Shown here: positions 1 to 64,000 of the stretch, piece by piece | Layout of the letters: every line of letters begins with the position of its first letter | Numbering within the stretch: position 1 is the first letter of the stretch | Assembly: GCA_963826535.1 (NCBI GenBank) | Contig: CAWGXL010000011.1 | Coordinates: 728,581-792,580, forward strand | DNA length: 64,000 nt | DNA from: an uncultured bacterium | GTDB lineage: Bacteria; Patescibacteriota; Microgenomatia; Levybacterales; UBA12049 | Direction: 5' to 3' | The notes under the pieces: model-generated | What the model was told of the DNA's origin: nothing | The model's database searches: none | The model's input: only the letters and a program-made list of their open reading frames with translations | Made by a program: the position numbers and the translations under genes

Positions 1-17
1 GCTTTTCAAACATTTTC

Positions 18-548
18 TTAGAATGGGAGGGGGTAGTTGAAGATTTTTAACCAGAAGAAAGCGTACACTACAAAGAAGATAATTCCAGCGATGAAATAGA
101 GGACGCGGATAATTGGGGATGGGGATGCATTTGTTTTGACAGCTTGATTAATTGATGCGGGTGAAGGTAATGGCTGTGGTGGTTTGCTAAGTTCTGCGAC
201 CGGCTCTTGAGATACAGGACTTGGTGCGCCGGCAAGAGTTGGTTGAAGGGCTGCAAGATCGGCAGCTTGATTGGGTTGAACCGAGGTAGCCAATGCGGAC
301 GTATCAATTGCGGGTGATGAGCCGGCCGATGCAGTGGGAGAGGGTGGCGGAATGGGATTTACGGCGAACATATCTGCAGAAGGTGGAGAACCTGCTTCGC
401 TTGAGGATGCGGCGGGAGGAGGATTAGTTGTTGCAGAAGGAACTGTTGAAGTTCCCGGATTAGCCAATGCGGTTCCTTGAGTGCCCATGACTCTTTCGTA
501 CGTTTCACGTAATTTCGGATCTAAATTAGATAATGACTTCGGGTCCAT
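18..548 (-). CDS. hypothetical tail-anchored protein; Pro/Ser/Ala-rich low-complexity region plus a C-terminal TM helix
   Basis: 176-aa ORF. C-terminal hydrophobic segment IIRVLYFIAGIIFFVVYAFFWL. No catalytic motif recognised. Confidence 0.35.
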   Translation of the reverse strand: MDPKSLSNLDPKLRETYERVMGTQGTALANPGTSTVPSATTNPPPAASSSEAGSPPSADMFAVNPIPPPSPTASAGSSPAIDTSALATSVQPNQAADLAALQPTLAGAPSPVSQEPVAELSKPPQPLPSPASINQAVKTNASPSPIIRVLYFIAGIIFFVVYAFFWLKIFNYPLPF

Positions 549-617
549 AAATTGGCTTATTTAAATAATCTAGGATTTGCAGCTTTTTGTCAAGAGTCGA
601 ATCGATTGCTGTAGAAT

Positions 618-2537
618 TTGTGGTTGCAATTAATTCAGTATTATAAGTATAATAGTTTTGTTATGGTTGACAGTGGTGTAGATGGTGGACCGAGGCCGGC
701 GCCTGTTGACGTTGAGCAAAAAGAAGGAAAAGAGTTGTTAAATAAGAAACGCGTTGCACTTCAGGCAGCGTTGCTACTTGACGGATTGAAGCCTGTACAA
801 GGTGTGCCCTTGGATCTCTCATCAGTTAAACAACGAATACTGGATGAAAAAAAGCCCCCTGAGGCAACTAAAATTACTAACGGATCCAGACACGAACGGG
901 ATGAATTTTGGAAAAAAGAAATGGCAAAAGAAAAAGATAGTGAGAATAAAAAATTAGATACATTTGAAAAAAGAAGAGATAGATGGATAGAAGGTACAAA
1001 TAAATTTTTGGCTAAGTATAAAAAGGATAAGCCGGAGGATGCGGAGAAGCCTGAAGCGCTAATCTTACAAAGATTAGGGATCTCGGTTGACAAAGCGGCA
1101 GATGTGTATGAAGAGTATTTTGTTAAAAATAAGGGTGATATCGGTTATTTTGCTATGAAAGTGGCAACAGAGCTTACAGGAGACGAAATCAAAGACAATA
1201 CGGATTTGCTTACAAAAATTGGTAATTTCTATGGAAAAGACTCCTCCGAGGTCGCAACTCTTCTAAGTGAAGGAATTAAAAATGTGAAGGATAACTTCCC
1301 GGAGTTTGAAAATGAAGCAAGACTACATTTCAATGAGCAAATGGATGGACTTGATATTATTAACGGAATACATGTTCGAAGTAATGTATGGGAGAAAAAA
1401 GAAGTAGCAAGGAAGGCTTTGGAAGCAAAATTAAAAGCTGAAGCAGTAGCTGCTGCTGAAAAAAGAAGACAAGAGGAAGAGGCGGAAAGAAAAAAAAGTG
1501 AAAGTCCGGAAGCCGGAATGTATGGAGAACTAAAGAAGAAAGGTGAAGAGGCAAAAAGGTTGATATATGTAGGCGCTCAAAATAAGGACGAGGCGTATAT
1601 TAACCGATTAAAACAAGAGGTAGGTACAATACTGGAACATGGGGGAAAGTTTGATGTTGATAAATTAGAAAAGGAAATTCAAGATGCGAATATAAAACCG
1701 GTAGATCTTGATTTTAAAGGGAAGGAAAATCGTATATATAGCGGAAAAGATTTGATTACCGTTGATTTTAGGGGAGCTCCTGAAGCGTTCAAAAAAGCAT
1801 TGGAGAAGAGTAATTTTTTTGAAGAAATGGAGAGCGGCAAAAAATCAATTCGTATAATTCAATGGAGGGAGGAGAAGACTGGTTTGCTGGCTGCTGTGAA
1901 TCCTGAAGAAATTGAAATTATGAGATTACTTTTGGAGTTAAAGCGCAGATATCCGAAGAATGTTGTTTTAGAATTGGAAACTATTAAGTTAGAAAACGAT
2001 AAACCCGCAGGAGAAAGTTCCAGTGATACTACGCAAATGCCAGGCACAACCGATACTACTACAGAAGAGGTAAGACCTCCTATGGATATTGTGCCGAAAG
2101 AAGAAATTGTTGAGTTCAAAAATGGACATTTAGCTTTGCGTTTTAGAGGTGCTCCGGATACTCAACTAGATTTTACTAAATGGAAACACAAATATAATCC
2201 ATTTGATTCCTCTCTAGCAAACAGTGCCATAGTTTCTACAAAATCAGGAAAAGAATACTATATAGCTCCTGACGCGAATGGTATTTATATTGTCGATATT
2301 GCTGAGACATTGAGCAAAGGTCAGCTGGTAGCTGCTTATAATGTAGAACCTCCGCCAATAGAGTGGGGTAAGCCTTGGGATATTCCTGAATTAGGCAAAA
2401 CAGATGACGTAAAGGAGTTACTAGTGAAATATTTAGTTGTCAGTCCCGGTGCAGGGATAGGTCGTGAATTAAATATTGACGATCCGTTCGTGAATTATAA
2501 GACGCTTTTAGCTAATTACATACCTTCTGATAAATAA
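618..2537 (+). CDS. hypothetical Lys/Glu-rich protein
   Basis: Long ORF (639 aa in the track). Strongly charged K/E-rich composition. The real start may be the internal Met near 663. No motif recognised. Confidence 0.4.
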   Translation: MWLQLIQYYKYNSFVMVDSGVDGGPRPAPVDVEQKEGKELLNKKRVALQAALLLDGLKPVQGVPLDLSSVKQRILDEKKPPEATKITNGSRHERDEFWKKEMAKEKDSENKKLDTFEKRRDRWIEGTNKFLAKYKKDKPEDAEKPEALILQRLGISVDKAADVYEEYFVKNKGDIGYFAMKVATELTGDEIKDNTDLLTKIGNFYGKDSSEVATLLSEGIKNVKDNFPEFENEARLHFNEQMDGLDIINGIHVRSNVWEKKEVARKALEAKLKAEAVAAAEKRRQEEEAERKKSESPEAGMYGELKKKGEEAKRLIYVGAQNKDEAYINRLKQEVGTILEHGGKFDVDKLEKEIQDANIKPVDLDFKGKENRIYSGKDLITVDFRGAPEAFKKALEKSNFFEEMESGKKSIRIIQWREEKTGLLAAVNPEEIEIMRLLLELKRRYPKNVVLELETIKLENDKPAGESSSDTTQMPGTTDTTTEEVRPPMDIVPKEEIVEFKNGHLALRFRGAPDTQLDFTKWKHKYNPFDSSLANSAIVSTKSGKEYYIAPDANGIYIVDIAETLSKGQLVAAYNVEPPPIEWGKPWDIPELGKTDDVKELLVKYLVVSPGAGIGRELNIDDPFVNYKTLLANYIPSDK

Positions 2538-2591
2538 CGCACTTCACTCTTTTGACTTTTGAGATTGCGAAAAGGTATACTTTAACCTATT

Positions 2592-3563
2592 ATGAAATTC
2601 ATTGTAACCCACGCTTCGCCTGATTGGGATGCGATCGGGTCAGTGTGGTTGATTAAAAAATATTTGGCAGGGTGGCAGGATGCTAATGTGCAGTTTGTGC
2701 CGGCTGGGGAAAGGTTGCCAAGTTCAAAGTTCCCCACAAGGGGACTACCTTCTTCGAAGGGTCGCAAAGGTCAAAGTTCCCCACAAGGGGACTACCTTCT
2801 TAGAAGGGTCGCAAAGTTAGAAGATGTGATTGAAAAAATTAAGGAGGATGAGGTGATACATGTGGATACGGGGTTGGGGCCGCTGGATCATCATCAGACT
2901 TCGGATAGAAATGTTTGCGGGATGTCACGTACATGGGACTATGTAAGAGAGAAGCTTGAGAAAGAGGGTCATCAACTAACTAAAGAACATTTGGAGGCAG
3001 TAACGAGAATTGTGAGAGTTGTAGTTGATATTGATCATTTCGGGGAAGTATTTTGGGGTGATCCTACAGCGGATTATCATGATTTTTCGCTTTTAGGTCT
3101 TTTGGAAGGCTTGAAGTATATAAAACAGGATCAGGATATTTATTATGTTGAATTTGGAACTACTTGTCTTAATGCAATAGTTGCGGAATTTGAGAATAGA
3201 ATTTGGGCTGAGGCGGAAATAGAGAAAGGCCATAAGTTTGTCACAAGATTCGGATCGGGAATTGGTTTTGAGACAATAAATGATACGGTTTTGAAATTGG
3301 CGCAAAAAATGGGGTATGTAATCGTGGTTAGGAAAGATCCGAGAAAAGGATATGTACGGATTAAGACACTACCTGAGAAAGGGGCGAAAAAAGGTGTTGA
3401 TTTGACTCTCGCTTACGAGCAGTTGAAGAAGATTGATCCGGACGCGACATGGTTTCTGCATGTATCTAAGAAAATGCTGCTAAATGGTACACCAAAAAAT
3501 CCGAAAATGAGGCCGACAAAATTGGGATTGGGTGATATAATAAAAGTACTGGAAAGAATATAA
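2592..3563 (+). CDS. DHH-family phosphoesterase (NrnA-like), carrying an in-frame repeat insertion
   Basis: N-terminal motif THASPDWDAIGS (DHH motif I-like) and GPLDHHQ (DHH motif). The coding sequence contains a tandem 47-nt repeat at 2725-2816. Confidence 0.6.
   Translation: MKFIVTHASPDWDAIGSVWLIKKYLAGWQDANVQFVPAGERLPSSKFPTRGLPSSKGRKGQSSPQGDYLLRRVAKLEDVIEKIKEDEVIHVDTGLGPLDHHQTSDRNVCGMSRTWDYVREKLEKEGHQLTKEHLEAVTRIVRVVVDIDHFGEVFWGDPTADYHDFSLLGLLEGLKYIKQDQDIYYVEFGTTCLNAIVAEFENRIWAEAEIEKGHKFVTRFGSGIGFETINDTVLKLAQKMGYVIVVRKDPRKGYVRIKTLPEKGAKKGVDLTLAYEQLKKIDPDATWFLHVSKKMLLNGTPKNPKMRPTKLGLGDIIKVLERI
2725..2816 (+). repeat. two tandem copies of a 45-nt element, CAAAGTTCCCCACAAGGGGACTACCTTCTTCGAAGGGTCGCAAAG, inside the DHH gene
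   Basis: Direct repeat with a 47-nt period. Also present at 12811-12855, with a diverged copy near 36740-36790. Confidence 0.7.
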
Positions 3564-3718
3564 ATTACAAATCCAAAATTACAAATTCCAAAATACTCCG
3601 CCAAAGGCGGGTCAGGCTCTGGCTGAAAATATTTAAATTCAAATATCAAAACATTTTTTGGATTTAGTAATTTGAATTTTGATATTATTTGTGATTTGGT
3701 GCTTTGGATTTTGAAATT
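3564..3718. repeat. AT-rich imperfect-palindromic intergenic repeat of about 150 bp (family copy 1), with an internal CCGCCAAAGGCGG hairpin
   Basis: AAATCCAAAATTACAAATTCCAAA...TTTGATATTATTTGTGATTTGGTGCTTTGGATTTTGAA. The same family occurs at 8200-8358, 9990-10072, 21313-21445 and 26013-26140. Confidence 0.7.
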
Positions 3719-3724
3719 TTTATT

Positions 3725-4051
3725 ATGGAGTGTGTTTTTTGCAAGATTATTGGTAAAGAAATTCCGGCGAAGCTTTTGTATGAGGATGAGGATGTGATTG
3801 TTTTTCCGGATAATAATCCGGTGAAGCCGGTGCATCTTTTGATTGTACCTAAAAAGCATGTTGAAGATTTTATCATGGTGGATGATCCTGCTCTTTTTTC
3901 AAAACTTTTATTAGTAGTACAGAAAATGGTCGCCCGGGAAGGTTTGAAGGACCGGGGATTTCGAGTTGTTTTAAATGGCGGAGGGGCGCAACTTGTTCTG
4001 CATCTGCATATTCATCTCATGGGGCCAATGGGTAAAACGGCATCATTATAG
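3725..4051 (+). CDS. HIT-family (histidine triad) nucleotide hydrolase
   Basis: C-terminal HLHIHLMG histidine triad. N-terminal CVFCKII motif. Start taken at the second Met (the track ORF starts at 3704). Confidence 0.75.
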   Translation: MECVFCKIIGKEIPAKLLYEDEDVIVFPDNNPVKPVHLLIVPKKHVEDFIMVDDPALFSKLLLVVQKMVAREGLKDRGFRVVLNGGGAQLVLHLHIHLMGPMGKTASL

Positions 4052-4069
4052 AAAAGGTTTCAAAGAATT

Positions 4070-6100
4070 TTATCTTCTGCGTCTAAAAAGGCGCTTAAAG
4101 AGTCCAAATTTTGTAGTATCTTTTGGGAGAGCGAAATAAAATTCATCCCAGGGATTACAAGTGCGGTCCGGATCAGCATTATGGGCGTCCAAATATGTCC
4201 CACCCTCATGACGTGTTAAGCGAAAAACGCTGGCAGCGATCTGTTTCATTGCTATTGAATACCATTCACCTAAAGGTTGGTCAATGTCTTTAAGCCTCTT
4301 GTGAAGTGCTACTTCCGGAGGGCAAAGCTCCAGTCCTATGTCTATTGCTCTTTGATAAAGTTGGCCGTATGTTGGTTTTCCTGTAAAATCAAGATCCTGA
4401 GTTTGTAGTCTTAGTATTTGCAATTGCTGAGGTTTTGGTGATGTAATTAAATCAGGACTATGTAGTATTTTTAGGCCATCTTTAGTGAGTTGTATACCTG
4501 CATGCTCAAATTCGTTTTCAAATTGTCTGACTGATTTACCACCGATCTCAAGAGGTTCTATTTGTTTTTTTCTTTCGGGAAATGAGGTGTAGATATATTC
4601 TAAATGTCTTAATTTCTGTGAAACCGGAATAATTTTGTCTCTATTGTCATAATTAACCAATTTGCCTACATAGGCTACAGTCTTATCATTGATTTCATCC
4701 GGATTGCGCGCAATTTGTTCTCTCCCGCATCCAAAGACAATCGGTATATCCTCATCGGGGTTTCTTGTTTTACGTAATTCCGCAATGCGCGGGTCGCTTT
4801 CGTCATTAAAACCAAACCCTTCAATAGGAGCATTGATTTCATAGAGAAAAGTAAGGTCGTCTTTGTTAAGTGACTGCGCGGGTTCTTCCTGCTCTTTTTT
4901 TGTTCTTCGCCTTGAAGGGTTTATTTTGTGATCAATAGCGGTAAGACGAAACATATTCTCTGATTTCTTTTTGAACCTTTTCCCATCAGGATGCTCATTT
5001 AGCTTCGCTTCCGCTACTTTGCCTATGTATGGATCGAGATTCTCGCCCTCAGCCACGCCGCGCATTTCATCAATTTTATTATCAGGATTTACGACCATAC
5101 ACAAGCGGGGAATAGTCGGTTCGCCAGACTTGTCCAAGGAGTAATAGATATGTAGATCGTTGGCAAAAAATCCTTCTCCGCCCTTAAGATATAGTTCGGC
5201 CATAGAAACTCCCCGCAGACACCAACCTGTGCCGTATTCGGAAATAGAATCAACAAGGGGTTGCGGATCAGATCCCCTTGGGAAAGGTCTCCATTTCCCC
5301 TCGGTAATTTTAAGTAATTCTTCCGGAATTGGTTTAAATTCTTCCAGGGCTAAAGCGTAAAGTTTGGCAAAATTCTTTTTTTCCAGAGAGTCCCGATATC
5401 TCAGTTTGGATTGCGAGTTGATTTCGTGTTTCTTGGTGAATTGAAGCTCGCGGCTTTGATCTTCGATCTTAGGAACTGTAGTGTATTGTGTTTCAATATC
5501 CTCGAGCAATATAGTCAATGCTTCGTGGTTAAGATCAGGAAAAGGAGCAATAGTTCCGCCGGTTCTTTCTGTAAAAGATTTTTTTTCTTTGTCAAACCTG
5601 CCCATATGCAGGATGCTTCGAAAAACGAAATACTTAATCCAGTCAGGGTATTTCTTTGCTTCGTTGGAAGTGAGAAAATTGACCCATTTGTCCAGGGATT
5701 TTTGTTGATCTTTGATGATAGTTTCCGTAAGTGTATTTCTAATGCTCTCCGGTAATTCAATATTTCCGCGTCCTTCATCTCGATGCCTGCGTTTTATAGA
5801 TTCAAAATGTGCATCAGGTACGTCTTGTTCCTTTATAACAACTTCCGAGTGGAGTTCTCTTTTCAACATCCTAAGATTTCTTTGCTTTCTGTCAAAATTA
5901 GGATGACCGTCAAGTACAGGAGGGTTTAGAATGTTATCCAGCCTGTCAAGATAATTTTGGATGCGGGAAGAATAATCATTTTGAGGAATTATTTCGCCTG
6001 TCAGTTGTTCCCGGCGTTTTGTTGCAGCTTCCACACCAGGGTCTCTATTGAGTTGAAATTTCGTTTGGAGAAAATCTGCTCCGGTATTTGCTTCACTCAT
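4070..6100 (-). CDS. hypothetical protein (676 aa)
   Basis: Long uninterrupted ORF with typical coding composition. No motif recognised. Confidence 0.45.
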   Translation of the reverse strand: MSEANTGADFLQTKFQLNRDPGVEAATKRREQLTGEIIPQNDYSSRIQNYLDRLDNILNPPVLDGHPNFDRKQRNLRMLKRELHSEVVIKEQDVPDAHFESIKRRHRDEGRGNIELPESIRNTLTETIIKDQQKSLDKWVNFLTSNEAKKYPDWIKYFVFRSILHMGRFDKEKKSFTERTGGTIAPFPDLNHEALTILLEDIETQYTTVPKIEDQSRELQFTKKHEINSQSKLRYRDSLEKKNFAKLYALALEEFKPIPEELLKITEGKWRPFPRGSDPQPLVDSISEYGTGWCLRGVSMAELYLKGGEGFFANDLHIYYSLDKSGEPTIPRLCMVVNPDNKIDEMRGVAEGENLDPYIGKVAEAKLNEHPDGKRFKKKSENMFRLTAIDHKINPSRRRTKKEQEEPAQSLNKDDLTFLYEINAPIEGFGFNDESDPRIAELRKTRNPDEDIPIVFGCGREQIARNPDEINDKTVAYVGKLVNYDNRDKIIPVSQKLRHLEYIYTSFPERKKQIEPLEIGGKSVRQFENEFEHAGIQLTKDGLKILHSPDLITSPKPQQLQILRLQTQDLDFTGKPTYGQLYQRAIDIGLELCPPEVALHKRLKDIDQPLGEWYSIAMKQIAASVFRLTRHEGGTYLDAHNADPDRTCNPWDEFYFALPKDTTKFGLFKRLFRRRR

Positions 6101-6200
6101 TGTTCTTTATAATTATAACTTAGTCAAGTTAGGGGGTAAATACTTGCATATGGTAATTATTATTAGTTGTGGTTTTTAGCTATAAATCCCGGATTAGGGT

Positions 6201-6238
6201 TTGACACTCAATTTATAGTTGTGATATAAAGCAAATCA
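6201..6238 (+). promoter_or_regulatory. near-consensus promoter TTGACA-N18-TATAAA with an extended -10 TG and a conserved short 5' UTR
   Basis: TTGACACTCAATTTATAGTTGTGATATAAAGCAAATCAATGG. A near-identical block occurs at 54756-54795. Confidence 0.55.
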
Positions 6239-7240
6239 ATGGCGGCGAGATTTGAAGAAATTTGTAAGTATCAACAGCAAGCAGCAGAAGGGGATAATGA
6301 TCTTGCAAGGGTTGCTTCACTTAAGAGTCTTGGATTACATATCGATTACCTCAGAGAAAGAGGACATCTTACGGAGGAAGTGCCTGCGGATTTAGTTCAG
6401 GAAAGGGTTACCGTTTTTACCTCCGAATTAATATCGCCTCATAAATTCAAACCTGTAGAGATTGAACTTCTTAATACTTCACAACTTGTTGAAAGAGCGC
6501 ATGAAGAAGCTAAAGCTTATTTAGATTTTGATATTCCTATCCCTAAGCCCTCTGAATTATTTATAGAAACTATGAAAAAAGCTGAAGGTGAAGGAATAGG
6601 AATTTTTCATCCGTTTCATTTCTTTTCGATAACTCTTTCGCAAGACGCAAATTACCCAGGTTTTGTGAGACGACCCAGTGATTGGCTATATGCTCAGATT
6701 GAAGCCGGTAAGATTTCAAAATACGCTCTGGAAATTAATGATTTTTGGGGACTTTTTGATACAAGCAGAAGACCTGATTATGATAATGGTAAGCAACTAT
6801 TTATGGATGATCCACTTGACGCAATTATTAAAGAAGGAAGAAAAAGTGGGCAGATCAAGGTTCCACCTCACCTAAGGCATGTGCCAATAGATTCACGTTT
6901 TGGTGTTTCTATAAAAGAGCAGGATAGGGTAGTTTTTCCAGAGTTGGGTAGAAAATTGAAGCTCACTGAGCATATGGCATCCGGCATTGCTGTAATACAA
7001 AGGCCAACATTAGCAGAGATTATCCATGCGGGCAATATCCGTTACCCACATTTGGGAGGACCAGACACATGGGAAAGTTTTGAAGATAAAATAGGGGATG
7101 GCAGACGGTTAGTTGGTGGGTACCGAGGTCTGGCGAATATTGTTTCACGGCATTATGATGATCACGATGACCGAGTTGCTTTCCGTCCACTGGTTATCCC
7201 CTCTATGAGCATGCAAGCTAGGCCTTTTTTCCCTAAGTAA
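6239..7240 (+). CDS. hypothetical protein
   Basis: 333-aa ORF. Preceded by a near-consensus TTGACA / TGnTATAAA promoter block that recurs upstream of the ORF at 54796. Confidence 0.45.
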   Translation: MAARFEEICKYQQQAAEGDNDLARVASLKSLGLHIDYLRERGHLTEEVPADLVQERVTVFTSELISPHKFKPVEIELLNTSQLVERAHEEAKAYLDFDIPIPKPSELFIETMKKAEGEGIGIFHPFHFFSITLSQDANYPGFVRRPSDWLYAQIEAGKISKYALEINDFWGLFDTSRRPDYDNGKQLFMDDPLDAIIKEGRKSGQIKVPPHLRHVPIDSRFGVSIKEQDRVVFPELGRKLKLTEHMASGIAVIQRPTLAEIIHAGNIRYPHLGGPDTWESFEDKIGDGRRLVGGYRGLANIVSRHYDDHDDRVAFRPLVIPSMSMQARPFFPK

Positions 7241-7495
7241 TACCACTTAGTATTTATTTCTATAGGTTGTGGGTTTACAGAAATTTGATTTTGGAGTACA
7301 ATTAGAAAAGTGAATTGTCCTCCTGAACTTACCATTCGGCTTTTCACTTCGGTTTAACCGGAGTTTAGAACTATTCCCGCCAAAAGCGGGCAGGTATTCA
7401 CGCCTCATGGAATATTTTTTAGGAGGATTCTGAAACTTTACAACTCACTCGCTGAGCGGGTTCTATAAGAGTTTCAAGAAAAGGAGGTGTTTTTT

Positions 7496-7687
7496 ATGGT
7501 ACATGTTATGAAAATGCGGGGGCAATCCGATGATCAGCTTATCCGTAATTTTTCTAAAAAAGTCATGGATGCCGGAATAATTCAGGAAGCTAAACGGCGG
7601 AAGTTTTATCTTAAACCCTCGCTAGCAAAAAAGTTGAAGAAGAAATTGAAGCAGGAAGAAGCTGCTCGTTTGAAGATGTATAGTTAA
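7496..7687 (+). CDS. rpsU: 30S ribosomal protein S21
   Basis: Small basic protein (VHVMKMRGQSDDQLIRNFSKKV... KKLKKK) resembling S21. AGGAGG sits 7 nt upstream of the ATG at 7496 (the track uses GTG at 7487). Confidence 0.7.
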   Translation: MVHVMKMRGQSDDQLIRNFSKKVMDAGIIQEAKRRKFYLKPSLAKKLKKKLKQEEAARLKMYS

Positions 7688-7746
7688 AAGTTGTGTTAGA
7701 TAGTGGCAGGGTTTGCTTCGCCATTCGCTACGCTCATGGTCTCGCA

Positions 7747-8199
7747 ATGACAACAAATGTTGAAGTTCTTATTTTTGTAGAAAGCAGGTATAGGGTTGAC
7801 CGAAAGCGGATTAAATCTACCGTGTTTTCCGTACTAGAAGAACAAAAAATTTATAGCCCCCTGGAGGTTTCCGTCGCTATTGTCGGCGACCGGAAAATGA
7901 AAGCGCTTAATAAAAAATACCGACAAAAGGAGACAACTACCAATGTTTTATCTTTCTCACTTGCAGAAGGACAAAATACTTATCTGCCTCGTCGGCAGAC
8001 AGGTCTGCCAGCCGGGAAGACAGGCCTGCCGACCGGGCAGGGAGGCGTTCCGAATGATATATTGCGTTTGGGGGATGTGGTTGTTTCATACCCTCAGGTT
8101 ATTCGTGAGGCTTCTGCCAGTGAAGTATTAGTTGATGATAGAATAGAGGAGTTGATCAGACATGGGATGCTGCATTTATTAGGAATGCACCATGAATAA
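7747..8199 (+). CDS. ybeY: rRNA maturation endoribonuclease YbeY
   Basis: C-terminal HGMLHLLGMHHE zinc-binding motif typical of YbeY. Contains an in-frame tandem 21-nt insert (GLPAGKTGLPTGQ). Start chosen at an internal Met (track start 7693). Confidence 0.75.
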   Translation: MTTNVEVLIFVESRYRVDRKRIKSTVFSVLEEQKIYSPLEVSVAIVGDRKMKALNKKYRQKETTTNVLSFSLAEGQNTYLPRRQTGLPAGKTGLPTGQGGVPNDILRLGDVVVSYPQVIREASASEVLVDDRIEELIRHGMLHLLGMHHE

Positions 8200-8358
8200 A
8201 AAATCCAAAATTCAAAATTACAAATTCCAAATAAATACTCCGCCAAAGGCGGATCAGCATCTGGCTGAAAATATTTAAATTCAAATATCAAAAACAAGTT
8301 CTGGATTTAATTATTTGAATTTTGATATTATTTGTGATTTGGTGCTTTGGATTTTGAA
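8200..8358. repeat. AT-rich palindromic intergenic repeat (copy 2)
   Basis: Near-identical 3' half ...TTTGATATTATTTGTGATTTGGTGCTTTGGATTTTGAATTT. Ends about 18 nt before the dnaX ATG. Confidence 0.7.
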
Positions 8359-8375
8359 TTTAAAGTGGAGCGCTT

Positions 8376-9980
8376 ATGGTTTTCTATCGTAAATATCGTT
8401 CGCAGAAAATTGATGAATTAGATAGTACTCATGTAAGGCAATCAATTTTGTCTATATTGTCTAAAGAGCCACCGCATGCATTTCTATTTACCGGACCAAA
8501 GGGGTTGGGGAAGACATCGGCAGCAAGGATTGTCGCTAAGGCGGTTAATTGTGAGAAGAAGAAGCAAGAAGCAGGAAGCAAGAATCAAGGGGAGAAAAAG
8601 TCTAAAGAATCGAATAAGATTGAGCCTTGCAATAAGTGTGAACAGTGCGTGTCTATAACTAATGGTATGAATATGGATGTGATGGAGATTGATGCTGCGT
8701 CGAATCGGGGAATAGATGAAATACGAGATTTGCGGGAGAAAATTTGGCTTGCTCCGCTTTCCGCAAGCAAAAAAGTATATATTATAGATGAAGTTCACAT
8801 GTTGACAACTGAAGCATTTAACGCACTGCTCAAGACAATTGAAGAACCACCTGATCACGCAATGTTTGTTTTGTGTACGACTGAGCCACAGAAGGTACCT
8901 GCGACAATTATTTCAAGGTGTTTTCATGTTCAATTCAATTTGGCAACAGAGGATGAAATTGTCCGTTCGATTAAACGGATTGTAATTGGAGAAAAAATGT
9001 CAATCGATGATGATGTACTTCCTCTAATCGCTCAAAGGTCTGAAGGGGGATTCCGTGATGCGGCAAAAATTTTGGAAGAGTTGTCTTTAAAATCTAACGA
9101 AAAGAAGATCACAAAGGAGTCATTTGAAAAATTATATAAGACTTCAACAATTCTTCTAAAGGTTATGGATTTTTTGGCTGCATTAAAAGCCAGAGATACA
9201 AAGTCGGGTTTGCAGGTAGTTACGGAATTAGTAAATGAAGGGGTAGATTTAAAATTTTTTATAGCGGAGACATTAATGGATTTACATAAAAAACTTTTAA
9301 TAAACTTAGGAGTAGGAACTGAACAGACAAGCCAGTTGCCGGTTAATCTGCGTTTTGAAGTAAATGAAATAAAGTCACTTTCCGAGCTTTTAAATAAGGC
9401 GTATCAGGAAATGAAATTTGCGGTTTTACCACAGTTGCCCCTGGAGCTAGCAATTATAGAATTTATAGATTCTGAAAAGACCCTGCTGAGCGGGGCAAAG
9501 CAGAAAGCAGGAGATGAAGTGACAGTAGCCACGCTTCGTAAAGAGGTTGGCGGGAAACTTATGGCAAAGGCGCTTTATGGAAATGTTATTGCAAAACCGG
9601 GCAACAGTCGAAGCCCGACTTCGCAGAATGTTGCAGCTGATGATAAAAAGAAAATCTCTGAGACAGTTATTGAGCTTATGCATGTTCCTGCGAATGGAGA
9701 AGTAACTAAAGAATGGATGGATGCTTTGTGGAAAGGTATAATTGAGGAAATGAGAAAATATAATCATACTATTGCCGGAGTTCTAAGGGGTTGCAGAATC
9801 GTGAGCTATGATAACCTGCCTGCCGGCAGGCAGGGAAAATTGTTAGTGATCGGGGCAGCGTATGAATTTCATAAAGAGCGTCTTGACGATAAAAAAGCCC
9901 GTCAGTCTTTGAGAAGCGTATGTAAGATGCTTACTGGTAATGATGTGGAGATTGAGGTAAAATTAAATAATAAATCTTAA
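8376..9980 (+). CDS. dnaX: DNA polymerase III subunit gamma/tau
   Basis: Walker A GPKGLGKTS. Zinc module CNKCEQC. Sensor-like IDEVHML box. Confidence 0.85.
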   Translation: MVFYRKYRSQKIDELDSTHVRQSILSILSKEPPHAFLFTGPKGLGKTSAARIVAKAVNCEKKKQEAGSKNQGEKKSKESNKIEPCNKCEQCVSITNGMNMDVMEIDAASNRGIDEIRDLREKIWLAPLSASKKVYIIDEVHMLTTEAFNALLKTIEEPPDHAMFVLCTTEPQKVPATIISRCFHVQFNLATEDEIVRSIKRIVIGEKMSIDDDVLPLIAQRSEGGFRDAAKILEELSLKSNEKKITKESFEKLYKTSTILLKVMDFLAALKARDTKSGLQVVTELVNEGVDLKFFIAETLMDLHKKLLINLGVGTEQTSQLPVNLRFEVNEIKSLSELLNKAYQEMKFAVLPQLPLELAIIEFIDSEKTLLSGAKQKAGDEVTVATLRKEVGGKLMAKALYGNVIAKPGNSRSPTSQNVAADDKKKISETVIELMHVPANGEVTKEWMDALWKGIIEEMRKYNHTIAGVLRGCRIVSYDNLPAGRQGKLLVIGAAYEFHKERLDDKKARQSLRSVCKMLTGNDVEIEVKLNNKS

Positions 9981-9989
9981 GCGCTAATA

Positions 9990-10072
9990 TCTAAATTCTA
10001 AACAATATCAAAATTCAAATGTTTTAAATTTATGTTTTTGGATTTCAAAATTTGTTTAGGATTTAGAATTTT
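9990..10072. repeat. AT-rich palindromic intergenic repeat (short copy 3)
   Basis: AAATTCTAAACAATATCAAAATTCAAA...TTTGTTTAGGATTTAGAATTTTG. Lies between dnaX and ybaB. Confidence 0.55.
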
Positions 10073-10091
10073 GTAGAGGAGGTGAGTATTT

Positions 10092-10382
10092 ATGTTTAAT
10101 CCATTTGGACAAATATCAGAACTTAAAAAGATGCGCGATCAGGCAATGGCAATCCAACGCCAGCTTCAACAGAAGGTTTTGGATATCAATAAGAGCGGAG
10201 TTTATGTTCGTATCAGCGGGGATCAGAAAGTGATCGAGATACGCACAAATGGCAAATCCGATAATGATATTAAAGAAGCGGTGAATGAAGCGATAAAAAA
10301 ATCCCAGGAAGTTGCAGCCAAAGAGCTTCAATCGATGAGTGGTGGAATGGGCGGTCTGGGCGGATTATTAGGGGGGAAGTAA
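10092..10382 (+). CDS. ybaB: YbaB/EbfC nucleoid-associated protein
   Basis: 96 aa. Gly-rich MGGLGGLLGG tail and a coiled N-terminus typical of YbaB. Positioned after dnaX as in many bacteria. Confidence 0.75.
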   Translation: MFNPFGQISELKKMRDQAMAIQRQLQQKVLDINKSGVYVRISGDQKVIEIRTNGKSDNDIKEAVNEAIKKSQEVAAKELQSMSGGMGGLGGLLGGK

Positions 10383-10698
10383 AGTTAATAGACTGTTTCT
10401 CTTTTTCCGTCTCTAAATCGAGAAATTTATTTCATGCCTTTTGCACTTACTTGTGGGTTGGTTTTTCCTTTAAGTCCTGTCCTACCGGTCCAGAATCAGC
10501 AGGTTTAATGCTTGGATTTAGTAATTTTTCTTTACCTCTAATTAGCCGGTCTAGTAGTGTTCTCTGGGAATTTTTATGCGGTTCTATATCTCCGGAAAGC
10601 CCGCCGAACCATACATCGAAACGTTTCATGCAAATTATTATAAGCGATTCAAATGTGGTTGTAAAGATGGGGCTATTCGTAGTATTATACAGTAGCAG

Positions 10699-11604
10699 AT
10701 GAAAATATTCAGTGGGAGTTCGAATAAGCCTTTGGCTAAAAAGATTGCGCGTGGTTTGGGGCAAAAACTTTCTCCTCTGGAGATTTTTATTTTTTCCGAT
10801 GGGGAACGGCGGGTGCGGATTGAGGAGCATATTGTTGGTGAGGATGCAGTTATAGTTCAATCTACTTCGACTCCCGGAGATCAGAATTATATGGAGTTGT
10901 TTTTTATGGCGGATGCGGCAGCCCGCAGCGGGGCGAAGTCGATAACTGCTGTTGTACCGTATTTGGGTTATCAACGGCAAGATCATGTATTTCGTGATGG
11001 AGAAGCTGTGTCAATGGACGTAATTGTAGAGACGCTTGAGGCGGTTGGTATTAATTCGCTGATTGCTTTTGACCTGCATTCAATTAAAATACCAGAGGTT
11101 TTTAAGATCCCAGTTTTACATCTTTCTGCCTTACCATTATTCGCCGAGGAGATTGGTTGTCGAGGATGGATTACCCCGGATACAGTTCTTGTTTCTCCGG
11201 ATATGGGCGGGATCCGGCGGATTAAAATACTTTCCGGATTATTAGGGAAGATGCCATTTGCCGCTATTGAGAAACAGCGAGATCTAGCGACGGGACGAGT
11301 TGAAGCATTGCGAATTGAAGGAAAAGTGGCGCGTCGGGCAATTATGGTAGATGATATGATTTCTTCAGGAAGCACGATGGTGAAAGCAGCGGAGCTACTG
11401 CATGAGCGCGGGGTTGAGGAGGTATATGTTTTTGCTACGCATCCAGTTTTTAGCGCCCGAGCACCGATGCTACTTCAAGACTCGTTGATACAAGATATTT
11501 ATGTTACCGATACCGTATATATTCCTCTCGATAAGTATTTTCCAAAATTGACTGTCTTGTCGGTTGCGGATCGAATTGCGAAGGAAATTGAAGAAAAAAT
11601 GTGA
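10699..11604 (+). CDS. prs: ribose-phosphate pyrophosphokinase
   Basis: MKIFSGSSNKPLAKKIA N-terminus and a PRPP-binding DDMISSGST loop. Confidence 0.85.
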   Translation: MKIFSGSSNKPLAKKIARGLGQKLSPLEIFIFSDGERRVRIEEHIVGEDAVIVQSTSTPGDQNYMELFFMADAAARSGAKSITAVVPYLGYQRQDHVFRDGEAVSMDVIVETLEAVGINSLIAFDLHSIKIPEVFKIPVLHLSALPLFAEEIGCRGWITPDTVLVSPDMGGIRRIKILSGLLGKMPFAAIEKQRDLATGRVEALRIEGKVARRAIMVDDMISSGSTMVKAAELLHERGVEEVYVFATHPVFSARAPMLLQDSLIQDIYVTDTVYIPLDKYFPKLTVLSVADRIAKEIEEKM

Positions 11605-12221
11605 AAATTCCACGAGCTATTCAACAGATGATTGAGAGTTTTGAGCGGTTGCCGGGAATCGGACCGAAGACCGCGCAGCGTCTGACTTTTTACCTTCTTC
11701 ATGTGCCTCAAGGCGAATTAGATCGTTTCGCGCAGGCGGTGCAGAGTGTACGAAAAGATACTTTAATGTGTTCGATTTGTTGGGGTGTTGGTGAGAGAAG
11801 TCCGTGTGAAATTTGTGCAGATATAAAACGAGAACGAAATGTTATTTGTGTGGTTGAGCAGCCGCTTGATGTTTTAGCAATTGAGAGGAGCGGGAAATTT
11901 CATGGGGTTTATCATGTACTGCATGGGAGAATTGATCCGCTCAGTAATATTGGACCAGACGAGATTCGCATAAGCGAACTCGTTTTAAGAATCAAGAATC
12001 AAGAATCAAGAATCAAGGAGGTTATATTAGCTACTAATCCAACAATGGAGGGAGAAGCGACAGCGATGTATATTGCTAAGCAACTTAGGGCTTTGAATTT
12101 AGATCTAAAAATAACAAGAATTGGTAGAGGACTTCCGACAGGGGCGGATTTGGAATACGCGGATCCGATGACGCTTACGCGGGCGTTGGAGGGGAGAAGT
12201 AATTATGGTGAAGTTTTTTAA
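11601..12221 (+). CDS. recR: recombination protein RecR
   Basis: HhH LPGIGPKTAQRL and zinc finger CSICWGVGERSPCEIC. Start overlaps the prs stop (ATGTGA). Contains a heptamer x4 repeat at 11987-12014. Confidence 0.85.
   Translation: MKIPRAIQQMIESFERLPGIGPKTAQRLTFYLLHVPQGELDRFAQAVQSVRKDTLMCSICWGVGERSPCEICADIKRERNVICVVEQPLDVLAIERSGKFHGVYHVLHGRIDPLSNIGPDEIRISELVLRIKNQESRIKEVILATNPTMEGEATAMYIAKQLRALNLDLKITRIGRGLPTGADLEYADPMTLTRALEGRSNYGEVF
11987..12014 (+). repeat. heptanucleotide microsatellite (AAGAATC)x4 inside recR
   Basis: A perfect 4-unit array of 28 nt, within the coding sequence (RIKNQESRIKE). Confidence 0.8.
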
Positions 12222-12783
12222 TCAGGGAGAGATGGGAATTGAGGGGGTTGCCGGAGCTGTTGGTAATGCGGCAAAAAGCGCAGTTAAGACAACGACTGCA
12301 CAAGTAGATGCTACTTCGAATGATATTGCGAATCAGCTTTATGGCCAGCCGCCTGATGCAGCATCCTTGCAGGCGGGGTTAACAGGTTCACAGGAACAAA
12401 TGGATCCAAATGGCGATAAAGGAATTGAGGCAGCCGGGCAGGGAAAAGCAACGGCTGCTTTGAAAGCACAGAGTAATGTGCGAAATCCAGCGGCGCAGTC
12501 GGCTGCGTATCGTCGTCAGAATTTGTTGAAAAGTAAGTCGCCTGATGATGTAGACAAATTAGAGAGGCTAAGGAAGTTGCTTCATGATGAGCAGGTGAGA
12601 GATATTATGGAGCCGAGAAAACAGCAACCTGAAGAATCGGTTGCAGATAAACAAGCCCGCGAGGAGGAAGAGAAAAAGAAAAAGAAACAAGAGAAGCAAT
12701 ATGTTGAAGAGAAAAAGAAGGAGGATTTGGCTGTGACACAAAAGAAAACTTCTATTGAGAATAAGGCATGGGGGGCGGGGTGA
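12205..12783 (+). CDS. hypothetical protein; Ala/Gln-rich N-terminus, Lys/Glu-rich C-terminus
   Basis: 192-aa ORF overlapping the recR end by 17 nt. No motif recognised. Confidence 0.35.
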   Translation: MVKFFNQGEMGIEGVAGAVGNAAKSAVKTTTAQVDATSNDIANQLYGQPPDAASLQAGLTGSQEQMDPNGDKGIEAAGQGKATAALKAQSNVRNPAAQSAAYRRQNLLKSKSPDDVDKLERLRKLLHDEQVRDIMEPRKQQPEESVADKQAREEEEKKKKKQEKQYVEEKKKEDLAVTQKKTSIENKAWGAG

Positions 12784-12786
12784 TTT

Positions 12787-12855
12787 AGTTCAAAGTTCAA
12801 AGTTTAAAGTTCAAAGTTTCCCACAGGGGGACTACCTTCTTCGAAGGGTCGCATT
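12787..12855 (+). repeat. heptamer AGTTCAA x4, followed by a copy of the 45-nt CCCACAGGGGGACTACCTTCTTCGAAGGGTCGCA element
   Basis: Intergenic, directly after the stop of the 12205 ORF. Confidence 0.65.
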
Positions 12856-12870
12856 AATATAAATAAGATT

Positions 12871-13473
12871 ATGATTGATACGAAGAGACATTGGTTTTTG
12901 GGGTTGGAGAAAGTGGTTGGGCGGGCGTTTAATATTTTGCCTGTGACGCCGAATCAGTATACAGTGCTTTCAGGCATATTTGCTTTGGTGGGTTTGTATT
13001 TCATGATAACGCATAGTTTAATATGGGCGATAGTATTCTTTTTTATCGCAGCAGGTTTGGATTTTGTTGACGGAGCAGTTGCCAGAATCCGGCACGTTTC
13101 AACAAAGATGGGGGCATATCTTGATACTATTTTTGATAGATATGTTGAGGGAATTATTTTTTTTGGAATGATTTTTTTAAATCTTCCACAGGTTTTAATT
13201 CCAGGATATGCCTGGATTTTTTTGGCTGTTTTTGGATCTGTGATCACAACTTATGCGAAAGCGGCAGCAAAGGAGAAAGACTTGGTCAATCAGGAATTGA
13301 AGGGGGGACTTATGTCAAGAGGGGAGAGGTTTATTTTGATATTTTTGGCTTTAATAGCGGGGATTATTTATCCGGATTATTTATACATGACTTATTTGAT
13401 TATCATTATAGCAGTTTTGTCTAATATTACCGCGGTTCAGAGGATTTACTCCGCTATTAAAATAAATAAATAG
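12871..13473 (+). CDS. CDP-alcohol phosphatidyltransferase-family membrane enzyme (phosphatidylinositol-phosphate synthase-like)
   Basis: Motif DFVDGAVARIRHVSTKMGAYLDTIFDRY matches DG-x2-AR-x8-G-x3-D-x3-D. Multiple TM helices. Confidence 0.7.
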   Translation: MIDTKRHWFLGLEKVVGRAFNILPVTPNQYTVLSGIFALVGLYFMITHSLIWAIVFFFIAAGLDFVDGAVARIRHVSTKMGAYLDTIFDRYVEGIIFFGMIFLNLPQVLIPGYAWIFLAVFGSVITTYAKAAAKEKDLVNQELKGGLMSRGERFILIFLALIAGIIYPDYLYMTYLIIIIAVLSNITAVQRIYSAIKINK

Positions 13474-13491
13474 TTTATTTTCTTACCATTG

Positions 13492-14391
13492 TTAATCAAA
13501 TGCTCTCAAGGCGTTTTCATGAAGCAGTCCATTCGTTGCTAAAAAATCATTCCTGGCATCCTTTCCTCCCGTCACAAAATCAAATTTACCACTTCCATCC
13601 ATTCTAGTCACTTGCCCACCTGCCTCCTGGACCAATAATAACCCCGGCAAATCCCAAGTTGGTTGTGCTCTGGCTACAGCTATATCAAACCTCCCGGCAG
13701 CTAAATTTGCCAATACATAAGAAGTAGATCCCGGAATATTTGTCCCTCTGCACCTTCTTGCCAATTTAGCAACATCCCGATCATAGTTCCAAAGTTCATC
13801 CTGTCGCACAGCAAGTGCTGCATCTTTAATATTATCTGTTTTTGTAACACCTAACATTCTCGTGCGCTTCTTACCATTCCATACTTCGTCAACATAAGCA
13901 CCCAGTCCTCTTTTTGCGTAATATAATTCCGGACCTTCAGTACCGATAGGCACATAAATCATTGAGAAATCAAAATTACCATTCTTTACATGGCCAATTG
14001 CCAAGGACCAATCCCTACCTCCTCTTGCGAAAACAAAAGTGCCATCAATTGCATCAATTACCCAATAATCCTTTCCAAGATCCTCTCCTCCTTTTTCCTC
14101 GCCCAATATCTTTGCCCCCGGAAATTTTTTTCTGATCAAATGGCTAATATCTGACTCTAATATGGGATCTGCAATAGTGACAATAGAATGGTGGTTTTCC
14201 TTGCTTTCAGCCTGGACACCTTTACGCCAAAAATCGCGAGCCTTTTCGCCGATTATTATTATTTCATCTCCTAAGCGATTCATTTCCTCAAACTTTCCTA
14301 AATTAGTCTCTACCGACTGTTGGCCAATAATTAAGATTTCTCTATTCATTTTCATAATCAGCCTATTATACACCGAATTAATTATTTTCAA
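13492..14391 (-). CDS. inositol monophosphatase family protein
   Basis: WVIDAIDGT (DP[IL]DGT) motif and a metal-binding GEE region. Confidence 0.75.
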   Translation of the reverse strand: MKIINSVYNRLIMKMNREILIIGQQSVETNLGKFEEMNRLGDEIIIIGEKARDFWRKGVQAESKENHHSIVTIADPILESDISHLIRKKFPGAKILGEEKGGEDLGKDYWVIDAIDGTFVFARGGRDWSLAIGHVKNGNFDFSMIYVPIGTEGPELYYAKRGLGAYVDEVWNGKKRTRMLGVTKTDNIKDAALAVRQDELWNYDRDVAKLARRCRGTNIPGSTSYVLANLAAGRFDIAVARAQPTWDLPGLLLVQEAGGQVTRMDGSGKFDFVTGGKDARNDFLATNGLLHENALRAFD

Positions 14392-14436
14392 TGGTAAAAA
14401 ACTACATTTTTATATGATATGATCATTTAATCACCA

Positions 14437-15396
14437 ATGCACAAACAACAGCCTATAAAAATACAAGGACTCGGTATGTTTGCTTCGGCTATGATCTGGG
14501 GCACTTGGGTACTTGTCCTCAGCGGAAATAGTTTACCCGGGTTTTTTGTCACTGCAATAACCTCCTTCACCGGTTTCCTTTGCCTATTAGTCTATATTCT
14601 TATTACCCGCAAGCAAAAACTTTTTCTGGAAGCCTTCAGGATCCCTAGCTTGATGAAGTTTGTAGCTCTAATCGCATTTCTGGAAGCCATTCAAAACGCA
14701 CTTTTTATGGTAGCGTTCTCACTCGCAATCAAAGATGGCGGCTCCGTTTTTATCCCTTTAATCAGGTCATTTATAGGAATTATCACGCCTATTATCGCGG
14801 TCTTTGCCGCCAAAAAGGAATTTTCCTATCTCTACCTGCTTTACGGTATCATCTCAACCATAGGCGCAATTCTCATATTTAGTTGGGAAGGCTTAAACAC
14901 TTCAAGCCGCATAAGCTATTTAGGACTCTCGATGGTTATTGGCTCAGTGATAATTACCAGCTTCGTAGCAATTTTTCAGAGATATATGGCGCTAAAAATG
15001 AAATCAGTCGGGCAACAAGCATCAGTAGTCATCACTTACCAAACCTTGTTATCTGCCATCTTCCTATCACCACTCGTTATAGGTTATTTATTATTAAATA
15101 TTAATTTAGTTAAACCCAGCCTTCTCACACAATTAGCCTATATTGGTTTCTTTGGACTCACACACGTAGCCCTTGCCTTCGTCCTCAAACTTAATGCACT
15201 GAAACATATCACCGCTCAACAAGTAGTTATAATTGCCTATTTAGAGCCTGTTACGAGTGTTGCCTTATCTATAATTTTTTTAAAAGAAACAATAAATTTG
15301 GGATATATAATAGGGGCAATTCTTATTCTCGGCTCCGCAATCGCAGCAGGATTACAATCAACATCTTCTAAACAAACTCTTAAGCATTCAACTTAA
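14437..15396 (+). CDS. polytopic membrane protein, DMT/EamA-like transporter
   Basis: About 10 predicted TM helices in two halves. No catalytic motif. Confidence 0.4.
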   Translation: MHKQQPIKIQGLGMFASAMIWGTWVLVLSGNSLPGFFVTAITSFTGFLCLLVYILITRKQKLFLEAFRIPSLMKFVALIAFLEAIQNALFMVAFSLAIKDGGSVFIPLIRSFIGIITPIIAVFAAKKEFSYLYLLYGIISTIGAILIFSWEGLNTSSRISYLGLSMVIGSVIITSFVAIFQRYMALKMKSVGQQASVVITYQTLLSAIFLSPLVIGYLLLNINLVKPSLLTQLAYIGFFGLTHVALAFVLKLNALKHITAQQVVIIAYLEPVTSVALSIIFLKETINLGYIIGAILILGSAIAAGLQSTSSKQTLKHST

Positions 15397-15514
15397 ACCC
15401 AAAACAAAATTTTTCAAAATGGACGGAGTATTTGAAAATTTATAAAGTAGGAATTTAATTCCTTGATTGAGTTATGTATTTTCTAACCAATATGGAATTT
15501 ATGCAACCTTAATA

Positions 15515-16561
15515 TTATTTTTTCTGGACGACTAACAAACTTTGAGGAGTATTTATATCCCTGTAATTAGGAAAGCCGATAAATTTTTTTACAAGAGTTT
15601 TAAATTTTCTCTTTTCAAAAATTTTACTCCAATCTTCTAAGGTTCTAAAAGTACCGGGAACTGGCATTTTTTCTTTTTGTCCCAAAATCCGATTCGCAAT
15701 CCAATCACAAATGAACATTATTTTTTGGCGATCTCCGGTATTCCATTGCATGAATTTATTATAAAATTTTAAGCCATTTTCAGGTGCAATGCTGGTTGAG
15801 TAGGAATCTTCAAGTATGATTATCTTTGACTTTGTTTTTAGATTCTCTTGTACGTATTCAAGGTAGCGTTGTTGCTCGTCGTATTTCATATGATGGAGCA
15901 CCCAAGTGAGTACAACCGAATCCGGTTTCTCCTTTTTTAGAAATTCAGTAAAATAATCTTCTTTTACAACTTCGAATCTAACTTTTTCGTTCTGAAGAGT
16001 TTTCCATTCGGGATAGGTATTTATATCTATTCCTATTACTTGTCCAAATCTATTATCTTGTGAGTAACGTTTGGCTAAAAATCCTCTACCGCAGCCTACA
16101 TCAATTATTTTTTTCGAAGATGGGGTTGCCGGAACTACATAAGTATTAAAATATTTAGGAACAAGATTTTGATAGAAACCTATTGAGAATATTTTAGTAA
16201 GTTCATCCTGCCATTTCAGGCCAAACTTTTTAACGTCTAAATTTTCGAGATTATTCAGAAGATCATCGAGAAAACTTTTTGAATATCCAATAGAAGAAAG
16301 ACTACTGCTTAAGCTTTCTTTAATAAAAGTGGCAAGATTTTTATTGCTTTTAAGTATTTTTTGAATATCAATGTATTGAAAATTTTCGGACATATTTGTT
16401 ATAAACCAAATTAGACTTAAAACCATTTTTTCTAAAGAGAACTGAATTTTTTTAATTTTATAAAACAGAACTAGCTGGTAATTATCGCTTTTGCATGTTA
16501 AAAAATTCCAGATTACTAACCCCAAATGGCTCAATATTATGAATCCTAGCAGCATGTGCAA
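15515..16561 (-). CDS. class I SAM-dependent methyltransferase with an N-terminal TM segment
   Basis: Motif I IIDVGCGRGFLA. Confidence 0.6.
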   Translation of the reverse strand: MHMLLGFIILSHLGLVIWNFLTCKSDNYQLVLFYKIKKIQFSLEKMVLSLIWFITNMSENFQYIDIQKILKSNKNLATFIKESLSSSLSSIGYSKSFLDDLLNNLENLDVKKFGLKWQDELTKIFSIGFYQNLVPKYFNTYVVPATPSSKKIIDVGCGRGFLAKRYSQDNRFGQVIGIDINTYPEWKTLQNEKVRFEVVKEDYFTEFLKKEKPDSVVLTWVLHHMKYDEQQRYLEYVQENLKTKSKIIILEDSYSTSIAPENGLKFYNKFMQWNTGDRQKIMFICDWIANRILGQKEKMPVPGTFRTLEDWSKIFEKRKFKTLVKKFIGFPNYRDINTPQSLLVVQKK

Positions 16562-17006
16562 ACACCATATCGTTATAATCCCTTTTTGTCATAGGTCCTT
16601 CTATATCAACTTCAGGTAATCTCTTTTTAATTAGTCTTAATCTGTCATTGGCGGTAATTACTCCTCTAGCGATATTAATTGCTTTTAACAAATCACTACC
16701 CGGGTCTCCTCTTTGAAATTCAGTAGTACTAAAATGACCACCGGTGTGAAACTCGCTATAGCGTAGTTTTTCACCTTTTGAGGTTATTGACGAATATTCT
16801 GTTCTAAAAAAATAATTATCTAAAATCGCTGTCCCACTATCTTTTAAATCTACCTGGCGACTTTCAATTTTATATACAGGTTTAGCTTCAACTTTCTTAC
16901 AACCTTCGCGTTCAACTAGTTCTACAAAATTTTCTAGTGATGATGCATCAATAGCTGCTTTTTTTTCAGAGGCCTCTTCGTCATGCCCTGTTTTTCGCTC
17001 TGTCAT
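16482..17006 (-). CDS. hypothetical protein
   Basis: 174-aa ORF overlapping the methyltransferase start by about 80 nt. Uncertain. Confidence 0.3.
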   Translation of the reverse strand: MTERKTGHDEEASEKKAAIDASSLENFVELVEREGCKKVEAKPVYKIESRQVDLKDSGTAILDNYFFRTEYSSITSKGEKLRYSEFHTGGHFSTTEFQRGDPGSDLLKAINIARGVITANDRLRLIKKRLPEVDIEGPMTKRDYNDMVFAHAARIHNIEPFGVSNLEFFNMQKR

Positions 17007-17166
17007 TTCTATATTTATAATGCTTTCTAGGCAGACAAAATTCTTTTATGATTATAAATAAAAAATACTTTATGTACAATACTCTCTTTAGATTCTAAAT
17101 GACTATACTTGAGCGATGTCAATTTTGAGGAATTTTGAGTTATTAAAAGTGTGATATACTACCTGT

Positions 17167-17454
17167 GTGTCAGCAAAAGTTAATATAAATATCTTGGTAA
17201 ACACATTTAAAGAAGGCGATATATATATCGCTTATTCACCCATGCTTGATCTCTCGACGTATGCCCCGACTTTTGAAAAAGCTCAAAAGCGATTTAGGGA
17301 GGCAGTGCAAATATTTTTTGAGGAACTGGACGAAAAAGGTACTACTGAGGAAGTGCTGACAAGTCTGGGATGGAGAAAAATAAAAGATGAATGGACTCCT
17401 CCGTTACCTATTCATAATGAGGTGAGTTCGTTTATGGTGCCTCTTGCAACCTAA
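17167..17454 (+). CDS. HicB-like antitoxin
   Basis: YIAYSPMLDLSTYAPTFEKAQKRFREAV resembles the HicB/UPF0150 core. Immediately followed by a HicA-like ORF. Confidence 0.55.
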   Translation: MSAKVNINILVNTFKEGDIYIAYSPMLDLSTYAPTFEKAQKRFREAVQIFFEELDEKGTTEEVLTSLGWRKIKDEWTPPLPIHNEVSSFMVPLAT

Positions 17455-17457
17455 ATT

Positions 17458-17688
17458 ATGCCTCAAGTTAGACCTATAAAAAGGAGAAAGTATGAAAAAT
17501 TTCTCAAGCTTGTTGGTTGCGAGTTGCAACGTACAAAAGGCGATCATCTTATCTATTCACGTCCTGGATTGAAAAGGCCTGTTGTTATTACTTCGGACTC
17601 TGAGGTACCTGTTTTTCATATTCGTACCAACCTAAGAACGCTTGGAATGACAGTTGAAGAGTATCTTAATATTATCGAGAAGATGTAA
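17458..17688 (+). CDS. HicA-like mRNA interferase toxin
   Basis: KGDHLIYSRPG motif (the KGSH-type box of HicA). 76 aa. Confidence 0.6.
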   Translation: MPQVRPIKRRKYEKFLKLVGCELQRTKGDHLIYSRPGLKRPVVITSDSEVPVFHIRTNLRTLGMTVEEYLNIIEKM

Positions 17689-17705
17689 GTCTAAAATCTT
17701 GTAGC

Positions 17706-18788
17706 TTATGATTTAATGAAATCTTCTACTTTTTGTATTGCCTGGGAGTCTGTGAATTGCTTGGGGGGGGATTTCATGAAGTAGGAACTTGGAGCTTCCA
17801 GGGGGCCGCCGATTTTCCGGTCGATAGCCAGTTTGGCACATCTTATTGCGTCGATAACGATGCCTGCGGAGTTGGGAGAATCCTCGACGGACAGGCGCAG
17901 TTCGATATTCATGGGAATATCACCAAAATGTCTGCTTTCAATGCGGATGAATGCAACTTTGTTATCATTTAGCCATGGCACATAATCACTCGGGCCGATA
18001 TGAACGTTTTCAGAAGCGATTTTTTGATCACGCAGTTCCAGCTGTGATGTAACTGATTTAGTCTTGGAAATTTTTTTGGAAGTTAACCTGCTTCGCGAAA
18101 GCATATTTTGAAAATCCGTATTTCCTCCGACATTTAGTTGATATGTCTTGTCTACAGGCATTCCACGGTCCAGGAATAAATTTGCCAATGTGCGGTGGAC
18201 AATCGTTGCTCCAACTTGGGATTTGATGTCATCTCCGATTATAGGAATATTGGCTTTGATGAAAAGATCAGCCCATTTTTTATCGGATGCTATAAAAACT
18301 GGTAGACAGTTTACTAACGCTACATTTGTTTTCAGGCAGATATCGGCCCAATATTCTGTGGCTTTTTGACTTCCGACGGGTAGATAGTTTATCAAAATTT
18401 CAGCGCCTGATTCTTTAAGAATTGTGACGGGGTCAATGGTGTTTTCTTTGCTTGGGATAACAACTTCCCTCGTATATTCTCCAATACCGTCCAAAACGGG
18501 CACGTTTTGTACAATAACGCCTGTGTTTGGAACACGCGCAAATAGCTTAGTATTATTCGGGAAAGCATAGATCGCTTCTGAGATATCTTTTCCAACTTTT
18601 GTTTCATTCACGTCAAAAGCGGTAACTACCTGGATATCTGCGATTGCATAGCCTCCAAGTATTGTGTGCATGAGTCCTACGACTTTTTTGTCAGCAGTGG
18701 CATTTTTGTAGTATTCGAGGCCTTGTATAAGGGAAGAGGCGCAATTTCCTACTCCAACGATCGCGATCTTGATTTTTTTGTTTGCCAT
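17706..18788 (-). CDS. myo-inositol-1-phosphate synthase
   Basis: Rossmann N-terminus [17 protein letters not shown] and overall MIPS-like length and composition. Confidence 0.75.
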
Positions 18789-18793
18789 TTAAT

Positions 18794-18861
18794 ATGTCAT
18801 TGCGAGGAGCGTAGCTACGTGGCAATCTATAAAGATTGCTTCGCTGCGCTCGCAATGACAT
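18794..18861. promoter_or_regulatory. 68-bp imperfect palindrome (arms ATGTCATTGCGAG / CTCGCAATGACAT) between the divergent inositol-phosphate-synthase and LysR genes
   Basis: Terminal 13-bp perfect inverted repeats with an AT-rich centre. Starts 6 nt upstream of the minus-strand start codon. Confidence 0.5.
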
Positions 18862-18924
18862 AAATTTATCATATTAGATACTATTAGTAAAATTAATGTA
18901 ATTTATGGTGTATAATATATATTA

Positions 18925-19773
18925 ATGATTGATGAGTTACAGCGTTTCGTACTTGTGGCTAATGAGGGGAATCTTACTAAGGCGGCGCAAAAGATCTTTA
19001 TTACTCAATCTGCTTTGACGCAATCTGTACATAGGTTGGAAAAAGAGATCGGGGCGAAGTTATTTGTGCAAAAAGGCAGGTATCTGCAATTGACAGCTGA
19101 CGGTATTGCCCTCAAAGCTCTTGGTGTAAAAATTTTAGATCTGTGGGAAAAAGCTAAGGATAGCCAAGTACGCGGGTCAATGAAGCCAACGCTCACAATT
19201 GGTATGTTCGATAATGCGGCACAACGTTTGGCGTCATTCGTGCAGAAAAATACTCCGTCGCAAAAATTTTCCCTGGAGTTCATGATCGATAACTCAAGTA
19301 GATTATTGTCTAATTTGCAACTTGGGGTCATTGATATTGCCATTATTGTTAAAGGTACCCATCCTTATCCTAAAGAAATTCTCTGTCTAAAAACTTTTGA
19401 GGAAGAACTTATCCCAGTATCATGCCAATTATTTTCCGGGCCAATGCAGAAGATACCGTTTATTCTTTATAACAAAGGTTCCAATACGCGGGAACAAATA
19501 GATATGATTTTTATAAATAAAGGTATAAGGCCCAAAGTATATGCAGAGTCAACTAGTCCAACTTTTATGAAGGAACTCGCGATTTTGAACTGTGGAGTTG
19601 CTTTACTTCCTGAGAATTTGGTGCAGCAGGAATTGAAGCAGGGAATACTGACAAGGCAAACTCTGCCTGTGAAGTGGAAACGTCAATATGGTATTTTTGT
19701 ACAAAAAAATAATAATTTAGAATATATAAATCTGTTTGTAAACGAAATTGTCCAAATTCTTCAAGCGTATTAA
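18925..19773 (+). CDS. LysR-family transcriptional regulator
   Basis: N-terminal HTH LQRFVLVANEGNLTKAAQKIFITQSALTQSVHRLE. Divergent from the inositol-phosphate synthase gene. Confidence 0.8.
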   Translation: MIDELQRFVLVANEGNLTKAAQKIFITQSALTQSVHRLEKEIGAKLFVQKGRYLQLTADGIALKALGVKILDLWEKAKDSQVRGSMKPTLTIGMFDNAAQRLASFVQKNTPSQKFSLEFMIDNSSRLLSNLQLGVIDIAIIVKGTHPYPKEILCLKTFEEELIPVSCQLFSGPMQKIPFILYNKGSNTREQIDMIFINKGIRPKVYAESTSPTFMKELAILNCGVALLPENLVQQELKQGILTRQTLPVKWKRQYGIFVQKNNNLEYINLFVNEIVQILQAY

Positions 19774-19831
19774 ATTTTAATTTAGGCTTATCTATTTGAA
19801 ATTCTTGTTGGCTCCGTTATAATGCTTACAT

Positions 19832-21349
19832 ATGCTGAAGCTTTATAATTCACTTACACGCAGGATTGAAGAAATTAAAACTATTAATCCTCAGTTTGTT
19901 AATATGTATTCTTGCGGGCCGACGGTGTATCAGTTTGCGCATATTGGAAATTTCCGGGCTTTTTCTACGGCGGATATTTTGGTGAGAGTTTTGCGAGGAG
20001 TAGGAGTAGATTCAAAATTTGTGATGAATATTACGGATGTGGGGCATTTGACAAATGACCAAGTGGGTGGAGCGGATACAGGGGAGGATAAGATAGAGAA
20101 GACAGCAATGAGAGAGGGAAAGAGTGCGCGTGAGGTGGCGGATTTTTATACGGAGGCTTTTTTAAGGGATTATAATGCGCTGAATTTATCCGAGCCTGCA
20201 GTTTTTGCTAAGGCGACTGATCATATAAAGGAACAGATTGAACTTATCGCGCAGCTGACGAAAAAAGGGTTTACGTACAGAACTAATGACGGAGTTTATT
20301 TTGATACGGCAAAATTTCCAAACTACGGGAAAATGTCGTCGCTTGATCAGTTGAAGGAAGGCGCACGGGTAGAAGTAAATCCAGAGAAGCATAACCCGAG
20401 GGATTTTGCGTTGTGGAAGTTTAGTGGCTTAAAATCCCCCCAGCCCCCTTTAAGTAAAGGGGGAGCCGAAGACGGGGGATTTAGTCAGCGTCAAATGGAG
20501 TGGGATAGTCCTTGGGGAGTGGGTTTTCCGGGCTGGCATATTGAATGCAGCGCAATGAGTTTAAAATACTTGACGGAAGCATTTGACTCAAAAGGACGGC
20601 TTAGAATAGAGGGCAAAAAAAATTATACCATTGATATTCATACGGGCGGAGTGGATCATAAGGAGATTCATCATCCGAATGAAATTGCGCAGTCAGAAGG
20701 CGCGACAGGGAAGAAATTTGTTATGTATTGGATGCATACGGCTTTTATGATGGTGGCAGGTCAGAAGATGAGTAAGAGCCTTGGGAATATTTATACTCTC
20801 TATGATCTTGAGAAAGAAGGTTACGATTCCCTGGCATTGAGATACTTATATTTCCAAACACATTACCGGCAGGAGATGAATTTTACTTTTCCAGCATTGG
20901 ATGGTGCATCACAAGCGCTTAAAAAATTACGAATGGAAGTTGCAAAGTGGGGTTTACCAAATGGAAGGGTGCCGGAATTTGAAGAGCGATTTATTGAGGC
21001 GGTAAATGATGATTTGAATATGTCAAAGGCGTTGTCTATTGTTTGGGAGTTGGTGAAATCGGCGAATCCGCCAGCTGCGAAAGCAGGTAGTATTTTTAAA
21101 ATGGATGAAATATTGGGTTTTGATCTACAGAAGGGAAGCGCAGTTCTCGCGACAGAGAGGCAGATAGTTCCTCCTGAAGTGAAGGAACTTTTGCGGGAGA
21201 GAAATGTGCTGCGAAAGGCACGAAAGTTTAGTATGGCAGATCAGATGCGAAAGAAAATTAAGGATCTTGGATATGAGATTGAGGATACAAAGAAAGGGAC
21301 GAGGGTACGAATAATAAATTCAAAATCCAAAATTACAAATTCCAAATAA
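19832..21349 (+). CDS. cysS: cysteine--tRNA ligase
   Basis: HIGH-type AHIGNFRAF and KMSKSLGN motifs. Contains the in-frame palindromic insert at 20432-20482. The C-terminal tail is encoded by the AT-rich repeat. Confidence 0.9.
20432..20482. repeat. GC-rich nested-palindrome mini-element, in frame inside cysS
   Basis: AAATCCCCCCAGCCCCCTTTAAGTAAAGGGGGAGCCGAAGACGGGGGATTT. Encodes [17 protein letters not shown]. Confidence 0.75.
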
Positions 21350-21445
21350 ATACAAATATTTAAATTCAAATATCAAAACATGTTTTGGATTTAATTATTT
21401 TAAATTTGATATTATTTGTGATTTGGTGCTTTGAATTTTTGATTT
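21313..21445. repeat. AT-rich palindromic intergenic repeat (copy 4), overlapping the last about 12 codons of cysS
   Basis: AATTCAAAATCCAAAATTACAAATTCCAAATAA ... GATATTATTTGTGATTTGGTGCTTTGAATTTTTGA. Confidence 0.7.
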
Positions 21446-21452
21446 AATTATT

Positions 21453-22520
21453 ATGCATTTTAAAGATTTTCTTAAGGATTCTGCGAAAGAGATAGATAAG
21501 GAATTAGAGCTGTACTTTACAAAATGGAGTAGAGATGTTGAACATATTTCTCCAAGGCTTTTGCCCTACGCTAATGCTTTGGCTGATGCTTGCCGCGGGG
21601 GGAAAAGGATTAGGGGGGCACTTGTGAAGTTGGGATATATGATGGCGAATGGCGAGCGAATGGCGAATAGAAACGAGATTTTAAAGGTGGCTGTTGCATT
21701 TGAGATCTTTCAGGCGGCAATATTGGCTCATGATGATATTATTGATAAAAGCTTGCTTCGTCGGGGGAAACCGTCGCTTTATTCACAACTAGGCGGAGAC
21801 CATTCAGGAGTTTCAAGGGCTATTTGTCTTGGGGATATTGGATTTTTTTTGGCTTTTCAGTTGATAGCAGCTAGCGACTTTCCAGATAAATCTAAAAATA
21901 ACGCATTGGGGTTTTTCAGTAGGATGATGCTAGACACTGGTATAGGGGAATTATTGGATGTAGAGTTGGGACAAATCCCCCCCAACCCCCCTTTAATAAA
22001 GGGGGGCAATGGGGGATTTCTTTATGATGATGTTATTACTGTATATAAGTTTAAAACGGCTTATTATTCGATTTCTGCTCCTTTAATGGTTGGTGGCGTA
22101 CTTGGAGGGCTTGAGGATTATAAAATTAACGCGATCAGAATATTTGGACAGAATTTGGGAATCGCTTTTCAGATACAGGATGATATTAATGACATATTTT
22201 CGGAAGAAAAGCTGTTGGGGAAAGAATTGGGCGGAGATATAAAGGAGGGGAAGCAAACATTACTGTATATCTATGCCAAGGAACACGCAAATAGAAAACA
22301 GAGAGATTTACTTAAGAAATATTATGGAAACTCTGAAATCGGACTGCCGGAGCTCGCGGATATAAAAGAAGTGTTTAAAAAGAGTGGGGCGCTTGAATAC
22401 GCGTCATCCGAGGCCGAGAGATACGCTCACAAGGCAACGGAATCTATTCCTGAAATTACGCAAAATGAAAAGTTTCGTAAAATGTTTTTTGAGATGGCGG
22501 AGTATTTTGTGAAAAAATGA
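21453..22520 (+). CDS. polyprenyl diphosphate synthase (IspA/GGPP synthase family)
   Basis: FARM LAHDDIID and SARM IQDDINDIF Asp-rich motifs. Contains the in-frame palindromic insert at 21973-22019. Confidence 0.8.
   Translation: MHFKDFLKDSAKEIDKELELYFTKWSRDVEHISPRLLPYANALADACRGGKRIRGALVKLGYMMANGERMANRNEILKVAVAFEIFQAAILAHDDIIDKSLLRRGKPSLYSQLGGDHSGVSRAICLGDIGFFLAFQLIAASDFPDKSKNNALGFFSRMMLDTGIGELLDVELGQIPPNPPLIKGGNGGFLYDDVITVYKFKTAYYSISAPLMVGGVLGGLEDYKINAIRIFGQNLGIAFQIQDDINDIFSEEKLLGKELGGDIKEGKQTLLYIYAKEHANRKQRDLLKKYYGNSEIGLPELADIKEVFKKSGALEYASSEAERYAHKATESIPEITQNEKFRKMFFEMAEYFVKK
21973..22019. repeat. GC-rich nested-palindrome mini-element, in frame inside the polyprenyl synthase gene
   Basis: AAATCCCCCCCAACCCCCCTTTAATAAAGGGGGGCAATGGGGGATTT. 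Encodes QIPPNPPLIKGGNGGF. Confidence 0.75.
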
Positions 22521-22526
22521 TAATTT

Positions 22527-23315
22527 ATGACTAAAAATATAATTCCAAAACATATAGCTTTTATTATGGATGGTAATAGGCGGTGGGCGAGAAAGAGAAT
22601 GTTGCCGGTTATTGCGGGGCATCATAAGGGTGCGGAATTGATTGAGCCACTCGTGGAGTATGCTGCGAAGCGGGGCATAAGCCATATTACTTTTTGGGCA
22701 TTTTCTTCTGAGAATTGGAAGCGGGGGGATAAAGAGTTAGGGTTTTTGATGCGAGTTTTTCGAGAGTTTATAAAGAGTGCAGTTGTTAATAGAATGATGG
22801 AGAAAGGTGTGAGTGTGAAGGTTATTGGTGATATTGAATCTTTCCCGGAAGATATTGTCATGGGTGTTAAGGAGATTGTTGAAAAGAGTAGAAATAATAA
22901 GACGATTACAGCAACTTTCGCGCTGAATTATGGAGGAAGACAAGAAATTTTATTGGCAGTAAATACACTTTTGAAGGAGTATATGAGTTCGAATAAAAAT
23001 TTTCAGTTGTTGGAAACTGAAATCCGAAATCCGAAATCCGAAATCCGAAACAATGTTCAAAATTCAAATAACAAATTTTCAAAACAATTAATCAATGAGA
23101 AGATATTTTCTTCCTATCTTTATACTTCCGATTTGCCGGATCCGGATTTGATTGTGAGGACCGGTGGGGAGATGAGGTTAAGTGGTTTTTTGCCTTGGCA
23201 GACTGTGTATAGTGAATTGTATTTTACGGATAAATATTGGCCGGATTTTGATGAGAAACAATTTGAACTAGCACTGGAAGAATATGGAAATAGAGAAAGA
23301 AGATTTGGGAAATGA
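22527..23315 (+). CDS. uppS: undecaprenyl diphosphate synthase (cis-isoprenyl transferase)
   Basis: HIAFIMDGNRRWA motif. Contains an inserted low-complexity segment with a heptamer x4 repeat. Confidence 0.85.
   Translation: MTKNIIPKHIAFIMDGNRRWARKRMLPVIAGHHKGAELIEPLVEYAAKRGISHITFWAFSSENWKRGDKELGFLMRVFREFIKSAVVNRMMEKGVSVKVIGDIESFPEDIVMGVKEIVEKSRNNKTITATFALNYGGRQEILLAVNTLLKEYMSSNKNFQLLETEIRNPKSEIRNNVQNSNNKFSKQLINEKIFSSYLYTSDLPDPDLIVRTGGEMRLSGFLPWQTVYSELYFTDKYWPDFDEKQFELALEEYGNRERRFGK
23019..23046 (+). repeat. heptanucleotide microsatellite (GAAATCC)x4 inside uppS
   Basis: A perfect 4-unit array followed by an AT-rich repeat-like sequence, TTCAAAATTCAAATAACAAATTTTCAAAAC, all in frame. Confidence 0.8.
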
Positions 23316-23344
23316 AGTTTGGTTTTTGTTTGTCAGTTGACGGA

Positions 23345-23944
23345 TTAGATTTTAGCCGTTGGAGTAGGGTTTTTGAGTTTTTTTCCGTTTTTGAGACCTA
23401 CGAATTGATTGGTACCTGAATGTAATTTGTGAGTAAATGTTATTTGCCTGTTAGGAAGAATATTTTTAGTATCGTATTGAAGTATTATTTTCATAAGCGC
23501 GATGCTTTTTTTAAGTGCAGCGGGTAAGAGGTCGTGATCTTTTAAGGAGCAACTGATATGGATATGGAACAATCCTTTTGGATCGCGTTTCCAGTTCCAT
23601 CTGGTTCTTCCGGAATAGACCGCAGATTTATATCCTTTGGCGATCTTCGACTGACACATGTATTCCAGAAGAATATGTTCGAATAAATGACCGATTTCGG
23701 TCTTTTTTACTTCTTGAAAAAAGGGTAGGTTTTCGTCATTGAAGCATTCAGTCGTGAGGACGCTTGGTAAGAAATTTTTTAAAACGTCGAAGACATGGGG
23801 GATGTCTGCTGTATTAATTGGGTCTCTTAGCATCAGCATTTTAATTTTTGTGGAGTTTGTATTTTGTTGGATGAAAAGTGAGAAAATATTCTCGATATTG
23901 TAAGTATTTGGATAGGAAAGTGGTGTCAGTAATTGATTCTTCAT
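23345..23944 (-). CDS. hypothetical protein
   Basis: 199-aa ORF. No motif recognised. Confidence 0.35.
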   Translation of the reverse strand: MKNQLLTPLSYPNTYNIENIFSLFIQQNTNSTKIKMLMLRDPINTADIPHVFDVLKNFLPSVLTTECFNDENLPFFQEVKKTEIGHLFEHILLEYMCQSKIAKGYKSAVYSGRTRWNWKRDPKGLFHIHISCSLKDHDLLPAALKKSIALMKIILQYDTKNILPNRQITFTHKLHSGTNQFVGLKNGKKLKNPTPTAKI

Positions 23945-24064
23945 TTAGGCACAGCATTTACGTTTTTCTTACTGGTACTTTACTAACTTTATACATTTTT
24001 AAAAAACATGTCAAGCTGGTCAGGTATTTGATTTCAGCCATAATTTTTGTAATAATATATTGTA

Positions 24065-24283
24065 ATGAATCACATTTTGAAAGCTCAGACTATTATACGA
24101 AACCCGGCACTGGTTCATAAGGTGAAGGGCATAATAAGAAAGGGAATAAAAAGCGATGAAGAGATTAAGGCGTATGTTATAAAAAGATTGAATGATGATT
24201 TTCAAAATGAAATGAGTCAAATTGAGGAGGAGCAGGAAAAGATACTTAGGGAATTTACCGAACTAAAGAAAAATGAACAGTGA
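24065..24283 (+). CDS. small hypothetical protein
   Basis: 72-aa charged ORF. Its stop overlaps the start of the next ORF. Confidence 0.3.
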   Translation: MNHILKAQTIIRNPALVHKVKGIIRKGIKSDEEIKAYVIKRLNDDFQNEMSQIEEEQEKILREFTELKKNEQ

Positions 24284-25325
24284 ACCTGGAGAAAAATTGG
24301 TGGAAAGGCCTAAAGAGAAAAGAGAGTCAAAAACTATTCCAACGATTACGGAAGCACTTGTTAGAACGGTCGTTGAAAATTTGGGTGGCATGAATAAGTC
24401 TTTAGACCGTGTCGAAAAGCGCAATGTCTCTATTGAGGAAGGGGCTGCAAATATTCCGGGTGAACAAGGAGACAAAATTAAAGTGCGAAGCCGGGGACTT
24501 CTAGATCGGGCTAAAAATACTACGAAGCGTTATAAGGAAGCATTGGCTATGTATGCTCGACTTATTGTAATCGGCAGTATAGGTGGCGCTATACCTACAA
24601 TGCAGGAACCGGTATATCATGAGGCGACTTATCAGGAACAGGTTGCGCGGGCAAGATGGGAAATGGAGACAAAAGGGATTACTACAGAACAAAGGGGGAC
24701 TTATGTGCCTGTAGTGAATGATCTTATTAATAAAAGTGTGTTACCATTTGGTTATGGAGGAGAACAAAGTACGAGTGGTTCAATTATTCCACTACAAGCT
24801 ATAAAGGAAGCAATACCAAATATAATTTTTGGGAGGATATCCGATGTGCCAACTGCTGAGGATGCGTGGCGGCTGTATCTTGGAATTCCCCAGAAGAATA
24901 AAACATTTGACATATCTGATTACCAGCCGTCAAAAAGCACGGAGCAAAAATATTATTATAAAATTAATGATTTTTGGGAGAAATTGGTCGAAGAAAACCA
25001 TGGAGATGGCCGGGCAATGGTGCGGAAAGCGCTATATTGGATGGAAGAAGGAGGACTGCCAGAGCCAAGAGGTATTAATGTGATGCTTAATTTTAAGATG
25101 CATAAAGGTGAAGATGAGAGGGGTTCTTATATCTCATATTATGACATATGGGATCTTGATAAGATTCCGATTGAGGGGAATGGATTTTTTGGTAAACCGT
25201 ATGAGTTATATGACCGCTTATATTATAATCCTAAAACATTAGAGCCAATCCGGTTGGTTGAATTACCTACATCTTCACAGGGGCAGAGAAAAGAAAATAC
25301 CGCTGTAGTTGGAGGTAAAAGATGA
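24273..25325 (+). CDS. hypothetical protein
   Basis: 350-aa ORF translationally coupled to its neighbours on both sides. Confidence 0.4.
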   Translation: MNSEPGEKLVERPKEKRESKTIPTITEALVRTVVENLGGMNKSLDRVEKRNVSIEEGAANIPGEQGDKIKVRSRGLLDRAKNTTKRYKEALAMYARLIVIGSIGGAIPTMQEPVYHEATYQEQVARARWEMETKGITTEQRGTYVPVVNDLINKSVLPFGYGGEQSTSGSIIPLQAIKEAIPNIIFGRISDVPTAEDAWRLYLGIPQKNKTFDISDYQPSKSTEQKYYYKINDFWEKLVEENHGDGRAMVRKALYWMEEGGLPEPRGINVMLNFKMHKGEDERGSYISYYDIWDLDKIPIEGNGFFGKPYELYDRLYYNPKTLEPIRLVELPTSSQGQRKENTAVVGGKR

Positions 25326-25912
25326 CAAACGAGGAATTGGTGGCAGCTTGGGTTAAGCAGGTGAATAGATTAATTTCGCTAGGTTTTAATCGAGAAATTG
25401 GAAAATCGGAAGGTACATATCGTCGCTTATTACCTTTATTTACTCATCAGCCTGAAGCATACAAAGGTAGATTTGAAATTCCTTTACTAGTTGATCCACG
25501 AATTTCACTCAAGAAACAGCATAAATTAGCCGGAATAAGTTCAACTATACATGAAGAGAAGATTGTAGATACTATAAAAATTCCTGATGTTCCATATGCG
25601 ATTTGGACACATGATGCTAATCGATACCGTCAATTTTCAGTGAAAGACGCAATCGGTAAATTTCAAGCTGATGAAATGAGTTGTCCTCAAATGGAGGTGA
25701 CTGCACTGTATATTCAATACCCTGAGTTTTTTAAAGATCATGGGGTAGATGCAACCGGCTCACTATATGGCGCAGATGGTGTGCCTTGTATCAATACTTT
25801 TTTTGGTAAGCCGGAGATGAGTCATGGGTCTCTTGATCATCCTGATAGCCGTTGGGGTCCATTATCCAGGGGGCGCAAAATTCAATTTGCTGCAAATATT
25901 TCTGGGCATTGA
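25322..25912 (+). CDS. hypothetical protein
   Basis: 196-aa ORF whose start overlaps the previous stop (ATGA). Confidence 0.4.
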   Translation: MTNEELVAAWVKQVNRLISLGFNREIGKSEGTYRRLLPLFTHQPEAYKGRFEIPLLVDPRISLKKQHKLAGISSTIHEEKIVDTIKIPDVPYAIWTHDANRYRQFSVKDAIGKFQADEMSCPQMEVTALYIQYPEFFKDHGVDATGSLYGADGVPCINTFFGKPEMSHGSLDHPDSRWGPLSRGRKIQFAANISGH

Positions 25913-25956
25913 CAAGCATTTAGTTATTGTGTTTTAATATTGTTATCTTCAGTGTA

Positions 25957-26012
25957 GAAGTAAGACAAGGAAGTCCTCGGTAAAGTTAAGACAAGGAAGT
26001 CCACAATACGGT
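25957..26012 (+). promoter_or_regulatory. tandem direct repeat AGT(T)AAGACAAGGAAGTCC...CGGTAA x2 upstream of amt
   Basis: Two units of about 28 nt immediately 5' of the AT-rich repeat and amt. Confidence 0.4.
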
Positions 26013-26140
26013 AAATTCAAAATTCAAAATTACAAATCCTAAATAATATCAAAATTCAAATAACTAAATCCAAAACGTGTTTTGATATTTGAATTTAAAT
26101 ATTTGTATTTATTTGGAATTTGGTGCTTTGAGTTTTGAAT
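26013..26140. repeat. AT-rich palindromic intergenic repeat (copy 5), immediately 5' of amt
   Basis: AAATTCAAAATTCAAAATTACAAATCCTAAATAATATCAAAATTCAAATAA...TTTGGAATTTGGTGCTTTGAGTTTTGAATTTTG. Confidence 0.65.
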
Positions 26141-26150
26141 TTTGTTAATT

Positions 26151-27380
26151 ATGGAGAATATTAATTCAGGGGATACAGCTTGGTTACTTGCTTCGGCGGC
26201 TTTGGTTATGATTATGACTCCGGCGCTGGGGTTTTTCTATGGGGGGCTAGTGCGGCGAAAAAATGTTCTCTCTACGATCATGCATAGCTTTTTTATTCTG
26301 GCGCTTATTAGTGTGCAGTGGGTGCTTTTTGGATATAGTCTTGCATTCGGGCCGGATTACTATGGGATTATTGGTAATCTTTCATGGATTGGATTAAATG
26401 GGGTGGGTCTCGAACCAAATGCGGATTATGCGGGGACTGTTCCTCATATGGCTTTTATGGCGTTTCAGATGATGTTTGCGGTTATTACACCTGCTCTTAT
26501 TACCGGGGCTTTTGCGGAGAGAAAAAAGTTTAAAGCATTTGTATTGTTTAGCTTATTGTGGGCAACGCTGGTTTATGATCCTGTTGCGCATTGGGTTTGG
26601 GGGACAGGCGGTTGGTTACGGGCACTGGGGGCATTGGATTTTGCGGGAGGAACTGTTGTGCATATTACGTCAGGAGTGTCTGCATTGGTTGCCGCGATTA
26701 TGTTGGGAAAACGCAGCGGTTTTGGCCATACACGCATGGATCCGCATGATGCTACCATGACTATTTTGGGCGCGGCTCTTCTTTGGTTTGGTTGGTTCGG
26801 GTTTAATGCAGGAAGCGCGCTGACTTCGGGGGCATTGGCAGCCTTGGCATTTGTTACTACCAATACGGCGGCTGCGATGGGGGCTCTTACTTGGATGACT
26901 ATGGATTGGGTTGTTCATAAAAGGCCGAGTGTTTTGGGTATGGCGGCCGGAGCAGTGGCAGGACTCGTTGCAATCACACCGGCAGCGGGATTTGTGACAG
27001 TCACGGCAGCAATAATTATTGGTTTTGCCGCTGGAATATTGTGTTTCTCAGCTATAAAGTTGAAGAATAAATTGAAGATTGATGATGCTTTGGATGTATT
27101 TGCAGTGCATGGGGTTGGAGGGACTGTTGGCGCTATTGCAGTGGGTATTTTTGCAACAGTCACAGTGAATTCAGCAGGTGTGAATGGATTATTCTATGGT
27201 AATCCAAATCAACTTGTTATTCAATTGACTGCCGTTGTATCCGTGTGGATCTATTCAATGATTATGACTTTTATTATTTTGAAGGTTGTAGACTTAGTTG
27301 TGGGTACTCGAGTTGATAAGAAAGAGGAAATATTGGGGCTTGATATGTCGCAACATGGGGAAAGCGCATATAGATTGTAA
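26151..27380 (+). CDS. amt: ammonium transporter
   Basis: Amt signature DFAGGTVVHITSGVSALVAAIMLGKR. 11 TM helices. ATG at 26151 (the track uses TTG at 26142). Confidence 0.85.
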   Translation: MENINSGDTAWLLASAALVMIMTPALGFFYGGLVRRKNVLSTIMHSFFILALISVQWVLFGYSLAFGPDYYGIIGNLSWIGLNGVGLEPNADYAGTVPHMAFMAFQMMFAVITPALITGAFAERKKFKAFVLFSLLWATLVYDPVAHWVWGTGGWLRALGALDFAGGTVVHITSGVSALVAAIMLGKRSGFGHTRMDPHDATMTILGAALLWFGWFGFNAGSALTSGALAALAFVTTNTAAAMGALTWMTMDWVVHKRPSVLGMAAGAVAGLVAITPAAGFVTVTAAIIIGFAAGILCFSAIKLKNKLKIDDALDVFAVHGVGGTVGAIAVGIFATVTVNSAGVNGLFYGNPNQLVIQLTAVVSVWIYSMIMTFIILKVVDLVVGTRVDKKEEILGLDMSQHGESAYRL

Positions 27381-27425
27381 GCCCTCCTTCGCTAAAGCTA
27401 CGGCGAGGTAAAGAGGTGGAAGTTT

Positions 27426-27527
27426 ATGATTGATTGGCTAACTATACTTTCATTTGTGACATTTGCTATTTTGCTCATTGCCTGGATAGCATTACCGGGC
27501 ACCATTAGGTACCCGGATTCAGCTTAA
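27426..27527 (+). CDS. candidate 33-aa single-TM small protein downstream of amt
   Basis: MIDWLTILSFVTFAILLIAWIALPGTIRYPDSA with GAGGTGGA 7 nt upstream of the ATG. Below the ORF-track size cut-off. Confidence 0.3.
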   Translation: MIDWLTILSFVTFAILLIAWIALPGTIRYPDSA

Positions 27528-27647
27528 GTTATACAAGATTTTGTATAACTGACTTCATAACTAATTGGCTTGAGCTCATAACCGAAGTTCTAACCCATAC
27601 TCTTCTAAAATGCGAGGGGATCTACTTTGAATATTTTGTAAATTAAT

Positions 27648-27863
27648 CTACATACTTGCCGTCTTACCCATACTCATTCCAAGAGCTTGCATAACGTCTT
27701 CGGCTGATTTATATGTTCCTTCAGGAAGATTGCTTTCAAACCATTTTTTATCCTCATCCGAAAAATCAGATAGCATATTGCATTCTGCTACAAGTTCTTC
27801 TTTCGTAGCCGGATACTTTTGGTGTTGTTTTAGATGCATGCTAGCATTTTTCATGTCCTTCAT
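27648..27863 (-). CDS. DUF2795-like small protein
   Basis: Pattern YPATKEELV...LPEGTYKSAEDVMQAL resembles the DUF2795 family. Confidence 0.5.
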   Translation of the reverse strand: MKDMKNASMHLKQHQKYPATKEELVAECNMLSDFSDEDKKWFESNLPEGTYKSAEDVMQALGMSMGKTASM

Positions 27864-28155
27864 AAATTTTCCACCACCTTGTATGTTAGTAACTAATGTT
27901 AAACTATACCTTCCTTGTCATTCCCATGAAAATGGGAATCTATACAAATAAAGTTGTGGATTCCCGCTTTCGCGGGAATGATGATGTGTATGTTGTTACT
28001 AATTTTAGTTTCGCAAGAATATAATGGAATAATATAAAGGAAGCGTATTGGGTTGGTAAGAGATTTGAGGCGGAAGATTCAAAACGTTTTTCAGAGATGG
28101 TAAGGATGGGGGATGGGATTTGTGTGTTTAAGTATAAGAAGATGTATTAACTTTT

Positions 28156-28503
28156 TTACCTGCGAATCGGTGTAGGGGATGGTTTAGATGGTAATGGATA
28201 GAAGGTGGGGGTGGGTTTAGGACGGCAGAAGCCGGATTTGCAATTTTTCGAGCAACACTGGACGCTTATAAAGCAATTACTATTGAGGCTGCGGCATGCA
28301 GATGCCGGCGCGGGGGAGTTTCTTATTAGTAGGGACGAAGGATTTGCGGCATGCGCTGCTGTTTGTTGCCTGGTATATTTCTGTGTGTAAGTTATTGTCA
28401 TTGTGGCAATGAGAAACAAAAATATTAACAAAGTTGCTAAAAGAGGTATAAAATTTTCTCTAAAGAAATTGCGGGAACGGTTTTTATTCCTAGTCAATGC
28501 CAT
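28156..28503 (-). CDS. small membrane-anchored Cys-rich protein with a knottin-like framework
   Basis: N-terminal TM, then ACRSLNSNCFISVQCCSKNCKSGFCRP, i.e. C-x6-C-x5-CC-x3-C-x4-C. Confidence 0.4.
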   Translation of the reverse strand: MALTRNKNRSRNFFRENFIPLLATLLIFLFLIATMTITYTQKYTRQQTAAHAANPSSLLIRNSPAPASACRSLNSNCFISVQCCSKNCKSGFCRPKPTPTFYPLPSKPSPTPIRR

Positions 28504-28651
28504 AGTAAATAAAATCTTATATCTATTTAAGATTATGATTTCGAAACTAATTTGTCAAGAGATATATATTATTATGGGATTGGTTGTTTGGTGGTATTAG
28601 GGGAAAAAGTTTGTTTGTAAACAGGCAACTTAGTTGGTGTACAATGGATGT

Positions 28652-29014
28652 ATGGAGACGAATTCTATTTGTAAATCGTGTCAAAATCCTATTGCGCCTA
28701 CTTATTTTTTTTGTCCGTATTGCGGTAAGAAATTGCGGGAGCCTCCAATGCCCACCTCGGTTTGGAAGCAGATTGGTATTTATTTGTTTGCTGTTTTTGT
28801 TCCGCCTTTTGGATTGATACCGGGAATCAGATATATTCGTCAACCGGATAATAAATCTAAAGTTGTTGGGATCGTGACGCTTCTTTTGACCGGAATTTCT
28901 TTGTTGGTAAGCGTGTACTATTTTATGGAATTTATGCAATATTTTAATCTATTTTTCAGTAGTCCGCTGGGAATTGATAATGCAGGGATTGATCCTTTGA
29001 ACGGCTTGCAATAA
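28652..29014 (+). CDS. zinc-ribbon (CxxC...CxxC) membrane protein
   Basis: CKSC...CPYC N-terminus followed by two TM helices. Start at an internal Met (track start 28634). Confidence 0.5.
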   Translation: METNSICKSCQNPIAPTYFFCPYCGKKLREPPMPTSVWKQIGIYLFAVFVPPFGLIPGIRYIRQPDNKSKVVGIVTLLLTGISLLVSVYYFMEFMQYFNLFFSSPLGIDNAGIDPLNGLQ

Positions 29015-29025
29015 ATTTTTAAGTT

Positions 29026-29847
29026 ATGGAAATTTTAAATTGGATTATTTTGTCTATTGTTGAGGGGGTGACTGAATTTCTGCCTGTATCTTCGACTGGT
29101 CATATGATTCTTGCTGCGGATATATTGGGAATTCCGGAGAGCGAATTTCTGAAAAGTTTTGAGGTTATAATCCAATCAGGCGCAATTCTGGCGGTTGTGT
29201 CACTTTATTTTAAAGTAATGCTCACAAAACGGGTTATATTGGTAAAATTACTCGTAGCGTTTATTCCAACAGGGATTGTGGGGTTGGTTTTTTACGGATT
29301 TATAAAAAATTCCCTATTGGGTAATACGGAAGTTGTTTTGTGGTCTTTGTTCATTGGCGGGATGTTTCTGATTTTTTGGGAAAGATATTATCAAAAGAAA
29401 CAAATCCCCCCAGCCCCCTTTAATAAAGGGGGTGTCCGAAGGACGGGGGATCTCGTGGTGGGTAAAATTGAAGATATAAGTTATAAAAAAGCTTTTATGA
29501 TTGGTATATTTCAATCAGTCGCAGTCATCCCGGGCGTATCAAGAGCAGCAGCGACAATTGTGGGGGGGATGACTGCGGGGTTGGATCGCCGCGCGGCGGT
29601 TGAATTTTCATTTCTTCTGGCAGTGCCGACGATGGCTGCCGCAACGGGTCTGGATTTGGTTAAGAGTAATTTTGCATTTAGTGGTAATGAGTGGGGGATA
29701 TTGATCTTCGGTTTTGTAGGAGCATTTATTACGGCAATGTTTAGTATGAGGTATTTTTTGCGTTTTGTGGAGCATCATACGTTTATTCCGTTTGGGATTT
29801 ATCGTATCGCACTTGCTTTGCTATTCTGGGTTTTGATTATTTACTAA
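29026..29847 (+). CDS. uppP: undecaprenyl-diphosphatase
   Basis: VEGVTEFLPVSSTGHMIL signature. Contains the in-frame palindromic insert at 29401-29453. Confidence 0.85.
   Translation: MEILNWIILSIVEGVTEFLPVSSTGHMILAADILGIPESEFLKSFEVIIQSGAILAVVSLYFKVMLTKRVILVKLLVAFIPTGIVGLVFYGFIKNSLLGNTEVVLWSLFIGGMFLIFWERYYQKKQIPPAPFNKGGVRRTGDLVVGKIEDISYKKAFMIGIFQSVAVIPGVSRAAATIVGGMTAGLDRRAAVEFSFLLAVPTMAAATGLDLVKSNFAFSGNEWGILIFGFVGAFITAMFSMRYFLRFVEHHTFIPFGIYRIALALLFWVLIIY
29401..29453. repeat. GC-rich nested-palindrome mini-element, in frame inside uppP
   Basis: CAAATCCCCCCAGCCCCCTTTAATAAAGGGGGTGTCCGAAGGACGGGGGATCT. Encodes QIPPAPFNKGGVRRTGDL. Confidence 0.75.
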
Positions 29848-29863
29848 GTTAGTAGTAGTGTTT

Positions 29864-30409
29864 TTAACAACCGGGGGCAAGGGGGTTTAGTTTGACTCCC
29901 AGTCCGCGCAGGCTTTCTGAGGTTTGAGTATTCATGTAAAACACAATCGGTAAATTACATATTCCGTTCTGGCTTAATTTTTTGCTTTTGAACCATGTAA
30001 CTGCCGCATCTTTGGCGCTTTCGATACTAACTGTTATGATCTCAACCTGAAAAGTATCAGGAACAGGGTAATAACTGATACTGATATCTTCTGTTTTGTA
30101 TATTGGATTGGTACCCGCAATAAGTGTCTTTTTTATTGCCTGATCGGAAACTGACAGAGGTTTTCTATTTGCCAATATGTCATTTAATTTCTGTCTGCTG
30201 GTTTCCTCATAGGTTATCGGAGGCTCGGCTGTCTTTGTTACGGGTGGCTTTACCTGCGTCTTTTTATCATCTGAGGATTTTTTTAAGGCAAATGCTACGA
30301 TCAGGAGAACTACCACAACTACAACAATTAATATGATGATCAAATTTTTTTTCTTTAGCATAAGATTGGTTTTCATATAATTATATAATTTTATTAACGT
30401 TGTTTGCAA
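29864..30409 (-). CDS. hypothetical membrane-anchored extracytoplasmic protein
   Basis: N-terminal TM IIILIVVVVVVLLIVAFAL. Same strand as, and downstream of, the Cys-rich secreted proteins. Confidence 0.4.
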   Translation of the reverse strand: MQTTLIKLYNYMKTNLMLKKKNLIIILIVVVVVVLLIVAFALKKSSDDKKTQVKPPVTKTAEPPITYEETSRQKLNDILANRKPLSVSDQAIKKTLIAGTNPIYKTEDISISYYPVPDTFQVEIITVSIESAKDAAVTWFKSKKLSQNGICNLPIVFYMNTQTSESLRGLGVKLNPLAPGC

Positions 30410-31404
30410 AAGCCATTGATGCAGTCCCGAGTTGGTTCATTACAATCTTTTTTTACATCACATCTAATTGGTTCTATGCATCTGCCACGTATACCAGATA
30501 TGTCACCATAAATCTGGCATCTTTGATTTCCGGGACAACCTCTATCATGGCCACATCCACGCGGGGTGCCGCTGCTACAGTATGGCAGCATATAAGGATT
30601 TTGTATACAGGATGCATTGGAGCAGTAAACGGGGAGGCCAGCAGTGGCTTCGTAGTAACAAGCGACGCAGCCTTCATCTGACTGGCCGTCTCCGTTATTA
30701 TCAATATAATCACCGCAGATTTCTGTTGCTGCTGGTGGGGGAGGGTTTGCTGGAGGGTTGACTGGTGGGTTTGCCGGAGGAATGACTATGGGTGGCGGGG
30801 CTGCCGGAGGAAAGATGCAAGCAAAACCACCGTTATCTCTTGGTCCGGATGTATCCATACCAGGCGGACATGGTACTCCTGGGGCTGTGCCGCAAATCAA
30901 TGCTACCGTGCTATTTCCTAGCAATTGTTCAGTACCAGCCGGACATTGTCCCGGAACCGGAGGAGGTCCTGCCGGTGGTGCTGCAGGAGGTGCTGCAGGA
31001 GGTGCACCCGGAACCTGACAGACACCTGCATCGGGACAAATCAAAACGCCGGGGGCGCCGCAATCGGCATCGGTTATACATGGAGGCGGTGCTTCGCCAT
31101 CTACCTCACTATTGTCCTGATAGGTTGCGCAACCGGGGTCTTTGGGGAGGCCTGCCGCTCCAGCGAAGTCAGCCGTGCCATCCTGATCATTGTCCGCTCC
31201 ATCGGCGCATTGACGAGCGGCGCATTGAGGTCCGGCAGGAGGCTGCGGACTTTGCGCGAAAGCTTTATTATTATCATGTGGATGCAGGAGAGCAAATAAG
31301 CCTCCAAGCATTAATAAAGGGATTATTAAAAGAAATACTTTCTTAGGAAATTTTAGGATGAGATAATTAGTTTCTTTTTGATTTAGCTTAAGATTTTTTT
31401 TCAT
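30394..31404 (-). CDS. secreted Cys-rich, Pro/Ala-rich protein with DxDxDG-type putative Ca-binding Cys motifs
   Basis: N-terminal anchor KFPKKVFLLIIPLLMLGGLFA. Motifs CADGADNDQDGTAD and EICGDYIDNNGDGQSDEGC. PPAAPPAAPPAGPPP linker. High local GC. Confidence 0.5.
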   Translation of the reverse strand: MKKNLKLNQKETNYLILKFPKKVFLLIIPLLMLGGLFALLHPHDNNKAFAQSPQPPAGPQCAARQCADGADNDQDGTADFAGAAGLPKDPGCATYQDNSEVDGEAPPPCITDADCGAPGVLICPDAGVCQVPGAPPAAPPAAPPAGPPPVPGQCPAGTEQLLGNSTVALICGTAPGVPCPPGMDTSGPRDNGGFACIFPPAAPPPIVIPPANPPVNPPANPPPPAATEICGDYIDNNGDGQSDEGCVACYYEATAGLPVYCSNASCIQNPYMLPYCSSGTPRGCGHDRGCPGNQRCQIYGDISGIRGRCIEPIRCDVKKDCNEPTRDCINGFCKQR

Positions 31405-31422
31405 ATTATTAAATTATTTTAC

Positions 31423-33333
31423 TCAAGGTGTAACACCGCATATAGTTTCTCCTTCATCTACAACGCACACTCCTGGGCCCGGTAGAACTGGACCGCCCCC
31501 CGCCGGCGCATAGGGTCCCGTGTGTCCGCTTTGGGTGTTATGGGAAGAGTACCATTTTCTAGTATGACGACCGAGCGGGCCGGTGACGATCTCATCGTCG
31601 AAGTGGTACGGGTTGTTCGCACGATACCACCGGCGCGTGTGGCGTCCTTGGGGGCCATCGATGATCTCATCTTCTACAAATCCAGGATTGTTATTCTCGT
31701 ACCAAATACGCGTGTGGCGTCCTTGGGGGCCATCGATATATTGTGGCGCTTCCCAATTCGTGGCACCTCGGTCACCCGGTGCTCTGAGAGGTATGTGGCT
31801 AAGCTCAGGCCAAGCGCAGTTTTCATTTACTTGAGCATTGCCATTATTATCAATACCATCACCGCAGATTTCTACTAGAGGCGCATTCTGAGGTTTTTGA
31901 CAGGTACCATTGGTACAAGTTAATTGGGAGTCGCAGCATCCTGCTTCAGGTGTGCAAGCCGCTAGCGCTTGTGCGCATGCTGCAGCAGGGGGGTTTGCCG
32001 GGGGCGGATTTGCCGGATCTACCGGAGGCGGGGCGGCTGCGCCGGCTGACTCAGTATCGTCCAGAAGGTCTGTACAGTCCGTGTCAGCGGGGAGACCTTG
32101 CGCTCCAACGGCGTCTGCCGTGCCATCGATGTCATTGTCCATGCCATCGGCGCATTGGCGCGGGGAGCAGAGACCAGGCGGGGGATTTACACAAACAAGG
32201 GTAACATCATCGCATTTTAGCGGGGGGCTACAAGGCTTAGTTCCGCCACAAGTTTCACCTATTGTAGTTGGAGCTGTGACGGTGAACTCGACTGTATTAC
32301 TTTGTTTACTCCAGTTGCCTACGCCGACCGCATCCCGATACATGCTAAATGCTTTATATACACCGGTTTTATCATCTACCTGAATAGTAAGCTCGGCTAC
32401 CACGGCTATTTCTTTTCCCGGTGCCACTGTCGTCGCGCCTATTTCGGGAGTAAGAGTAAAAGCTACAATGGTATCGATGGGATCCGGATCTTTGGCATCG
32501 ATCACTATTTTTTTGACGCTAAAATCTGTAGTACAGGGATTTTTGTAAGTAATAGTACCTTTGACTTTTTCGCCCGGGACAACATTTGTTTTATCAAGGT
32601 CAAGCGGTACTAAGACAGTTAATCCTGTACAGGCAGGTACAGGCGAAGCCGCAGGCTGACAAACATCATTGACACATTGCTGGTTAGGGGCGCAAAACTT
32701 AGGAGGGTCGCCGCAGAGAACTGCAGATTTACAAGTCCCGTCAGTGTCACATGTCTCATCTGCGCCACAATCGTTGGAGGTTGTACATGTTGCAGGTGTA
32801 GTTGCCGGAGAAGCGCCTGTTGAAGTTCTGGTTGCTGCAGATAATCGGCAACTTCTATTGACACATGTCAAGCCAGTTGCACAGTCACCTGTGTTTGAAC
32901 ATACTTGTCCGACCGTTTTAACATCAAGGATGGGAGTACCCTTGCATGCACCGAGTGCCATACAATAGAATTGGGGGGATTGGTTTACGTCGTTGAAGAT
33001 TTCTTCAGCGCCCCAGGTGCAGCGGACGGGGGTGTTTTGTGTACCCGCAACTTTACTTTGACAGGCGGTCTTTGCTTCATCACGAGTCAAATTGTCTATC
33101 GCCTCTACTTGGGCTCCATCGATAGTTGCAACATATTTTGCTTTGGCAGTGTTGTCAGTTTGTGCAAAGGTACTTATATTTTCAGGTGATTGCATAAAAG
33201 CAAACAGGCCTGCAAGCATTAATAAAGGTAGAATCAGGAGAAAACCAATCTTGGGAAATTTAATACTGAAATACGCAGGATCTTTTTTCTTATCAACAAC
33301 AGATACAGATTGGGCAGTTTCGTTTTGAGTCAT
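31423..33333 (-). CDS. large secreted Cys-rich protein, paralogous at both termini to the previous one
   Basis: N-terminal anchor KFPKIGFLLILPLLMLAGLFA. Motifs CADGMDNDIDGTAD and EICGDGIDNNGNAQVNENC. Three C-terminal repeats of about 25 aa, GP(Q/L)GRHTR-WY. Confidence 0.5.
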   Translation of the reverse strand: MTQNETAQSVSVVDKKKDPAYFSIKFPKIGFLLILPLLMLAGLFAFMQSPENISTFAQTDNTAKAKYVATIDGAQVEAIDNLTRDEAKTACQSKVAGTQNTPVRCTWGAEEIFNDVNQSPQFYCMALGACKGTPILDVKTVGQVCSNTGDCATGLTCVNRSCRLSAATRTSTGASPATTPATCTTSNDCGADETCDTDGTCKSAVLCGDPPKFCAPNQQCVNDVCQPAASPVPACTGLTVLVPLDLDKTNVVPGEKVKGTITYKNPCTTDFSVKKIVIDAKDPDPIDTIVAFTLTPEIGATTVAPGKEIAVVAELTIQVDDKTGVYKAFSMYRDAVGVGNWSKQSNTVEFTVTAPTTIGETCGGTKPCSPPLKCDDVTLVCVNPPPGLCSPRQCADGMDNDIDGTADAVGAQGLPADTDCTDLLDDTESAGAAAPPPVDPANPPPANPPAAACAQALAACTPEAGCCDSQLTCTNGTCQKPQNAPLVEICGDGIDNNGNAQVNENCAWPELSHIPLRAPGDRGATNWEAPQYIDGPQGRHTRIWYENNNPGFVEDEIIDGPQGRHTRRWYRANNPYHFDDEIVTGPLGRHTRKWYSSHNTQSGHTGPYAPAGGGPVLPGPGVCVVDEGETICGVTP

Positions 33334-33417
33334 AAATACTCCACTGTTTTAAATATAATAGAGTTGTGAAACGTATGTCAAGGGACATTTTGATTTTGCA
33401 GTTTGGCGGAGATGATT

Positions 33418-33498
33418 TATACCCTTGCGGGCATTATATGTTATTTTTTAATTAGATAACGGAATATATACCCAAGCGGGTATTATATGTTATTTGAT
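33418..33498 (+). promoter_or_regulatory. two direct repeats of about 31 nt, TATACCC(TT/AA)GCGGG(C/T)ATTATATGTTATTT, each with an internal ATACCC-N4-GGGTAT palindrome, upstream of the PfkB kinase gene
   Basis: Copies at 33418-33449 and 33467-33498, spaced 49 nt apart. Confidence 0.5.
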
Positions 33499-33529
33499 AA
33501 TTTGAAAATGGGGTATATAATAGAAGGAT

Positions 33530-34591
33530 ATGGCGCATAAATTCGATGTGCTTTGTATTGGGAAAACTACAATTGATCAATTTTTAATTCTCAGCCAATC
33601 TACTTTAAAGTATCATTTGGATCCGAAAACCGGTTTTCTATCTTTTCGGCATGGTGAAAAAATTGATGTGGACGAATTCGAATTTTGTATGGGAGGGAAC
33701 GCAACCAATGTTGCTGTTGGTTTATCGCGTCTGGGGCTTTCGGTGGCGTTGTGTTCTGAGATCGGAGATGATGAATTTGGTTTCAAAGTCCGCCGTGAAC
33801 TTGCAAAGGAGAATATAGACAAATCACATATGATCTACGCAAAAAACGCGCCGTCATCATTCTCGGTTATTATAAATTTTAAGGGAGAGAGAACTATTTT
33901 TAAGCAAAAAATGCAGAGGAAACATGATTTCCGATTTGGTGATATTTCACCACGTTATGTGTTTTTGACAAGTCTTGAGAAGGAATGGCGAAAACCATAT
34001 CTTCAGGTCCTTTCGCTTCTGGTTAAAAGAAGCTGCAAATTAGCTTTTAATCCGGGAACGTTGCAACTGCACGACGGGCGGGATATTGTTATACAAATAC
34101 TTGAACACACAGATATATTGTTTGTGAATAAGGAGGAAGCGGAAGAAATGGCTTGGGGACATGAGAGGCGGAAACGTGAAAACTCGCTAAAATATGTACG
34201 CGAACTGCTTGTTAGACTGCAAAAGATGGGTGCAAAAACCGCAGTAATCACAAACGGGAGATATGGATCGCACGCGATTGATGAATACGGGAATTTTTAT
34301 CACGAGGGACTCATCCCGGGTGAAGTAGTGGAGCGAACCGGGGCAGGGGACGGGTATACTTCGGGCTTTTTGGCTGCAACGATGTTGAATAGGCCTATGA
34401 AAGAGGCTATGAAGTGGGGAGCGGTGAATGCGGCTTCGGTGGTAGGAAAGATAGGCGCAGAAGCAGGGCTTTTGAAGAAAAATGCATTGGAAAAGAAAGA
34501 GAGGGAATCAGAAACGACTTTTGAGGTTCCCCACCGTCTTTTTCATCCGGTTTTGGAATACGCAATAGGAAAATTTAAACATAAACATTAG
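33530..34591 (+). CDS. PfkB-family carbohydrate/nucleoside kinase
   Basis: GG motif GGNATNVAVGLSRLG and C-terminal GAGDGYTSGFLAA. Confidence 0.75.
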   Translation: MAHKFDVLCIGKTTIDQFLILSQSTLKYHLDPKTGFLSFRHGEKIDVDEFEFCMGGNATNVAVGLSRLGLSVALCSEIGDDEFGFKVRRELAKENIDKSHMIYAKNAPSSFSVIINFKGERTIFKQKMQRKHDFRFGDISPRYVFLTSLEKEWRKPYLQVLSLLVKRSCKLAFNPGTLQLHDGRDIVIQILEHTDILFVNKEEAEEMAWGHERRKRENSLKYVRELLVRLQKMGAKTAVITNGRYGSHAIDEYGNFYHEGLIPGEVVERTGAGDGYTSGFLAATMLNRPMKEAMKWGAVNAASVVGKIGAEAGLLKKNALEKKERESETTFEVPHRLFHPVLEYAIGKFKHKH

Positions 34592-35370
34592 TTTGTATCG
34601 GCTGCAGGGGAAGAGGTTTCAGTAGTTGGAGCGGGACTTAAAGAAGGGGTGATTGAGAGTGATGGTTCAGGTGTGATGCTTAAGGTTGCCGAAATTGATG
34701 CTTCAGCTGTTACTTTGGTTACTTCGGGGGACTCACATATGATCGCTTTTTCAGATGCGGAATCTACAATATAGAGATCTATAAGTGCATGGGTTTTTAC
34801 AGTTTCCTGCTCGTTAGATGGAAGATATTTTATATTAATGTGATTTACCTGCCCGTTTAAAGAATTTAGGCCGTCTATTTTTTTATTTTTGAATAGTTCT
34901 TCAACCTCAATTTTATATTCCAGTCCGATAACTTTGTTTTTGTAGACCATGTAGAAAGGTCCTTGGGGTTTGTCTTTGGGACTTACGTATAATTCTCCCT
35001 TATTGTTCATGCAATTTTGAATTTTGGCGGCATCTTTGGGGAGAGTAATTGCTTTCTGCGGGGGAGTTACGGATTGTGGTCCGGGTGTACTTTTTGGAAA
35101 GGTGGCGAATAAGAGGATGCCGCCAATAATTCCAATGATGAACATAATAAGCGCAGTCCATAGGAGTGTAAGTTTGGATCGGGTCGGTTTTGGCGGTGGA
35201 GGCGGTGATTGCGGAGGCGTTTTCGGTGGTTGAGAGGGTTGAGAAGGAGGTTGGTGGGTTGGAACTGACTGAATTGGATTTGGGAGTTGTGTGGGTTGAG
35301 GCGGTTGAGATTTAGGCGGCTGGATTTCATTCATACTATCATTATGAGAGGTGAGGGACAGTGTTGTCAA
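34588..35370 (-). CDS. Pro-rich single-TM membrane protein
   Basis: PPSQPSQPPKTPPQSPPPPPKP, then TM LLWTALIMFIIGIIGGILLFATF, then an extracytoplasmic domain. Confidence 0.4.
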   Translation of the reverse strand: MTTLSLTSHNDSMNEIQPPKSQPPQPTQLPNPIQSVPTHQPPSQPSQPPKTPPQSPPPPPKPTRSKLTLLWTALIMFIIGIIGGILLFATFPKSTPGPQSVTPPQKAITLPKDAAKIQNCMNNKGELYVSPKDKPQGPFYMVYKNKVIGLEYKIEVEELFKNKKIDGLNSLNGQVNHINIKYLPSNEQETVKTHALIDLYIVDSASEKAIICESPEVTKVTAEASISATLSITPEPSLSITPSLSPAPTTETSSPAADTN

Positions 35371-36646
35371 TATTAGTGGGTGGTATATAATAAAATATAT
35401 GTTGAAGCAAAATAATTTAATTTTTCCAGATTATCAAGGTAATTCGCTGGTCAATATTCCTCACTCAATCCTTTCTCATTTTAAAATAAAACCTAGTAAG
35501 CCTAGTTTGCCAAAGCAATTTTTGGGAAATATAAATGGCTGCTCGAAGATTGTATTGTTCACAATTGACGGGTTTGGATACAATTTATGGAATGAGGCGA
35601 TCAAATATCCTTTTTTTAAAAAAATAAACGATAAAAAACTTGTTAATCCGATTACTACTGTTTTCCCCTCGACGACTGCAGCGGCAATAACAACTCTAAA
35701 CAGCGGACTTACACCTATTGAACATGGGCTTCTGGAATGGAATTTGTATTTTCAGGAATTGGATCTAATCATGCAACCATTTCCATATAAAATGATTGAA
35801 ACTGAATTTCATACTCTGAATAATTCTATTCCTAATGATCCGGAGATGCTATTTAACGGAACCTCACTTGCGCAGATTTTAAAGCTAGGGGGTGTTTCAT
35901 CAATGGTTTTTCTTCCACAAGTTATTAAGAATTCTCCCTATAATCAAGCGTTTGGTAAAGATGTGACTATAATACCTTATTATTCTGTTGCGGATCTGAT
36001 AGTAATACTGCGGCAAAAACTTGAATCAAGTACCGCGAACGCATTTTTTTATGTGTATATATCATCTATTGATTCAACAGAACATCTTTTTGGTCCATCA
36101 TCTGAACAAGTTAAAACAGAGATGTCGATTTTGTCATATATCCTTGAGAAAGAATTTACCAATAAACTTGATAAAGAAACGAGAGAAAAAATAGCTATAA
36201 TGCTTACCGCGGATCATGGTCAGCTTGACGTTAATCCTAGCGGGACGATCTATCTTGATCAATATCCTGAACTCATAACTTATTTTAAGAAAAGCAGGGT
36301 TGGCAGACCTATTCTTCCTACAGGTAGCCCGCGGGATGTTTTTCTTAATATCGATGATGACAAGTTAGATAGTGCAATTTATTTTCTAAAATCAAAATTA
36401 AGAGAAAAAGCTGAGGTAGTTATAATTACCAAGGAGATTATTAAGGTTCTGTTTGGTCTTGATAAACCGCATCCGGAATTTTTCAATAGGTTGGGAAATG
36501 TGTTAATTCTTCCTAAGGGGAACAATACAGTATGGTATCACTTTCTGCCAGACGACAAGTTTATTTTCTTTGGGCATCATGGAGGTTTGTCTAAGGATGA
36601 AATGATAATTCCATTTGTTTCAACTAGATTATCAGAGTTAAATTAA
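35351..36646 (+). CDS. alkaline-phosphatase-superfamily metalloenzyme (phosphodiesterase / ApgM-like)
   Basis: FTIDGFGYNLW and LTADHGQ motifs typical of the AlkP core. The start is possibly internal. Confidence 0.55.
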   Translation: MRDSVVNISGWYIIKYMLKQNNLIFPDYQGNSLVNIPHSILSHFKIKPSKPSLPKQFLGNINGCSKIVLFTIDGFGYNLWNEAIKYPFFKKINDKKLVNPITTVFPSTTAAAITTLNSGLTPIEHGLLEWNLYFQELDLIMQPFPYKMIETEFHTLNNSIPNDPEMLFNGTSLAQILKLGGVSSMVFLPQVIKNSPYNQAFGKDVTIIPYYSVADLIVILRQKLESSTANAFFYVYISSIDSTEHLFGPSSEQVKTEMSILSYILEKEFTNKLDKETREKIAIMLTADHGQLDVNPSGTIYLDQYPELITYFKKSRVGRPILPTGSPRDVFLNIDDDKLDSAIYFLKSKLREKAEVVIITKEIIKVLFGLDKPHPEFFNRLGNVLILPKGNNTVWYHFLPDDKFIFFGHHGGLSKDEMIIPFVSTRLSELN

Positions 36647-36674
36647 TCTTTCCCGTAGCAAGCTGACGGAGTAT

Positions 36675-36840
36675 TGTCATTCCGAGCGACCAACGGGAGT
36701 CGAGGAATCTCATACTATAAAGTTAATCGGTGACATGAGATCCGCCACAAGGGCACTATCTCCACAAGGGACTACCTCTGCGGAGGGGCGCACTTCGTGG
36801 TGTCGCCTCCACCACGCTATCGCTTCGGTCGGGATGACAA
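36675..36840. mobile_element. MITE-like GC-rich element of about 165 bp, bounded by inverted repeats TGTCATTCCGAGCGA / TCGCTTCGGTCGGGATGACA
   Basis: Imperfect TIRs. The interior carries a CCACAAGGG(C)ACT direct repeat related to the 45-nt element and a CGTGGTG-N7-CACCACG hairpin. Its GC content is much higher than the AT-rich flanks. Intergenic. Confidence 0.45.
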
Positions 36841-36956
36841 ACTTATGCGCTGCAAGCAGCAAGGAATTAAGCCTTAATAAAGATTAAAAGATAAGCTATA
36901 AAAATTTTACAATTGTACATATTGACTATTATGTACAATTTGTCTAATATAAGAAT

Positions 36957-37208
36957 ATGAATTATTCTATTTCAGCCAGTAAATTAAAGAGTAAGGTTGC
37001 AGATGTTCTTAATGATGTGCATTATAAAAAAAATATTGCCATTATAGAACGCTATGGTAAACCTATTGCGAAGATTATTCCGATGGATATGTCTCATAAA
37101 AATATTTCTCATGTAAAAAAAGCATTAAATGATTACTTTGGAGTATTACCTGATTTTCCTGAAGTAACGAAAAAACGAGCTTCACGGAAGAAATCAATAT
37201 CTTTGTGA
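36957..37208 (+). CDS. Phd/YefM-type antitoxin
   Basis: 83 aa. Overlaps the downstream PIN-domain gene by 4 nt (ATGA). Confidence 0.5.
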   Translation: MNYSISASKLKSKVADVLNDVHYKKNIAIIERYGKPIAKIIPMDMSHKNISHVKKALNDYFGVLPDFPEVTKKRASRKKSISL

Positions 37209-37591
37209 AATATCTTCTTGATACCAATATAATTATTAATCATATACGTGGTAAAGAACGTATTAGTTCAGAAATCATTGAGCAGGGAGCTGCAATAAGT
37301 ATTATTACATTAGGGGAATTATATTACGGGGGATATAAATCAAAAAATCCAACCAGTTCGCTTAGGATCATCGCTCAACTTTTAGAGACATTAGGCATAC
37401 AAGTAGAGACTCTTAATAGAAATATCGTGGAAGAATTTGGAGAAATAAAAGCAGATCTTGAAAGGTTAGGGACAAGAATTGAAGATTTCGATTTACTTAT
37501 TGCTGCAACTGCAAAAACACAAAATTTCATTCTGATTTCAAAAAATATAAAACATTTTCACAGGATCGAAGGAATTAAGCTCTATAGGTAA
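37205..37591 (+). CDS. vapC: VapC PIN-domain toxin
   Basis: MKYLLDTNIIINHI N-terminus with the acidic PIN residues. 128 aa. Confidence 0.7.
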   Translation: MKYLLDTNIIINHIRGKERISSEIIEQGAAISIITLGELYYGGYKSKNPTSSLRIIAQLLETLGIQVETLNRNIVEEFGEIKADLERLGTRIEDFDLLIAATAKTQNFILISKNIKHFHRIEGIKLYR

Positions 37592-37719
37592 CTTCTATTT
37601 AATCAAAAGTAATTCTTACTCTCTGTTCCTGAAGGTTTCTAGCTTGTGGCTAAGTTATAAATTTACCGCAGCAAAATCTTGAAACGACTACCACGAATAC
37701 TTGTTTTTATGTGTATATA

Positions 37720-38250
37720 TCATCCATAAACCCCATGACGCGTCGGTGGCTGAACTGTCGAAACAAGTGCAACTTTTCTAATTTCTTTTCCTGCAACATG
37801 AAGAGGTTGGTCAGGTGAAAAACTTACCACACTACTAACTATTCCCTCTCGACCCCTTTCTTGTGTGATTTTTAAGTTATTATGTGTATTTAGGTGTAAA
37901 CCATCCCGCCATGCTCCTCCAACAAAATTAAAAATCAAAGTATACTTGCCCTTTTCACCATCAGGAGCGTTATCAGGAACCTTTCTAGGATAAACATCTA
38001 TTGCTACCGGATGGCTGTTTTTTCTGACAGAAGTACCTTTGGAATCTTTATTTCCCAGTGAAAAAGGGAGGCCTTCTAAATCTTCTCTTATTTGTTCAAG
38101 TGTTGCATCGGGTAACTTTTGAATTTCAAGCCCAGTAGCAGTTTGCGTATGAAATGTAGTTACTTTAAAAGTTTTAATTTTGAGGAAGTCACCACCGCCA
38201 ATTTGAACTTCGGGTAAGGGTTTGCCTGTTAGAGTTTCTGGTCTTCGCAT
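37720..38250 (-). CDS. hypothetical protein
   Basis: 176-aa ORF. No motif recognised. Confidence 0.35.
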   Translation of the reverse strand: MRRPETLTGKPLPEVQIGGGDFLKIKTFKVTTFHTQTATGLEIQKLPDATLEQIREDLEGLPFSLGNKDSKGTSVRKNSHPVAIDVYPRKVPDNAPDGEKGKYTLIFNFVGGAWRDGLHLNTHNNLKITQERGREGIVSSVVSFSPDQPLHVAGKEIRKVALVSTVQPPTRHGVYG

Positions 38251-38349
38251 AATTTTATAATACTCTATGGAAGGGTTTAAGTCAATGACACGGGCAAAAC
38301 GGATTTTTTGCTAAATTGTCTTTGAGTAGTATAGAATAATATTAGTGCT

Positions 38350-39879
38350 ATGAAAACTGTCCGGAAGTCTTTGTTGCGGGGTTTGGTAATTCGTTTTTCA
38401 GTTTTGGCATTTTTTCTACTTGCGCTCCTATGTGAGGTTTGGTTTTTTCTTTTATGGGAAAATGCTGCCGGGATTTCCGGGGCTGAGACTTTTGCTCCAC
38501 TTTTTAAGACCGGACTTTTTATATTTGTGGTTGTTATAGTTCTATTAGTTGTTGCCGTATTACTAGGACTTATATTTATTTATCCGTTGTCGGAGCGATT
38601 AAGAGAATTGATTAGTCAACTATCAGAATTTAAAAGCGCGTCACGACTTACTGTTTCTAAAAACGATGAATTAAGTGATGTAGCGGTTGCTGTGAATAAG
38701 GTGATTGACCGGTTAGAGGGAGAGATTTCAGAAGGGCGGCTTGCTGTAGCAGGAGAACATAAGCATTTTATAGAGGAACAGGATCTTTTGGCAGTCGAGC
38801 AGAAACGGATGTATGAGGAAAAGGAAAAATTGGAGTATGTTCTATCACGGATAACGGACGGCGTGATCATGTTGGGTAGGAATAGAAATATTGTAATGAT
38901 GAATAAGGCGGCTGAAGAGATTACGGGGTTCAATCAAAAAGAGGCAGGGACAAAGTTACTTGCCGGACTTATTAAATTTTATGAAAAGTCAGATGAGATA
39001 TTGATGGACGAATACGCGCCTACGATACAGACGAATACTTCGCAAGACGCATCTTTTATAAAGAAACGGGTGCGACTGGAGAGCAGATATGCTACACCAA
39101 AACTCGTTAATATTGTTTGTGTACAATTGAAACTTATACATACGCAGGATTTGGGATATATGATCGTATTACATGATTTGTCTGAGGAGTTAGACATAGA
39201 AAAGAAACAGATAGGTTTGCTTGCATCATTTGCTCATGAGTTGAAACAGCCACTCCTGATGATGTCAAACGAGCGAGTGCAGGCCGGTGTTATTCAACTT
39301 TCTCTGGTTTTGGAGAATTTGCAAACTTGCGAATCAATTGATAATGGTACTCTTGTGGTTAATTCACAGGCAGTTGATTTACTTGTGCTTTTGAGAAAAA
39401 GTATAGCGGATGTGAAAGAATTGGCTCTTGAGCGGCAAGTTACATTGCAATTTGATGAACCTAAGGATTTTCCCGGAGTTGTGTTAGGAGACGCGCTTAA
39501 AATAAATCAGATTGTTTTAAATTTGCTTTTGAATGCGATCTATTATTCTGCAGGTGGGAGTGTGTCAATCACATTGTCGCAGTCAGAACGAGATATTATT
39601 ATGCAAATTCAGGATAGCGGTATTGGCATACCGACCGAGGCAACGCACGATTTGTTTACGAAGTTTTTTGTAATACCTTCTACAAATCAGAATTCTGAGA
39701 GCGGGGAGGCTGTTCAGTCCGGTGATGCTGCAGCTACGAATAGGAGGATGAAAGCGGGGATCGGCTTGGGGTTGTATGTATGCAAAAAGTTGGTTGAATT
39801 ACAAAATGGAAAGATTTGGCTTGATTCGGTTGAGGGGAGGGGGACGGTTGTGAGTGTAAGTTTGCCGAAGGGGAAGTAA
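38350..39879 (+). CDS. sensor histidine kinase (TM + HAMP/PAS + HisKA + HATPase)
   Basis: H-box ASFAHELKQPL. N-, G1- and G2-like boxes LLLNAIYYSAGG, IQDSGIGIP and GIGLGL. Confidence 0.8.
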   Translation: MKTVRKSLLRGLVIRFSVLAFFLLALLCEVWFFLLWENAAGISGAETFAPLFKTGLFIFVVVIVLLVVAVLLGLIFIYPLSERLRELISQLSEFKSASRLTVSKNDELSDVAVAVNKVIDRLEGEISEGRLAVAGEHKHFIEEQDLLAVEQKRMYEEKEKLEYVLSRITDGVIMLGRNRNIVMMNKAAEEITGFNQKEAGTKLLAGLIKFYEKSDEILMDEYAPTIQTNTSQDASFIKKRVRLESRYATPKLVNIVCVQLKLIHTQDLGYMIVLHDLSEELDIEKKQIGLLASFAHELKQPLLMMSNERVQAGVIQLSLVLENLQTCESIDNGTLVVNSQAVDLLVLLRKSIADVKELALERQVTLQFDEPKDFPGVVLGDALKINQIVLNLLLNAIYYSAGGSVSITLSQSERDIIMQIQDSGIGIPTEATHDLFTKFFVIPSTNQNSESGEAVQSGDAAATNRRMKAGIGLGLYVCKKLVELQNGKIWLDSVEGRGTVVSVSLPKGK

Positions 39880-39903
39880 GAATTAAGAAATTAGGAAGGA
39901 TAT

Positions 39904-41343
39904 ATGAAGTCTATACAATTTTTTGGGGGGTGTGGGATGGTGACGGGGTCGTGTTACTTGTTGACCGGTGACAATGGGGAACAGATCCTTGTGGATTTGG
40001 GATTATTTCAGGAGTCGGAGGAGCTGGGGAAGTTGAATTATGAAGCTCTGCCATTTGATATTTTAAAACTTTCCGGTGTGGTGTTGACACACGCACATTT
40101 GGATCACTGCGGGCGCTTGCCGCTTTTAACAAATGCTGGATACACGGGGAAAATTTATATGACGCAGGCGACGCGGATGTTGACATCCTTGGTACTCCTC
40201 GATGCTGCGAAGGTAGCAGCAGAGAATAACAGCCGCAGGCATGGTGATTCGGCGCAAATCCCCCCAGCCCCCTTTAATAAAGGGGGCAAGAGGGATTATG
40301 GTAGTGCGGCGGGTGAGGGATTATTATATTCGGAAGAAGATGTAGATAATTTGCTTTCTAAGATCGAGAATGTTGAATATGATCAAGCTTTTTCAATGGG
40401 AGAGTTTGCTATAGTTTTTCGGGATGCGGGGCATATATTGGGTTCTGCAATTGTTGAGATAACCGATGCTAAAGGTAAGAAAATTGTTTTCAGCGGGGAT
40501 TTAGGGAATACTCCGGAGGATATGATACGGCCGACTGAGCATATTGCCGCGGCTGATTTTGTTGTAATGGAGTCTACTTACGGGAATCGAATACACAAGG
40601 AGGAAAGTCCGACTGCGGTTTTACATGAGGAAATCAATGAGATTGAGAAAACGGGAGGCGTGCTTCTTATTCCTTCTTTTTCAATAGAGCGGGCGCAGGA
40701 ACTTCTGCATAGAATCAATCATCTAAAAAAAGACAATAAAATAGATGAGGGCACGAAAGTTTTTTTGGATAGTCCGATGGCAATCAGGGCGACTGAGATT
40801 TTCCGGCAGTCACCTGAGTTGTATAACCAGGAATTGACAAAAGAAAATAAAACAGATGACCCATTTGATTTTCCCGGCCTTAATATTACTTCGAGCGCTG
40901 AAGATAGTCGTGCAATTGTATTTAACCCCGGGCCGAAGGTGATTATCTCAGGTAGTGGAATGATGCACGGAGGCCGAGTGCTGCATCACGCAGTGAATTA
41001 TTTGCCTGATAACAAAACGCGTTTGCTTATCGTTGGGTATCAGGCTCCGGGTACGCTTGGGCGTCATCTTTTGGACGGTGCTAAGAGTGTTGTGATTTAT
41101 AATCAGGAGATTGCTGTAGCAGCTCATATTAGATCAGTTGAAGCGATGAGTTGTCATGCGGATCAGAAGAAGTTATTACAATGGCTCAGGCATATACATA
41201 GCGTGAAAAAAGTTTTTTTGACGCATGGGGAGGATGAGGCGAGGAATGTTTTGGGTGAGAAGATAAGGAGTGGGTTGGGGATTCAAGAAGTTGTGATGCC
41301 GAAGTTGGGGGAAAAATATAATCTTTTATATATTGGATTGTAA
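39904..41343 (+). CDS. MBL-fold beta-CASP ribonuclease (RNase J / CPSF-like)
   Basis: LTHAHLDHCGRLP (HxHxDH) motif and downstream beta-CASP His/Asp motifs. Contains the in-frame palindromic insert at 40256-40298. Confidence 0.75.
   Translation: MKSIQFFGGCGMVTGSCYLLTGDNGEQILVDLGLFQESEELGKLNYEALPFDILKLSGVVLTHAHLDHCGRLPLLTNAGYTGKIYMTQATRMLTSLVLLDAAKVAAENNSRRHGDSAQIPPAPFNKGGKRDYGSAAGEGLLYSEEDVDNLLSKIENVEYDQAFSMGEFAIVFRDAGHILGSAIVEITDAKGKKIVFSGDLGNTPEDMIRPTEHIAAADFVVMESTYGNRIHKEESPTAVLHEEINEIEKTGGVLLIPSFSIERAQELLHRINHLKKDNKIDEGTKVFLDSPMAIRATEIFRQSPELYNQELTKENKTDDPFDFPGLNITSSAEDSRAIVFNPGPKVIISGSGMMHGGRVLHHAVNYLPDNKTRLLIVGYQAPGTLGRHLLDGAKSVVIYNQEIAVAAHIRSVEAMSCHADQKKLLQWLRHIHSVKKVFLTHGEDEARNVLGEKIRSGLGIQEVVMPKLGEKYNLLYIGL
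40256..40298. repeat. GC-rich palindromic mini-element (3' arm degraded), in frame inside the beta-CASP RNase gene
   Basis: AAATCCCCCCAGCCCCCTTTAATAAAGGGGGCAAGAGGGATTA. Encodes QIPPAPFNKGGKRDYG. Confidence 0.7.
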
Positions 41344-41456
41344 ATTGTAAAGTTATTCAGCACCCCCAAATTTTAGTGATTAATTAACTTGTAACACGAG
41401 ATGTAGTCTTATAGTAATTTAGTAATTGCATAGTGATATTTTATTTGTTAAACTGC

Positions 41457-41577
41457 ATGAGTAAATTTATGAAACGAAATTATTCATTAGTCATGTATTG
41501 CTTCTTTTTTGCCCCTTAATTGGGCGGGAGAATTCGTGACTGAGTCACATTTTACCCCGCTGAGCGGGGTTTTTTTG
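41457..41577 (+). promoter_or_regulatory. candidate leader-peptide attenuator
   Basis: 20-aa ORF MSKFMKRNYSLVMYCFFFAP (41457-41519) whose stop TAA abuts TTGGGCGGGAG. Perfect hairpin GTGAC-TGA-GTCAC. Intrinsic terminator CCCCGC-TGA-GCGGGG plus T7, ending 56 nt before the ATP-grasp gene. Confidence 0.5.
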
Positions 41578-41632
41578 TATTTAAATCCAATAACGGATCT
41601 AAATTTTATAACTGAATAATTTCGTAATATCT

Positions 41633-43096
41633 ATGAACGTAGAGAGACAATCTTTGTATGTTAGTGATGGGGAACGACGAGCTGTGGGCGTTGGTTTTCA
41701 CAATGCTGCTGATGTTTTGTGGGCATCGGATCGTGCTGTACAGGAAGCTGTAAAAAAACACTATCAACAACGGGGAGGGCATATACCCCTTGATAATGTT
41801 GATAAGACTTTTATGTTAGTGCAAGAACATGACGATCCTACTACTTCACAATTCCATTATCTATCTGATATAACCGGCAGAAGAATTGAGCCTAAAACAA
41901 TAGAAGAAATTAAGCAAGAATCCAGAAAAACTTTGTCTCAAAAACCGCTTGTAGTTCCTTATATAAAGCTTCCTCTAACCGAGACATACTTAGAGCGTGA
42001 ACTTGGGGCAGATGTTTGGGGTTTACCAGGGACTGTGGTGTCAGTTTTAAAAAATAAAGCTGAATTTCATGAAAGGATACTGAGGGCTGAAATAGACGGA
42101 CTTCATGTCCCGGATTTTATAGTTACAGATGTAGATGATTTAACTATCAATTCAGAAGAATTTTACAGAACACATGTGAAAGATTTATACAAAAGATTCA
42201 AGATGGACGGGTATACTCATGGTCTAGTCTTGCGGCCGGCTGAGTCTGACGGTAACTTTGGTGCAGGTGTTGTGCGAGAGGAAAATGGACATGTTCTTTT
42301 TATGCCTGATGGCAAGATGGAAGGAGCATCCAGGCATCCAACATTTAATAGCGCATTAGCAAGAAGCCAAGAATATATGAGAAGTACAATGAATAGCGTA
42401 AAAGAAAAGAGGGTGGTTGTTAGTAGGTTGATTGATTTAGCTGATTCTCCGGGGATGTCTGTGGCTGTACTGGATGGTCAGGTAATATCGTTGGGCTGGA
42501 ATGGACAGATAATAAAAGATGGTACGGCATGTGTTGGGACAAGTACATATAGACCTAAAGATGAATATTTACAACAAATACAAGAGGAGAATGAAGAAAA
42601 AACAGCGGGAGCATTCTCGGTGCTATTGAGTCAACTGACAAAGGGGCAAGGGATAGACTTGCAGACGGTACGGGGGATTGCAAATATTGATATCATGATT
42701 CCGGGAGAGCGAGAAAGAGAACTTCAGAGAAAACGTGGTGGAGACCCGCATTTATATGTTGCTGAATCAAATCCACGTTATACCAATATGACTGATGGGG
42801 TTTTGACCGCGGTTGCAGCGCAAAGATTACCGCAAACTGTACGTTCAATGCGGGTAGTGACTGCTGCAGGAATAGTATCGGAAGATAAGTATGCTCTTCC
42901 GGCTGGTGTTGATCCAAAAGCAGTGCGTGACGAAATTTATAAAAGTGATCTTAAATTAAAAGAAGAAGGTACGAGAGTGATAGCACGTATGACCGTTGCC
43001 CCTATGGGTGTTATATTTCTTGGTAATACTGAACTTGCCAGGCGCGAGCTTACGAATGTAGTGCATAAGCTCGCTGGGAAAAAAAGTGTAATTTAA
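41633..43096 (+). CDS. ATP-grasp-fold ligase-like protein (paralog 1)
   Basis: NKAEFHERILRAEIDGLHVPDF (DK..K..L...G.P.P-like). Gly-rich loop RPAESDGNFGAGVV. C-terminal YVAESNPR (E-x-N-x-R). Confidence 0.5.
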   Translation: MNVERQSLYVSDGERRAVGVGFHNAADVLWASDRAVQEAVKKHYQQRGGHIPLDNVDKTFMLVQEHDDPTTSQFHYLSDITGRRIEPKTIEEIKQESRKTLSQKPLVVPYIKLPLTETYLERELGADVWGLPGTVVSVLKNKAEFHERILRAEIDGLHVPDFIVTDVDDLTINSEEFYRTHVKDLYKRFKMDGYTHGLVLRPAESDGNFGAGVVREENGHVLFMPDGKMEGASRHPTFNSALARSQEYMRSTMNSVKEKRVVVSRLIDLADSPGMSVAVLDGQVISLGWNGQIIKDGTACVGTSTYRPKDEYLQQIQEENEEKTAGAFSVLLSQLTKGQGIDLQTVRGIANIDIMIPGERERELQRKRGGDPHLYVAESNPRYTNMTDGVLTAVAAQRLPQTVRSMRVVTAAGIVSEDKYALPAGVDPKAVRDEIYKSDLKLKEEGTRVIARMTVAPMGVIFLGNTELARRELTNVVHKLAGKKSVI

Positions 43097-43144
43097 TTAT
43101 TGAACAATGGATTTGTATTTGTTATACTGATTAAGTTGATTTAT

Positions 43145-43258
43145 ATGAAATACAGCAATAGATTAGTTAAGTTTTTCCTCCTTCTTAACACCCACTAATT
43201 GGGCGGGAGGATTCGTGATTGAATCAAATATACCCGCTAACTGAGCGGGTTTTTTTGT
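43145..43258 (+). promoter_or_regulatory. candidate leader-peptide attenuator, second copy
   Basis: 17-aa ORF MKYSNRLVKFFLLLNTH (43145-43198) with the same TAATTGGGCGGGAG junction. Hairpin TGATT-G-AATCA shows compensatory changes relative to the first copy. Terminator ACCCGC...GCGGGT plus T8. Confidence 0.5.
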
Positions 43259-43261
43259 GTT

Positions 43262-44719
43262 ATGAATAAAGAGAATGGAAACCAATCATTATTTGTTCCT
43301 ATAGGCGAACTGCAAGTTGGTGTTGGTTATCATAATGTTCATCAAGTTGTTGGAGCATCCGATTTTGTACAAAAAAAAATAAAAGAAAAGTATCAGATGC
43401 GTTGTGGACATGTGCCGCTTGATGGTTTCGAACGTACTCATGTTTTGGTAGGCGAACATACGGATGCAACTACTTCACAATTAGATTATCTCTCCGATAT
43501 TTTCGGTCGAAAAATTGCACCTAAGACAGTGGGGGAAATTAAACAGGAATCTAGTAAAGATGGTGGTCAGAAGCCATTGGTTGTTCCATATATTAGACTT
43601 CCTGAAGTAGATGTATCTATGCAGGAAAAACTCGGTGCGAAAGTGTGGGGACTGCCTGGAGGAATGGTGATTGCATTAAAAAATAAAGTAGAATTTCACA
43701 GGATGATTGAAAAAGCTCAAATAGATGATCTTCATGTGCCAGATTTTACTATTGCAAGAGTAGATGATTTGACTGCTAGTGCAGAAGAATTTCGATTGAG
43801 GCATGTAGAAGGTTTATACAAAAGATATGATATGAGTGATTATAACCGCGGACTTATGGTGCGAGCTGCCGAATCTGATGGCAACTATGGCGCAGCTATT
43901 GTTAAGGAGGTTAATGGAAATAAAATTCTTATGCCTGACGGAAAAATGGATAAATTTCAGAAACATGATACTTGGAAAGGGGCATTAGAAGCTTGTCAGG
44001 TATATATTAAGGAAGCGATGAATACGGCAAAAGAGGATAGGGTAGTTATTAGCAGGCTTATTGATCTTGCTGATTCTCCGGGTATGTCTGCTGCTATTTT
44101 AGACGGTCAGATGCTGTCTTTAGGATGGAATGGGCAATTATATAAAGATGGGACAGCATGTGAAGGTACAGGCACATATAAACCAAAAAATGAATATTTA
44201 AAACGTACACAAGTTTTGTATGAAGAAAAGGTAGCAGGGGCATTCGAAAAATTGTTGAAACAACTGGCAGATGAAAAAGGAATAGACTTCAGCGTAATAA
44301 GAGGATTTGTGAATATAGATATAATGATTCCAGGGCATAAGGAAAGAGAGCTTCAAAGAAGGAGGGATGGAGAAACATACTTTTATCTTGCCGAATCAAA
44401 TCCACGTATTACTCATTTTACTGATGCAGTTTTGACAGGGGTTGCGGCCCAGAGGCAAAGGCAAACTGTAAATTCTATGCGTGAAATAATAGCTAAGGAT
44501 TTACAAGCAGAAGACAGTTTTACACTACCCGAATATGTTGATCCTAGAAATGTTCGTGATATGGTTTATCAAAGAGACCTTGATTTAAGATATGGTGGTA
44601 CAAGAATAATTACACGTATGTTGGGAATCCACAATGTGGGTGTCATATTCATGGGTGATACGGCTCGGGGCAGACGAGAACTTACAAATATTGTTGATAA
44701 ACTAGCGGTGAAAAAGTGA
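43262..44719 (+). CDS. ATP-grasp-fold ligase-like protein (paralog 2)
   Basis: Collinear with the 41633 ORF along its full length. NKVEFHRMIEKAQIDDLHVPDF, VRAAESDGNYGAAIV, YLAESNPR. Confidence 0.5.
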   Translation: MNKENGNQSLFVPIGELQVGVGYHNVHQVVGASDFVQKKIKEKYQMRCGHVPLDGFERTHVLVGEHTDATTSQLDYLSDIFGRKIAPKTVGEIKQESSKDGGQKPLVVPYIRLPEVDVSMQEKLGAKVWGLPGGMVIALKNKVEFHRMIEKAQIDDLHVPDFTIARVDDLTASAEEFRLRHVEGLYKRYDMSDYNRGLMVRAAESDGNYGAAIVKEVNGNKILMPDGKMDKFQKHDTWKGALEACQVYIKEAMNTAKEDRVVISRLIDLADSPGMSAAILDGQMLSLGWNGQLYKDGTACEGTGTYKPKNEYLKRTQVLYEEKVAGAFEKLLKQLADEKGIDFSVIRGFVNIDIMIPGHKERELQRRRDGETYFYLAESNPRITHFTDAVLTGVAAQRQRQTVNSMREIIAKDLQAEDSFTLPEYVDPRNVRDMVYQRDLDLRYGGTRIITRMLGIHNVGVIFMGDTARGRRELTNIVDKLAVKK

Positions 44720-44731
44720 TATAAAAAATAT

Positions 44732-45802
44732 ATGCAGCAAAATATTCTAAAATTGGCTAGAAGTTTAATTTCCATTCCGTCTGTTCATGAGAATTCTCAG
44801 GGGCTAAAAGTTATTCTTGAGGTTGCAAAAAAAGAATTGCGGGGATTTCATATTGGTGAATTTGAGAGTGGCGGGGTTACTAGTATACTTTTCTCTAATA
44901 CTACAAAGCCCACTAAGCAATTTAGAATTATTCTTAATGCTCATCTCGATGTTGTTCCGGGTACTGCAAAGCAGTATTCTCCGGAAGTGAAAGATGGTAA
45001 GTTGCATGGAAGGGGCGCATATGATATGAAAGCTGCGGCTGCGGTTATGATCTTACTTTTTAAGGAAATCGGCAAAAAAGTAGATTTTCCTCTTGGATTG
45101 CAACTTACAACTGATGAAGAGGTTGGGGGAGCAAACGGTACAGGATATCAAATAAAAAAGGGCTTACGTACTGATTTTGTCATAACCGGTGAAGGAACGA
45201 GTTTTCGTATTATTAATGAAGCAAAAGCCAGGATAATTCTAAAGCTCACGGCCAATGGAAAAACATCTCATGCCGCATACCCCTGGCTTGGAGAAAATGC
45301 TATTTGGAAGATGACACAGGCTATAAACAGATTATATAATGTATATCCACTACCGAGTTCTGAATGGAATGGAACAACGTTTAATATTACGACAATCAGT
45401 ACTGATAATCATACTCTTAATAAAACTCCGGATTATTGCGAAGCTACGGTCAATATACGTGTAATACCGCAGGAAAAGGATACAATTGTAAGCGATATAA
45501 AAAAAATAGTGTCCGAAGATATTACTGTAGAGCAAACTGAGGATTCATATTTGCATCAGACCAATCCTGACAGCCCTTATATTAAAAAATTGCAAGCTGT
45601 AACGAAAGAAATACTGGGCATCGATGCAGTTTTGAGCCGGGCTCATGGTGGATCAGACGCATGTCATTATACAGCTGTGGGGTGTGAAGGTATTGAGTTC
45701 GGGCCTATTGGCGGCAATCATCATGCGGATGAAGAATGGGTTGATGTCGAGAGCTTGGTAGATTACTATAATATTCTAAAGAAATTTCTTTTGAGGTGTT
45801 AA
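44732..45802 (+). CDS. M20-family metallopeptidase/deacylase (ArgE/DapE-like)
   Basis: AHLDVVPG and GRGAYDMKAAAAVM motifs. Confidence 0.75.
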   Translation: MQQNILKLARSLISIPSVHENSQGLKVILEVAKKELRGFHIGEFESGGVTSILFSNTTKPTKQFRIILNAHLDVVPGTAKQYSPEVKDGKLHGRGAYDMKAAAAVMILLFKEIGKKVDFPLGLQLTTDEEVGGANGTGYQIKKGLRTDFVITGEGTSFRIINEAKARIILKLTANGKTSHAAYPWLGENAIWKMTQAINRLYNVYPLPSSEWNGTTFNITTISTDNHTLNKTPDYCEATVNIRVIPQEKDTIVSDIKKIVSEDITVEQTEDSYLHQTNPDSPYIKKLQAVTKEILGIDAVLSRAHGGSDACHYTAVGCEGIEFGPIGGNHHADEEWVDVESLVDYYNILKKFLLRC

Positions 45803-46218
45803 AATGTGATTTTTAAAATAGGGTATTGACAAGCAGGGGTTTTTTGATTAACAATATAATAAGTGAAAAGAACTAAAGTAAAAAAAGTTAAGAGTTTGAG
45901 GACTGTTAAGGGCAGTAAACAGTTTACAGAGAAACATAAGCATTTCGAACATTTAATTGTAATATTTGCAGGTGTGGTAGTAGCTTTCTTCCTGGTGCTT
46001 ACTAAATCTTCACAGTAAAATAAAATTTATACTTTGCTTCTTGGTGTATTATTTCCTTATTTATGCTAATATGACATTGATACAAGTTCCGCATTTGGCA
46101 CATTGCGGCGTCAGGTTCTGCGGTGCTCGACAGCGTACGCTTTAGTACGCTTTACTCCGCTCCTCGACCCTTCCTTGCACTGTACTCAAATGCGAAACTT
46201 GTATATATAAAAAGGTGT

Positions 46219-47584
46219 ATGGCGATTCAGACGGTTAATCCTACTACAGGCAAATTAATAAAACAATTCAAACCTACAACGGCTTCGGAAGTCGAAAGGC
46301 GTCTTTCTCGGGCGCAAAAGGCATTTCAGTCGTGGAGTAAGCTGACGGTAGCGGCGCGGATTAAATATGTTCAACGGCTTTCCGAGTATTTGGAAAAGGA
46401 AAAGCAGGTGTTGGGGAGATTGGTGACTTTGGAGATGGGACGGGTGTATGCGGATTCTGTGGCTGAGATTTCAAAGAGCGCTAGTGTATGTAAGTACTAT
46501 ATTCAAAACGGTGAGAAATTTTTGCAAGAGCAGCATGTGCCTACGGAGGCTGCAAAAAGTTATATCGAGTACGCGCCGCTTGGAATAATATTGGGCATTA
46601 TGCCATGGAATTTTCCTTTTTATCTGGTTTTTCGTCCGCTTATTCCGGCTCTGGTTGCGGGTAATGTCTTTGTGCTTAAGCATGCGTCGAATGTTCCTCA
46701 ATGTGCTCTGGCTATTGAGGAAATGTTTTCGGAAGACCGGGTTTCCGGCGGGAGTGTTTACTAATCTTTTTATTGAGGGCGGAAATGTCAGCCATGTGAT
46801 TGCTGATGACCGGATCGCAGCGGTAACTCTTACAGGAAGTGAGGCTGCGGGGGCTAAAGTCGCGGGGCTCGCGGGGGCGCATTTGAAAAAGACTGTTTTG
46901 GAGTTGGGCGGATCGGATGCATTTATAGTTTTGGAAGACGCAAATATTGAGGAGGCAGTTACACAATCTGTAAAAGGCAGACTGATGAATGCCGGGCAGG
47001 CTTGTAATTCACCTAAACGGATTATTTTGACGCATAAAATTGCAGATCGATTTAAAGATTTATTTGTGGCGAAGTCGCGAAAGCTTAAGGTAGGGGATCC
47101 GATGGATCCTGGGACAGATGTTTGTCCAATGGCGCGTGAGGATTTGATTGAGGTTTTGGATGAACAAGTGTCAGGTTCTATAAAGCGCGGGGCGAAGCTT
47201 TTGCAAGGAGGTAGAAGGATCAAGAGAGCAGGATTTTTTTATGAAGTAACAGTTGTAGATAATGTGAAAAAGGGTATGCCGCTATTCGATGAAGAGGTTT
47301 TCGGGCCGGTTGTTGTGTTTATTACAGTTAAATCAGACGCAGAGGCAATACAAGTGGCGAATGATACGCATTTGGGGTTGAGCGCGAGTGTTTGGACAGG
47401 TGATATTAAGCGGGCGCATCATTTTATAGATAATTTGCATGTGGGTAATGTGTTTGTAAATCAAGTTGTGCGGTCAGATCCAAGGCTTCCTTATGGTGGA
47501 GTTAAAAAGTCAGGTTATGGGAGGGAATTGGGAGAGCACGGGATACGGGAGTTTACGAATATAAAGACGGTTGTTATTAAGTGA
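46219..47584 (+). pseudogene. NAD(P)-dependent aldehyde dehydrogenase disrupted by a frameshift near 46731-46745
   Basis: Two overlapping ORFs, 46123-46764 and 46655-47584. The ALDH motifs continue in the +1 frame (FPAGVFTNLFIEGG, ELGGSDAFIV, catalytic-Cys region). An apparent single-base insertion lies at GAAGACCGGG. Confidence 0.6.
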
Positions 47585-47620
47585 AGAATATATATTGAGC
47601 TTTTTTGTCATTAAATTTTT

Positions 47621-47645
47621 ACCCTCACCCTGACCCTCTCCCTTA
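47621..47645 (+). terminator. GC hairpin CCCTCTCCC-TTAAA-GGGAGAGGG downstream of the ALDH gene
   Basis: Perfect 9-bp GC-rich stem. No clear U-tract, so the terminator call is tentative. Confidence 0.4.
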
Positions 47646-47673
47646 AAGGGAGAGGGAAGGTAAATGAAGAAAT

Positions 47674-48576
47674 ATGACATTTTTGGAAAAATACGAGCTT
47701 CTGAAAAAATCTATTCCTGTTCCGGCTGTGGCAAATGATGCGCAGTCGGTTGGTTGTGATTACTCGGATGGGATGATTGCTAGCAAAAACTGCTTCTTTT
47801 GTGAAGGAACTTTTCAGGAAGATTGCATTTATGCTTTTTATTCAGCTCATGCAAAAAGATTGGTAGATTGTCTTCAAACATCCCAATCGGAAAGATGTTA
47901 TGAATGTGTTAGTTGCTTGAAGTGTCATAGTTGTATTTATCTTATAGATTGCAATAATAATACAGACTGTCATTTTTCCGCTTTATTAAACTCCTGTAAC
48001 GATTGCTTCGGGTGTGTAGGTTTAACACATAAAAAATATTGCATTTTTAACAAACAGTATAATAAGGAAGAATACCTGAAAAAAGTTGAAGAGTTAAAAA
48101 AAGAAAAGCCCGAACAATTACTGGCTCAATTGCTTAAACTAAAACAGCAGATTCCGCATCCGGCAAGTCAGCAGTTCAATTGTGATAATTGTCCTTACGG
48201 TGATCATATCTGGGACTCCAAGAATTGTTATTGGTGTTTTAATAGTTTACTTAATGAAAACTCGGGATATACGTTTAATACAACCGGGCTCTTAAATTGC
48301 TGGGATATGCATTGAGGAGGAAAAACCAGCGGACCTAAAAGCGAGCGATGTTATGAGATGACTAATTCTCTTCTTAACTATGAGTGTGCATTTCTAAGCC
48401 ATAGCGAAAACTGTACGAAATCCTGCTATGGCGCATGGCTTACTAATTGTACAGACTGCTTTGGTTGTATTGGGTTGAAAAACAAAAAATACTGTATTTT
48501 AAATAATCAGCTTACAAAAGATCAATATGAAATAGCGGTAAGAGAGGTTAAAAAAGAACTTGGGTGGACCTCTTGA
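47674..48576 (+). pseudogene. Cys-rich paralog family member interrupted by an in-frame TGA at 48313-48315
   Basis: ORFs 47674-48315 and 48358-48576 are in the same frame and together are collinear with the full-length paralogs. The stop replaces the Phe position of CWDMFFSGG. Confidence 0.5.
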
Positions 48577-48580
48577 AATT

Positions 48581-49489
48581 ATGACCTTTCTTGAAAAATA
48601 TGAGTTTCTGAAGAAATCTGTTCCTGTTAAGGCTTTACGGAATATTGAACCTGAAGGATGTGAATATAGTGAATTTTTGGATTACTGTAAAAATTGCATT
48701 TACTGTTTCGAGTCAGCAAAGTTAATAGATAGTTTGTATACAGTACTTGGCATTTGGGGAACAAAACTTGTAGATTGTACTTCAGTAACAGAATCAGAGA
48801 AATCTTATTATTGTATTGATTCTAATAAATGCTACAACAGCACATATTTAATGGACTGCAATAATTGTACTGACTGCCATTTTTCAGCATTTTTAAACAA
48901 TTGTACAGATTGCTTCAGATGCGTCGCCATTACTCATAAAAAATATTGTATTTTCAACAAACAGTACACAAAACAAGAATATTTTAAAAAAATTGAAGAA
49001 TTAAAAAAAGAGAATCCTGAAAAGTTACTCAATAAAATGATTGATTTAAAAAAACAGATACCTCATCCGGCAAGCCAACAATTCAGCAGTGAGAATTGCC
49101 TGTACGGGAATTACATATATAATTCTAAAAACAGTTACTGGTGTTTTAATAGTTATTACATTGAAAATTCAGGCTATAATTTCATCAGCGGAAATGTTAA
49201 GAATTCTTGGGATTTATATTTTTCCGGAAGCTCTGACAAGTCTGTTGTGACTGAGCGCGGTTATGAATTATATGCTTCCGGCAGGACGATTTATAATTGC
49301 GCATTCTTATCTGACAGTATTTATTGCACTGATTCTTTTTATAGTGATAATCTTATAAATTGCTCCTACTGCTTTGGGTGTGTGGGACTAAAAGGTAAAA
49401 AATACTGCATCCTCAATAATCAACTCACAAAAGACCAATATGATAAAGCTGTGAAAGAGATCAGAAAAGAGCTTGGGTGGAAATATTAG
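48581..49489 (+). CDS. Cys-rich repeat protein, paralog family (MTFLEKYE N-terminus)
   Basis: About 9% Cys. Two internal modules of about 130 aa each end in C-x2-C-F-G-C-V-G-L-x2-KKYCI-x-N-x-Q-x-TK. The PHPASQQF motif is shared. No signal peptide. Confidence 0.55.
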   Translation: MTFLEKYEFLKKSVPVKALRNIEPEGCEYSEFLDYCKNCIYCFESAKLIDSLYTVLGIWGTKLVDCTSVTESEKSYYCIDSNKCYNSTYLMDCNNCTDCHFSAFLNNCTDCFRCVAITHKKYCIFNKQYTKQEYFKKIEELKKENPEKLLNKMIDLKKQIPHPASQQFSSENCLYGNYIYNSKNSYWCFNSYYIENSGYNFISGNVKNSWDLYFSGSSDKSVVTERGYELYASGRTIYNCAFLSDSIYCTDSFYSDNLINCSYCFGCVGLKGKKYCILNNQLTKDQYDKAVKEIRKELGWKY

Positions 49490-49524
49490 TTGTAGTAAAA
49501 ATATTTATTTGGTAGAATGTCCTC

Positions 49525-49800
49525 ATGTCAATATCATTTCCAATTACTATTAAAATTATTTATGAACCTGAAGCAGTTGATGCGCCGTATGTAGCTTATA
49601 TTCCTGAATTTGATATTTCCTCTTGTGGGAAAACAGAAGAAGAGGCAAAAAAACACGCAAGGGAAGTTCTTGAAATTACGCTTGAAGAAGTAGAAAAAAA
49701 ACATAAACTTGAAGAATTTCTCAAGCAAGCCGGAATTTCTATTAAAAATTCAGGCTCATTTCCTAAAATAAGCTTTGAACCTTTTATATTTCACTCTTAA
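49525..49800 (+). CDS. HicB-like antitoxin
   Basis: YVAYIPEFDISSCGKTEEEAKKHAREVLEITLEE matches the HicB core. Confidence 0.6.
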   Translation: MSISFPITIKIIYEPEAVDAPYVAYIPEFDISSCGKTEEEAKKHAREVLEITLEEVEKKHKLEEFLKQAGISIKNSGSFPKISFEPFIFHS

Positions 49801-50030
49801 TGCCCGCAATTAAACCGATTAATTACAGAAAACTTAGAAAAGTATTTGAAAAATTTGGCTGGAAATATGATCGGACAAAAGGTGACCATCTAATTTTTAT
49901 TAAAAAAGGCTATCTTAGGCCAGTAGTCATTCCCACATATAAAACAGTTCCGGTTTTTATTATCAAGAACAATTTGCGTACAGCAAATATAACGAATGAG
50001 GAATATTTTGAGATTTTAAAAAATTTATAA
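49800..50030 (+). CDS. HicA-like toxin
   Basis: KGDHLIFIKKG motif. 76 aa. Paralogous to the ORF at 17458. Confidence 0.6.
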   Translation: MPAIKPINYRKLRKVFEKFGWKYDRTKGDHLIFIKKGYLRPVVIPTYKTVPVFIIKNNLRTANITNEEYFEILKNL

Positions 50031-50037
50031 AATAATT

Positions 50038-50946
50038 ATGACCTTTCTTGAAAAATATGAACTGCTGAAAAAATCTGTTCCTGTTCCGGCGTTGGCACTT
50101 GGGCCTTTTACGGTTGAGACGGTGTACGCTAATTTTGTCTATAGAAGTAAAAATTGTTACTTTTGCTTTGACGGATTCAAGTTGGAAGACAGCATGTATA
50201 CGACGATGGGGGTTTGGGGGAATAAGCTTGTAGATTGTGAAGCAGTTACAGAATCAGAAAAATGTTATAAATGTATAGATAGTAATAAATGTCATAGTTG
50301 TACATACTTAGTAGAAAGTAATGAATGCAGCGATTCCCACTACTGCGCTTTTTTAAATTCATGCACTAATTGTTTCGGTTGCGTTGCTCTCACCCACAAG
50401 AAATATTGTATTTTTAACAAACAGTATACTAAAGTAGAATATTTTAAAAAGGTGGAAGTATTAAATAAGGAAAAACCGGAGAAAATACTTGAGCAAATGT
50501 TTGATCTAAAACAGAAGTTACCTCATCCTGCAAGTCAGCAATTCAATAGCGAAAATAGTCCATATGGCAACTATATTTATAATTCGAAAAACAGCTACTG
50601 GTGTTTTAATAGCTACTATTGTGAAAATTCCGGTTATAATTTTGCAGCTGTAGCAACTAAGAATTGTTGGGATGTGGTTTTTGCTGGTGGAGATCAAGCA
50701 TTAAAAAAAGTTTCTGAGCGATGTTATCAGCTTATGGACTCAATTAATTGTTATGATTGTGCGTATTTACAAAATAGTTCAGAGTCTACGAATTGTTATT
50801 ATGGCGAAATGCTTAGAAATTGTTCAGATTGTTTCGGTTGTGTGGCGTTAACCAATAAAAAATATTGCATCTTGAATATTCAACTCACAAAAAACCAATA
50901 CGAAAAAGCTATTAAAGATATCAAAAAAGAGTTAGGATGGAATTAG
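50038..50946 (+). CDS. Cys-rich repeat protein, paralog family
   Basis: N-terminus MTFLEKYELLKKSVPVPA. Same Cys framework. Confidence 0.55.
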   Translation: MTFLEKYELLKKSVPVPALALGPFTVETVYANFVYRSKNCYFCFDGFKLEDSMYTTMGVWGNKLVDCEAVTESEKCYKCIDSNKCHSCTYLVESNECSDSHYCAFLNSCTNCFGCVALTHKKYCIFNKQYTKVEYFKKVEVLNKEKPEKILEQMFDLKQKLPHPASQQFNSENSPYGNYIYNSKNSYWCFNSYYCENSGYNFAAVATKNCWDVVFAGGDQALKKVSERCYQLMDSINCYDCAYLQNSSESTNCYYGEMLRNCSDCFGCVALTNKKYCILNIQLTKNQYEKAIKDIKKELGWN

Positions 50947-50953
50947 TAGAATT

Positions 50954-51862
50954 ATGACCTTTCTTGAAAAATATGAACTTCTGAAGAAATCTGTTCCGGT
51001 TCCGGCTGTTTTTTCAACTAATTCGTTTGATAGTGAATTTGTTGATACAGTCGTTGACTGTAAGAATTGTTATTATTGTTTCGATACTTACTTTCTTGAA
51101 AATGCTATGTATACAAGTTTTGGAGCATATAATAAAATGCTTGTAGATTGTCATGGAATGGTTAATTCAGAAAAATGTTATGAAAGCTTCGATGGCACAA
51201 AATGCTATAATTCTACCTTCTTAATGGATAGCAATAGTAGTAATGACTGTCATTATTCATCCTATCTCACAACATGCAGCAATTGCTTCGGCTGTGTAGG
51301 TCTGACTCACAAAAAATATTGTATTTTTAATAAGCAATACACAAAGGAAGAATATATTAAGAGAGAAGCGGACTTAAAAAAAGAAGGACCTGAAAAGATG
51401 CTTAAGCAAATGTTTGAATTAAAACAAAAGATACCACATCCTGCAAGTCAGCAATTCAATAGCGAAAATTGTCCATATGGCAATTACATTTTTGATTCAA
51501 AGAATTGTTATTGGGGTTTTTTGGTAAATTATTCTGAAAATTCCGGATATTTATATAATAGTGGTACGATGAAAAATTGTTGGGATATGTTTTTTTCAGG
51601 GGGAAATTTTAACCAAAAATTTTATGCTGAGCGATGTTATGAACAGATGAATACCGGTTTTTGCTACAACTGCGCATTTCTTGCCAGCAGTCAAAACTGT
51701 TCAAATTGTTATTATGGTGAAATGCTTAGAAATTGCTCGGACTGCTTCGGTTGCGTGGGGTTATCAAATAAAAAATATTGTATATTAAATAACCAATTAA
51801 CTAAAGACCAATACGAAAAGGCTGTTAAAGAGATCAGAATAGAGCTTGGGTGGGGGTTTTAA
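50954..51862 (+). CDS. Cys-rich repeat protein, paralog family
   Basis: N-terminus MTFLEKYELLKKSVPVPAV. Same Cys framework. Confidence 0.55.
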   Translation: MTFLEKYELLKKSVPVPAVFSTNSFDSEFVDTVVDCKNCYYCFDTYFLENAMYTSFGAYNKMLVDCHGMVNSEKCYESFDGTKCYNSTFLMDSNSSNDCHYSSYLTTCSNCFGCVGLTHKKYCIFNKQYTKEEYIKREADLKKEGPEKMLKQMFELKQKIPHPASQQFNSENCPYGNYIFDSKNCYWGFLVNYSENSGYLYNSGTMKNCWDMFFSGGNFNQKFYAERCYEQMNTGFCYNCAFLASSQNCSNCYYGEMLRNCSDCFGCVGLSNKKYCILNNQLTKDQYEKAVKEIRIELGWGF

Positions 51863-51920
51863 GGATGTACATAGTTTACATGTTGACAAAATATACATAA
51901 ATATGTATATTTGAGCTATT

Positions 51921-52181
51921 ATGACACAGGTAATGAGTATTAAAGATACAAGAGATAAATTGGCAGAAGTGGTAAATCATGTAAGTGCTACAGGTGACGC
52001 TGTGGTGATTACTAAGTTTGGTAAACCCAAAGTCATGATTGTTCCCATATCGGATAAGAAGCAAAGTGTTTCATCTGCGTTAGACGAGAGTTTTGGAATA
52101 TGGAAGGATAGGCGCGATATAGGCGATACCGGCAAGTGGGTCAGAAACTTAAGAGATAAAATGAGTCGAAGACATGAGTAG
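51921..52181 (+). CDS. Phd/YefM-type antitoxin
   Basis: IKDTRDKLAEVVNHVSATGDAVVITKFGKPKVMIVPI is the canonical Phd/YefM N-terminus. Overlaps the PIN gene. Confidence 0.55.
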   Translation: MTQVMSIKDTRDKLAEVVNHVSATGDAVVITKFGKPKVMIVPISDKKQSVSSALDESFGIWKDRRDIGDTGKWVRNLRDKMSRRHE

Positions 52182-52557
52182 ATATTTAGCAGACACTACG
52201 GTACTTATAGATCATCTACGAAGCGATATACAGGCAAAACAGTTTTTAAAAAAACATGCTCCTTATTTATCTACGGTCACAGTAGCAGAACTGATACAAG
52301 GCACTAAAAACAAAAATGAGTTAAATGTTGTATTAAGAGTATGCAAAGCATTTACAGAATTGGAAATAACTAAAAAGATTTCTAATAAGGCTATAAACTT
52401 ATTAGTAGATTTTCATTTGTCTCATGGGTTACGCTTTTTGGATGCTATAATTGCATCGACTGCGATAGAAAACAATTTGATCTTGGTAACGAAGAATATG
52501 AAAGACTTCAGGTTTATAACAGGTCTTAAAATAATATCTCAAAAAGAGATTTTTTAG
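52174..52557 (+). CDS. vapC: VapC PIN-domain toxin
   Basis: MSRYLADTTVLIDHL N-terminus with the acidic PIN residues. Confidence 0.7.
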   Translation: MSRYLADTTVLIDHLRSDIQAKQFLKKHAPYLSTVTVAELIQGTKNKNELNVVLRVCKAFTELEITKKISNKAINLLVDFHLSHGLRFLDAIIASTAIENNLILVTKNMKDFRFITGLKIISQKEIF

Positions 52558-52662
52558 ATGTGTGAGTTTTTGTTGGAGAAAGATTTTCAGGTTATTACTA
52601 CGTGAGTTATATCAGATGAAAAGAGTACTACAAACATTTAAAATTATAGTATAATAAGAGGT

Positions 52663-53742
52663 ATGAAAAAATTACTTGTTACTATTACGGAAAAGCCGCA
52701 GGTCTATCCGATTATTATTGGTGAGGATCTTGTCGGGACGATAGATTCGCTTTTTGACTTTGGAAAGTATTCTAAAATCGCTATTATAACCGGCAGTAAT
52801 GTGCCGGAGGAGTGGATGAAGAAGTTGCGGGAGTCGCTTCCTTTTGAGTCACATGTTATCAAAGTTCCCTCGGGCGAGAAGGCGAAGACTATTGATACGG
52901 TTATTAATATCTGGAATCAATTGCAGAAGTTGGGGATGGATCGCAAATCGTTGGTTATCAATTTGGGCGGGGGAGTGATCTGCGATATGGGTGGATTCGC
53001 GGCAAGTACGTATTTGCGGGGTATTGATTTTCTTCATATTCCTACAACGGTTATCGCGCAAGTTGACGCAAGCGTTGGAGGCAAGACCGGAATAAATTTC
53101 AATAATAATAAAAATTATATCGGTGTTTTTCAGCATCCAATTGGCGTGGTAATTGATGTGGATACACTGTCGACGCTTCCAAAGAGGATATACAATCAAG
53201 GATTTGCTGAAATTATTAAGCATGGTCTTATCGCTGACCGAGCATATTTTGAGTTTGTAACTTCGAAAAAACCGCAGGATTTTAATACGTCAGAGCTTAC
53301 GCAAATGCTGGCAAAATCCAATGAGATCAAAACCAGGATAGTTGAGGAGGATCAGAGAGAAAGGGGTATCCGGAAAATTGTAAATTTTGGGCATACTATC
53401 GGGCACGCTATTGAGTCGCTTAGTTTTGAGACAGATACGCCATATCTGCATGGGGAGGCGGTGCACGTGGGTATGCTTGTTGAGACAAAAATTTCCGAAT
53501 TGACTGATTTGCTGCAACCTACGGATGCGGCTCTTATCTACGAGCGTCTTAAGCAAACCGGTCTACCGGTCAGTGTGAGTAAAATTAAAATTGAGGATAT
53601 TATTAAAAAAATTAAATCGGATAAGAAAGCAGTTCGCGGGCAAGTTAATTGGACTTTGCTTAATGCGATTGGGCACGCGATTTATAATCAGAAGGTTGAT
53701 GATAAAATAGTTCAGAAGGCTCTTGCTACTGTGGTTAAATAG
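52663..53742 (+). CDS. aroB: 3-dehydroquinate synthase
   Basis: GGGVICDMGGFAASTYLRGIDFLHIPTT and downstream metal-binding His residues. Confidence 0.85.
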   Translation: MKKLLVTITEKPQVYPIIIGEDLVGTIDSLFDFGKYSKIAIITGSNVPEEWMKKLRESLPFESHVIKVPSGEKAKTIDTVINIWNQLQKLGMDRKSLVINLGGGVICDMGGFAASTYLRGIDFLHIPTTVIAQVDASVGGKTGINFNNNKNYIGVFQHPIGVVIDVDTLSTLPKRIYNQGFAEIIKHGLIADRAYFEFVTSKKPQDFNTSELTQMLAKSNEIKTRIVEEDQRERGIRKIVNFGHTIGHAIESLSFETDTPYLHGEAVHVGMLVETKISELTDLLQPTDAALIYERLKQTGLPVSVSKIKIEDIIKKIKSDKKAVRGQVNWTLLNAIGHAIYNQKVDDKIVQKALATVVK

Positions 53743-53759
53743 AAATATAGATTCAATTT

Positions 53760-54125
53760 ATGTCTAAAGTGTTGATAATTGAGGATGATGAGAGTTTGCG
53801 AGCTGTTTACCGGGAAGAATTTGAAGGAGAAGGATTTACAGTCGAAACCGCGAATGATGGTCAGGAGGGGATTGAAAAGTTGGCTTCATTTCTACCGGAT
53901 GTATTGCTTCTAGATATGCTGATGCCGAAAAAGAGTGGATTTGATGTGTTAAAGCATATGAAAGATAATCCGGAATATAAACATATTTCTACTCTTGTTA
54001 TTACAAATATATATACAGATTCACGAGATCTGGTGCAGAATTGGGGGGTTTCATTTGTTCTACTTAAGGTGGATTATACCCCGGGTCAGATAGTTGCGAA
54101 AGTGAGAGAACTTCTTAAAAACTAA
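53760..54125 (+). CDS. stand-alone response-regulator receiver domain
   Basis: VLIIEDDESLR, then the phospho-acceptor Asp in LLLDMLMPKKSG, then a KVDY region. Confidence 0.75.
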   Translation: MSKVLIIEDDESLRAVYREEFEGEGFTVETANDGQEGIEKLASFLPDVLLLDMLMPKKSGFDVLKHMKDNPEYKHISTLVITNIYTDSRDLVQNWGVSFVLLKVDYTPGQIVAKVRELLKN

Positions 54126-54598
54126 ATTCTTAAAGAATCACCATTTCTTTTTAGCCATGTACGATATTGTCTATAGAGGGGGAACATTTTGCGTACTTTT
54201 TCCCAAAATATTCTTGAATGATTCATTTCTACGAGATGGGCGAGTTCGTGAGATATGACATAGTCGATAACGGGTTGAGGAGCCATGATGAGGCGCCAAT
54301 TGAAGTGTAAGTTTCTTTGGCTGTTGCATGAGCCCCAACGAGTTTCCGCATCTGTGATACTCACAGTATGATATTTTAATCCTGAAGTATTGGAAAAATA
54401 ATTTAATCTTTTTTGGATCATATTACGCGCTTGTTGTTTGTACCAGGCAGTTAGATAGCGCTTGGTGATTGCCATGTTCCTGCTTGTTACATAGAATTTG
54501 TCAGTAAATTCCACGATGCTTTTTGTATTTTGCCGAACTTCAAGCGGATATTTTTTTCCTAAGTACCAGAATTCTGTAGTTTTTTTTGATTTGTCCAT
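54122..54598 (-). CDS. YgjP/DUF45-family zinc-dependent hydrolase
   Basis: HELAHLVEMNHSRIFW (HExxH...NHS..FW). Confidence 0.6.
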   Translation of the reverse strand: MDKSKKTTEFWYLGKKYPLEVRQNTKSIVEFTDKFYVTSRNMAITKRYLTAWYKQQARNMIQKRLNYFSNTSGLKYHTVSITDAETRWGSCNSQRNLHFNWRLIMAPQPVIDYVISHELAHLVEMNHSRIFWEKVRKMFPLYRQYRTWLKRNGDSLRI

Positions 54599-54755
54599 AT
54601 ACGACTTACGCAGTTGTCATTCCCGCGAAGGCGGGAATCCAGAATTTATAAATATTATTTTCCGTACAAATGCGTAGGCTGTCCATGTGGGGTTAAAGAT
54701 CAAAGTTATTTATACTACTGTTTTTTGAGGCTTGTAGTCAAGAGCGTTAAAAAAA

Positions 54756-54795
54756 TTGACAATAAACCTATAGTTGTGATATAAAGCTAATCAAT
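54756..54795 (+). promoter_or_regulatory. second copy of the conserved promoter / 5' UTR block
   Basis: TTGACAATAAACCTATAGTTGTGATATAAAGCTAATCAATATGG. Confidence 0.55.
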
Positions 54796-55473
54796 ATGGT
54801 TGAAAGATTAGCACATCCAAGGAGTGAAGTAGTGGTTTTAATGTGGTCGAGAGTTAGCGAATATATATCTATACCCCACACATCGGAATTGGTTACCGCG
54901 ACATTTCAGTCAATCTGGAAGGAGCGGGAATCTAGAGTTGCTCATTTACTTGAGGAACCATTTAATCCTATTGCGAATTGTGATCGTACCACACAAGAAA
55001 TAGCTAAGTCTGAAAAAGAGGGAAAAAGGCTTGGCTATTTACCACCTGAACTTGCGGCAGGGGAAAACCGTCATATCTTAGCTGCCATGTTCCCTCAAAT
55101 GGAAAGCCGCAGCTGTCAAGAAGGAAATATTGTTACCAACCAATATTTACCCTTCGGGTGGTTTGATTATGAAGCTGCAATAGAAGCTCCTTATCTCGAG
55201 ACAAATGAAGTTGAATTAAGAGAATTGTTTGACAGAGAAGGACGAAAAGGCATAAATCTAACACAATACATTGTAGCTGGGCAGGATAGCAAGCTTTTTA
55301 CTGGAAGAAATCTTGATGAAGTTGGGACATGGGTTCGCCTACTGGGTTCCCGCAAAGGCGGCCGCGTGGTCGATGCCAACTTTAGTCCTTTCAACACCCT
55401 GTACGTGGGCTGGGAGCTTGATCCTCGGTTTCACGATGACGTACTTGGTGGTCGTTCCGTGGGAGTAAAATAA
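54796..55473 (+). CDS. hypothetical protein
   Basis: 225-aa ORF downstream of the same conserved promoter block as the 6239 ORF. Confidence 0.4.
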   Translation: MVERLAHPRSEVVVLMWSRVSEYISIPHTSELVTATFQSIWKERESRVAHLLEEPFNPIANCDRTTQEIAKSEKEGKRLGYLPPELAAGENRHILAAMFPQMESRSCQEGNIVTNQYLPFGWFDYEAAIEAPYLETNEVELRELFDREGRKGINLTQYIVAGQDSKLFTGRNLDEVGTWVRLLGSRKGGRVVDANFSPFNTLYVGWELDPRFHDDVLGGRSVGVK

Positions 55474-55508
55474 ACTAAGTCGATATCCCCTTTATCATTG
55501 TTTTGATC

Positions 55509-55739
55509 TTAGTATTTTCTCATTGAAGAATGGACAATAACCTTTTTTGAAATAACCGATAGATCTGGAATAAACTTTCCGGTACCACAACCAAAATCCA
55601 AAACTATTTTATTTTTTAATTTAGGCCTTAGAAAGCTTACGACCTTTTTAGGAAAATCTTCTGCAAGGCTAAATTGATCATAAATGTCTGATTTAATAGT
55701 AAAAATATTAGAAGTTGCTACAAGTCTATCGTTTATCAT
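55509..55739 (-). pseudogene. truncated remnant of a class I SAM methyltransferase (motif I only)
   Basis: A 76-aa ORF contains VLDFGCGTGKF and then terminates. Probable fragment. Confidence 0.25.
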
Positions 55740-55790
55740 AAAAGTTATACCAAATTGTTTAGGATATTATACTACCTCAGTCAAAGAAGA

Positions 55791-56381
55791 TTATTGAGGT
55801 TCCGGGGGGAGGAATTCTTCTCCGCCGCTGTCGTTTGAGGCGGGTTTTTGGGGATATTCGTGGGGTTTGAGCCAGTAGATATAGGGGCATCCTGTTGCTT
55901 TTCTTGCTTTGGAATCCCAGCCGGCGGTGCTGCATTTTTTCATTTTTTTGCCGCTAACAGTCGTGTAGAGGATTAGTTTGCTGCCACACTCTGGGCATTC
56001 TTCGTCAAGCTGTTCCGTCGTGCCGTTTATCCACTCGACATAATCACATCCTACAGTTTTCTTGGTTACTTTGTCCCAACTTCCGGTTGAGCATTTTTTC
56101 ATTTTCTTTCCAAAGCGGGTGACCGCGAGGACTAATTTTGAACCGCATTTGGGACACTTTTCATCTAACTCTTGCGGTTCAACTTCAAGCCACTTTACGT
56201 AGTCACATCCAATAGTTTTTCGCGTTTCCATATCCCAGGATCCAGTGGAGCAGCGTTGTAATTTTCTTCCTGTTTTTGTGAGTGTTATTTCTCCGAGCGG
56301 GCTGCCGCATTTGGGACAGATATCCTTTGATGGGTTCTGGACTGTGTCTTTTGGGATTGTTTTATCGTCGGCTTTTGCCAT
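55791..56381 (-). CDS. stand-alone protein with three topoisomerase-I-type C4 zinc ribbons
   Basis: Three repeats of CPxCGSxL...GKKxxKCSTGSWD...GCDYVxW. Confidence 0.55.
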   Translation of the reverse strand: MAKADDKTIPKDTVQNPSKDICPKCGSPLGEITLTKTGRKLQRCSTGSWDMETRKTIGCDYVKWLEVEPQELDEKCPKCGSKLVLAVTRFGKKMKKCSTGSWDKVTKKTVGCDYVEWINGTTEQLDEECPECGSKLILYTTVSGKKMKKCSTAGWDSKARKATGCPYIYWLKPHEYPQKPASNDSGGEEFLPPEPQ

Positions 56382-56465
56382 GTGTTTTATATTACTGTTT
56401 TTTGAACCTTGAAGTCAAGAGTGCTCTTGCATGTTTGCAACTTTTGATGAATAATTGATATTAAG

Positions 56466-57386
56466 ATGGAAAAACAACAAAATGGAATTGGATTTGGAAT
56501 GCTTTTGGGAGGAATAGGTGCGGGGATTTTTATTATTATGGTTATTTTTTTAGCGTTTAAATACTTCAATGTTAATTCTTTACAAGAAGTACTTTATCCC
56601 GGCTCTTCCCAACCAAGTCAGTCAGCAAAACAAAATACTAGTGATATAGATCCAGCAATAATTATCGCGAAGGTTGGTGCTGAAAATATTTATCAAATAG
56701 ATTTAGATATGGAGATTTCCGGTTATCCAATGCAAATAAATGAAGATATTAAGAAGCTGCTACTGCAAAAAGTTGTAAAAGATTCAATAATTTTGCAAGC
56801 GGCTAATGCTGAAAAATTAATAGATCTTGATGAAAGCGTATTTAATTCACTACAAAAGGATTACATAAAACGGACAAAGCTTGTTGCGGATGCCCGAACA
56901 ATCTATGAAAACAATCAAAATAGTATCAGCGGAAGCGTAATTTCTATCTGGTTTTATAATATGCAACCCGGTGCGGTTGGATATGATAAAGGGAAAGAAA
57001 TAGCATTTAACAAAATCACTACATTACACAGCAACTTAAAAAGTAAAAAGATTACGATACAACAGGCTGCCCAAGTGATAATAGATGACAAATCATTGGC
57101 GCAGGTTGATGAATCGTATGATTCAAACGCGATACTTACTTTTAAAGCAGAACCCAAAGATGAAATTACCTTTGATCCTGTTTTTGACAGTCTAATCCGG
57201 CAGCTAGCGCAAGGTCAAATATCTAATATTTATTTGGCTAAAGATAAAAACAGGGATACAGATAAGATGATAGATGCAGTATATATGTTTGCCCAAGTGA
57301 ATGAGAGAAATACAACCGGAAAGACAATTGATTTTGACATGTGGTACGGACAAAAAGAAAAAAGCTATGAAATTGTTTACTATTAA
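56466..57386 (+). CDS. hypothetical membrane-anchored extracytoplasmic protein
   Basis: N-terminal TM GIGAGIFIIMVIFLAF. 306 aa. Confidence 0.4.
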   Translation: MEKQQNGIGFGMLLGGIGAGIFIIMVIFLAFKYFNVNSLQEVLYPGSSQPSQSAKQNTSDIDPAIIIAKVGAENIYQIDLDMEISGYPMQINEDIKKLLLQKVVKDSIILQAANAEKLIDLDESVFNSLQKDYIKRTKLVADARTIYENNQNSISGSVISIWFYNMQPGAVGYDKGKEIAFNKITTLHSNLKSKKITIQQAAQVIIDDKSLAQVDESYDSNAILTFKAEPKDEITFDPVFDSLIRQLAQGQISNIYLAKDKNRDTDKMIDAVYMFAQVNERNTTGKTIDFDMWYGQKEKSYEIVYY

Positions 57387-59475
57387 AATATTTATATCTT
57401 TAGTATTTTTCTTAGTGCTGTTATTTTCTGCAGCAGCGGAAGTGAATGCTAATGTACCGGATGTGATCGGACAAGTAGTCACTTCAACCGGCGCTCCTGT
57501 GAGCGGAGTATGGGTGAAATGGACAGATGGTGAAGGGCATTATAGATATGACAAGACAGATGGTAATGGCAATTATTTTTTTATATCTTGGGATGCTCTT
57601 AGTACAGCACAAAAAACTTCGCTTATGAATACAAACATTGATACAAACCTTGATGGGTCAAATGACACTAATCAGGCAAATGATAATGGGGGGAGGGCTT
57701 TTAGTTGTTTGACAAATAAGCATGCTTTCAGCGTAGTACGTCCTGTGGGAATGACAGGGAATTTTAGTACAATAACTAATATAACAGTAAACAATGGAAA
57801 TAATACAATTGTTTTAAGTGATATGATTTTCACGTCTACTGCAGCTACGCCAACTCCCTCTCCAACATTTACTCCCACACCAACACTAAATCCTTTATTT
57901 ACCCCCACACCTACAGTGACGCCAGGAGGACCGACACCAACTCCTCCAGGACCCACCTCGACACCAACGCCCTCACCTACACCTGTACCAACTTCAACGA
58001 TAACCGGGAGAATCTTCATTGACACTAATTTGAATGGAACACAAGATGGCGGAGAGTCTGCATTTTCGGGGGGGGCTGAAATTATCGTCACGGGGACTTC
58101 TTATGCTAGAACAATAACAGACGGGGCAGGAAATTATTCATTCCCAAGTCTTTTTGTTGGTTCTTATACTGTATATGTGTCTATTCCTAATAATTATAGC
58201 TCAACAACTTCTACAAATGTAAATGTAACTATAGCTCCGGGTGGTATTGTGAATTATGGTATCGTCCCTTCGTTTTCCGTAATTGGAAACATATTTAACG
58301 ATATTAATAAAAATCTCAGGATGGACAGCGGTGAAACAGTCATACCAAATGCAGAAGTGGATTCAACAGGAGGGACATTTGCCCAGAATAATGGTATTTA
58401 TGAAATTCAAGATCTGAAAGCCGGAACATACACAATAACTTACATAACTCCATTGCCAAATGGTTTTTATATGATATATCCTAAACCACCTTCATTTCAG
58501 GTTACAGTTGGCCCGGGTTGTATTACGGATACTACAACAGGCGCTGTTTGTTCTGCGCGAGGTGATATTACAGATCTGAATTTTTCAGTAAGTGATTCGT
58601 GGCCCTGGCTGCAAACCTATGGCTTGGATCTGCGTTTTGACAATGGTGTGACTAATCTCCTCCCAGCAAGTACAACATGTGGAGGAGGTTCATACGCTTC
58701 AGGGACAGGAGGAGGATTTTCAACTCCCGGTATAAACTTTACCGGTGACTCGAGCGCAGACTTTGGACAAGGATCAGCTTCAAGCAATAATTGGGTGGTA
58801 GGTGGAATATCTTATCCTGAAGTTTTCAAAGGTAACAATCCTTTGAAGACCTCTACACAAAGTCTTCGCACATTGGCTCAAAAAGCAGGGATTCCCTTAA
58901 TTTCCCTAAGCAGTGTTGCCGGGTGCTCAAATCCTGCAACTGACTGTAATCTGCCTAATAATTTGGCGCAAGGAGTCTATGTTACAAATGGGGATATACG
59001 ATTTAGAAGACAGTTTACCAGTACATTTGTGACCGGGAACACATATGTGTTTATCACAGGAAACAACAGTAATATGTTTTTCGAGAATAATGCAAGAACA
59101 ATTGTGCCACTTGGAGCTACGGTTATTTTCTCAGCGGGACTTGATATGTTGATTGACCCAACAATTCGCCCAGCAACAAACACTTGTCCTGTACCCGCCG
59201 GGCAATTACAGGGTATATTCAGTGCTGACAGGCATATCATCATCTCAGGCAATAATGGGGATTGTTTGCTACCTGCCGATTCAATGCTTAATATTGACGG
59301 CACATTGATTATCAATGCAGAAAAAATCTCAGGTAAATTTCAGAACCAGAGAGACCTATGTGCCGATAATCGTTCTTTTCCTTCTTTAACAATTAAAGCC
59401 AGAGCTGATTTTATTCTCAATACTCCCGGTTTTCTGACACAACAACAAACAATTACATATGAGGAGACGCCGTAG
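57367..59475 (+). CDS. large secreted surface protein with a Thr/Pro linker and SdrD-B/Cna-B-like domains
   Basis: Signal peptide MKLFTIKIFISLVFFLVLLFSAAAEVNA. TPTPSPT linker. GRIFIDTNLNGTQDGGE...TDGAGNYSF...GSYTV repeats. Confidence 0.55.
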   Translation: MKLFTIKIFISLVFFLVLLFSAAAEVNANVPDVIGQVVTSTGAPVSGVWVKWTDGEGHYRYDKTDGNGNYFFISWDALSTAQKTSLMNTNIDTNLDGSNDTNQANDNGGRAFSCLTNKHAFSVVRPVGMTGNFSTITNITVNNGNNTIVLSDMIFTSTAATPTPSPTFTPTPTLNPLFTPTPTVTPGGPTPTPPGPTSTPTPSPTPVPTSTITGRIFIDTNLNGTQDGGESAFSGGAEIIVTGTSYARTITDGAGNYSFPSLFVGSYTVYVSIPNNYSSTTSTNVNVTIAPGGIVNYGIVPSFSVIGNIFNDINKNLRMDSGETVIPNAEVDSTGGTFAQNNGIYEIQDLKAGTYTITYITPLPNGFYMIYPKPPSFQVTVGPGCITDTTTGAVCSARGDITDLNFSVSDSWPWLQTYGLDLRFDNGVTNLLPASTTCGGGSYASGTGGGFSTPGINFTGDSSADFGQGSASSNNWVVGGISYPEVFKGNNPLKTSTQSLRTLAQKAGIPLISLSSVAGCSNPATDCNLPNNLAQGVYVTNGDIRFRRQFTSTFVTGNTYVFITGNNSNMFFENNARTIVPLGATVIFSAGLDMLIDPTIRPATNTCPVPAGQLQGIFSADRHIIISGNNGDCLLPADSMLNIDGTLIINAEKISGKFQNQRDLCADNRSFPSLTIKARADFILNTPGFLTQQQTITYEETP

Positions 59476-59477
59476 AA

Positions 59478-59948
59478 TTATTTTTGGATTCTATTTCTTT
59501 TTGATTTTTTTCTTCTTGTAAATTCGCGGAAATAGTGATTGTGAAGTTTTTTAAATTCCTTGTGTAATTTTTCAAGTTCTTCATCGGAAAGATCTTCTAT
59601 ATTTACCAAGCTATTTCTAGCTCCTTTTACTGCCCTGATTAATTCATCTAATTTTAATTGTGTTGCTTTCGCGTCTCTGTTTTGCGTGTTCTGGATTAGA
59701 AAGACCATGAGGAAGGTTATTATAGTTGTTCCGGTATTGATGACTATTTGCCAGGAATTAGAATAGTTGAAGTATGCCCCGGATACAGCCCAAGCGAGAA
59801 TTAAGAGCAAAGCAGCTATAAATGTCCAAGGAGCTCCTACTGCATAGGAAATTTGGTTTGCTATTTTGTGAAATGAGTCATTCATATATTTTGGGTGGAG
59901 CTGAAAGTGATTATAGCATATGTATTTCAGGTCAAAAGTCTTATGCAA
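59478..59948 (-). CDS. small membrane protein of the low-affinity iron permease (Fet4-like) family
   Basis: WQIVINTGTTIITFLMVFLIQNTQNRD...LKLDELIRAV resembles that family's conserved core. The start is probably the internal Met at 59885. Confidence 0.5.
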   Translation of the reverse strand: MHKTFDLKYICYNHFQLHPKYMNDSFHKIANQISYAVGAPWTFIAALLLILAWAVSGAYFNYSNSWQIVINTGTTIITFLMVFLIQNTQNRDAKATQLKLDELIRAVKGARNSLVNIEDLSDEELEKLHKEFKKLHNHYFREFTRRKKSKRNRIQK

Positions 59949-60089
59949 ATATTAAGAAGAATGTGGTATATTGTAAAGGATAAGACCCACCATTTCCCGA
60001 TTAAATCGGAGAGTCCTGCCTGCAGACGCCTTGAGCGTCAGCGATTGACGGGCAGGGCTTTAGCGGCGGGTAAGAGGGGAGGTGAGGAT

Positions 60090-60626
60090 ATGGATAATAA
60101 TCAAGAAAATACAAATACAACACCAAGCCAGTCTAGTGGGCAGGGAAAAAGTGGTATGAATCTTTTTATTCCTATTGCAATAGTTGGTCTAATAGTAATA
60201 GTTTTGGTAGGAATATTTGCTTTTCAAGGACAACAAAAAGAAAGTCCATCAGTTGTCAAGGAAACAGAACAAACTCCGACTAATGCCGGTAATTCAACTG
60301 AAACTCCAACAATAGTTTCTCAAGCGACAGATTATAAAGATGGTACATATAAAGCGATTGGAAATTATACAAGTCCAGGTGGAGCTGAGCAGATTGATGT
60401 TTCTGTTACTATTAAAGACGATATCATTGAGAATGCGGAGGTAAAGTCGATTGCGCAGCGGCCAAATACAATAAAATTCCAAGGTATATTTGTTGCGAAT
60501 TATGAACCATTTGTTGTCGGGAAAAATATTGATGAAGTAAAGCTCGATAAAGTATCGGCTTCTTCTTTGGCTCCAAAGGGATTTAATGACGCGCTTGAGA
60601 AAATAAAGGCTGAGGCAAAAGCATAG
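60090..60626 (+). CDS. membrane-anchored FMN-binding-domain protein
   Basis: N-terminal TM IPIAIVGLIVIVLVGIFAF, then DGTYKAIGNY...VSVTIKDDIIENAEV...DKVSASSLAPKG, which resembles FMN_bind domains including the flavinylation motif region. Confidence 0.55.
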   Translation: MDNNQENTNTTPSQSSGQGKSGMNLFIPIAIVGLIVIVLVGIFAFQGQQKESPSVVKETEQTPTNAGNSTETPTIVSQATDYKDGTYKAIGNYTSPGGAEQIDVSVTIKDDIIENAEVKSIAQRPNTIKFQGIFVANYEPFVVGKNIDEVKLDKVSASSLAPKGFNDALEKIKAEAKA

Positions 60627-60808
60627 ATATAGATTATTGATCTATTGTGCCGCGGGTCCTGTCGGTCGTTTCGTCTGCGCATGTCAAGGAAGTGAGCTCG
60701 GATTTTGTCCTCCGCTCCGTCCGACAGCATCCTTCGCTTCGCTTGGTCTAGGCGCTCGAGGGGGACCACGCCCGCCACCCGCTTGCGGTCTATGGTTTTG
60801 ACAAATAT

Positions 60809-61738
60809 ATGCTAAGTTGGGTATTTGATGCGATTGGTACTAAGTGGCAGATTGATATTAATTCTTCGTTGCCGGTTAATAAACGGATTTTTTTGGAAAA
60901 ACTTATACGGAAACGGATTGATGAATTTGATAAAACTTATTCAAGGTTTCGTTCTGATTCACTTATTAGGAAGTTAGCTGTAAAAAAAGGGAAGTATCTT
61001 TTGCCTCCTGACGGAGATGCTTTGTTTAAATTTTACGATCAGCTTTACAAGTTGACGGGAGGTTTATTTACTCCACTGATAGGGCAAGTGCTGGTAGATG
61101 CGGGTTATGATGAAACTTATTCTTTAAAGCCTAAAAAACTCCACCATCCGCTATCTTGGGATGAGGTATTAAATTATTATCCACCGGATAACAGTCGGCA
61201 CCCGGCCTCGCCATATGTAATTATAAAAAAACCTAGTATTCTTGATTTTGGCGCAGCAGGAAAAGGGTACTTAATTGATATCGTGAGTGAAATTTTAGAA
61301 GAGAAAGGTGTCGCTTCTTATTGTATTGATGCCGGAGGAGATATTCGATATCGCAATGATAAAAAGAGAACGCTTCGGGTAGGGCTGGAGAATCCTGACA
61401 ATTTTCAACAAGTTATTGGAGTAGCAGAAATTACAAATGAAAGTATTTGCGGCTCTGCTGGAAATAGGCGGAAGTGGGGGAAGTATCATCATATTATTGA
61501 TCCTTTTACTTTGTCCTCTCCACAAACTATTCTTGCTACATGGGTTATAGCGCCGACAACAATGCCGGGTACCAGTCGGTACCCGACTATGCTTGCTGAT
61601 GGATTGGCAACGTGTTTATTTTTTGTCTCACCTGAAATACTCTTGAATAAATTTAGTTTTGAATATATTATTATGTATAGTGACTATTCGATAATGAAGT
61701 CAGTTGGGTTTAATGGGGAGCTCTTTGTTAATGAATGA
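60809..61738 (+). CDS. apbE: FAD:protein FMN transferase (ApbE family)
   Basis: LDFGAAGKGYLID and CIDAGGDIR motifs. Confidence 0.75.
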   Translation: MLSWVFDAIGTKWQIDINSSLPVNKRIFLEKLIRKRIDEFDKTYSRFRSDSLIRKLAVKKGKYLLPPDGDALFKFYDQLYKLTGGLFTPLIGQVLVDAGYDETYSLKPKKLHHPLSWDEVLNYYPPDNSRHPASPYVIIKKPSILDFGAAGKGYLIDIVSEILEEKGVASYCIDAGGDIRYRNDKKRTLRVGLENPDNFQQVIGVAEITNESICGSAGNRRKWGKYHHIIDPFTLSSPQTILATWVIAPTTMPGTSRYPTMLADGLATCLFFVSPEILLNKFSFEYIIMYSDYSIMKSVGFNGELFVNE

Positions 61739-61782
61739 TGACTGATTATTGATGGGGTTGTGGCAGAAGTTTTTGATTAAGT

Positions 61783-63312
61783 ATGATAAGGTTTGTTGAT
61801 AATATTATTAATTCAATAACGATGTATAGGCTTGTTCTATACGGATTAATCGTACTGGCAGCATATGCTATTGTATGTGGGTTTTTGGGTGTTCTTCCTT
61901 ATAGCGGACTTCAAATGATTGCTTCAGTTATATTGTGGCTTCTTGTTTGTTATGTCGCAAATTGGCTGCTTGCAAAAGTTTTTAATGCTCAAACAAATGT
62001 AGAATCCTGGGCAATTACCGCGCTTATTCTTTTCTTTCTATTTATGCCACTAACACTTCAGCCAGAATCAGTGTTATCAGAAGTGTGGATACCTATTCTT
62101 GCAGGAGTAATTGCTATGGCTTCAAAATATATATTTGTAATAAAAAGACAACATATTTTTAATCCTGCCGCGTATGCTGCGGTAGTTCTAAGTTTTAGCC
62201 CCAGTACTGTAGCATTATGGTGGATCGGAAGTCCTGTAATGTTGCCTATTACGCTAATTGTGGGATTTCTGATTGTCCGAAAGATCCGCAAATTTAGCAT
62301 GTTTTTTTCTTTTGTTGCGGCCAGCTTAGTCGGGACATTTATTTTGGGAATCCAAACGCAGAATTTAAGCACGGATCTTTTTGTTCAAATGATTCTCTCG
62401 GGACCACTTATATTTTTGGGCACAATTATGCTTACTGAACCATTAACAACACCGCCACGGAGAAAATTGCAGATGATTTATGGTGCTCTCGTTGGGATAC
62501 TTTCTACATTACAATTTAATATTGGTCCACTCTATTCAACGCCGGAGCTGGCGCTGTTTATAGGGAATATTTTTTCCTATATTGTCGGTCCAAAACAAAA
62601 ACTATTTCTTTATCTTAAAGAAAAAAGTGAGATCGCAGAGAACACACATGAATTTATTTTCGAGTCTCAAAAGTTAAAGGCTAAAGCCGGACAATATTTG
62701 GAATGGACATTGCCCCATCCCAGCCCAGACAGCCGGGGTGTGAGAAGATTTTTTACTATTGCTTCATCCCCAACAGAGGGCGAGGTTAGGCTTGGGGTAA
62801 AGATTGGTAAAAATGTGAGTAGCTTCAAGAAACAACTTTTATCTCTTGAGAAAAATGCTCCGGCAATCGCAACTTCGTTGGCTGGAGATTTTGTACTGCC
62901 GGATGATCATAGAAAAACACTGGTTTTTATAGCCGGAGGTATAGGCATAACGCCATTTCGTAGTATGGTAAAATATTTGCTAGATAAACAAGAAAAGCGG
63001 ACTATAACTTTGTTATATTTCAATAAAAATGTTAGTGAGATCGCATATAAAGAAATTTTTGATCAAGCGGGGGATAAAATGGACATGAAAACTGTGTATA
63101 TTCTTACTGATCGCGAACGTATACCTTCAGGATGGAAGGGTGAGGTAGGCAGGCTAGACGCGCAAATGCTTTCTCGTGCAGTTCCTGACGCCGCGACGAG
63201 AATATTTTATCTTTCCGGGCCAAATGCGTTGGTGAATAATTATAAGCGTATACTTTTGGCTACCAAGATAAGCCGGAAAAATATAGTCACAGATTATTTT
63301 CCGGGGTTTTAA
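61783..63312 (+). CDS. polytopic membrane domain fused to an FNR-like FAD/NAD(P)-binding oxidoreductase module
   Basis: About 8 TM helices, then RRFFTIASSP (RxFS FAD motif) and VFIAGGIGITPFRSM (NAD(P) motif). Confidence 0.6.
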   Translation: MIRFVDNIINSITMYRLVLYGLIVLAAYAIVCGFLGVLPYSGLQMIASVILWLLVCYVANWLLAKVFNAQTNVESWAITALILFFLFMPLTLQPESVLSEVWIPILAGVIAMASKYIFVIKRQHIFNPAAYAAVVLSFSPSTVALWWIGSPVMLPITLIVGFLIVRKIRKFSMFFSFVAASLVGTFILGIQTQNLSTDLFVQMILSGPLIFLGTIMLTEPLTTPPRRKLQMIYGALVGILSTLQFNIGPLYSTPELALFIGNIFSYIVGPKQKLFLYLKEKSEIAENTHEFIFESQKLKAKAGQYLEWTLPHPSPDSRGVRRFFTIASSPTEGEVRLGVKIGKNVSSFKKQLLSLEKNAPAIATSLAGDFVLPDDHRKTLVFIAGGIGITPFRSMVKYLLDKQEKRTITLLYFNKNVSEIAYKEIFDQAGDKMDMKTVYILTDRERIPSGWKGEVGRLDAQMLSRAVPDAATRIFYLSGPNALVNNYKRILLATKISRKNIVTDYFPGF

Positions 63313-63314
63313 AG

Positions 63315-64000
63315 ATGAAAACTAAATTAATTATTTTAGGGATTGTTGTAATTGTGGTTATTTTTATACTAGGGTTGGTTTCAAATAAGAGCACGCCTCC
63401 TCCTGAGACTGAACCGAATACAACAATAAAGCCGACAGTCGAAGTTGACGCTGACGAGGTCAGTATAATCGCCGAGAATTTGGATACACCTTGGGGTATA
63501 GCTTTTCTACCTGATAATATTATATTGATTACTGAACGACCAGGGAGAGTTAGGCTAATTGGAGCCCATGGAGGATTACAATATGATCCGGTCATAGTGT
63601 TAAATCAGGTAAAAGAAGTTGGCGAGAGTGGTCTGCTTGGAATTGCTCCACATCCGGATTTTTTGGGGAATCAGTATGTATATCTATACTACTCATATGG
63701 TGTTCAAGTTAATAGGCTTAGGAATGATACAATTAATAGAGTGGTAAGGATGAAATTTCAGAATAATAAACTTATAAATGAACAAATTATTGTAGACGGC
63801 ATTCCTGGTTCGGATAATCACAACGGCGGAAGAATGCATTTTGGGCCGGATGGCTATTTGTATATTACTACGGGAGACGCGCAGGATGTATCACAAGCAC
63901 AGGATACTTCTTCATTGGCAGGGAAGATTTTACGTGTTACAGATGAGGGCAAACCAGTTTCCGGGAACCCATTTGGTAATTTAATATATTCATACGGGCA
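63315..64000 (+). CDS. soluble beta-propeller sugar dehydrogenase (glucose/sorbosone dehydrogenase-like), 3' partial
   Basis: Signal/anchor, then NHNGGRMHFGPDGYLYITTGD and HPDF...LY motifs. Runs off the end of the window. Confidence 0.55.
   Translation, partial: MKTKLIILGIVVIVVIFILGLVSNKSTPPPETEPNTTIKPTVEVDADEVSIIAENLDTPWGIAFLPDNIILITERPGRVRLIGAHGGLQYDPVIVLNQVKEVGESGLLGIAPHPDFLGNQYVYLYYSYGVQVNRLRNDTINRVVRMKFQNNKLINEQIIVDGIPGSDNHNGGRMHFGPDGYLYITTGDAQDVSQAQDTSSLAGKILRVTDEGKPVSGNPFGNLIYSYG

Follow-up and report, generated by a model that had tools for sequence, protein, structure and literature searches.

Why do two neighboring, paralogous ATP-grasp genes each follow a minute open reading frame (ORF) and a transcription terminator? 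The window (the whole stretch of DNA analyzed, 64 kb long) holds two homologous units of ~125 nt, at 41426-41576 and 43100-43256, each with a sigma-70-like promoter site, a 16- or 17-codon ORF whose stop codon is closely followed by a G-rich box, and a GC hairpin with U7. A preliminary description of this DNA had proposed two homologous units of leader ORF, hairpin and terminator ahead of the ATP-grasp genes, and the proposal holds: from the -10 box to the U-tract the units are 71% identical in pairwise alignment, and both window copies fold more stably than shuffled sequences (z = -3.6 and -2.2). A covariance-model scan of the window returned these two copies and no others, and they carry the only strong hairpins with T6 tracts found outside genes on either strand of the 64 kb. 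Sites matching GGCGGG[AG]G at 411, 32177, 46747 and 52966 of the window were considered and are not leader copies. The parts are as follows.

41426..41454, + strand: promoter-like site of leader 1, TTGCAT, 17-bp spacer, TAAACT (41449-41454); 7/12 matches, a consensus match only
41457..41519, + strand: longer version of leader ORF 1, in which an in-frame ATG at 41457 adds MSKF, 20 codons
41469..41519, + strand: leader ORF 1, MKRNYSLVMYCFFFAP + TAA, 16 codons; start ATGAAR conserved in homologs
41487..41543, + strand: P1 (regions 1:2) of copy 1, in which codons 7-16 pair with GGGCGGGAGAAUUCGUGACUGA, with the stop codon in the apical loop (from MFE folds and covariation)
41502-41510, + strand: Phe codons UUC UUU UUU of leader ORF 1
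41522..41528, + strand: GGGCGGG box (region 2) of copy 1, with ORF GCCC/CUUCU or the terminator 5' arm CCCGCU as alternative partners
41536..41548, + strand: small hairpin GUGAC-UGA-GUCAC of copy 1, the apical part of a putative antiterminator
41554..41576, + strand: intrinsic terminator 1, ACCCCGC-UGA-GCGGGGU + U7
41633..43096, + strand: ATP-grasp-fold protein, paralog 1, 487 aa (AlphaFold, Foldseek)
43100..43128, + strand: promoter-like site of leader 2, TTGAAC, 17-bp spacer, TATACT, with TG upstream; 9/12 matches, consensus only
43145..43198, + strand: leader ORF 2, MKYSNRLVKFFLLLNTH + TAA, 17 codons
43161..43225, + strand: P1 (regions 1:2) of copy 2, with UCCUCCU/GGGAGGA and CCCA/UGGG pairings (from the fold)
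43172-43186, + strand: codons UUU UUC CUC CUU CUU of leader ORF 2
43201..43207, + strand: GGGCGGG box (region 2) of copy 2
43216..43226, + strand: small hairpin UGAU-UGA-AUCA of copy 2 (from the sequence and its alignment with copy 1)
43232..43256, + strand: intrinsic terminator 2, ACCCGCU-AACUG-AGCGGGU + U7, 5 nt from the next start codon
43262..44719, + strand: ATP-grasp-fold protein, paralog 2, 485 aa, 58% identical to paralog 1
44732..45802, + strand: M20 (ArgE/DapE-type) deacylase

The segment TAATTGGGCGGGAG follows the leader stop codon in both copies. Where copy 1 has an A in region 2, copy 2 has a G, and a U-to-C change in the codon tract offsets this substitution; the 5' arm of the small hairpin in copy 1 doubles as the outer 3' arm of P1. 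Several details of the preliminary description need adjustment. A 20-residue ORF is indeed present in copy 1, but the conserved start is 41469; the ATG at 41457 is probably not transcribed, because it lies 2 nt after the -10 box TAAACT. The peptide pattern MK-x4-LV-x2-FF is shared, with a variable spacer, x(1,3), in place of x2. The small hairpins do differ by one compensated pair (C-G to U-A), although the version given for copy 2, TGATT-G-AATCA, has an impossible 1-nt loop and the real element is UGAU-UGA-AUCA. Both U-tracts are T7, as described for copy 1 but not for copy 2 (T8), and the distance of 50-56 nt from terminator to start codon applies to copy 1 (56 nt) and not to copy 2 (5 nt). 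Hexamers resembling TATAAC and TAATAT occur within the 56-nt gap.

What would such an arrangement accomplish? Both units are likely to be transcription attenuators of the leader-peptide type, mediated by the ribosome, and probably sense the supply of hydrophobic aminoacyl-tRNAs. Transcripts from a sigma-70-type promoter would have ~0-10 nt of 5' UTR and lack a Shine-Dalgarno sequence, as is usual for gene starts in this genome, and the ORF of 15-19 codons would be translated while the RNA emerges. Region 1 (ORF codons -10 to -1) and region 2 (the G-rich box and the sequence that follows) can form the long P1, whose loop contains or adjoins the stop codon. A ribosome that reaches the stop codon would cover the GGGCGGG box, which starts 2-6 nt past the stop, and upon its release P1 would re-form. 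Either way, the terminator 5' arm ACCCGC would be left free, the terminator would fold and RNA polymerase would halt on the U7 tract, which precedes the enzyme's AUG by 0-12 nt, or by 56 nt in copy 1. A ribosome stalled on the hydrophobic codons -9 to -3 (Phe-Phe-Phe in copy 1, Phe-Phe-Leu-Leu-Leu in copy 2) would instead occupy region 1 and free region 2, which could then pair with the terminator 5' arm, the small hairpin forming the cap; no terminator would form and the ATP-grasp gene would be transcribed. What is sensed would be a deficit of tRNA charged with Phe, Leu, Ile, Val or Met.

Is the element found elsewhere? A covariance model built from 6 copies brought 11 further copies on 9 other low-GC contigs, for a total of 13 distinct copies on 10 contigs; these share kinship, and the counts are therefore not independent events. 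Every additional copy lies directly upstream of a gene from the same cluster, and a divergent 14th copy was found on a Candidatus Amesbacteria contig. The exact pattern GGGCGGGRG-N(4,5)-GTGAYTGA-N(8,9)-TACCC had no match in metagenome contigs because it was too strict, the copies found later differing in that segment. All 13 copies have a terminator with a 6-8-bp GC stem followed by U5-U8. Predicted promoters at the homologous position are TTGACA-17-TATAAT-like (9-12 of 12 matches), except in L058, where the promoter lies further upstream; the promoter-like site stands 6-18 nt before the leader ORF (~42 nt in L058). From the end of the U-tract to the AUG there are 0-7 nt in 10 of the 11 other copies and 12 nt in L143.

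The RNA structure itself was assessed in two ways. A MAFFT alignment of 12 leaders analyzed with RNAalifold recovered the terminator and nothing else, and for this reason a covariance-model alignment and alignment-free duplex tests were used. In MFE folds of all copies, P1 is a long hairpin in which the hydrophobic codons pair with the G-rich box and the stop codon sits in or beside the loop. In the covariance-model alignment, which is biased toward the modeled structure, 90.6% of the cells of P1 and the terminator are paired, as against 76% in shuffles and ~48% in slid controls; changes on both sides occur in 17 of 25 pairs, a number reached by 0 of 500 shuffles, and the main helix of P1 has double changes in 12 of its 14 pairs. 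Without any alignment, region 1 binds its own partner better than foreign ones (-19.8 versus -15.0 kcal/mol, p < 5e-5), and the terminator arms likewise prefer their own partners (p < 5e-5). P1 and the terminator thus covary.

The antiterminator stands on a different footing. The G-rich box is also able to pair with the terminator 5' arm, and in all 12 copies folded it lies 2-12 nt after the stop codon. When the nascent RNA is folded over the segment between the stop codon and the terminator loop, region 2 pairs with this arm in 11 of the 12 copies, at -11 to -18 kcal/mol. In the two window copies the proposed pairing folds at -16.3 kcal/mol in copy 1, more stable than 98% of region-2 shuffles, and -14.1 kcal/mol in copy 2. 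The corresponding fold is weak in L145A (-7.2 kcal/mol, not above shuffles), and those of L146 and L145B do not exceed composition-matched shuffles. The basal helix of the putative antiterminator is 82% paired and invariant, with zero compensatory changes, and the test of own versus foreign partners is not significant (p = 0.10). The G-rich antiterminator originally proposed is conserved in its pairing and its position relative to the stop codon but shows no covariation. The small hairpin is best read as its apical part; in the alternative 1:2 structure, ORF codons become the partner of this small hairpin's 5' arm. A ribosome footprint model, with footprint sizes assumed from E. coli, predicts that 3-7 bases of the terminator arm are sequestered with the A site at codons -9 to -3 and 0-4 with it at codon -1 or the stop. 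A his/phe/leu-type attenuator, in which the G-rich segment and the 3' terminator arm are rivals for CCCGC, was the mechanism first suggested, and it fits every test run.

What do the leader codons encode? An ATG-initiated ORF of 15-19 codons is kept in frame in all 13 copies, and its hydrophobic codons are in phase. At codons -9 to -3 of 12 copies, U occupies codon position 2 in 72 of 84 cases, as compared with 58% and 24% when the other two frames are read (p < 5e-5 by nucleotide shuffling); with the 13th copy, 78 of 91 codons have U at this position, encoding Phe, Leu, Ile, Val or Met. The 84 residues include 19 Leu, 19 Ile, 18 Phe, 8 Val and 8 Met. The mix changes from copy to copy (Phe; Phe/Leu; Leu/Ile; Ile/Val; Tyr/Met), no amino acid being common to all. 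What is sensed would not be Phe and Leu alone, as first suggested, but a variable set of Phe, Leu, Ile, Val and Met; that no copy-wide run for a single amino acid exists counts against the attenuator reading. Only 9 of 54 genes in the window have a Shine-Dalgarno sequence, and many have TATAAT 5-10 nt before their ATG; given this style of initiation, translation of a leader ORF lacking a Shine-Dalgarno sequence is to be expected. The conserved GUG of CGUGAYUGA might open a second ORF, an idea that was rejected because the stop position of this ORF differs between copies.

Could the same RNA switch respond to something other than amino-acid shortage? The ribosome might be stalled by a drug or metabolite acting on it or on the nascent hydrophobic peptide, or the switch might follow the overall rate of translation. 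Antibiotic-inducible leader peptides of resistance genes work by stalling of this kind, and inducible erm-type attenuators have short hydrophobic leaders. No amino acid dominates the regulatory codons, and the ATP-grasp and M20 genes under control are uncharacterized, both of which would suit such a signal. However, the leader peptides differ widely in sequence and retain no conserved core or arrest motif, merely hydrophobicity and U at codon position 2, and the positions at which stalling would release region 2 are exactly those that the hydrophobic codons take up, as expected for the sensing of hungry codons. Moreover, at L143 the gene order is ATP-grasp, leader, enolase of the NSAR/OSBS family (N-succinylamino acid racemase or o-succinylbenzoate synthase; 331 bits against TIGR01928, cut-off 200.65) and M20 deacylase, and the last two are the enzyme pair of a pathway giving hydrophobic L-amino acids. 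We regard a signal other than starvation as unlikely.

A second possibility is that the ORFs encode functional hydrophobic peptides, either substrates or precursors of the ATP-grasp enzymes (RiPP-like or PGM1/PGM2-like) or small membrane peptides, with the terminator setting the ratio of peptide to enzyme mRNA. Codon-level constraint on the ORF is clear, and the structure of the enzyme lends itself to this idea. Searches of the ATP-grasp proteins against Pfam, NCBIfam and PDB sequence profiles found no match, and the AlphaFold model of paralog 1 (pLDDT 93, pTM 0.91) matches many ATP-grasp enzymes in Foldseek with probability 1.0, the best including the peptide ligases 8ynd, BesA 8yi6 and PGM1 3wvq (E 1e-14 to 1e-12). 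PGM1 acts on a ribosomal peptide. The likeness is at the level of fold, with a TM score of about 0.6 and 10-14% identity, and PurK and biotin carboxylase reach a similar level; the label "ATP-grasp" for the paralogs holds at fold level in these models. Distribution argues against a peptide substrate. Among 110 unique upstream regions of ATP-grasp homologs, 9 have the terminator and all 9 have the leader ORF, whereas ~100 homologous loci (Ktedonobacteria, Chloroflexota, soil) have neither; a terminator retained without the ORF was looked for among these ~110 loci, and the two were present together or both absent. Paralogs lacking a leader occur within leader-bearing contigs themselves (the first copy of L002, L143, and the second copies of L058, L056 and L004), and no leader precedes the soil homologs L141 and L142, which have Shine-Dalgarno-like sites. 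Conversely, two leaders precede non-homologous genes, encoding a 479-aa protein of unknown function (L047) and the NSAR/OSBS-like enolase (L143). (Gene calling can extend an ATP-grasp ORF into the leader: protein P0123 was called at 516 aa, with its start inside the L047 leader.) The peptides, 15-19 aa long and without a conserved core, are nearly devoid of the Asp and Glu needed for graspetide cross-links with Ser/Thr or Lys: a single Asp occurs in 2 of 12 and Glu in none. A functional peptide would also leave the pairing of the ORF 3' half with region 2 and the adjacency of the stop codon unexplained. Two specific roles were rejected as well, that of a LysW-like amino-group carrier for want of an acidic C-terminus, and that of a type I toxin-like membrane peptide since 7-9 hydrophobic residues in a row are too few to cross a membrane. 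The precursor or substrate peptide, which the preliminary description had offered as its alternative, is thus unsupported, and we give a functional peptide little chance.

Might the leader not be translated at all, the ORF being incidental to a riboswitch, or to a target of an RNA-binding protein or tRNA, in which a ligand on P1 controls the terminator? P1 is long and covarying and includes conserved G-rich and GUGAY segments, and covariation offers no proof of the antiterminator; to this extent an untranslated structured leader would do. It would not account for the strong 3-nt periodicity in phase with the conserved ATG, nor for a reading frame open in 12 of 12 copies when the other two are open in 1 and 6. 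The stop codon may be TAA, TAG or TGA depending on the copy and yet always adjoins the G-rich box, so that three different stop codons occupy one structural position, and the polar N-terminal half of the ORF, which has no RNA structure, nonetheless keeps its ATGAAR start. No Rfam family, riboswitches included, matched at gathering level anywhere in the window. At E <= 10 the matches, all of them below threshold, are to leaders (Trp, Phe, Thr, Leu) and sRNAs, and the terminator accounts for each; against thresholds of 41-55, Phe_leader RF01859, Leu_leader RF00512, Trp_leader RF00513 and Thr_leader RF00506 score 16-21 bits. We consider an untranslated leader very improbable. Least credible of all is that the hairpin and U-tract merely end an independent small-protein gene, the ATP-grasp genes being transcribed constitutively from promoters of their own: the 56-nt gap of copy 1, with its TATAAC- and TAATAT-like hexamers, would allow it, but the AUG follows the end of the U-tract by 0-12 nt in 12 of 13 copies, which leaves no space for another promoter, and the upstream genes end without comparable terminators.

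If the units are attenuators sensitive to hydrophobic aminoacyl-tRNAs, what do they regulate? In every leader-bearing locus an M20 gene lies 3' of the ATP-grasp gene or genes, and the regulated genes fall outside the known amino-acid biosynthesis genes, a point against the attenuator reading. Leader codons of attenuators normally name the product of the pathway they control, and those described here therefore provide a functional hint, toward hydrophobic amino acids, for a widespread orphan ATP-grasp/M20 pair. One might speculate further, though we think it rather doubtful, that the leaders are multivalent sensors of hydrophobic aminoacyl-tRNAs in amino-acid-auxotrophic Patescibacteria-like bacteria and switch on an undescribed, ATP-dependent salvage of hydrophobic L-amino acids, comprising N-acylation by the ATP-grasp enzyme, optional NSAR-type racemization and deacylation by M20, with each leader tuned to the substrate of its own enzyme (Phe; Phe/Leu; Leu/Ile; Ile/Val; Tyr/Met). 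Were this true, leader codons would predict the substrate of an orphan enzyme family.

To our knowledge, bacteria of the candidate-phyla-radiation type cannot be cultured alone and almost nothing is known of their gene regulation; we found no paper on leader-peptide attenuation in them, nor on such attenuation upstream of ATP-grasp genes. If the attenuator reading is true, the units would constitute a documented RNA-level switch in this group. They would also represent classic attenuation with nearly leaderless leader ORFs that lack Shine-Dalgarno sequences, in which the sequence flanking the next start codon on its 5' side would be the terminator U-tract. As the preliminary description foresaw, standard annotation misses the element, because it is not in Rfam. 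It would be a new example of a known attenuator type, one that no Rfam family matches above threshold.

How does it compare with its closest counterparts? The E. coli pheA and pheST leaders (RF01859) share with it consecutive Phe codons toward the end of a short ORF, a stop codon beside region 2, alternative hairpins (1:2, a putative 2:3 and 3:4) and an intrinsic terminator ahead of the structural gene. The units score 19.5 and 18.7 bits against this family (gathering 55), which gives neither sequence nor model membership, and they differ in having no Shine-Dalgarno sequence, almost no 5' UTR and a mixed run of Phe, Leu, Ile, Val and Met; their genes are uncharacterized ATP-grasp ligases and not pheA or pheST, and the host is Patescibacteria-like rather than one of the Enterobacteria. 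Its placement is based on named CysRS relatives, since an exact search with the window's own protein matched no record and protein clusters carried no names. The archetypal trp leader (RF00513) has the geometry proposed here, with regulatory codons a few codons before the stop, the stop codon at the 1:2 boundary and a region 2 complementary to regions 1 and 3, but its codons and genes are other ones and the best score is 21 bits (gathering 41). The multivalent ilvGMEDA and ilvBN attenuators of Enterobacteria have leader peptides rich in several hydrophobic amino acids, and starvation for any one of Ile, Leu or Val relieves termination. In contrast to these, the mix described here includes Phe and Met and varies by copy, the peptides have 15-19 residues rather than about 32, and the downstream genes are not those of branched-chain biosynthesis. 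Outside the Proteobacteria, leader peptides upstream of ilvB in Actinobacteria have been predicted by comparative genomics (PMC1262725).

The PGM1/PGM2 (pheganomycin) and graspetide (microviridin-type) systems also place a small ORF beside an ATP-grasp ligase, and PGM1 (3wvq) is a structural neighbor of paralog 1. Unlike theirs, the peptide here is not co-inherited with the enzyme family and has neither a conserved core nor conserved acidic residues, and its ORF overlaps a covarying RNA switch that also precedes unrelated genes. The resemblance to the NSAR/M20 pathway lies in the L143 locus, with its NSAR/OSBS enolase and M20 deacylase; the window has no NSAR gene. This likeness concerns what the regulated genes may do and has no bearing on the cis-element. 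There is no GNAT at these loci, and by analogy with that pathway it is the ATP-grasp ligase that would have to acylate.

Why does each of two paralogous ATP-grasp genes have its own short ORF, hairpin and terminator? The best-supported explanation, which we consider probable, is that both leader units are leader-peptide transcription attenuators. This his/phe/leu-type reading, advanced in the preliminary description, draws its support from conservation of the leader frame, the position of its stop codon, and covariation of P1, a hairpin between ORF codons (region 1) and a G-rich box with its downstream sequence (region 2). Reading of positions 41000-45200 bore out the two small ORFs, their shared string TAATTGGGCGGGAG, which contains the TAA stop of both, and, after each, a short hairpin followed by a GC-rich hairpin with a T7 run. 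The features are as follows.

41457/41469-41519, forward strand: leader ORF 1, read from the sequence
41554-41576, forward strand: copy 1 terminator, ACCCCGC-TGA-GCGGGGT-T7, from sequence and consensus scan
41633-43096, forward strand: ATP-grasp-fold paralog 1, from AlphaFold and structure matches
43145-43198, forward strand: leader ORF 2, read from the sequence
43232-43256, forward strand: copy 2 terminator, ACCCGCT-AACTG-AGCGGGT-T7, from sequence and consensus scan
43262-44719, forward strand: ATP-grasp-fold paralog 2, 58% identical to paralog 1
44732-45802, forward strand: M20 ArgE/DapE-type deacylase, directly after paralog 2

Several details required revision. Copy 1 likely starts at 41469 (peptide MKRNYSLVMYCFFFAP) rather than at 41457 as first proposed, because the latter ATG sits 2 nt past the -10 hexamer. 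The small hairpin of copy 2, described with a 1-nt loop, is UGAU-UGA-AUCA, and its U-tract reads T7 instead of T8; the T7 of copy 1 stands. A distance of 50-56 nt from terminator to ATP-grasp AUG holds for copy 1 (56 nt) and fails for copy 2 (5 nt). The aligned copies are 71% identical from the -10-like hexamer through the U-tract, and both have more stable folds than their dinucleotide shuffles (z = -3.6 and -2.2). By consensus scan, copy 2 has a promoter-like site, TTGAAC-17-TATACT with an upstream TG. Across both strands of the 64-kb window, no other strong hairpin-plus-T6 terminator lies outside a gene, and gene ends lack canonical intrinsic terminators. The sole further hairpin-plus-T6 site in 1-64000, at 13217, is intragenic.

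ATP-grasp homologs are numerous, and the closest loci carry the leader unit directly upstream of the gene. The covariance-model search suggested in the preliminary description, with a model built from six copies and run on approximately 150 fetched loci, identified 13 distinct leader copies in 10 contigs.

Leader peptides of the 13 copies, with codon emphasis (win1 and win2, the window's copies 1 and 2; L-handles, homologous loci from other contigs)
win1: MKRNYSLVMYCFFFAP; Phe
win2: MKYSNRLVKFFLLLNTH; Phe/Leu
L001: MKQSCTSIMFFFLIPV; Phe
L002: MKQNNIFVMFFLITH; Phe/Leu
L053: MRQVNMLVISFFLITH; Phe/Leu
L058: MKQIDQKFILILLITR; Leu/Ile
L047A: MFLLRNYYMMTYFASR; Tyr/Met
L047B: MFNTTALILGLLITH; Leu/Ile
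L145A: MKQHTAFSIILIIDL; Ile
L145B: MLAVYKCMVVLFQIAP
L146: MNYQGRSIMLVLFLINP; Leu
L143: MIQSCKIIMLVIVTP; Ile/Val
L147: MMKKLNKSVTLSLILFINP

A divergent fourteenth leader (L041, 3790-3960, Candidatus Amesbacteria contig MEXP01000002.1) scores only 19.5 bits with the covariance model. Here TTGACA-17-TATAAT is followed, 7 nt past the -10, by the ATG of a leaderless 26-codon ORF (MSRVLSLINLIVLLKGGEANVGEAPR; tail VLSLINLIVLL) that runs through the G-rich region. Its terminator, CCUCCC-ACAA-GGGAGG-U7, abuts the AUG of an ATP-grasp homolog, and GUGGGAG is complementary to the terminator's CUCCCAC.

The element occurs in none of approximately 100 homologous loci from Ktedonobacteria, Chloroflexota and soil. 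Paralogs without a leader are also found inside leader-bearing contigs (the first paralog of L002, the ATP-grasp gene of L143, and the second paralogs of L058, L056 and L004). Only nine of 110 unique homolog upstream regions have a terminator ahead of the start codon; all nine are low-GC and all contain a small ORF, so that the terminator without a small ORF, named in the preliminary description as evidence against attenuation, was encountered in 0/9. Two leaders precede genes not homologous to ATP-grasp: a 479-aa protein in L047 and, in L143, an enolase-superfamily gene scoring 331 bits on TIGR01928 (OSBS/NSAR group; cut-off 200.65).

Some observations concern the fetched loci themselves. At L050 3850-3930, a 26-codon ORF (MVQLNSVEQDYIQRYYPLINIIIYFI) beginning 7 nt past TATATAAT precedes a remote ATP-grasp homolog (29% identity); its TGA overlaps the gene's ATG (ATGA) and this interval has no terminator. 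The arrangement may be a version of the leader acting on translation, not transcription, or a product of chance. In L047 (3938-5488) and database entries P0123, P0124-P0126 and P0149, called ATP-grasp ORFs extend into leader and terminator, giving products of 516-535 aa versus approximately 495 aa from the AUG right after the U-tract; gene callers thus produce spurious N-terminal extensions in this clade's entries. The MAGs with the closest homologs (L003, L004, L047, L050) are labelled 'uncultured Gammaproteobacteria', which may be wrong. The best named relatives of the window's CysRS (19832-21349) are from Patescibacteria, Levybacteria and Saccharimonadales (58-63% identity), and the loci share trigger factor, DUF5660, ThrRS and IF3 neighbourhoods. 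Taken with the related leader of the Amesbacteria locus and a source contig of 894 kb, these relatives make a candidate-phyla-radiation host probable.

Is the small ORF translated? All 13 copies begin at a homologous ATG and stay open for 15-19 codons, ended by any of three different stop codons just ahead of the G-rich box; of the two remaining frames, one is open in just 1/12 copies and the other in 6/12. At codons -9 to -3 from the stop, U occupies position 2 in 72 of 84 codons (12 copies), versus 58% and 24% at the corresponding position of the other frames, a count matched by 0 of 20,000 within-segment nucleotide shuffles; adding L147 gives 78/91. The 84 residues include 19 Leu, 19 Ile, 18 Phe, 8 Val and 8 Met. 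The peptides have a polar N-terminal part (Lys, Asn, Gln, Ser, Arg), and the final two codons, the 5' side of the P1 apical stem, are mostly non-hydrophobic (AP, TH, PV, TR, SR, NP, TP). A promoter-like site (7-12/12 consensus matches, 16-18-bp spacer) ends 6-16 nt upstream of the ATG in 11 of the 12 copies scored; in L058, TTGACA-17-TATAAT lies approximately 42 nt upstream. None of the scored copies has a Shine-Dalgarno sequence. SD-less starts are this genome's rule, with an SD-like motif in only 9 of 54 large window ORFs. In many window ORFs a TATAAT-like hexamer, often preceded by TG, stops 5-10 nt short of the ATG (for example 663, 18925, 19832, 33530, 35399 and 52663, forward; 13492-14355 and 4070-6100, reverse). 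This pattern points to leaderless or near-leaderless mRNAs as the usual form here. Region 2 (43201-43211 and homologous boxes) itself contains an SD-like GGAGG or GGGAG, in a genome barely using Shine-Dalgarno, with a conserved GUG 5-6 nt beyond; an ORF opened by that GUG was rejected, its stop position not being conserved between copies.

The minimum-free-energy fold of every copy is the long P1 hairpin, then the terminator. In P1, ORF codons approximately -10 to -1 pair with the G-rich box and with the CGUGAY downstream of it, placing the stop codon in or adjoining the loop. In the 12-copy model-based alignment, 90.6% of cells are paired, versus 76% for shuffles and approximately 48% for slid partners, and 17 of 25 pairs change on both sides; 0/500 shuffles attain these values. 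Since such an alignment is biased towards the modelled structure, we also compared, without an alignment, how strongly each region 1 pairs with its own and with foreign region 2 (duplex energy -19.8 versus -15.0 kcal/mol, permutation p < 5e-5); an 8-copy version was run as well. Terminator arms likewise prefer their own partner (p < 5e-5). Where copies 1 and 2 differ by A-to-G in GGGAG(A/G)A, the codon tract carries a matching U-to-C change.

The region 2 box (GGGCGGG, or variants GUGGCG and GGGAGGGG) complements the 5' arm of the terminator, CCCGCY; counted from the first stop-codon base, it starts at 2-6 nt and is over by +12 in each of the 12 folded copies. From this conserved complementarity and geometry we infer an antiterminator. 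The preliminary description had proposed one and called for its folding energies: in nascent RNA from stop codon to terminator loop, the pairing forms in 11/12 copies at -11 to -18 kcal/mol, capped by the small hairpin. The case is weakest on covariation: the basal helix (82% paired) is essentially invariant, with no compensated changes in the alignment and p = 0.10 for own versus foreign partners. Own-terminator pairing is best only in L058 and L047B, whose region 2 diverges most; the antiterminator of L145A is weak, and those of L146 and L145B do not beat composition-matched shuffles. The small hairpin's 5' arm, GUGAC, doubles as the outer 3' arm of P1, so a switch trades each half of P1 for a half of the putative antiterminator. 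In a simple footprint model, where bases up to A-site +12 are unavailable, region 2 sequesters 3-7 terminator-arm bases with the A site at codons -9 to -3 and 0-4 at codon -1 or the stop, which places the switch point just past the hydrophobic codons.

A ribosome stalled at these codons would leave region 2 free, the antiterminator would form, and the enzyme gene would be transcribed; a ribosome at the stop codon would mask region 2, or P1 would re-form after release, and the terminator would act. The U-tract ends 0-12 nt from the enzyme AUG in 12 of 13 copies, and the enzyme genes are therefore transcribable only by read-through. The switch probably senses how much charged tRNA is available for Phe, Leu, Ile, Val and Met. 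The same switch with another stall trigger, be it a drug, a metabolite or the pace of translation as a whole, is the alternative that survives best, and it is unlikely. That the ORFs encode functional or substrate peptides, as the preliminary description had alternatively suggested, is improbable: co-occurrence with the ATP-grasp family is patchy, leaders also precede unrelated genes, the peptides have no conserved core and almost no acidic residues (a single Asp in 2 of 12, Glu in none), and the RNA overlap would be left unexplained. An untranslated riboswitch-like RNA, disfavoured by the codon periodicity, deserves less credence again. Least credible is the plain terminator of a separate small gene, a reading against which the lack of room for a second promoter speaks.

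What would the attenuators regulate? Neither ATP-grasp-fold paralog matches Pfam or NCBIfam. The AlphaFold model (pLDDT 93, high confidence) matches the ligases 8ynd, BesA 8yi6 and PGM1 3wvq (E 1e-14 to 1e-12, TM approximately 0.6, 10-14% identity). An M20 gene comes after the ATP-grasp gene(s) in every leader locus, and L143 1032-5028 reads ATP-grasp homolog, leader, NSAR/OSBS-type enolase, M20 deacylase. Speculatively, by analogy, an ATP-grasp carboxylate-amine ligase could replace GNAT in an NSAR/M20-type pathway; if so, the leader codons would name the amino acids that this pathway yields. No NSAR gene lies in the window itself. Further downstream, an aldehyde dehydrogenase (46123-47584) consists of two overlapping ORFs, 46123-46764 and 46655-47584, spanning Pfam Aldedh positions 8-178 and 169-461; this split is a frameshift, pseudogene or assembly error, and the homolog is unbroken (454 aa) in L002 and L058. 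Three tandem 302-codon ORFs (48581-49489, 50038-50946, 50954-51862) are probably paralogs because all begin ATGACCTTTCTT; the first has no NCBIfam match.

Our literature search returned no paper joining leader peptides or attenuation with ATP-grasp genes or candidate-phyla-radiation bacteria. Outside Proteobacteria, leader-peptide attenuators had already been predicted, for example in Actinobacteria (PMC1262725). The window element would work like the pheA, pheST, leu, ilv and trp leaders but is not a member of the Rfam leader families (16-21 bits versus thresholds of 41-55). What sets it apart is a leader ORF that is SD-less and near-leaderless, a mixed set of hydrophobic codons, a U-tract abutting the next start codon, and regulated genes uncharacterised in function.

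Follow-up and report, generated by a model that had tools for sequence, protein, structure and literature searches.

The 64,000-nucleotide stretch analysed here (the window) carries a tightly packed array of four paralogous Cys-rich genes, all on the same strand (47674-51862), whose products belong, as short forms, to a very large and unnamed family of proteins essentially confined to Patescibacteria (CPR). In each protein a single module occurs twice in tandem. A conserved N-terminal helix of the module leads into a narrow β-solenoid of ∼12 residues per coil, with Cys or Ser at every third, inward-pointing position (a Cys/Ser ladder), the solenoid being closed by a CxxCFGC...YCI.N.Q cap and α-helices. 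We tentatively propose that these are variable-surface scaffold proteins, and neighbourhoods and domain fusions in other CPR genomes suggest that the family works with a zinc-finger module and a VirD4/TrwB-like ATPase under a TrmB-like regulator. The features of the array are listed below, with paralog 4 (p4) as the reference copy for searches and modelling.

47674-48576, + strand: paralog 1, 300 codons with one in-frame TGA; tblastn with p4 gives 57% identity over residues 1-300.
48313-48315, + strand: in-frame TGA nonsense codon of paralog 1, aligned with TCC, GCT and TCA in paralogs 2-4.
48581-49489, + strand: paralog 2, 302 aa, 58% identical to p4.
49525-49800, + strand: HicB-like antitoxin candidate, 91 aa (UPF0150, E 0.0099; HicB_lk_antitox, E 0.12).
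49800-50030, + strand: HicA toxin, 76 aa (PF07927, 40.9 bits with a cut-off of 27, E 2.3e-10).
50038-50946, + strand: paralog 3, 302 aa, 61% identical to p4.
50954-51862, + strand: paralog 4 (p4, P0001), 302 aa.
50954-51010, + strand: conserved N-terminal helix/peptide of p4, MTFLEKYELLKKSVPVPAV, residues 1-19, with a predicted helix at 3-13 (pLDDT 97).
51059-51304, + strand: solenoid 1 of p4, residues ∼36-117, Cys/Ser at every third position.
51275-51430, + strand: cap 1 of p4, C108-x2-C111-F-G-C114...Y-C123-I-F-N-K-Q-Y-T-K-E-E-Y, and a helical hairpin; (nearly) invariant columns.
51434-51457, + strand: PHPASQQF, residues 161-168, junction between the two modules.
51461-51859, + strand: solenoid 2, cap 2 (C261-x2-C264-F-G-C267...Y-C276-I-L-N-N-Q-L-T-K) and C-terminal helix of p4.
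51921-52181, + strand: Phd/YefM-type antitoxin, 86 aa (PF02604, 31.5 bits with a cut-off of 29.8).
52174-52557, + strand: PIN-domain (VapC-type) toxin, 127 aa (PF01850, 48.8 bits, E 1.3e-12).

The initial annotation counted five genes, but tblastn finds four copies, 57-61% identical to p4 (itself a 100% match on the 894,453-bp contig); the supposed fifth ORF (48358-48576) lies in the same frame as the first part of copy 1 (47674-48315) and is the C-terminal rest of that gene. The conserved ATG of paralog 2 lies at 48581, downstream of the TTG (48560) at which the listed ORF begins. The stop that divides paralog 1 occupies a Ser/Ala alignment column, and the database lists the 213-aa N-terminal product as P0109. 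Because the normal stop of the same gene (48574-48576) is likewise TGA, recoding of the genetic code is unlikely. Alignment and tblastn revealed no second lesion in copy 1 downstream of the TGA, and copy 1 is a very recent pseudogene. The aldehyde dehydrogenase gene near the array is likewise split.

The nonsense codon, the split adjoining gene and the truncation of 4 of the 28 family products on the contig might be taken to indicate decaying, functionless repeat DNA, either pseudogenes or a selfish duplicating element. We regard this as extremely improbable, since three copies are intact, copy 1 has no further damage past its TGA, the invariant motifs are retained in all copies and throughout the phylum, and dN/dS among the paralogs is about 0.1-0.2 (0.11-0.17, with dS saturated). 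The paralogs are old duplicates under purifying selection: the recent duplication previously suggested for them is contradicted by saturated synonymous sites (pS 0.69-0.82) and an overall nucleotide identity of 60-72%. Description of the family as fast-diverging is apt for surface segments only, and not for the scaffold or for whole genes. The scaffold is conserved (entropy 0.52 at the ladder phase, compared to 1.2 at the other two), while the genome's copies, at least 28 in number, have a few hypervariable solenoid segments (residues 20-65, 200-227 and 243-258). The near-identical starts reported for five genes were found in three, which lie within 3 mismatches of a 44-mer, whereas copy 1 has 7. 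Over the 5' 57 nt, copies differ at 6-9 positions within the genome and at 14-22 from homologues of other genomes, and synonymous-codon identity is higher at the N-terminus (38/48) than elsewhere (267/479; Fisher P 0.002). A local homogenising effect at the 5' ends, where gene conversion had been suggested, is therefore plausible but modest.

The protein architecture was for the most part anticipated correctly. Cys content (estimated at ∼9%) is 7.3-9.7%, the two halves of p4 share 37% identity (E 3e-24) as expected of an internal duplication, the motif C-x2-C-F-G-C-V-G-L-x2-KKYCI-x-N-x-Q-x-TK-x-Y is seen at the end of each half, and PHPASQQF is conserved in the paralog alignment, with P161 invariant and H162, P163, A164 and Q167 conserved among the paralogs of the genome. 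The proposed 11-residue repeat (x-C-x2-C-x6) gives way to a period of three for Cys/Ser, whose autocorrelation peaks at 3, 12 and 15; stacking covariation is +0.13 for positions 12 apart and -0.16 for positions 6 apart. The AlphaFold2 model of p4 (mean pLDDT 86.1, pTM 0.75) places helices 131-142 and 146-159 in the hairpin after cap 1, and the short-form C-terminus is a confidently predicted helix rather than a disordered charged tail. The N-terminal peptide (residues 1-19) is the least variable segment of the genome's paralogs (entropy 0.47, compared to 1.7 for residues 20-65), and among 531 family cores its F3, L10 and P15 show a conservation of at least 93%. As first described, the proteins have no export signal or hydrophobic segment (maximum KD19 1.39).

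A CxxCxxC spacing in proteins of 7-10% Cys raises the idea of cytoplasmic metal binders (Zn or Fe-S, as first suggested, or metallothionein-like), in which the ladder would coordinate ions for storage, redox or sensing. Cys 108, 111, 114, 123, 261, 264, 267 and 276 are indeed (nearly) invariant in the Microgenomates subfamily, phage relatives (15-26% Cys) carry pure (CSDCSx)n repeats, and the partner domains described below are zinc fingers. However, Cys and Ser are interchangeable in the ladder (Cys only often 0.3-0.6, Cys plus Ser at least 0.8), and only C107, C110, C113, C266 and C275 reach 90% conservation in the 531 cores. With Cys richness removed, positions i and i+6 are anti-correlated, and neither pairs nor quartets covary. 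Free-thiol cysteine ladders are moreover a known structural element of β-helices (PMC9410043), and metal binding alone leaves 28 surface-diversified copies unexplained. We therefore think a metal-binding role quite unlikely.

The family had not been recognised at the outset; searches of Pfam, NCBIfam and PADLOC likewise yield no match to the paralogs, and all database members are annotated as hypothetical. The sole library family with a significant match is phrog_15341 (E 6.4e-8 to p3). Searches returned 1,125 close homologues and 3,446 family representatives (E≤1e-3, clusters at 50% identity), and all 80 of 80 genome loci lie on Patescibacteria-type contigs. Expansion in a reduced genome, as first proposed, is borne out by at least 28 products on the single 894,453-bp contig, and elsewhere 50 of 81 loci comprise 2-7 tandem, same-strand copies. 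The usual form in other genomes is 550-600 aa long and fused to treble-clef zinc fingers (zf_Tbcl/zf_Tbcl_2 at the ends), such long forms being 45-59% identical across CPR classes; the pTM of 0.83 for a long-form model suggests the zinc fingers and core adopt a defined arrangement.

Three gene families recur within two genes of a family member in these 81 loci, namely a T4CP-like ATPase (17 loci), a small zf_Tbcl protein (17) and a TrmB-like regulator (16), while the next commonest neighbour occurs in 5 only. By chance ∼0.7 loci would have a T4CP neighbour, assuming ∼2 T4CP genes per genome (PMC12102498). The neighbouring ATPase matches TrwB_AAD_bind, TraG-D_C, T4SS-DNA_transf, VirD4-like models and TrwB (1e9r) in Pfam, NCBIfam and PDB. 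The zinc-finger connection is seen in two arrangements: the double treble-clef, LIM-like module is fused at both ends of long forms, and where a genome has short forms, the module stands alone as a highly conserved protein of 92 aa. None of the three partners is encoded inside the 64-kb window, so its four genes are linked to them through homology and through P0395, the 92-aa zinc-finger partner encoded on the same contig. P0395 is 79% identical to a Levybacteria protein, and in the PDB it is matched best, at the sequence level, by LIM domains, a class of protein-protein adaptors.

In the scaffold model we favour, the N-terminal helix, caps and PHPASQQ junction would dock onto the zinc-finger adaptor and ATPase, and the variable solenoid faces would bind diverse targets. 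Such a division into conserved docking parts and variable faces suggests that the arrays may supply these episymbionts with a repertoire of exchangeable adaptors or cargo that serves their 'orphan' coupling-protein ATPases, and host cells might receive the array proteins or be acted on by them. An analysis of 2,918 Patescibacteria genomes found 5,713 VirD4-like T4CPs, only 148 of them near virB4; its authors consider a different, exapted role possible, and the T4CP homologue is not essential in the sole genetically tractable relative (PMC12102498). A secretion role is weakened here because only 2-3 of 20 neighbouring ATPases carry an N-terminal membrane segment. Compact Cys-rich solenoids would also be awkward substrates for an unfolding-dependent channel, and the phage homologues are encoded within replication and recombination modules, which favours a role inside the cell over export.

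Such an intracellular role, in which the proteins are not exported cargo but act in nucleic-acid transactions or replication, for example as a DNA-mimic rod or a modulator of a DNA-translocating FtsK/HerA/TrwB-type ATPase, is unlikely in our estimation. The modulator variant could touch on DNA uptake, DNA processing or mobile-element conflict. The genes for the single-module phage proteins of phrog_15341 have DnaB, RecE/RecT, exonuclease and RNA-ligase genes around them. Both these phage proteins (net charge -3 to -15) and the long-form cores (median -7) are acidic, most ATPases neighbouring the family are soluble, and TrwB-family ATPases are DNA-dependent. Against this, the short forms encoded here are close to neutrality, at a median net charge of -1 and a pI of 6.4, the zinc-finger partner is closer to LIM protein-protein modules than to known DNA binders, and no nuclease, relaxase or recombinase was recurrent beside arrays in the neighbour survey of related loci.

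The toxin-antitoxin (TA) genes were correctly identified and placed, with HicB/HicA between paralogs 2 and 3 (49525-50030) and Phd/VapC past the last copy (51921-52557), and Pfam matches bear out the calls. The match of the HicB-like candidate is weak and below threshold, but its gene abuts hicA; the PIN toxin gene overlaps phd by 8 nt. The suggestion that these pairs and the paralogs jointly form a defence or conflict system draws on the presence of two TA pairs inside or beside a 4.9-kb array (rough placement estimate, P ∼0.04) and on the hypervariable paralog surfaces. HicBA also lies directly 5' of a family gene in a related genome (L002), where a 78%-identical HicA is preceded by an 81%-identical HicB-like protein in the same position, and family genes have a PIN gene nearby in L044 and a HicA gene in L021. 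However, further HicB-like/HicA (17167-17688) and Phd/PIN (36957-37591) pairs lie in the window far from the array, a TA gene accompanies the array at only 3 of 81 related loci (none at the other 78) and TA genes are absent among the recurrent neighbours. PADLOC gives no match, the Phd/PIN pair has its own promoter-like site (11/12, 51883-51911) just upstream of phd, and the family is broadly conserved over CPR classes, unlike sporadic defence islands. A joint system is thus very unlikely; both pairs look incidental, and are probably common mobile TA cassettes that have settled in an expanding array of dispensable genes.

Compared to known systems, the two TA pairs are ordinary members of the type II modules HicBA and Phd/VapC, and are only neighbours of the Cys-rich family. 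The Cys-rich β-helix of the Tenebrio molitor antifreeze protein (AFP, 1ezg) resembles the family in fold type only, with no detectable sequence relationship: the paralogs lack its Thr-x-Thr ice-binding face and a signal peptide, the i/i+6 Cys that form the AFP disulfide pair are anti-correlated rather than coupled, and the duplicated module brings a cap motif and helices of its own. The curli subunit CsgA and other generic β-solenoids (8c50, 3ult; LbH acyltransferases such as GlmU/LpxD) give TM-scores of just 0.1-0.2, and the paralogs have no Hexapep or curlin Pfam match, no secretion signal and a different ladder chemistry. For phrog_15341, examples from IMG/VR have both the (CxxCxx)n ladder and the CFGC...Y.ICN.Q.TKEEY cap in common with the family, but the phage proteins are single modules of 92-251 aa made almost purely of CSD/CFG repeats (15-26% Cys), and their genes sit in replication and recombination blocks. 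The tandem VirB2 pilin arrays of Patescibacteria (PMC12102498) are unrelated, since the pilins are small and membrane/Sec-dependent, the Cys-rich proteins are soluble solenoids of 300-600 aa, and the partner of the latter is a coupling-protein-like ATPase rather than virB4. In organisation, however, the VirB2 arrays are likewise same-strand sets of 2-11 strongly diverged paralogs, and both kinds of array are abundant in Microgenomatia, tied to type IV secretion-related genes and interpreted as giving versatility towards hosts.

ORF listing, pattern search and tblastn identified four copies of the Cys-rich gene in the window, all on the + strand, with intergenic gaps of 4–58 nt in the array block, inside which a site scan found no terminator-like site:

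p1, 47674-48576, + strand, Cys-rich paralog with one in-frame TGA
p2, 48581-49489, + strand, Cys-rich paralog
p3, 50038-50946, + strand, Cys-rich paralog
p4, 50954-51862, + strand, Cys-rich paralog, the reference copy

The initial annotation counted five genes; the ORF at 48358-48576, the candidate fifth, shares its frame with 47674-48315, is split from it solely by a TGA at 48313-48315, and is therefore rejected as a gene of its own, being the in-frame remainder of p1. Selenocysteine insertion or other TGA recoding was also rejected, since TGA is the normal stop of p1 itself and the internal codon aligns in the protein alignment with Ser or Ala (TCC, GCT, TCA in the other copies), not Cys. 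With p1 otherwise intact 3′ of this codon, the alignment makes the TGA a nonsense mutation and p1 a very recent pseudogene.

Decay was weighed as an account of the array as a whole, and beside the p1 lesion stands the divergence of the copies. p1–p3 share 57–61% protein identity with p4, nucleotide identity among the paralogs is 60–72%, synonymous sites are saturated (pS 0.69–0.82), dN is 0.27–0.33, and dN/dS is 0.11–0.17 where computable. By these estimates the paralogs are old duplicates held by purifying selection, and the recent duplication initially proposed is rejected because of the synonymous saturation. Gene conversion had been suggested to keep the 5′ ends near-identical, and this idea survives in part. 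The 44-mer quoted in its favour is exact in p4 and has 2 mismatches in each of p2 and p3, but 7 in p1. Over the first 57 nt, paralogs of this genome differ at 6–9 positions, as against 14–22 in homologues from other genomes, and synonymous codons are identical at 38/48 N-terminal sites compared with 267/479 elsewhere (P 0.002), while the N-terminal peptide MTFLEKYELLKKS[IV]PVPA is conserved family-wide. At the 5′ end, the codon pattern thus makes some local homogenisation, or a constraint at the mRNA level, plausible.

Just upstream of the array lies an aldehyde dehydrogenase gene (46123-47584) in two overlapping ORFs of different frames, which probably reflects either a frameshifted pseudogene or an error in sequencing:

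46123-46764, first aldehyde dehydrogenase ORF
46655-47584, second aldehyde dehydrogenase ORF, corresponding to Pfam Aldedh positions 169-461

The 89-nt gap between the dehydrogenase and p1 contains a perfect 9-bp hairpin at 47634-47656 (CCCTCTCCC-TTAAA-GGGAGAGGG), unique in the window and not called a terminator by the scan because no T-run follows it 3′. Further upstream, two adjacent genes for ~485-aa proteins (41633-43096 and 43262-44719; 58% mutual identity) have no Pfam match and no homologue in 81 related loci, and form another tandem duplicate of unassigned function. Downstream, on the − strand, 55791-56381 encodes a 196-aa protein of three repeats, each a CPxCG zinc ribbon followed by KCSTGSWD...GCDY[VI].W, with weak matches to topoisomerase-type C4 fingers and no relation to the Cys-ladder family. 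An Rfam scan of the window returned no match.

The HicBA and Phd/VapC modules near the array were correctly called, albeit with a weak HicB. HicA (40.9 bits, cut-off 27), Phd/YefM (PF02604, 31.5 bits, cut-off 29.8) and PIN (PF01850, 48.8 bits, cut-off 23.6) exceed their Pfam thresholds, whereas the 91-aa HicB-like ORF that abuts HicA upstream matches UPF0150/HicB below threshold. The phd and PIN genes overlap by 8 nt, and a strong promoter-like site (11/12) precedes phd. The related locus L002 has a pair, likewise directly upstream of a family gene, with which the HicB-like protein and HicA share 81% and 78% identity, and the placement of toxin-antitoxin (TA) pairs at the array has a P of ~0.04 by rough estimate. 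A TA-linked defence system, as initially suggested, was weighed on these grounds; against it, TA genes lie near the family in only 3/81 other loci (L002, L021, L044) and pairs of the same types occur elsewhere in the window:

17167-17688, second HicB-like/HicA pair, away from the array
36957-37591, second Phd/PIN pair, away from the array

Nor did a search of three paralogs against the PADLOC-DB defence models yield any family at E≤1. The 64-kb window, part of a reduced genome, thus contains four type II TA pairs. We read the modules at the array as mobile cassettes settling in a dispensable, expanding region, and the sober message for the window is that it contains a single secondary array from an expanded family, with TA cassettes that are incidental.

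That the family was not recognised initially is borne out by the Pfam, NCBIfam and PADLOC models, none of which gives a useful match to the paralogs; the lone Pfam match at E≤1 (E 0.28) is irrelevant, and the only library match is phrog_15341, of unknown function. Homologues are nonetheless plentiful: a word-indexed search gives 1,125, clusters at 50% identity give 3,446 representatives (E≤1e-3), and one long form alone has over 7,000 related proteins. Wherever a source names them the name is "hypothetical" or "uncharacterized". The expansion initially proposed for this reduced genome proved massive: the 894,453-bp contig that carries p4 encodes at least 28 family products (24 full-length, with 53–80% mutual identity), and the family occupies ~25 kb (~3%) of the 894-kb genome. 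Comparison of these copies shows near-constant caps, helices and first 19 residues, hypervariable stretches at residues 20-65, 200-227 and 243-258, and an entropy of 0.52 in the ladder phase as against 1.2 in the two outward phases. The scaffold is under purifying selection, and defined segments have diversified.

The general anatomy first described for the paralogs holds in most respects. Their Cys content is 7.3–9.7% (~9% had been claimed), the two halves of p4 are 37% identical (E 3e-24), confirming an internal duplication, and both halves close with the motif CxxCFGCVGLxxKKYCIxNxQxTKxxY, as claimed, followed by helices. No hydrophobic segment was found in the paralogs (maximum KD19 1.39; pI ~6.4), in agreement with the absence of a signal peptide or TM helix. 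The repeat unit is different, however: in place of the 11-residue Cys repeat, a 64-sequence alignment has Cys or Ser at every third position of residues 66-114 and 229-267, with Cys/Ser autocorrelation peaks at 3, 12 and 15. In the AlphaFold2 model (pLDDT 86.1, pTM 0.75) short strands form two stacks, with helices closing each, and Foldseek searches of PDB and BFVD agree with this fold, returning generic β-helix matches only (TM 0.1–0.2).

Metal binding, the role first presumed for the cysteines, was weighed by covariation in 531 non-identical family cores, where raw Cys correlations are dominated by overall Cys richness. With this corrected for, the presence of Cys shows a positive correlation at separation 12 (+0.13) and a negative one at separation 6 (−0.16), and of the disulfide-pair or metal-quartet covariation sought in these cores only the separation-12 stacking signal was left. 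This pattern fits a 12-residue coil with stacked ladders and speaks against both i/i+6 disulfides of the antifreeze type and a Cys4 site in every coil. Eight cysteines are conserved in the ~300-aa short forms of Microgenomates; in the wider family only C107, C110, C113, C266 and C275 are ≥90% conserved, C122 standing at 0.58 and C260/C263 at ~0.55. Ladders of free-thiol cysteines are a known stabilising element of β-helices (PMC9410043).

Single-module relatives of 92–251 aa are encoded on five IMG/VR phage contigs (L082-L086). They comprise a short helix, a nearly pure (CSDCSx/CFG)n stretch and the family's cap, contain 15–26% Cys and are mostly acidic; CSDCSx/CFGCSD hexapeptides make up almost their whole length, as in the protein encoded at 4962-5717 of L083. 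A nucleic-acid-related role was weighed among the alternatives, and the neighbours of these relatives are DnaB, RecE/RecT, exonuclease and RNA-ligase genes, not structural genes.

A scan of species-representative genomes gave 80 loci, almost all labelled Patescibacteria (Peregrini-, Gracili-, Parcu-, 'Sacchari-' and Microgenomates lineages), and across the 81 loci compared, 50 carry 2–7 same-strand copies. Most copies are long forms of 540–600 aa, in which treble-clef zf_Tbcl and zf_Tbcl_2 domains precede and follow the 300-aa core; a long-form model (pTM 0.83) suggests the fingers pack on the core in a fixed way. When all neighbouring ORFs were clustered, three partners recurred and no other family came close:

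VirD4/TrwB/TraG-like ATPase, 17-19 loci, often directly flanking the array, sometimes on both sides
Small zf_Tbcl protein of 92-105 aa, 17 loci, typically adjoining short forms
TrmB-like HTH regulator, 16-17 loci, usually divergent upstream

Where the small zf_Tbcl protein adjoins a short form, the two amount to a long form in two pieces. A type IV coupling protein (T4CP) lies within two genes of the family in 17/81 loci across CPR classes, where ~0.7 would be expected if a Patescibacteria genome has about two T4CP genes (PMC12102498). In L001, L003 and L017 the small zf_Tbcl protein and a T4CP both lie beside a family locus. The family is recurrently linked to these three partners, of which the treble-clef module is LIM-like. 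All three partners are absent from the 64-kb window, and the two-CxxC-pair zf_Tbcl profile (PF13451/PF23477) has no match in its four proteins. The 894,453-bp contig does, however, encode the small zf_Tbcl protein (P0395), which is 79% identical to its Levybacteria counterpart, is conserved far above the solenoid paralogs and has LIM domains as its best PDB sequence matches.

In four Parcubacteria loci (L050, L052, L054, L077) paralogous T4CP-like ATPase genes stand on both sides of a long-form array; such bracketing ATPases are mostly ~490–530 aa and lack a membrane segment. The most window-like loci, L002, L004 and L033 (contigs CAZJRC01...), are labelled Gammaproteobacteria, and others (L010, L062) carry Lysobacterales or Bdellovibrionales labels; as their gene content is CPR-like, these MAG contigs have probably been mis-binned or mislabelled. 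In L002, a 487-aa ORF (3965-5428) upstream of HicBA matches only the last ~25 family profile positions (275-300) at its C-terminus and may be a fusion or remnant.

A large part of bacterial diversity belongs to the CPR bacteria, or Patescibacteria, which live on other cells and have tiny genomes. Their dealings with their hosts are still mostly a puzzle, and the family bears on that gap: being genomically tied to VirD4-like ATPases, it is a concrete and testable candidate for the partner on which those ATPases act. Across 2,918 genomes there are 5,713 'orphan' coupling ATPases, and virB4 is close to only 148; VirD4-like ATPases may have been exapted, and their role in the phylum was explicitly left open (PMC12102498). 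We envisage that the conserved parts of the proteins would dock onto the ATPase and its zinc-finger adaptor, leaving the variable faces to bind diverse targets, in which case the arrays would supply the orphan ATPases with a repertoire of adaptors or cargo. The fold (12-residue coil, Cys/Ser at every third residue), whose ladder is reduced in the phage relatives to nearly pure (CSDCSx)n, is unusual and may prove useful as a scaffold. The most far-reaching form of this proposal, which we regard as speculative and rather unlikely, is that thousands of orphan VirD4-like ATPases have their missing clients in the Cys-ladder arrays with the LIM-like treble-clef adaptor, which would make this a phylum-wide, undescribed module that deploys or delivers a diversified repertoire against host cells. 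If so, the window would represent a lineage whose client family has grown to ~3% of the genome.

The family proteins may themselves be exported from the cell, a reading consistent with their gene linkage to a coupling protein, their lack of Sec signals and the diversification of their arrays, which parallels that of the Patescibacteria VirB2 arrays. Most neighbouring ATPases lack membrane anchors, however, and the phage homologues suggest an intracellular role. Type IV substrates are moreover marked by an unstructured, positively charged C-terminus, whereas that of p4 (residues 284-298) is predicted as a helix packed on the module (pLDDT 97–98).

With the antifreeze β-helix TmAFP the family has in common a 12-residue coil with a small residue at every third position. 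It differs in its many ladder Ser and the anti-correlation of Cys at separation 6, where TmAFP has an obligate i/i+6 disulfide, in having no hydrophobic N-terminus in place of a signal peptide, and in showing no TxT ladder in family alignments comparable to the Thr-x-Thr ice-binding face. The Hexapep left-handed β-helix profile ([LIV]-G-x2-[STAV]-x) is likewise unmatched; the best PDB profile hit, maltose O-acetyltransferase, reaches only E 0.37, and the structural likeness to hexapeptide transferases is generic (TM 0.1–0.2). Searches of the literature turned up no description of the family, of zf_Tbcl/PF13451, of CPR Cys-ladder repeats or of a link to T4CP-like ATPases, and a Cell 2023 Tn-seq paper makes no mention of cysteine, zinc or VirD4. 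These duplicated Cys/Ser-ladder β-solenoids constitute a new, very large and CPR-restricted family, in which ladder chemistry and gene neighbourhood are also new, while the fold class and the expansion of a variable family in a reduced symbiont genome are of known kinds.

Follow-up and report, generated by a model that had tools for sequence, protein, structure and literature searches.

Results

Three co-oriented genes and their surroundings

The window analysed here (the whole 64-kb stretch of DNA) contains three co-oriented genes on the plus strand, at 60090-60626, 60809-61738 and 61783-63312. These lie where the preliminary description had placed them, and the positions of the open reading frames in the window confirm every gene that it named, each on the strand given. 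Profile searches in the window covered genes lying between 48.5 and 64 kb, plus a handful more. Conservation was gauged in a sample of 80 GTDB loci encoding a relative of gene 3. The features are as follows.

59478-59948, minus strand: low-affinity iron permease family protein, a divergent neighbour (PF04120 Iron_permease, E=1.9e-51)
59975-60089, plus strand: 5' leader of gene 1, rich in GC and folding into a stable hairpin (minimum free energy, MFE)
60090-60626, plus strand: gene 1, probable membrane-anchored FMN_bind-like (NqrC/RnfG-like) subunit, 178 aa (homologues, profiles, AF2)
60546-60566, plus strand: putative flavinylation motif D153-K-V-S-A-S-S159 (residues 153-159; conservation in 41 sequences)
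60627-60808, no strand: 182-nt spacer from gene 1 to ApbE, a GC island (peak 71% in 80-nt windows)
60809-61738, plus strand: gene 2, ApbE-family FAD:protein FMN transferase, 309 aa (PF02424, E=9.4e-38)
61783-62586, plus strand: gene 3, N-terminal part, polytopic RnfD/NqrB-like membrane domain (~residues 1-268; PF03116)
62599-63312, plus strand: gene 3, C-terminal part, FNR-type FAD/NAD(P)H module (~residues 273-509; PF00175)
63315-64000, plus strand: glucose/sorbosone dehydrogenase (GSDH) family protein, truncated where the window stops (PF07995, E=2.3e-44)

Gene 1 encodes a probable divergent FMN_bind-like subunit

The open reading frame of gene 1 was listed from a GTG at 59895, but translation most likely begins with the ATG at 60090. 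This codon is preceded by GGAGGTGA, and the homologues have their start there too. The product begins with 23 polar residues, followed by a single, uncleaved-looking N-terminal transmembrane (TM) anchor helix (~residues 24-45), a low-complexity linker rich in S/T/P/Q and a folded domain (residues 80-178), modelled by AF2 with a pLDDT of ~97 as three strands plus helices. A sequence search returned 135 homologues, some of which bear the source annotation "FMN-binding protein". The FMN_bind identity proposed in the preliminary description survives at the level of the family, with 29 of 41 aligned members matching PF04205 (E<=1 cutoff; best 2.4e-6), but not for the window protein itself, which fails to match this Pfam family even at E<=10. 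A precomputed PF04205 call was present on 5 of the 120 homologues listed. With the family profile, nothing relevant was matched among PDB sequences, and Foldseek gave weak matches throughout (all E>0.001), in which FMN-bind domains, RnfG and NqrC were interleaved with IscU. Both the failed Pfam match and the fact that IscU scores as well as the FMN-bind domains count against the interpretation favoured below. From these sequence relationships, gene 1 nevertheless appears to belong to a divergent FMN_bind family.

Homologues from actinobacterial and Peribacteria loci (L006, L071, L076, L077, L078 and L080) have signal peptides of the lipoprotein type, in which the lipobox reads LAGC, VTGC or MVGC. 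Because these homologues are lipoproteins, the FMN-binding subunit can be placed on the extracytosolic side of the membrane.

The DKVSASS motif noted earlier is real, spanning residues 153-159 (nt 60546-60566). It is conserved across homologues, S159 being invariant and S158 at least 90% conserved in the 41 aligned sequences; in the AF2 model, S159 directly precedes the C-terminal helix H161-177. The family consensus at this position is DKVSGSS, where the window protein reads SASS. Relative to the published ApbE motif, D-x-x-[S/T]-G-A-[S/T] (PMC12052999), the window sequence departs at two of the seven positions (G to A and A to S). The reading of SASS rather than SGAT weighs against flavinylation at this site, as the G-to-A change in the motif of another target brought flavinylation down to ~50% (PMC12052999). 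S159 is the predicted FMN-phosphoester site.

The ApbE protein has no export signal

The product of gene 2 matches solved FAD:protein FMN transferases (PDB ApbE/Ftp; E 6.9e-9 to 8e-6) and contains the conserved motifs DFGAAGKGY, DAGGD, SxGxRR, HHIIDP and D264..T268, of which HHIIDP, DAGGD and D264..T268 show little or no variation across 22 ApbE sequences. It possesses neither a signal peptide nor a lipobox, and begins 8 residues ahead of its first conserved motif; upstream of its ATG there are merely 19 in-frame codons, with no ATG/GTG/TTG start among them. The same arrangement holds for 118 of the 120 closest homologues, in which a median of 5 residues comes ahead of the first conserved motif; neither a lipobox nor a hydrophobic N-terminal 12-mer occurs in any of the 120, and the ApbE proteins of the related loci inspected are likewise without signal peptide or lipobox. 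This missing export signal, which the preliminary description overlooked, complicates the picture of extracytoplasmic flavinylation.

The spacer between gene 1 and the ApbE gene is no more structured than shuffled sequences (z=-0.15 and -0.12 on the two strands), and has neither an Rfam match nor a second copy in the window. At the corresponding junction in relatives, the genes abut in locus L082 and are separated by an AT-rich 116-nt spacer in L081.

Gene 3 fuses an RnfD/NqrB-like domain to an FNR module

Gene 3 residues 149-265 match PF03116 NQR2_RnfD_RnfE (E=1.6e-10; 41.3 bits versus a curated cutoff of 27.7), the AF2 model contains ~10 helical membrane segments, and the family profile matches Azotobacter vinelandii RnfD (8ahx_D, E=0.011) over residues 223-327. 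This is an RnfD/NqrB-like redox subunit, and not the unrelated transporter that the preliminary description had allowed for. The RnfD segment 143-222 (~80 residues, from the NPA motif to the C-terminal homologous block) has ~13 counterparts in gene 3, and no [ST]GA[ST] motif occurs in the gene 3 membrane domain. Judged by this alignment, the domain is devoid of the flavinylated loop of RnfD/NqrB.

Towards the C-terminus, residues 382-487 match PF00175 NAD_binding_1 (E=5.3e-16). Profile matches for this FNR module include cytochrome b5 reductase (9e-19) and NqrF (1.2e-18), with Foldseek matches to the FAD domains of flavohaemoglobin and NqrF (1e-15 to 1e-14). The two motifs singled out earlier, RRFFTIASSP (residues 321-330, nt 62743-62772) and GGIGITPF (residues 385-392, nt 62935-62958), are both present and nearly invariant in 29 family sequences.

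Gene order is conserved; the flanking genes are not

Among the 80 related loci, an ApbE gene is found in 55, almost always immediately upstream of the gene 3 relative, and a canonical FMN_bind gene (VDIVSGATDTS) in 39, nearly always just upstream of the ApbE gene. The exact order of the window (FMN-binding gene, ApbE, fusion) recurs in 17 of the 80, from Patescibacteria and Microbacteriaceae; the trio, or its variant with a canonical FMN_bind protein, is present in most of the loci. Other recurrent neighbours, i.e., an FtsX-type ABC permease and a histidine kinase/response regulator pair, are unrelated to Rnf/Nqr. Apart from the FMN-binding gene and ApbE, no further family recurs directly beside the fusion across the 80 loci, and neither a terminal acceptor nor a fourth conserved gene was found among the neighbours there.

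The preliminary description also pointed to an iron permease and a sugar dehydrogenase nearby; in the comparison, neither is a conserved neighbour. Homologues of the permease occur in 0 of the 80 loci. In L081, an 84%-identical relative and the closest for which DNA was available, gene 1 lies 13 nt beyond the end of an upstream SdrD-like gene, with no permease between them; the permease and the GC-rich leader therefore have the appearance of an insertion specific to the genome studied here. On this comparative evidence, the permease is best regarded as a neighbour and not as a demonstrated part of the module. The GSDH gene starts 3 nt past the gene 3 stop and is probably co-transcribed with gene 3 here; its product has an N-terminal hydrophobic anchor segment, consistent with a membrane-anchored or secreted protein. 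With homologues in merely 2 of the 80 loci, it is no conserved partner of the module.

In the gene 1 leader, the 5' arm of the hairpin (CCCACC) pairs with the Shine-Dalgarno sequence GGAGGUG, and the MFE is -46.4 kcal/mol compared to -33.9 +/- 3.3 for shuffles (z=-3.8). The leader has no Rfam match and is absent from L081. It is possible that the hairpin is a translational control element, or else a by-product of the insertion.

Discussion

A member of the published NQR/RNF-like system

Taken together, the data support the core of the preliminary description, i.e., that a flavinylatable FMN-binding protein, an ApbE and a membrane FNR-type reductase constitute a flavin-based electron-transfer module. 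We consider it probable that the three genes encode a single NQR/RNF-like electron-transfer system, which would be a relative of Na+-NQR and Rnf in minimal form. Such a flavinylation-associated system was defined through comparative genomics by Meheust et al. 2021 (eLife 10:e66878, PMC8238504), as a single protein with N-terminal NqrB/RnfD (PF03116) and C-terminal NqrF-type (PF00175) parts, whose gene is at most five genes away from one for ApbE (PF02424) or FMN_bind (PF04205). Gene 3 combines PF03116 and PF00175, with the ApbE gene immediately upstream and the FMN-bind-like gene before that. The system was subsequently modelled by Huang et al. 2024 (bioRxiv 10.1101/2024.03.13.584918, PMC10979944); as in their account, gene 3 has not retained the Thr at which NqrB/RnfD is flavinylated. 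It is known mainly from Actinobacteria and the candidate phyla radiation, or CPR (PMC8238504, PMC10979944). The trio thus belongs to a cluster type already published, CPR included, and was not previously unrecognised. The observation itself holds, but the argument that it would be notable in a fermentative lineage has already been made in print, because the system was published from CPR genomes. Two points extend these papers: membership of the family by far exceeds their 127 clusters (PMC8238504), and the cluster's ApbE has no signal peptide, which the papers do not mention. The literature searched yielded no experimental characterisation of any NQR/RNF-like member.

Both published studies are bioinformatic and propose a one-way flow from cytosolic NAD(P)H to FAD, to the flavin of the RnfD-like domain, to the covalent FMN of the outer subunit and on to an acceptor (PMC8238504, PMC10979944). 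The present data show the domain identities, the conservation of motifs and of the three-gene order, the missing RnfD flavinylation loop and, through its lipoprotein homologues, the placement of the FMN-binding subunit outside the cytosol; from homology and these two studies, we infer the cofactor content, the direction of electron flow and the actual flavinylation of Ser159. In the proposed mechanism, the cytosolic FNR module of gene 3 would oxidise NAD(P)H on FAD, and the RnfD/NqrB-like domain would move the electrons across the membrane, probably via a non-covalently bound flavin. The FMN-binding domain of gene 1 would be held on the outer face by its one TM helix, with ApbE using FAD to install FMN on Ser159 as a phosphoester. 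This FMN would then take the electrons and hand them to an extracytosolic acceptor. In the model of Huang et al., the covalent FMN of the partner sits at the site of the loop missing from the RnfD domain (PMC10979944).

Where would flavinylation take place?

Characterised extracytosolic flavinylation employs secreted or lipidated ApbE. A signal-less ApbE clade alongside lipoprotein FMN-bind homologues in Actinobacteria amounts to a topological conflict, and the pairing of an exported FMN-binding domain with an ApbE without export signal speaks against the favoured mechanism. An alternative, which we hold to be the less likely course, is that ApbE acts in the cytosol: (i) modifying the C-terminal motif of gene 1 before translocation, (ii) serving as an FAD pyrophosphatase or FMN supply to the membrane subunit, or (iii) acting on a different cytosolic target. 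The clade has no N-terminal extension, hydrophobic stretch or lipobox, consistent with such a role, and cytosolic ApbEs are known, e.g., that of Klebsiella pneumoniae, which matures a soluble FMN-containing fumarate reductase and likewise has no signal peptide. There, the target is a cytosolic enzyme, whereas this cluster encodes, as its sole recognisable target, a domain that is exported and carries a membrane or lipid anchor. The 7-residue motif is usable as an ApbE peptide tag and works best at termini; here it sits 19 residues from the gene 1 C-terminus. Against this, the literature searched, which treats covalent FMN attachment as an extracytosolic event, offered no precedent for a Sec substrate being exported after its flavinylation, and a second, secreted ApbE could lie elsewhere in the genome, the 64-kb window containing one ApbE gene.

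A possible role in iron uptake, and comparison with related systems

For the acceptor side, the outer covalent FMN could reduce Fe(III) or Fe(III)-chelates, with the adjacent permease importing Fe(II). This ferric-reductase function draws on the divergent adjacency of the PF04120 permease across a shared intergenic region, and on VIT1 iron transporters in 6 of the 127 published clusters, for some of which iron assimilation was suggested (PMC8238504). We judge it improbable, given that none of the 80 related loci has a permease homologue, that permease and leader are apparently a genome-specific insertion, and that no other iron-related family recurs among the neighbours of the 80 loci.

Gene 3 is homologous to RnfD/NqrB and NqrF, and gene 1 to RnfG/NqrC, which might also indicate a fragment of an ion-pumping Rnf or Nqr complex with its remaining subunits encoded elsewhere. 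This is very hard to credit: a single chain unites the RnfD-like part with the NqrF-like part, the RnfD flavinylation loop is gone from it, gene 3 scores far below the NCBIfam rnfD, nqrB and nqrF cutoffs, and RnfA/E, NqrD/E, RnfB/C or NqrA are not among the families recurring beside the fusion in the 80 loci. The NQR/RNF-like system does share with Na+-NQR (NqrA-F) and Rnf (RnfABCDGE) the NqrF-like, NqrB/RnfD-like and NqrC/RnfG-like modules as well as ApbE maturation. It differs in having two polypeptides, without the iron centre subunits NqrD/E or RnfA/E, NqrA or RnfB/C, and in an RnfD-like domain that has no site for covalent FMN; electrons presumably move in one direction, outwards, as opposed to a semicircular path coupled to ion pumping.

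Of the two analogies drawn in the preliminary description, a stripped-down Nqr/Rnf fits better, while the Listeria FmnB/PplA/Ndh2 locus does not. A Listeria-type extracellular electron-transfer (EET) locus, in which FmnB flavinylates PplA while Ndh2 supplies electrons through demethylmenaquinone and EetA/B, is suggested by ApbE adjoining a surface FMN-binding protein, yet is scarcely plausible here. Electrons would enter through a fused NAD(P)H-FNR/RnfD-like protein instead of Ndh2 and a quinone, the ApbE is no lipoprotein, gene 1 encodes a single FMN-bind domain where PplA has two, and EetA/B, Ndh2 and Dmk-like families do not recur in the 80 loci. What the locus has in common with that of Listeria monocytogenes (FmnB, PplA, Ndh2, EetA/B, DmkA/B) is a monoderm host, the pairing of an ApbE with an FMN-binding protein at the surface and presumed electron delivery to extracytosolic acceptors; it is set apart by a conduit consisting of the fused FNR-RnfD-like protein, a non-lipidated ApbE and no requirement for quinone.

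Compared to the typical NQR/RNF-like system, with which it shares the PF03116-PF00175 fusion, ApbE plus an NqrC/RnfG-like subunit, no flavinylated Thr and occurrence in CPR and Actinobacteria, the CPR/actinobacterial subtype has a divergent FMN-bind family (consensus DKVSGSS), mostly below the Pfam threshold. Its ApbE clade measures ~290-310 aa, whereas the Ktedonobacteria-type loci of the sample pair a canonical FMN_bind (SGAT) with an ApbE-like gene of ~250 aa.

A further member of the NQR/RNF-like system

The five genes at 59.4-64.0 kb of the window include a three-gene cluster that we assign, from its domains and gene order, to the "NQR/RNF-like" flavinylation-associated system, which was itself defined by bioinformatics alone as a PF03116 + PF00175 fusion encoded beside ApbE or FMN_bind genes (Meheust et al. 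2021, PMC8238504). Because that study defined the system by exactly this fusion, the preliminary description, which had proposed a flavin-based electron-transfer module, was right in substance but not new: domains, motifs, synteny, and localization all support the module, whereas its novelty falls to the 2021 publication. VIT1 iron transporters were reported there in six NQR/RNF-like clusters (PMC8238504). A literature search found no experimental characterization of any member of the system.

Features of the cluster region
59478-59948, minus strand: iron permease, 156 aa (Pfam PF04120 Iron_permease, whole-length match, E=1.9e-51)
About 59975-60092, plus strand: GC-rich gene 1 leader with hairpin (MFE -46.4 kcal/mol, z=-3.8 versus shuffles)
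60090-60626, plus strand: gene 1, FMN_bind-like, 178 aa (start taken at ATG 60090; ORF listed from GTG 59895)
60627-60808, no strand assigned: U2 spacer between gene 1 and ApbE, 182 nt (GC peak 71% in a roughly 39% GC window)
60809-61738, plus strand: gene 2, ApbE, 309 aa (PF02424, E=9.4e-38)
61783-63312, plus strand: gene 3, 509 aa (PF03116 NQR2_RnfD_RnfE + PF00175 NAD_binding_1)
From 3 nt past the gene 3 stop, cut by the window end, plus strand: glucose/sorbosone dehydrogenase (GSDH) gene (PF07995, E=2.3e-44)

The start of gene 1 was placed at ATG 60090 because GGAGGTGA precedes this codon and all homologues begin at the matching Met. The GSDH product carries a hydrophobic anchor at its N-terminus, and no tRNAs were found in the window. 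All three motifs previously read from the sequence are present, namely DKVSASS (gene 1 residues 153-159), RRFFTIASSP (gene 3 residues 321-330), and GGIGITPF (gene 3 residues 385-392), with the latter two nearly invariant across the gene 3 family.

The putative FMN-binding subunit

Assignment of gene 1 to the FMN_bind type holds at the level of the family but not for the window protein alone. Taken singly, the latter did not match FMN_bind in Pfam even at E<=10, and NCBIfam returned nothing useful. However, when 41 aligned family members were scanned one at a time (E<=1), 29 matched PF04205 (best 2.4e-6) and no other family came close. Among the 135 detectable homologues, several are named "FMN-binding protein" or "uncharacterized protein with FMN-binding domain" by their sources, and a precomputed PF04205 call exists for 5 of the 120 homologues listed. 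A profile of the family searched against PDB sequences gave only spurious transmembrane or coiled-coil matches, which were rejected.

The 41-member alignment has the consensus DKVSGSSLTPKGFNDAL; Ser159 does not vary, and Ser158 is conserved in at least 90% of sequences. In the published ApbE motif, D-x-x-[S/T]-G-A-[S/T], the acceptor residue corresponds to Ser159 (PMC12052999). The window protein departs further from this motif than does its family, with Ala where the consensus has Gly; in another ApbE target, a Gly-to-Ala change lowered flavinylation to about 50% without abolishing it. In the AlphaFold model, residues 80-178 are confidently predicted (pLDDT about 97) as three strands followed by helices, with Ser159 directly ahead of the C-terminal helix. 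Judged at the family level, gene 1 thus encodes a predicted flavinylatable protein of the FMN-binding type.

The RnfD-like/FNR fusion

The C-terminal half of gene 3 is a standard FNR-type module: PF00175 is matched at E=5.3e-16 (FAD_binding_6 only weakly), a family profile matches cytochrome b5 reductase (9e-19) and the NqrF FAD/NAD domains (about 1e-18), and the AF2 model (mean pLDDT 83.7) superposes on flavohaemoglobin, NqrF, and b5 reductase (Foldseek E 1e-15 to 1e-13). The N-terminal half, in which PF03116 scores above its curated cutoff (E=1.6e-10), is a polytopic domain for which the AF2 model shows about ten helical segments. As a single sequence, this membrane domain found nothing in the PDB; RnfD was reached only with a 15-sequence profile, and weakly, the C-terminal block (SWPLIFF...MLTEPLTTPP...) aligning with A. 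vinelandii RnfD 223-327 at E=0.011 and the HIFNPAA motif with RnfD FNPA at 121-124. Between these two anchors lie about 80 residues in RnfD (143-222), which we take to be the extracytoplasmic loop bearing the FMN-threonine, versus about 13 in gene 3, and no [ST]GA[ST] motif was found in the gene 3 membrane domain. From the positively charged helix flanks (RKIRKF 166-171, PPRRK 224-228) and the cytosolic position of the FNR module, both termini would lie inside (N-in/C-in) and the shortened loop would face out.

A conserved three-gene cluster

Relatives of gene 3 are numerous. The full-length query recovered at least 7,998 clusters at 90% identity, a figure that also takes in other FNR-module proteins; the membrane domain alone matched 1,318 representatives at 50% identity (354 at E<=1e-30), most of which are 480-515 aa long and are therefore fused to an FNR module. 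For ApbE, 3,239 relatives were detected at E<=1e-10. By these homologue counts, the NQR/RNF-like system appears much commoner than the published count.

For comparison, 80 GTDB loci around gene 3 relatives were assembled, spanning many Patescibacteria lineages, Ktedonobacteria and other Chloroflexota, Microbacteriaceae, Rhizobiales, and Spirochaetota. An ApbE gene is present in 55 of the 80, almost always directly upstream of the fusion. The gene order of the window, i.e., a DKVSGSS-type gene followed by a long ApbE (about 290-330 aa), recurs in 17/80 loci. In a second arrangement (38/80 loci within L002-L066, e.g., L013 6761-9518; Ktedonobacteria included), a canonical FMN_bind gene with an N-terminal anchor precedes a shorter and more distant ApbE-like gene (about 250 aa, beginning ...MGMPITVEIVD) and then the RnfD-FNR fusion. 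The canonical FMN_bind gene (VDIVSGATDTS) occurs in 39/80 loci, nearly always some 750 bp ahead of the fusion and hence just before ApbE. The conserved unit is the three-gene cluster.

Six of the best-matching metagenome-assembled genomes (L001, L016, L019, L023, L037, and L046) are titled "uncultured Gammaproteobacteria", yet carry the CPR (Patescibacteria)-type cluster; these are closest relatives of clearly Patescibacteria sequences, and the bins may be taxonomically mislabelled.

Predicted path of electrons

Cytosolic NAD(P)H would reduce the FAD of the gene 3 FNR module, from which electrons would pass to the flavin of the RnfD-like domain, then to the covalent FMN on the outer subunit (gene 1), and finally to an acceptor. 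This scheme is a published proposal, and the domain, motif, synteny, and localization evidence assembled here supports it. In an AlphaFold-multimer model of the Ktedonobacter two-subunit complex, Huang et al. (2024) found the flavinylation site of the partner near the position where the RnfD-like subunit apparently binds a flavin non-covalently (PMC10979944). The closest analogue of the window cluster is Na+-NQR/Rnf, of which it would be a minimal form; the Listeria extracellular electron-transfer locus, to which the preliminary description had likened it, is less close.

An ApbE lacking an export signal

The most interesting remainder of the finding is an apparent mismatch in compartment between ApbE and its target. 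We place the FMN-binding subunit outside the cytosol because homologues are lipoproteins: those of one Peribacteria locus and five Microbacteriaceae loci have signal peptides with lipoboxes (LAGC, VTGC, MVGC). The CPR versions are instead anchored by a transmembrane helix, and a positive-inside test of 116 gene 1 homologues gave no signal (K/R 1.88 versus 1.78 on the two flanks). The window ApbE begins just 8 residues before its first conserved motif, FDAIGTKW; in the solved ApbE chain 4xgw, the counterpart of this motif is at about residue 23, and that construct would be without a signal peptide (ApbE review). No in-frame start (ATG/GTG/TTG) occurs in the 19 codons present upstream of the ApbE ATG. 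Among the best 120 ApbE homologues, 118 have the motif close to the start (median distance 5 residues), and none has a hydrophobic 12-mer before the motif or a lipobox. Stop-to-stop ApbE ORFs in related loci are likewise too short at the 5' end to include a signal peptide, a result that holds for the short ApbE type and for actinobacterial loci with a lipoprotein partner.

Characterized extracytosolic flavinylation employs a secreted, usually lipidated ApbE, with cytosolic ApbEs known for cytosolic targets only (ApbE review). Text searches of both papers on the system found no mention of the signal-less ApbE (PMC8238504, PMC10979944). Three resolutions can be considered: (i) the motif, situated 19 residues from the end of gene 1, may be modified in the cytoplasm before translocation, which is plausible since a 7-residue tag suffices as an ApbE substrate, most favourably at a terminus; (ii) a second, secreted ApbE is possibly encoded elsewhere in the genome; or (iii) this ApbE clade possibly has a different cytosolic role. 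We tentatively advance, while considering it rather doubtful, that in this widespread subtype the signal-less ApbE either flavinylates the near-C-terminal DKVSGSS of the exported subunit from the cytosol before the tail crosses the membrane or serves some other cytosolic function. Under either alternative, no FAD export would be needed for ultrasmall bacteria to assemble a flavin wire facing outward.

Implications for the CPR

CPR bacteria are usually described as fermentative, without respiratory chains. A conserved conduit from NAD(P)H to a surface flavin would let them dump reducing equivalents or reduce external substrates (e.g., iron, oxygen, or molecules of a host surface). A surface flavin chain in a fermentative lineage was called notable in the preliminary description; as a proposal from bioinformatics alone, the idea is in the literature already, and the window locus is an uncluttered, compact instance of it in a genome of roughly 0.9 Mb, whose best hits mark the lineage as Patescibacteria-like. 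Beyond the published papers, the homologue searches point to a system far commoner than counted and to an ApbE systematically devoid of export signals. Meheust et al. describe flavinylation as strikingly underrepresented in CPR (PMC8238504). A signal-less ApbE and a divergent FMN_bind domain would make such a survey miss many CPR clusters, and may contribute to this underrepresentation; were the tentative reading of the signal-less ApbE correct, the reported CPR scarcity of extracytosolic flavinylation would stem largely from the survey's signal-peptide and Pfam-threshold filters.

Neighbouring genes and non-coding features

Conservation gives no support to the links previously drawn to the iron permease and the sugar dehydrogenase: homologues occur in 0/80 and only 2/80 related loci, respectively, and both were rejected as functional partners for this reason. 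Other recurrent neighbours are generic only, comprising an FtsX-type ABC permease and a histidine kinase/response regulator pair (about 20/80 loci). The kinase gene and that of the regulator, which is of the OmpR type, are found no more than a few kb from the fusion and often follow it directly in convergent orientation (e.g., L019 11568-12671, L048 4861-5532); the window instead has a lone receiver-domain gene (53760-54125), about 6 kb upstream.

The two closest relatives of the cluster, L081 and L082, bear on the history of the upstream region. The SdrD-like gene of L081, whose gene 1 product is 84% identical, stops 13 nt before the gene 1 start (L081 840-880), so the permease gene and GC-rich leader are extra in the window's genome; together (about 610 bp, window 59476-60089) they look like an insertion specific to it. 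The three genes of the cluster adjoin one another in L082 (58% identical), where the same Zn-ribbon and YgjP-like genes as in the window lie upstream. Since the L082 zinc-ribbon gene directly adjoins the cluster, insertion of the 306-aa, 724-aa SdrD-like, and permease genes in the window's genome is suggested. The zinc-ribbon gene of the window (55791-56381, minus strand) encodes a 196-aa protein with three CPxCG...C repeats (Zn_ribbon_Top1-like), and its L082 homologue occupies 4073-4564 (minus strand), directly upstream of the flavin cluster. The 724-aa protein (57301-59475, plus strand), encoded directly upstream in the window and also an upstream neighbour in L081, is secreted-looking, with SdrD_B/CarboxypepD_reg Ig-like domains and a long Pro/Thr-rich linker.

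Within the leader hairpin, the 5' arm CCCACC pairs with the Shine-Dalgarno GGAGGUG. Folding of the U2 spacer was not above shuffles on either strand; one minus-strand frame is open throughout, without recognizable features. Rfam returned no riboswitch or RNA family for the whole window at gathering thresholds or for 59800-61000 at E<=1, and a promoter/terminator scan stayed at background level. Neither leader nor spacer repeats within the window or has a counterpart in the two closest relatives (leader absent from L081; spacer absent from L081 and L082); both were treated as genome-specific, without effect on the main conclusion. Elsewhere in the window (30394-33333, minus strand), long ORFs of 336 and 636 aa run over islands of 66-74% GC (80-nt windows; window about 39% GC). 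Neither has a significant Pfam match, the first has a sub-threshold MopE-like metal-binding motif, and they may represent low-complexity surface proteins or foreign DNA.
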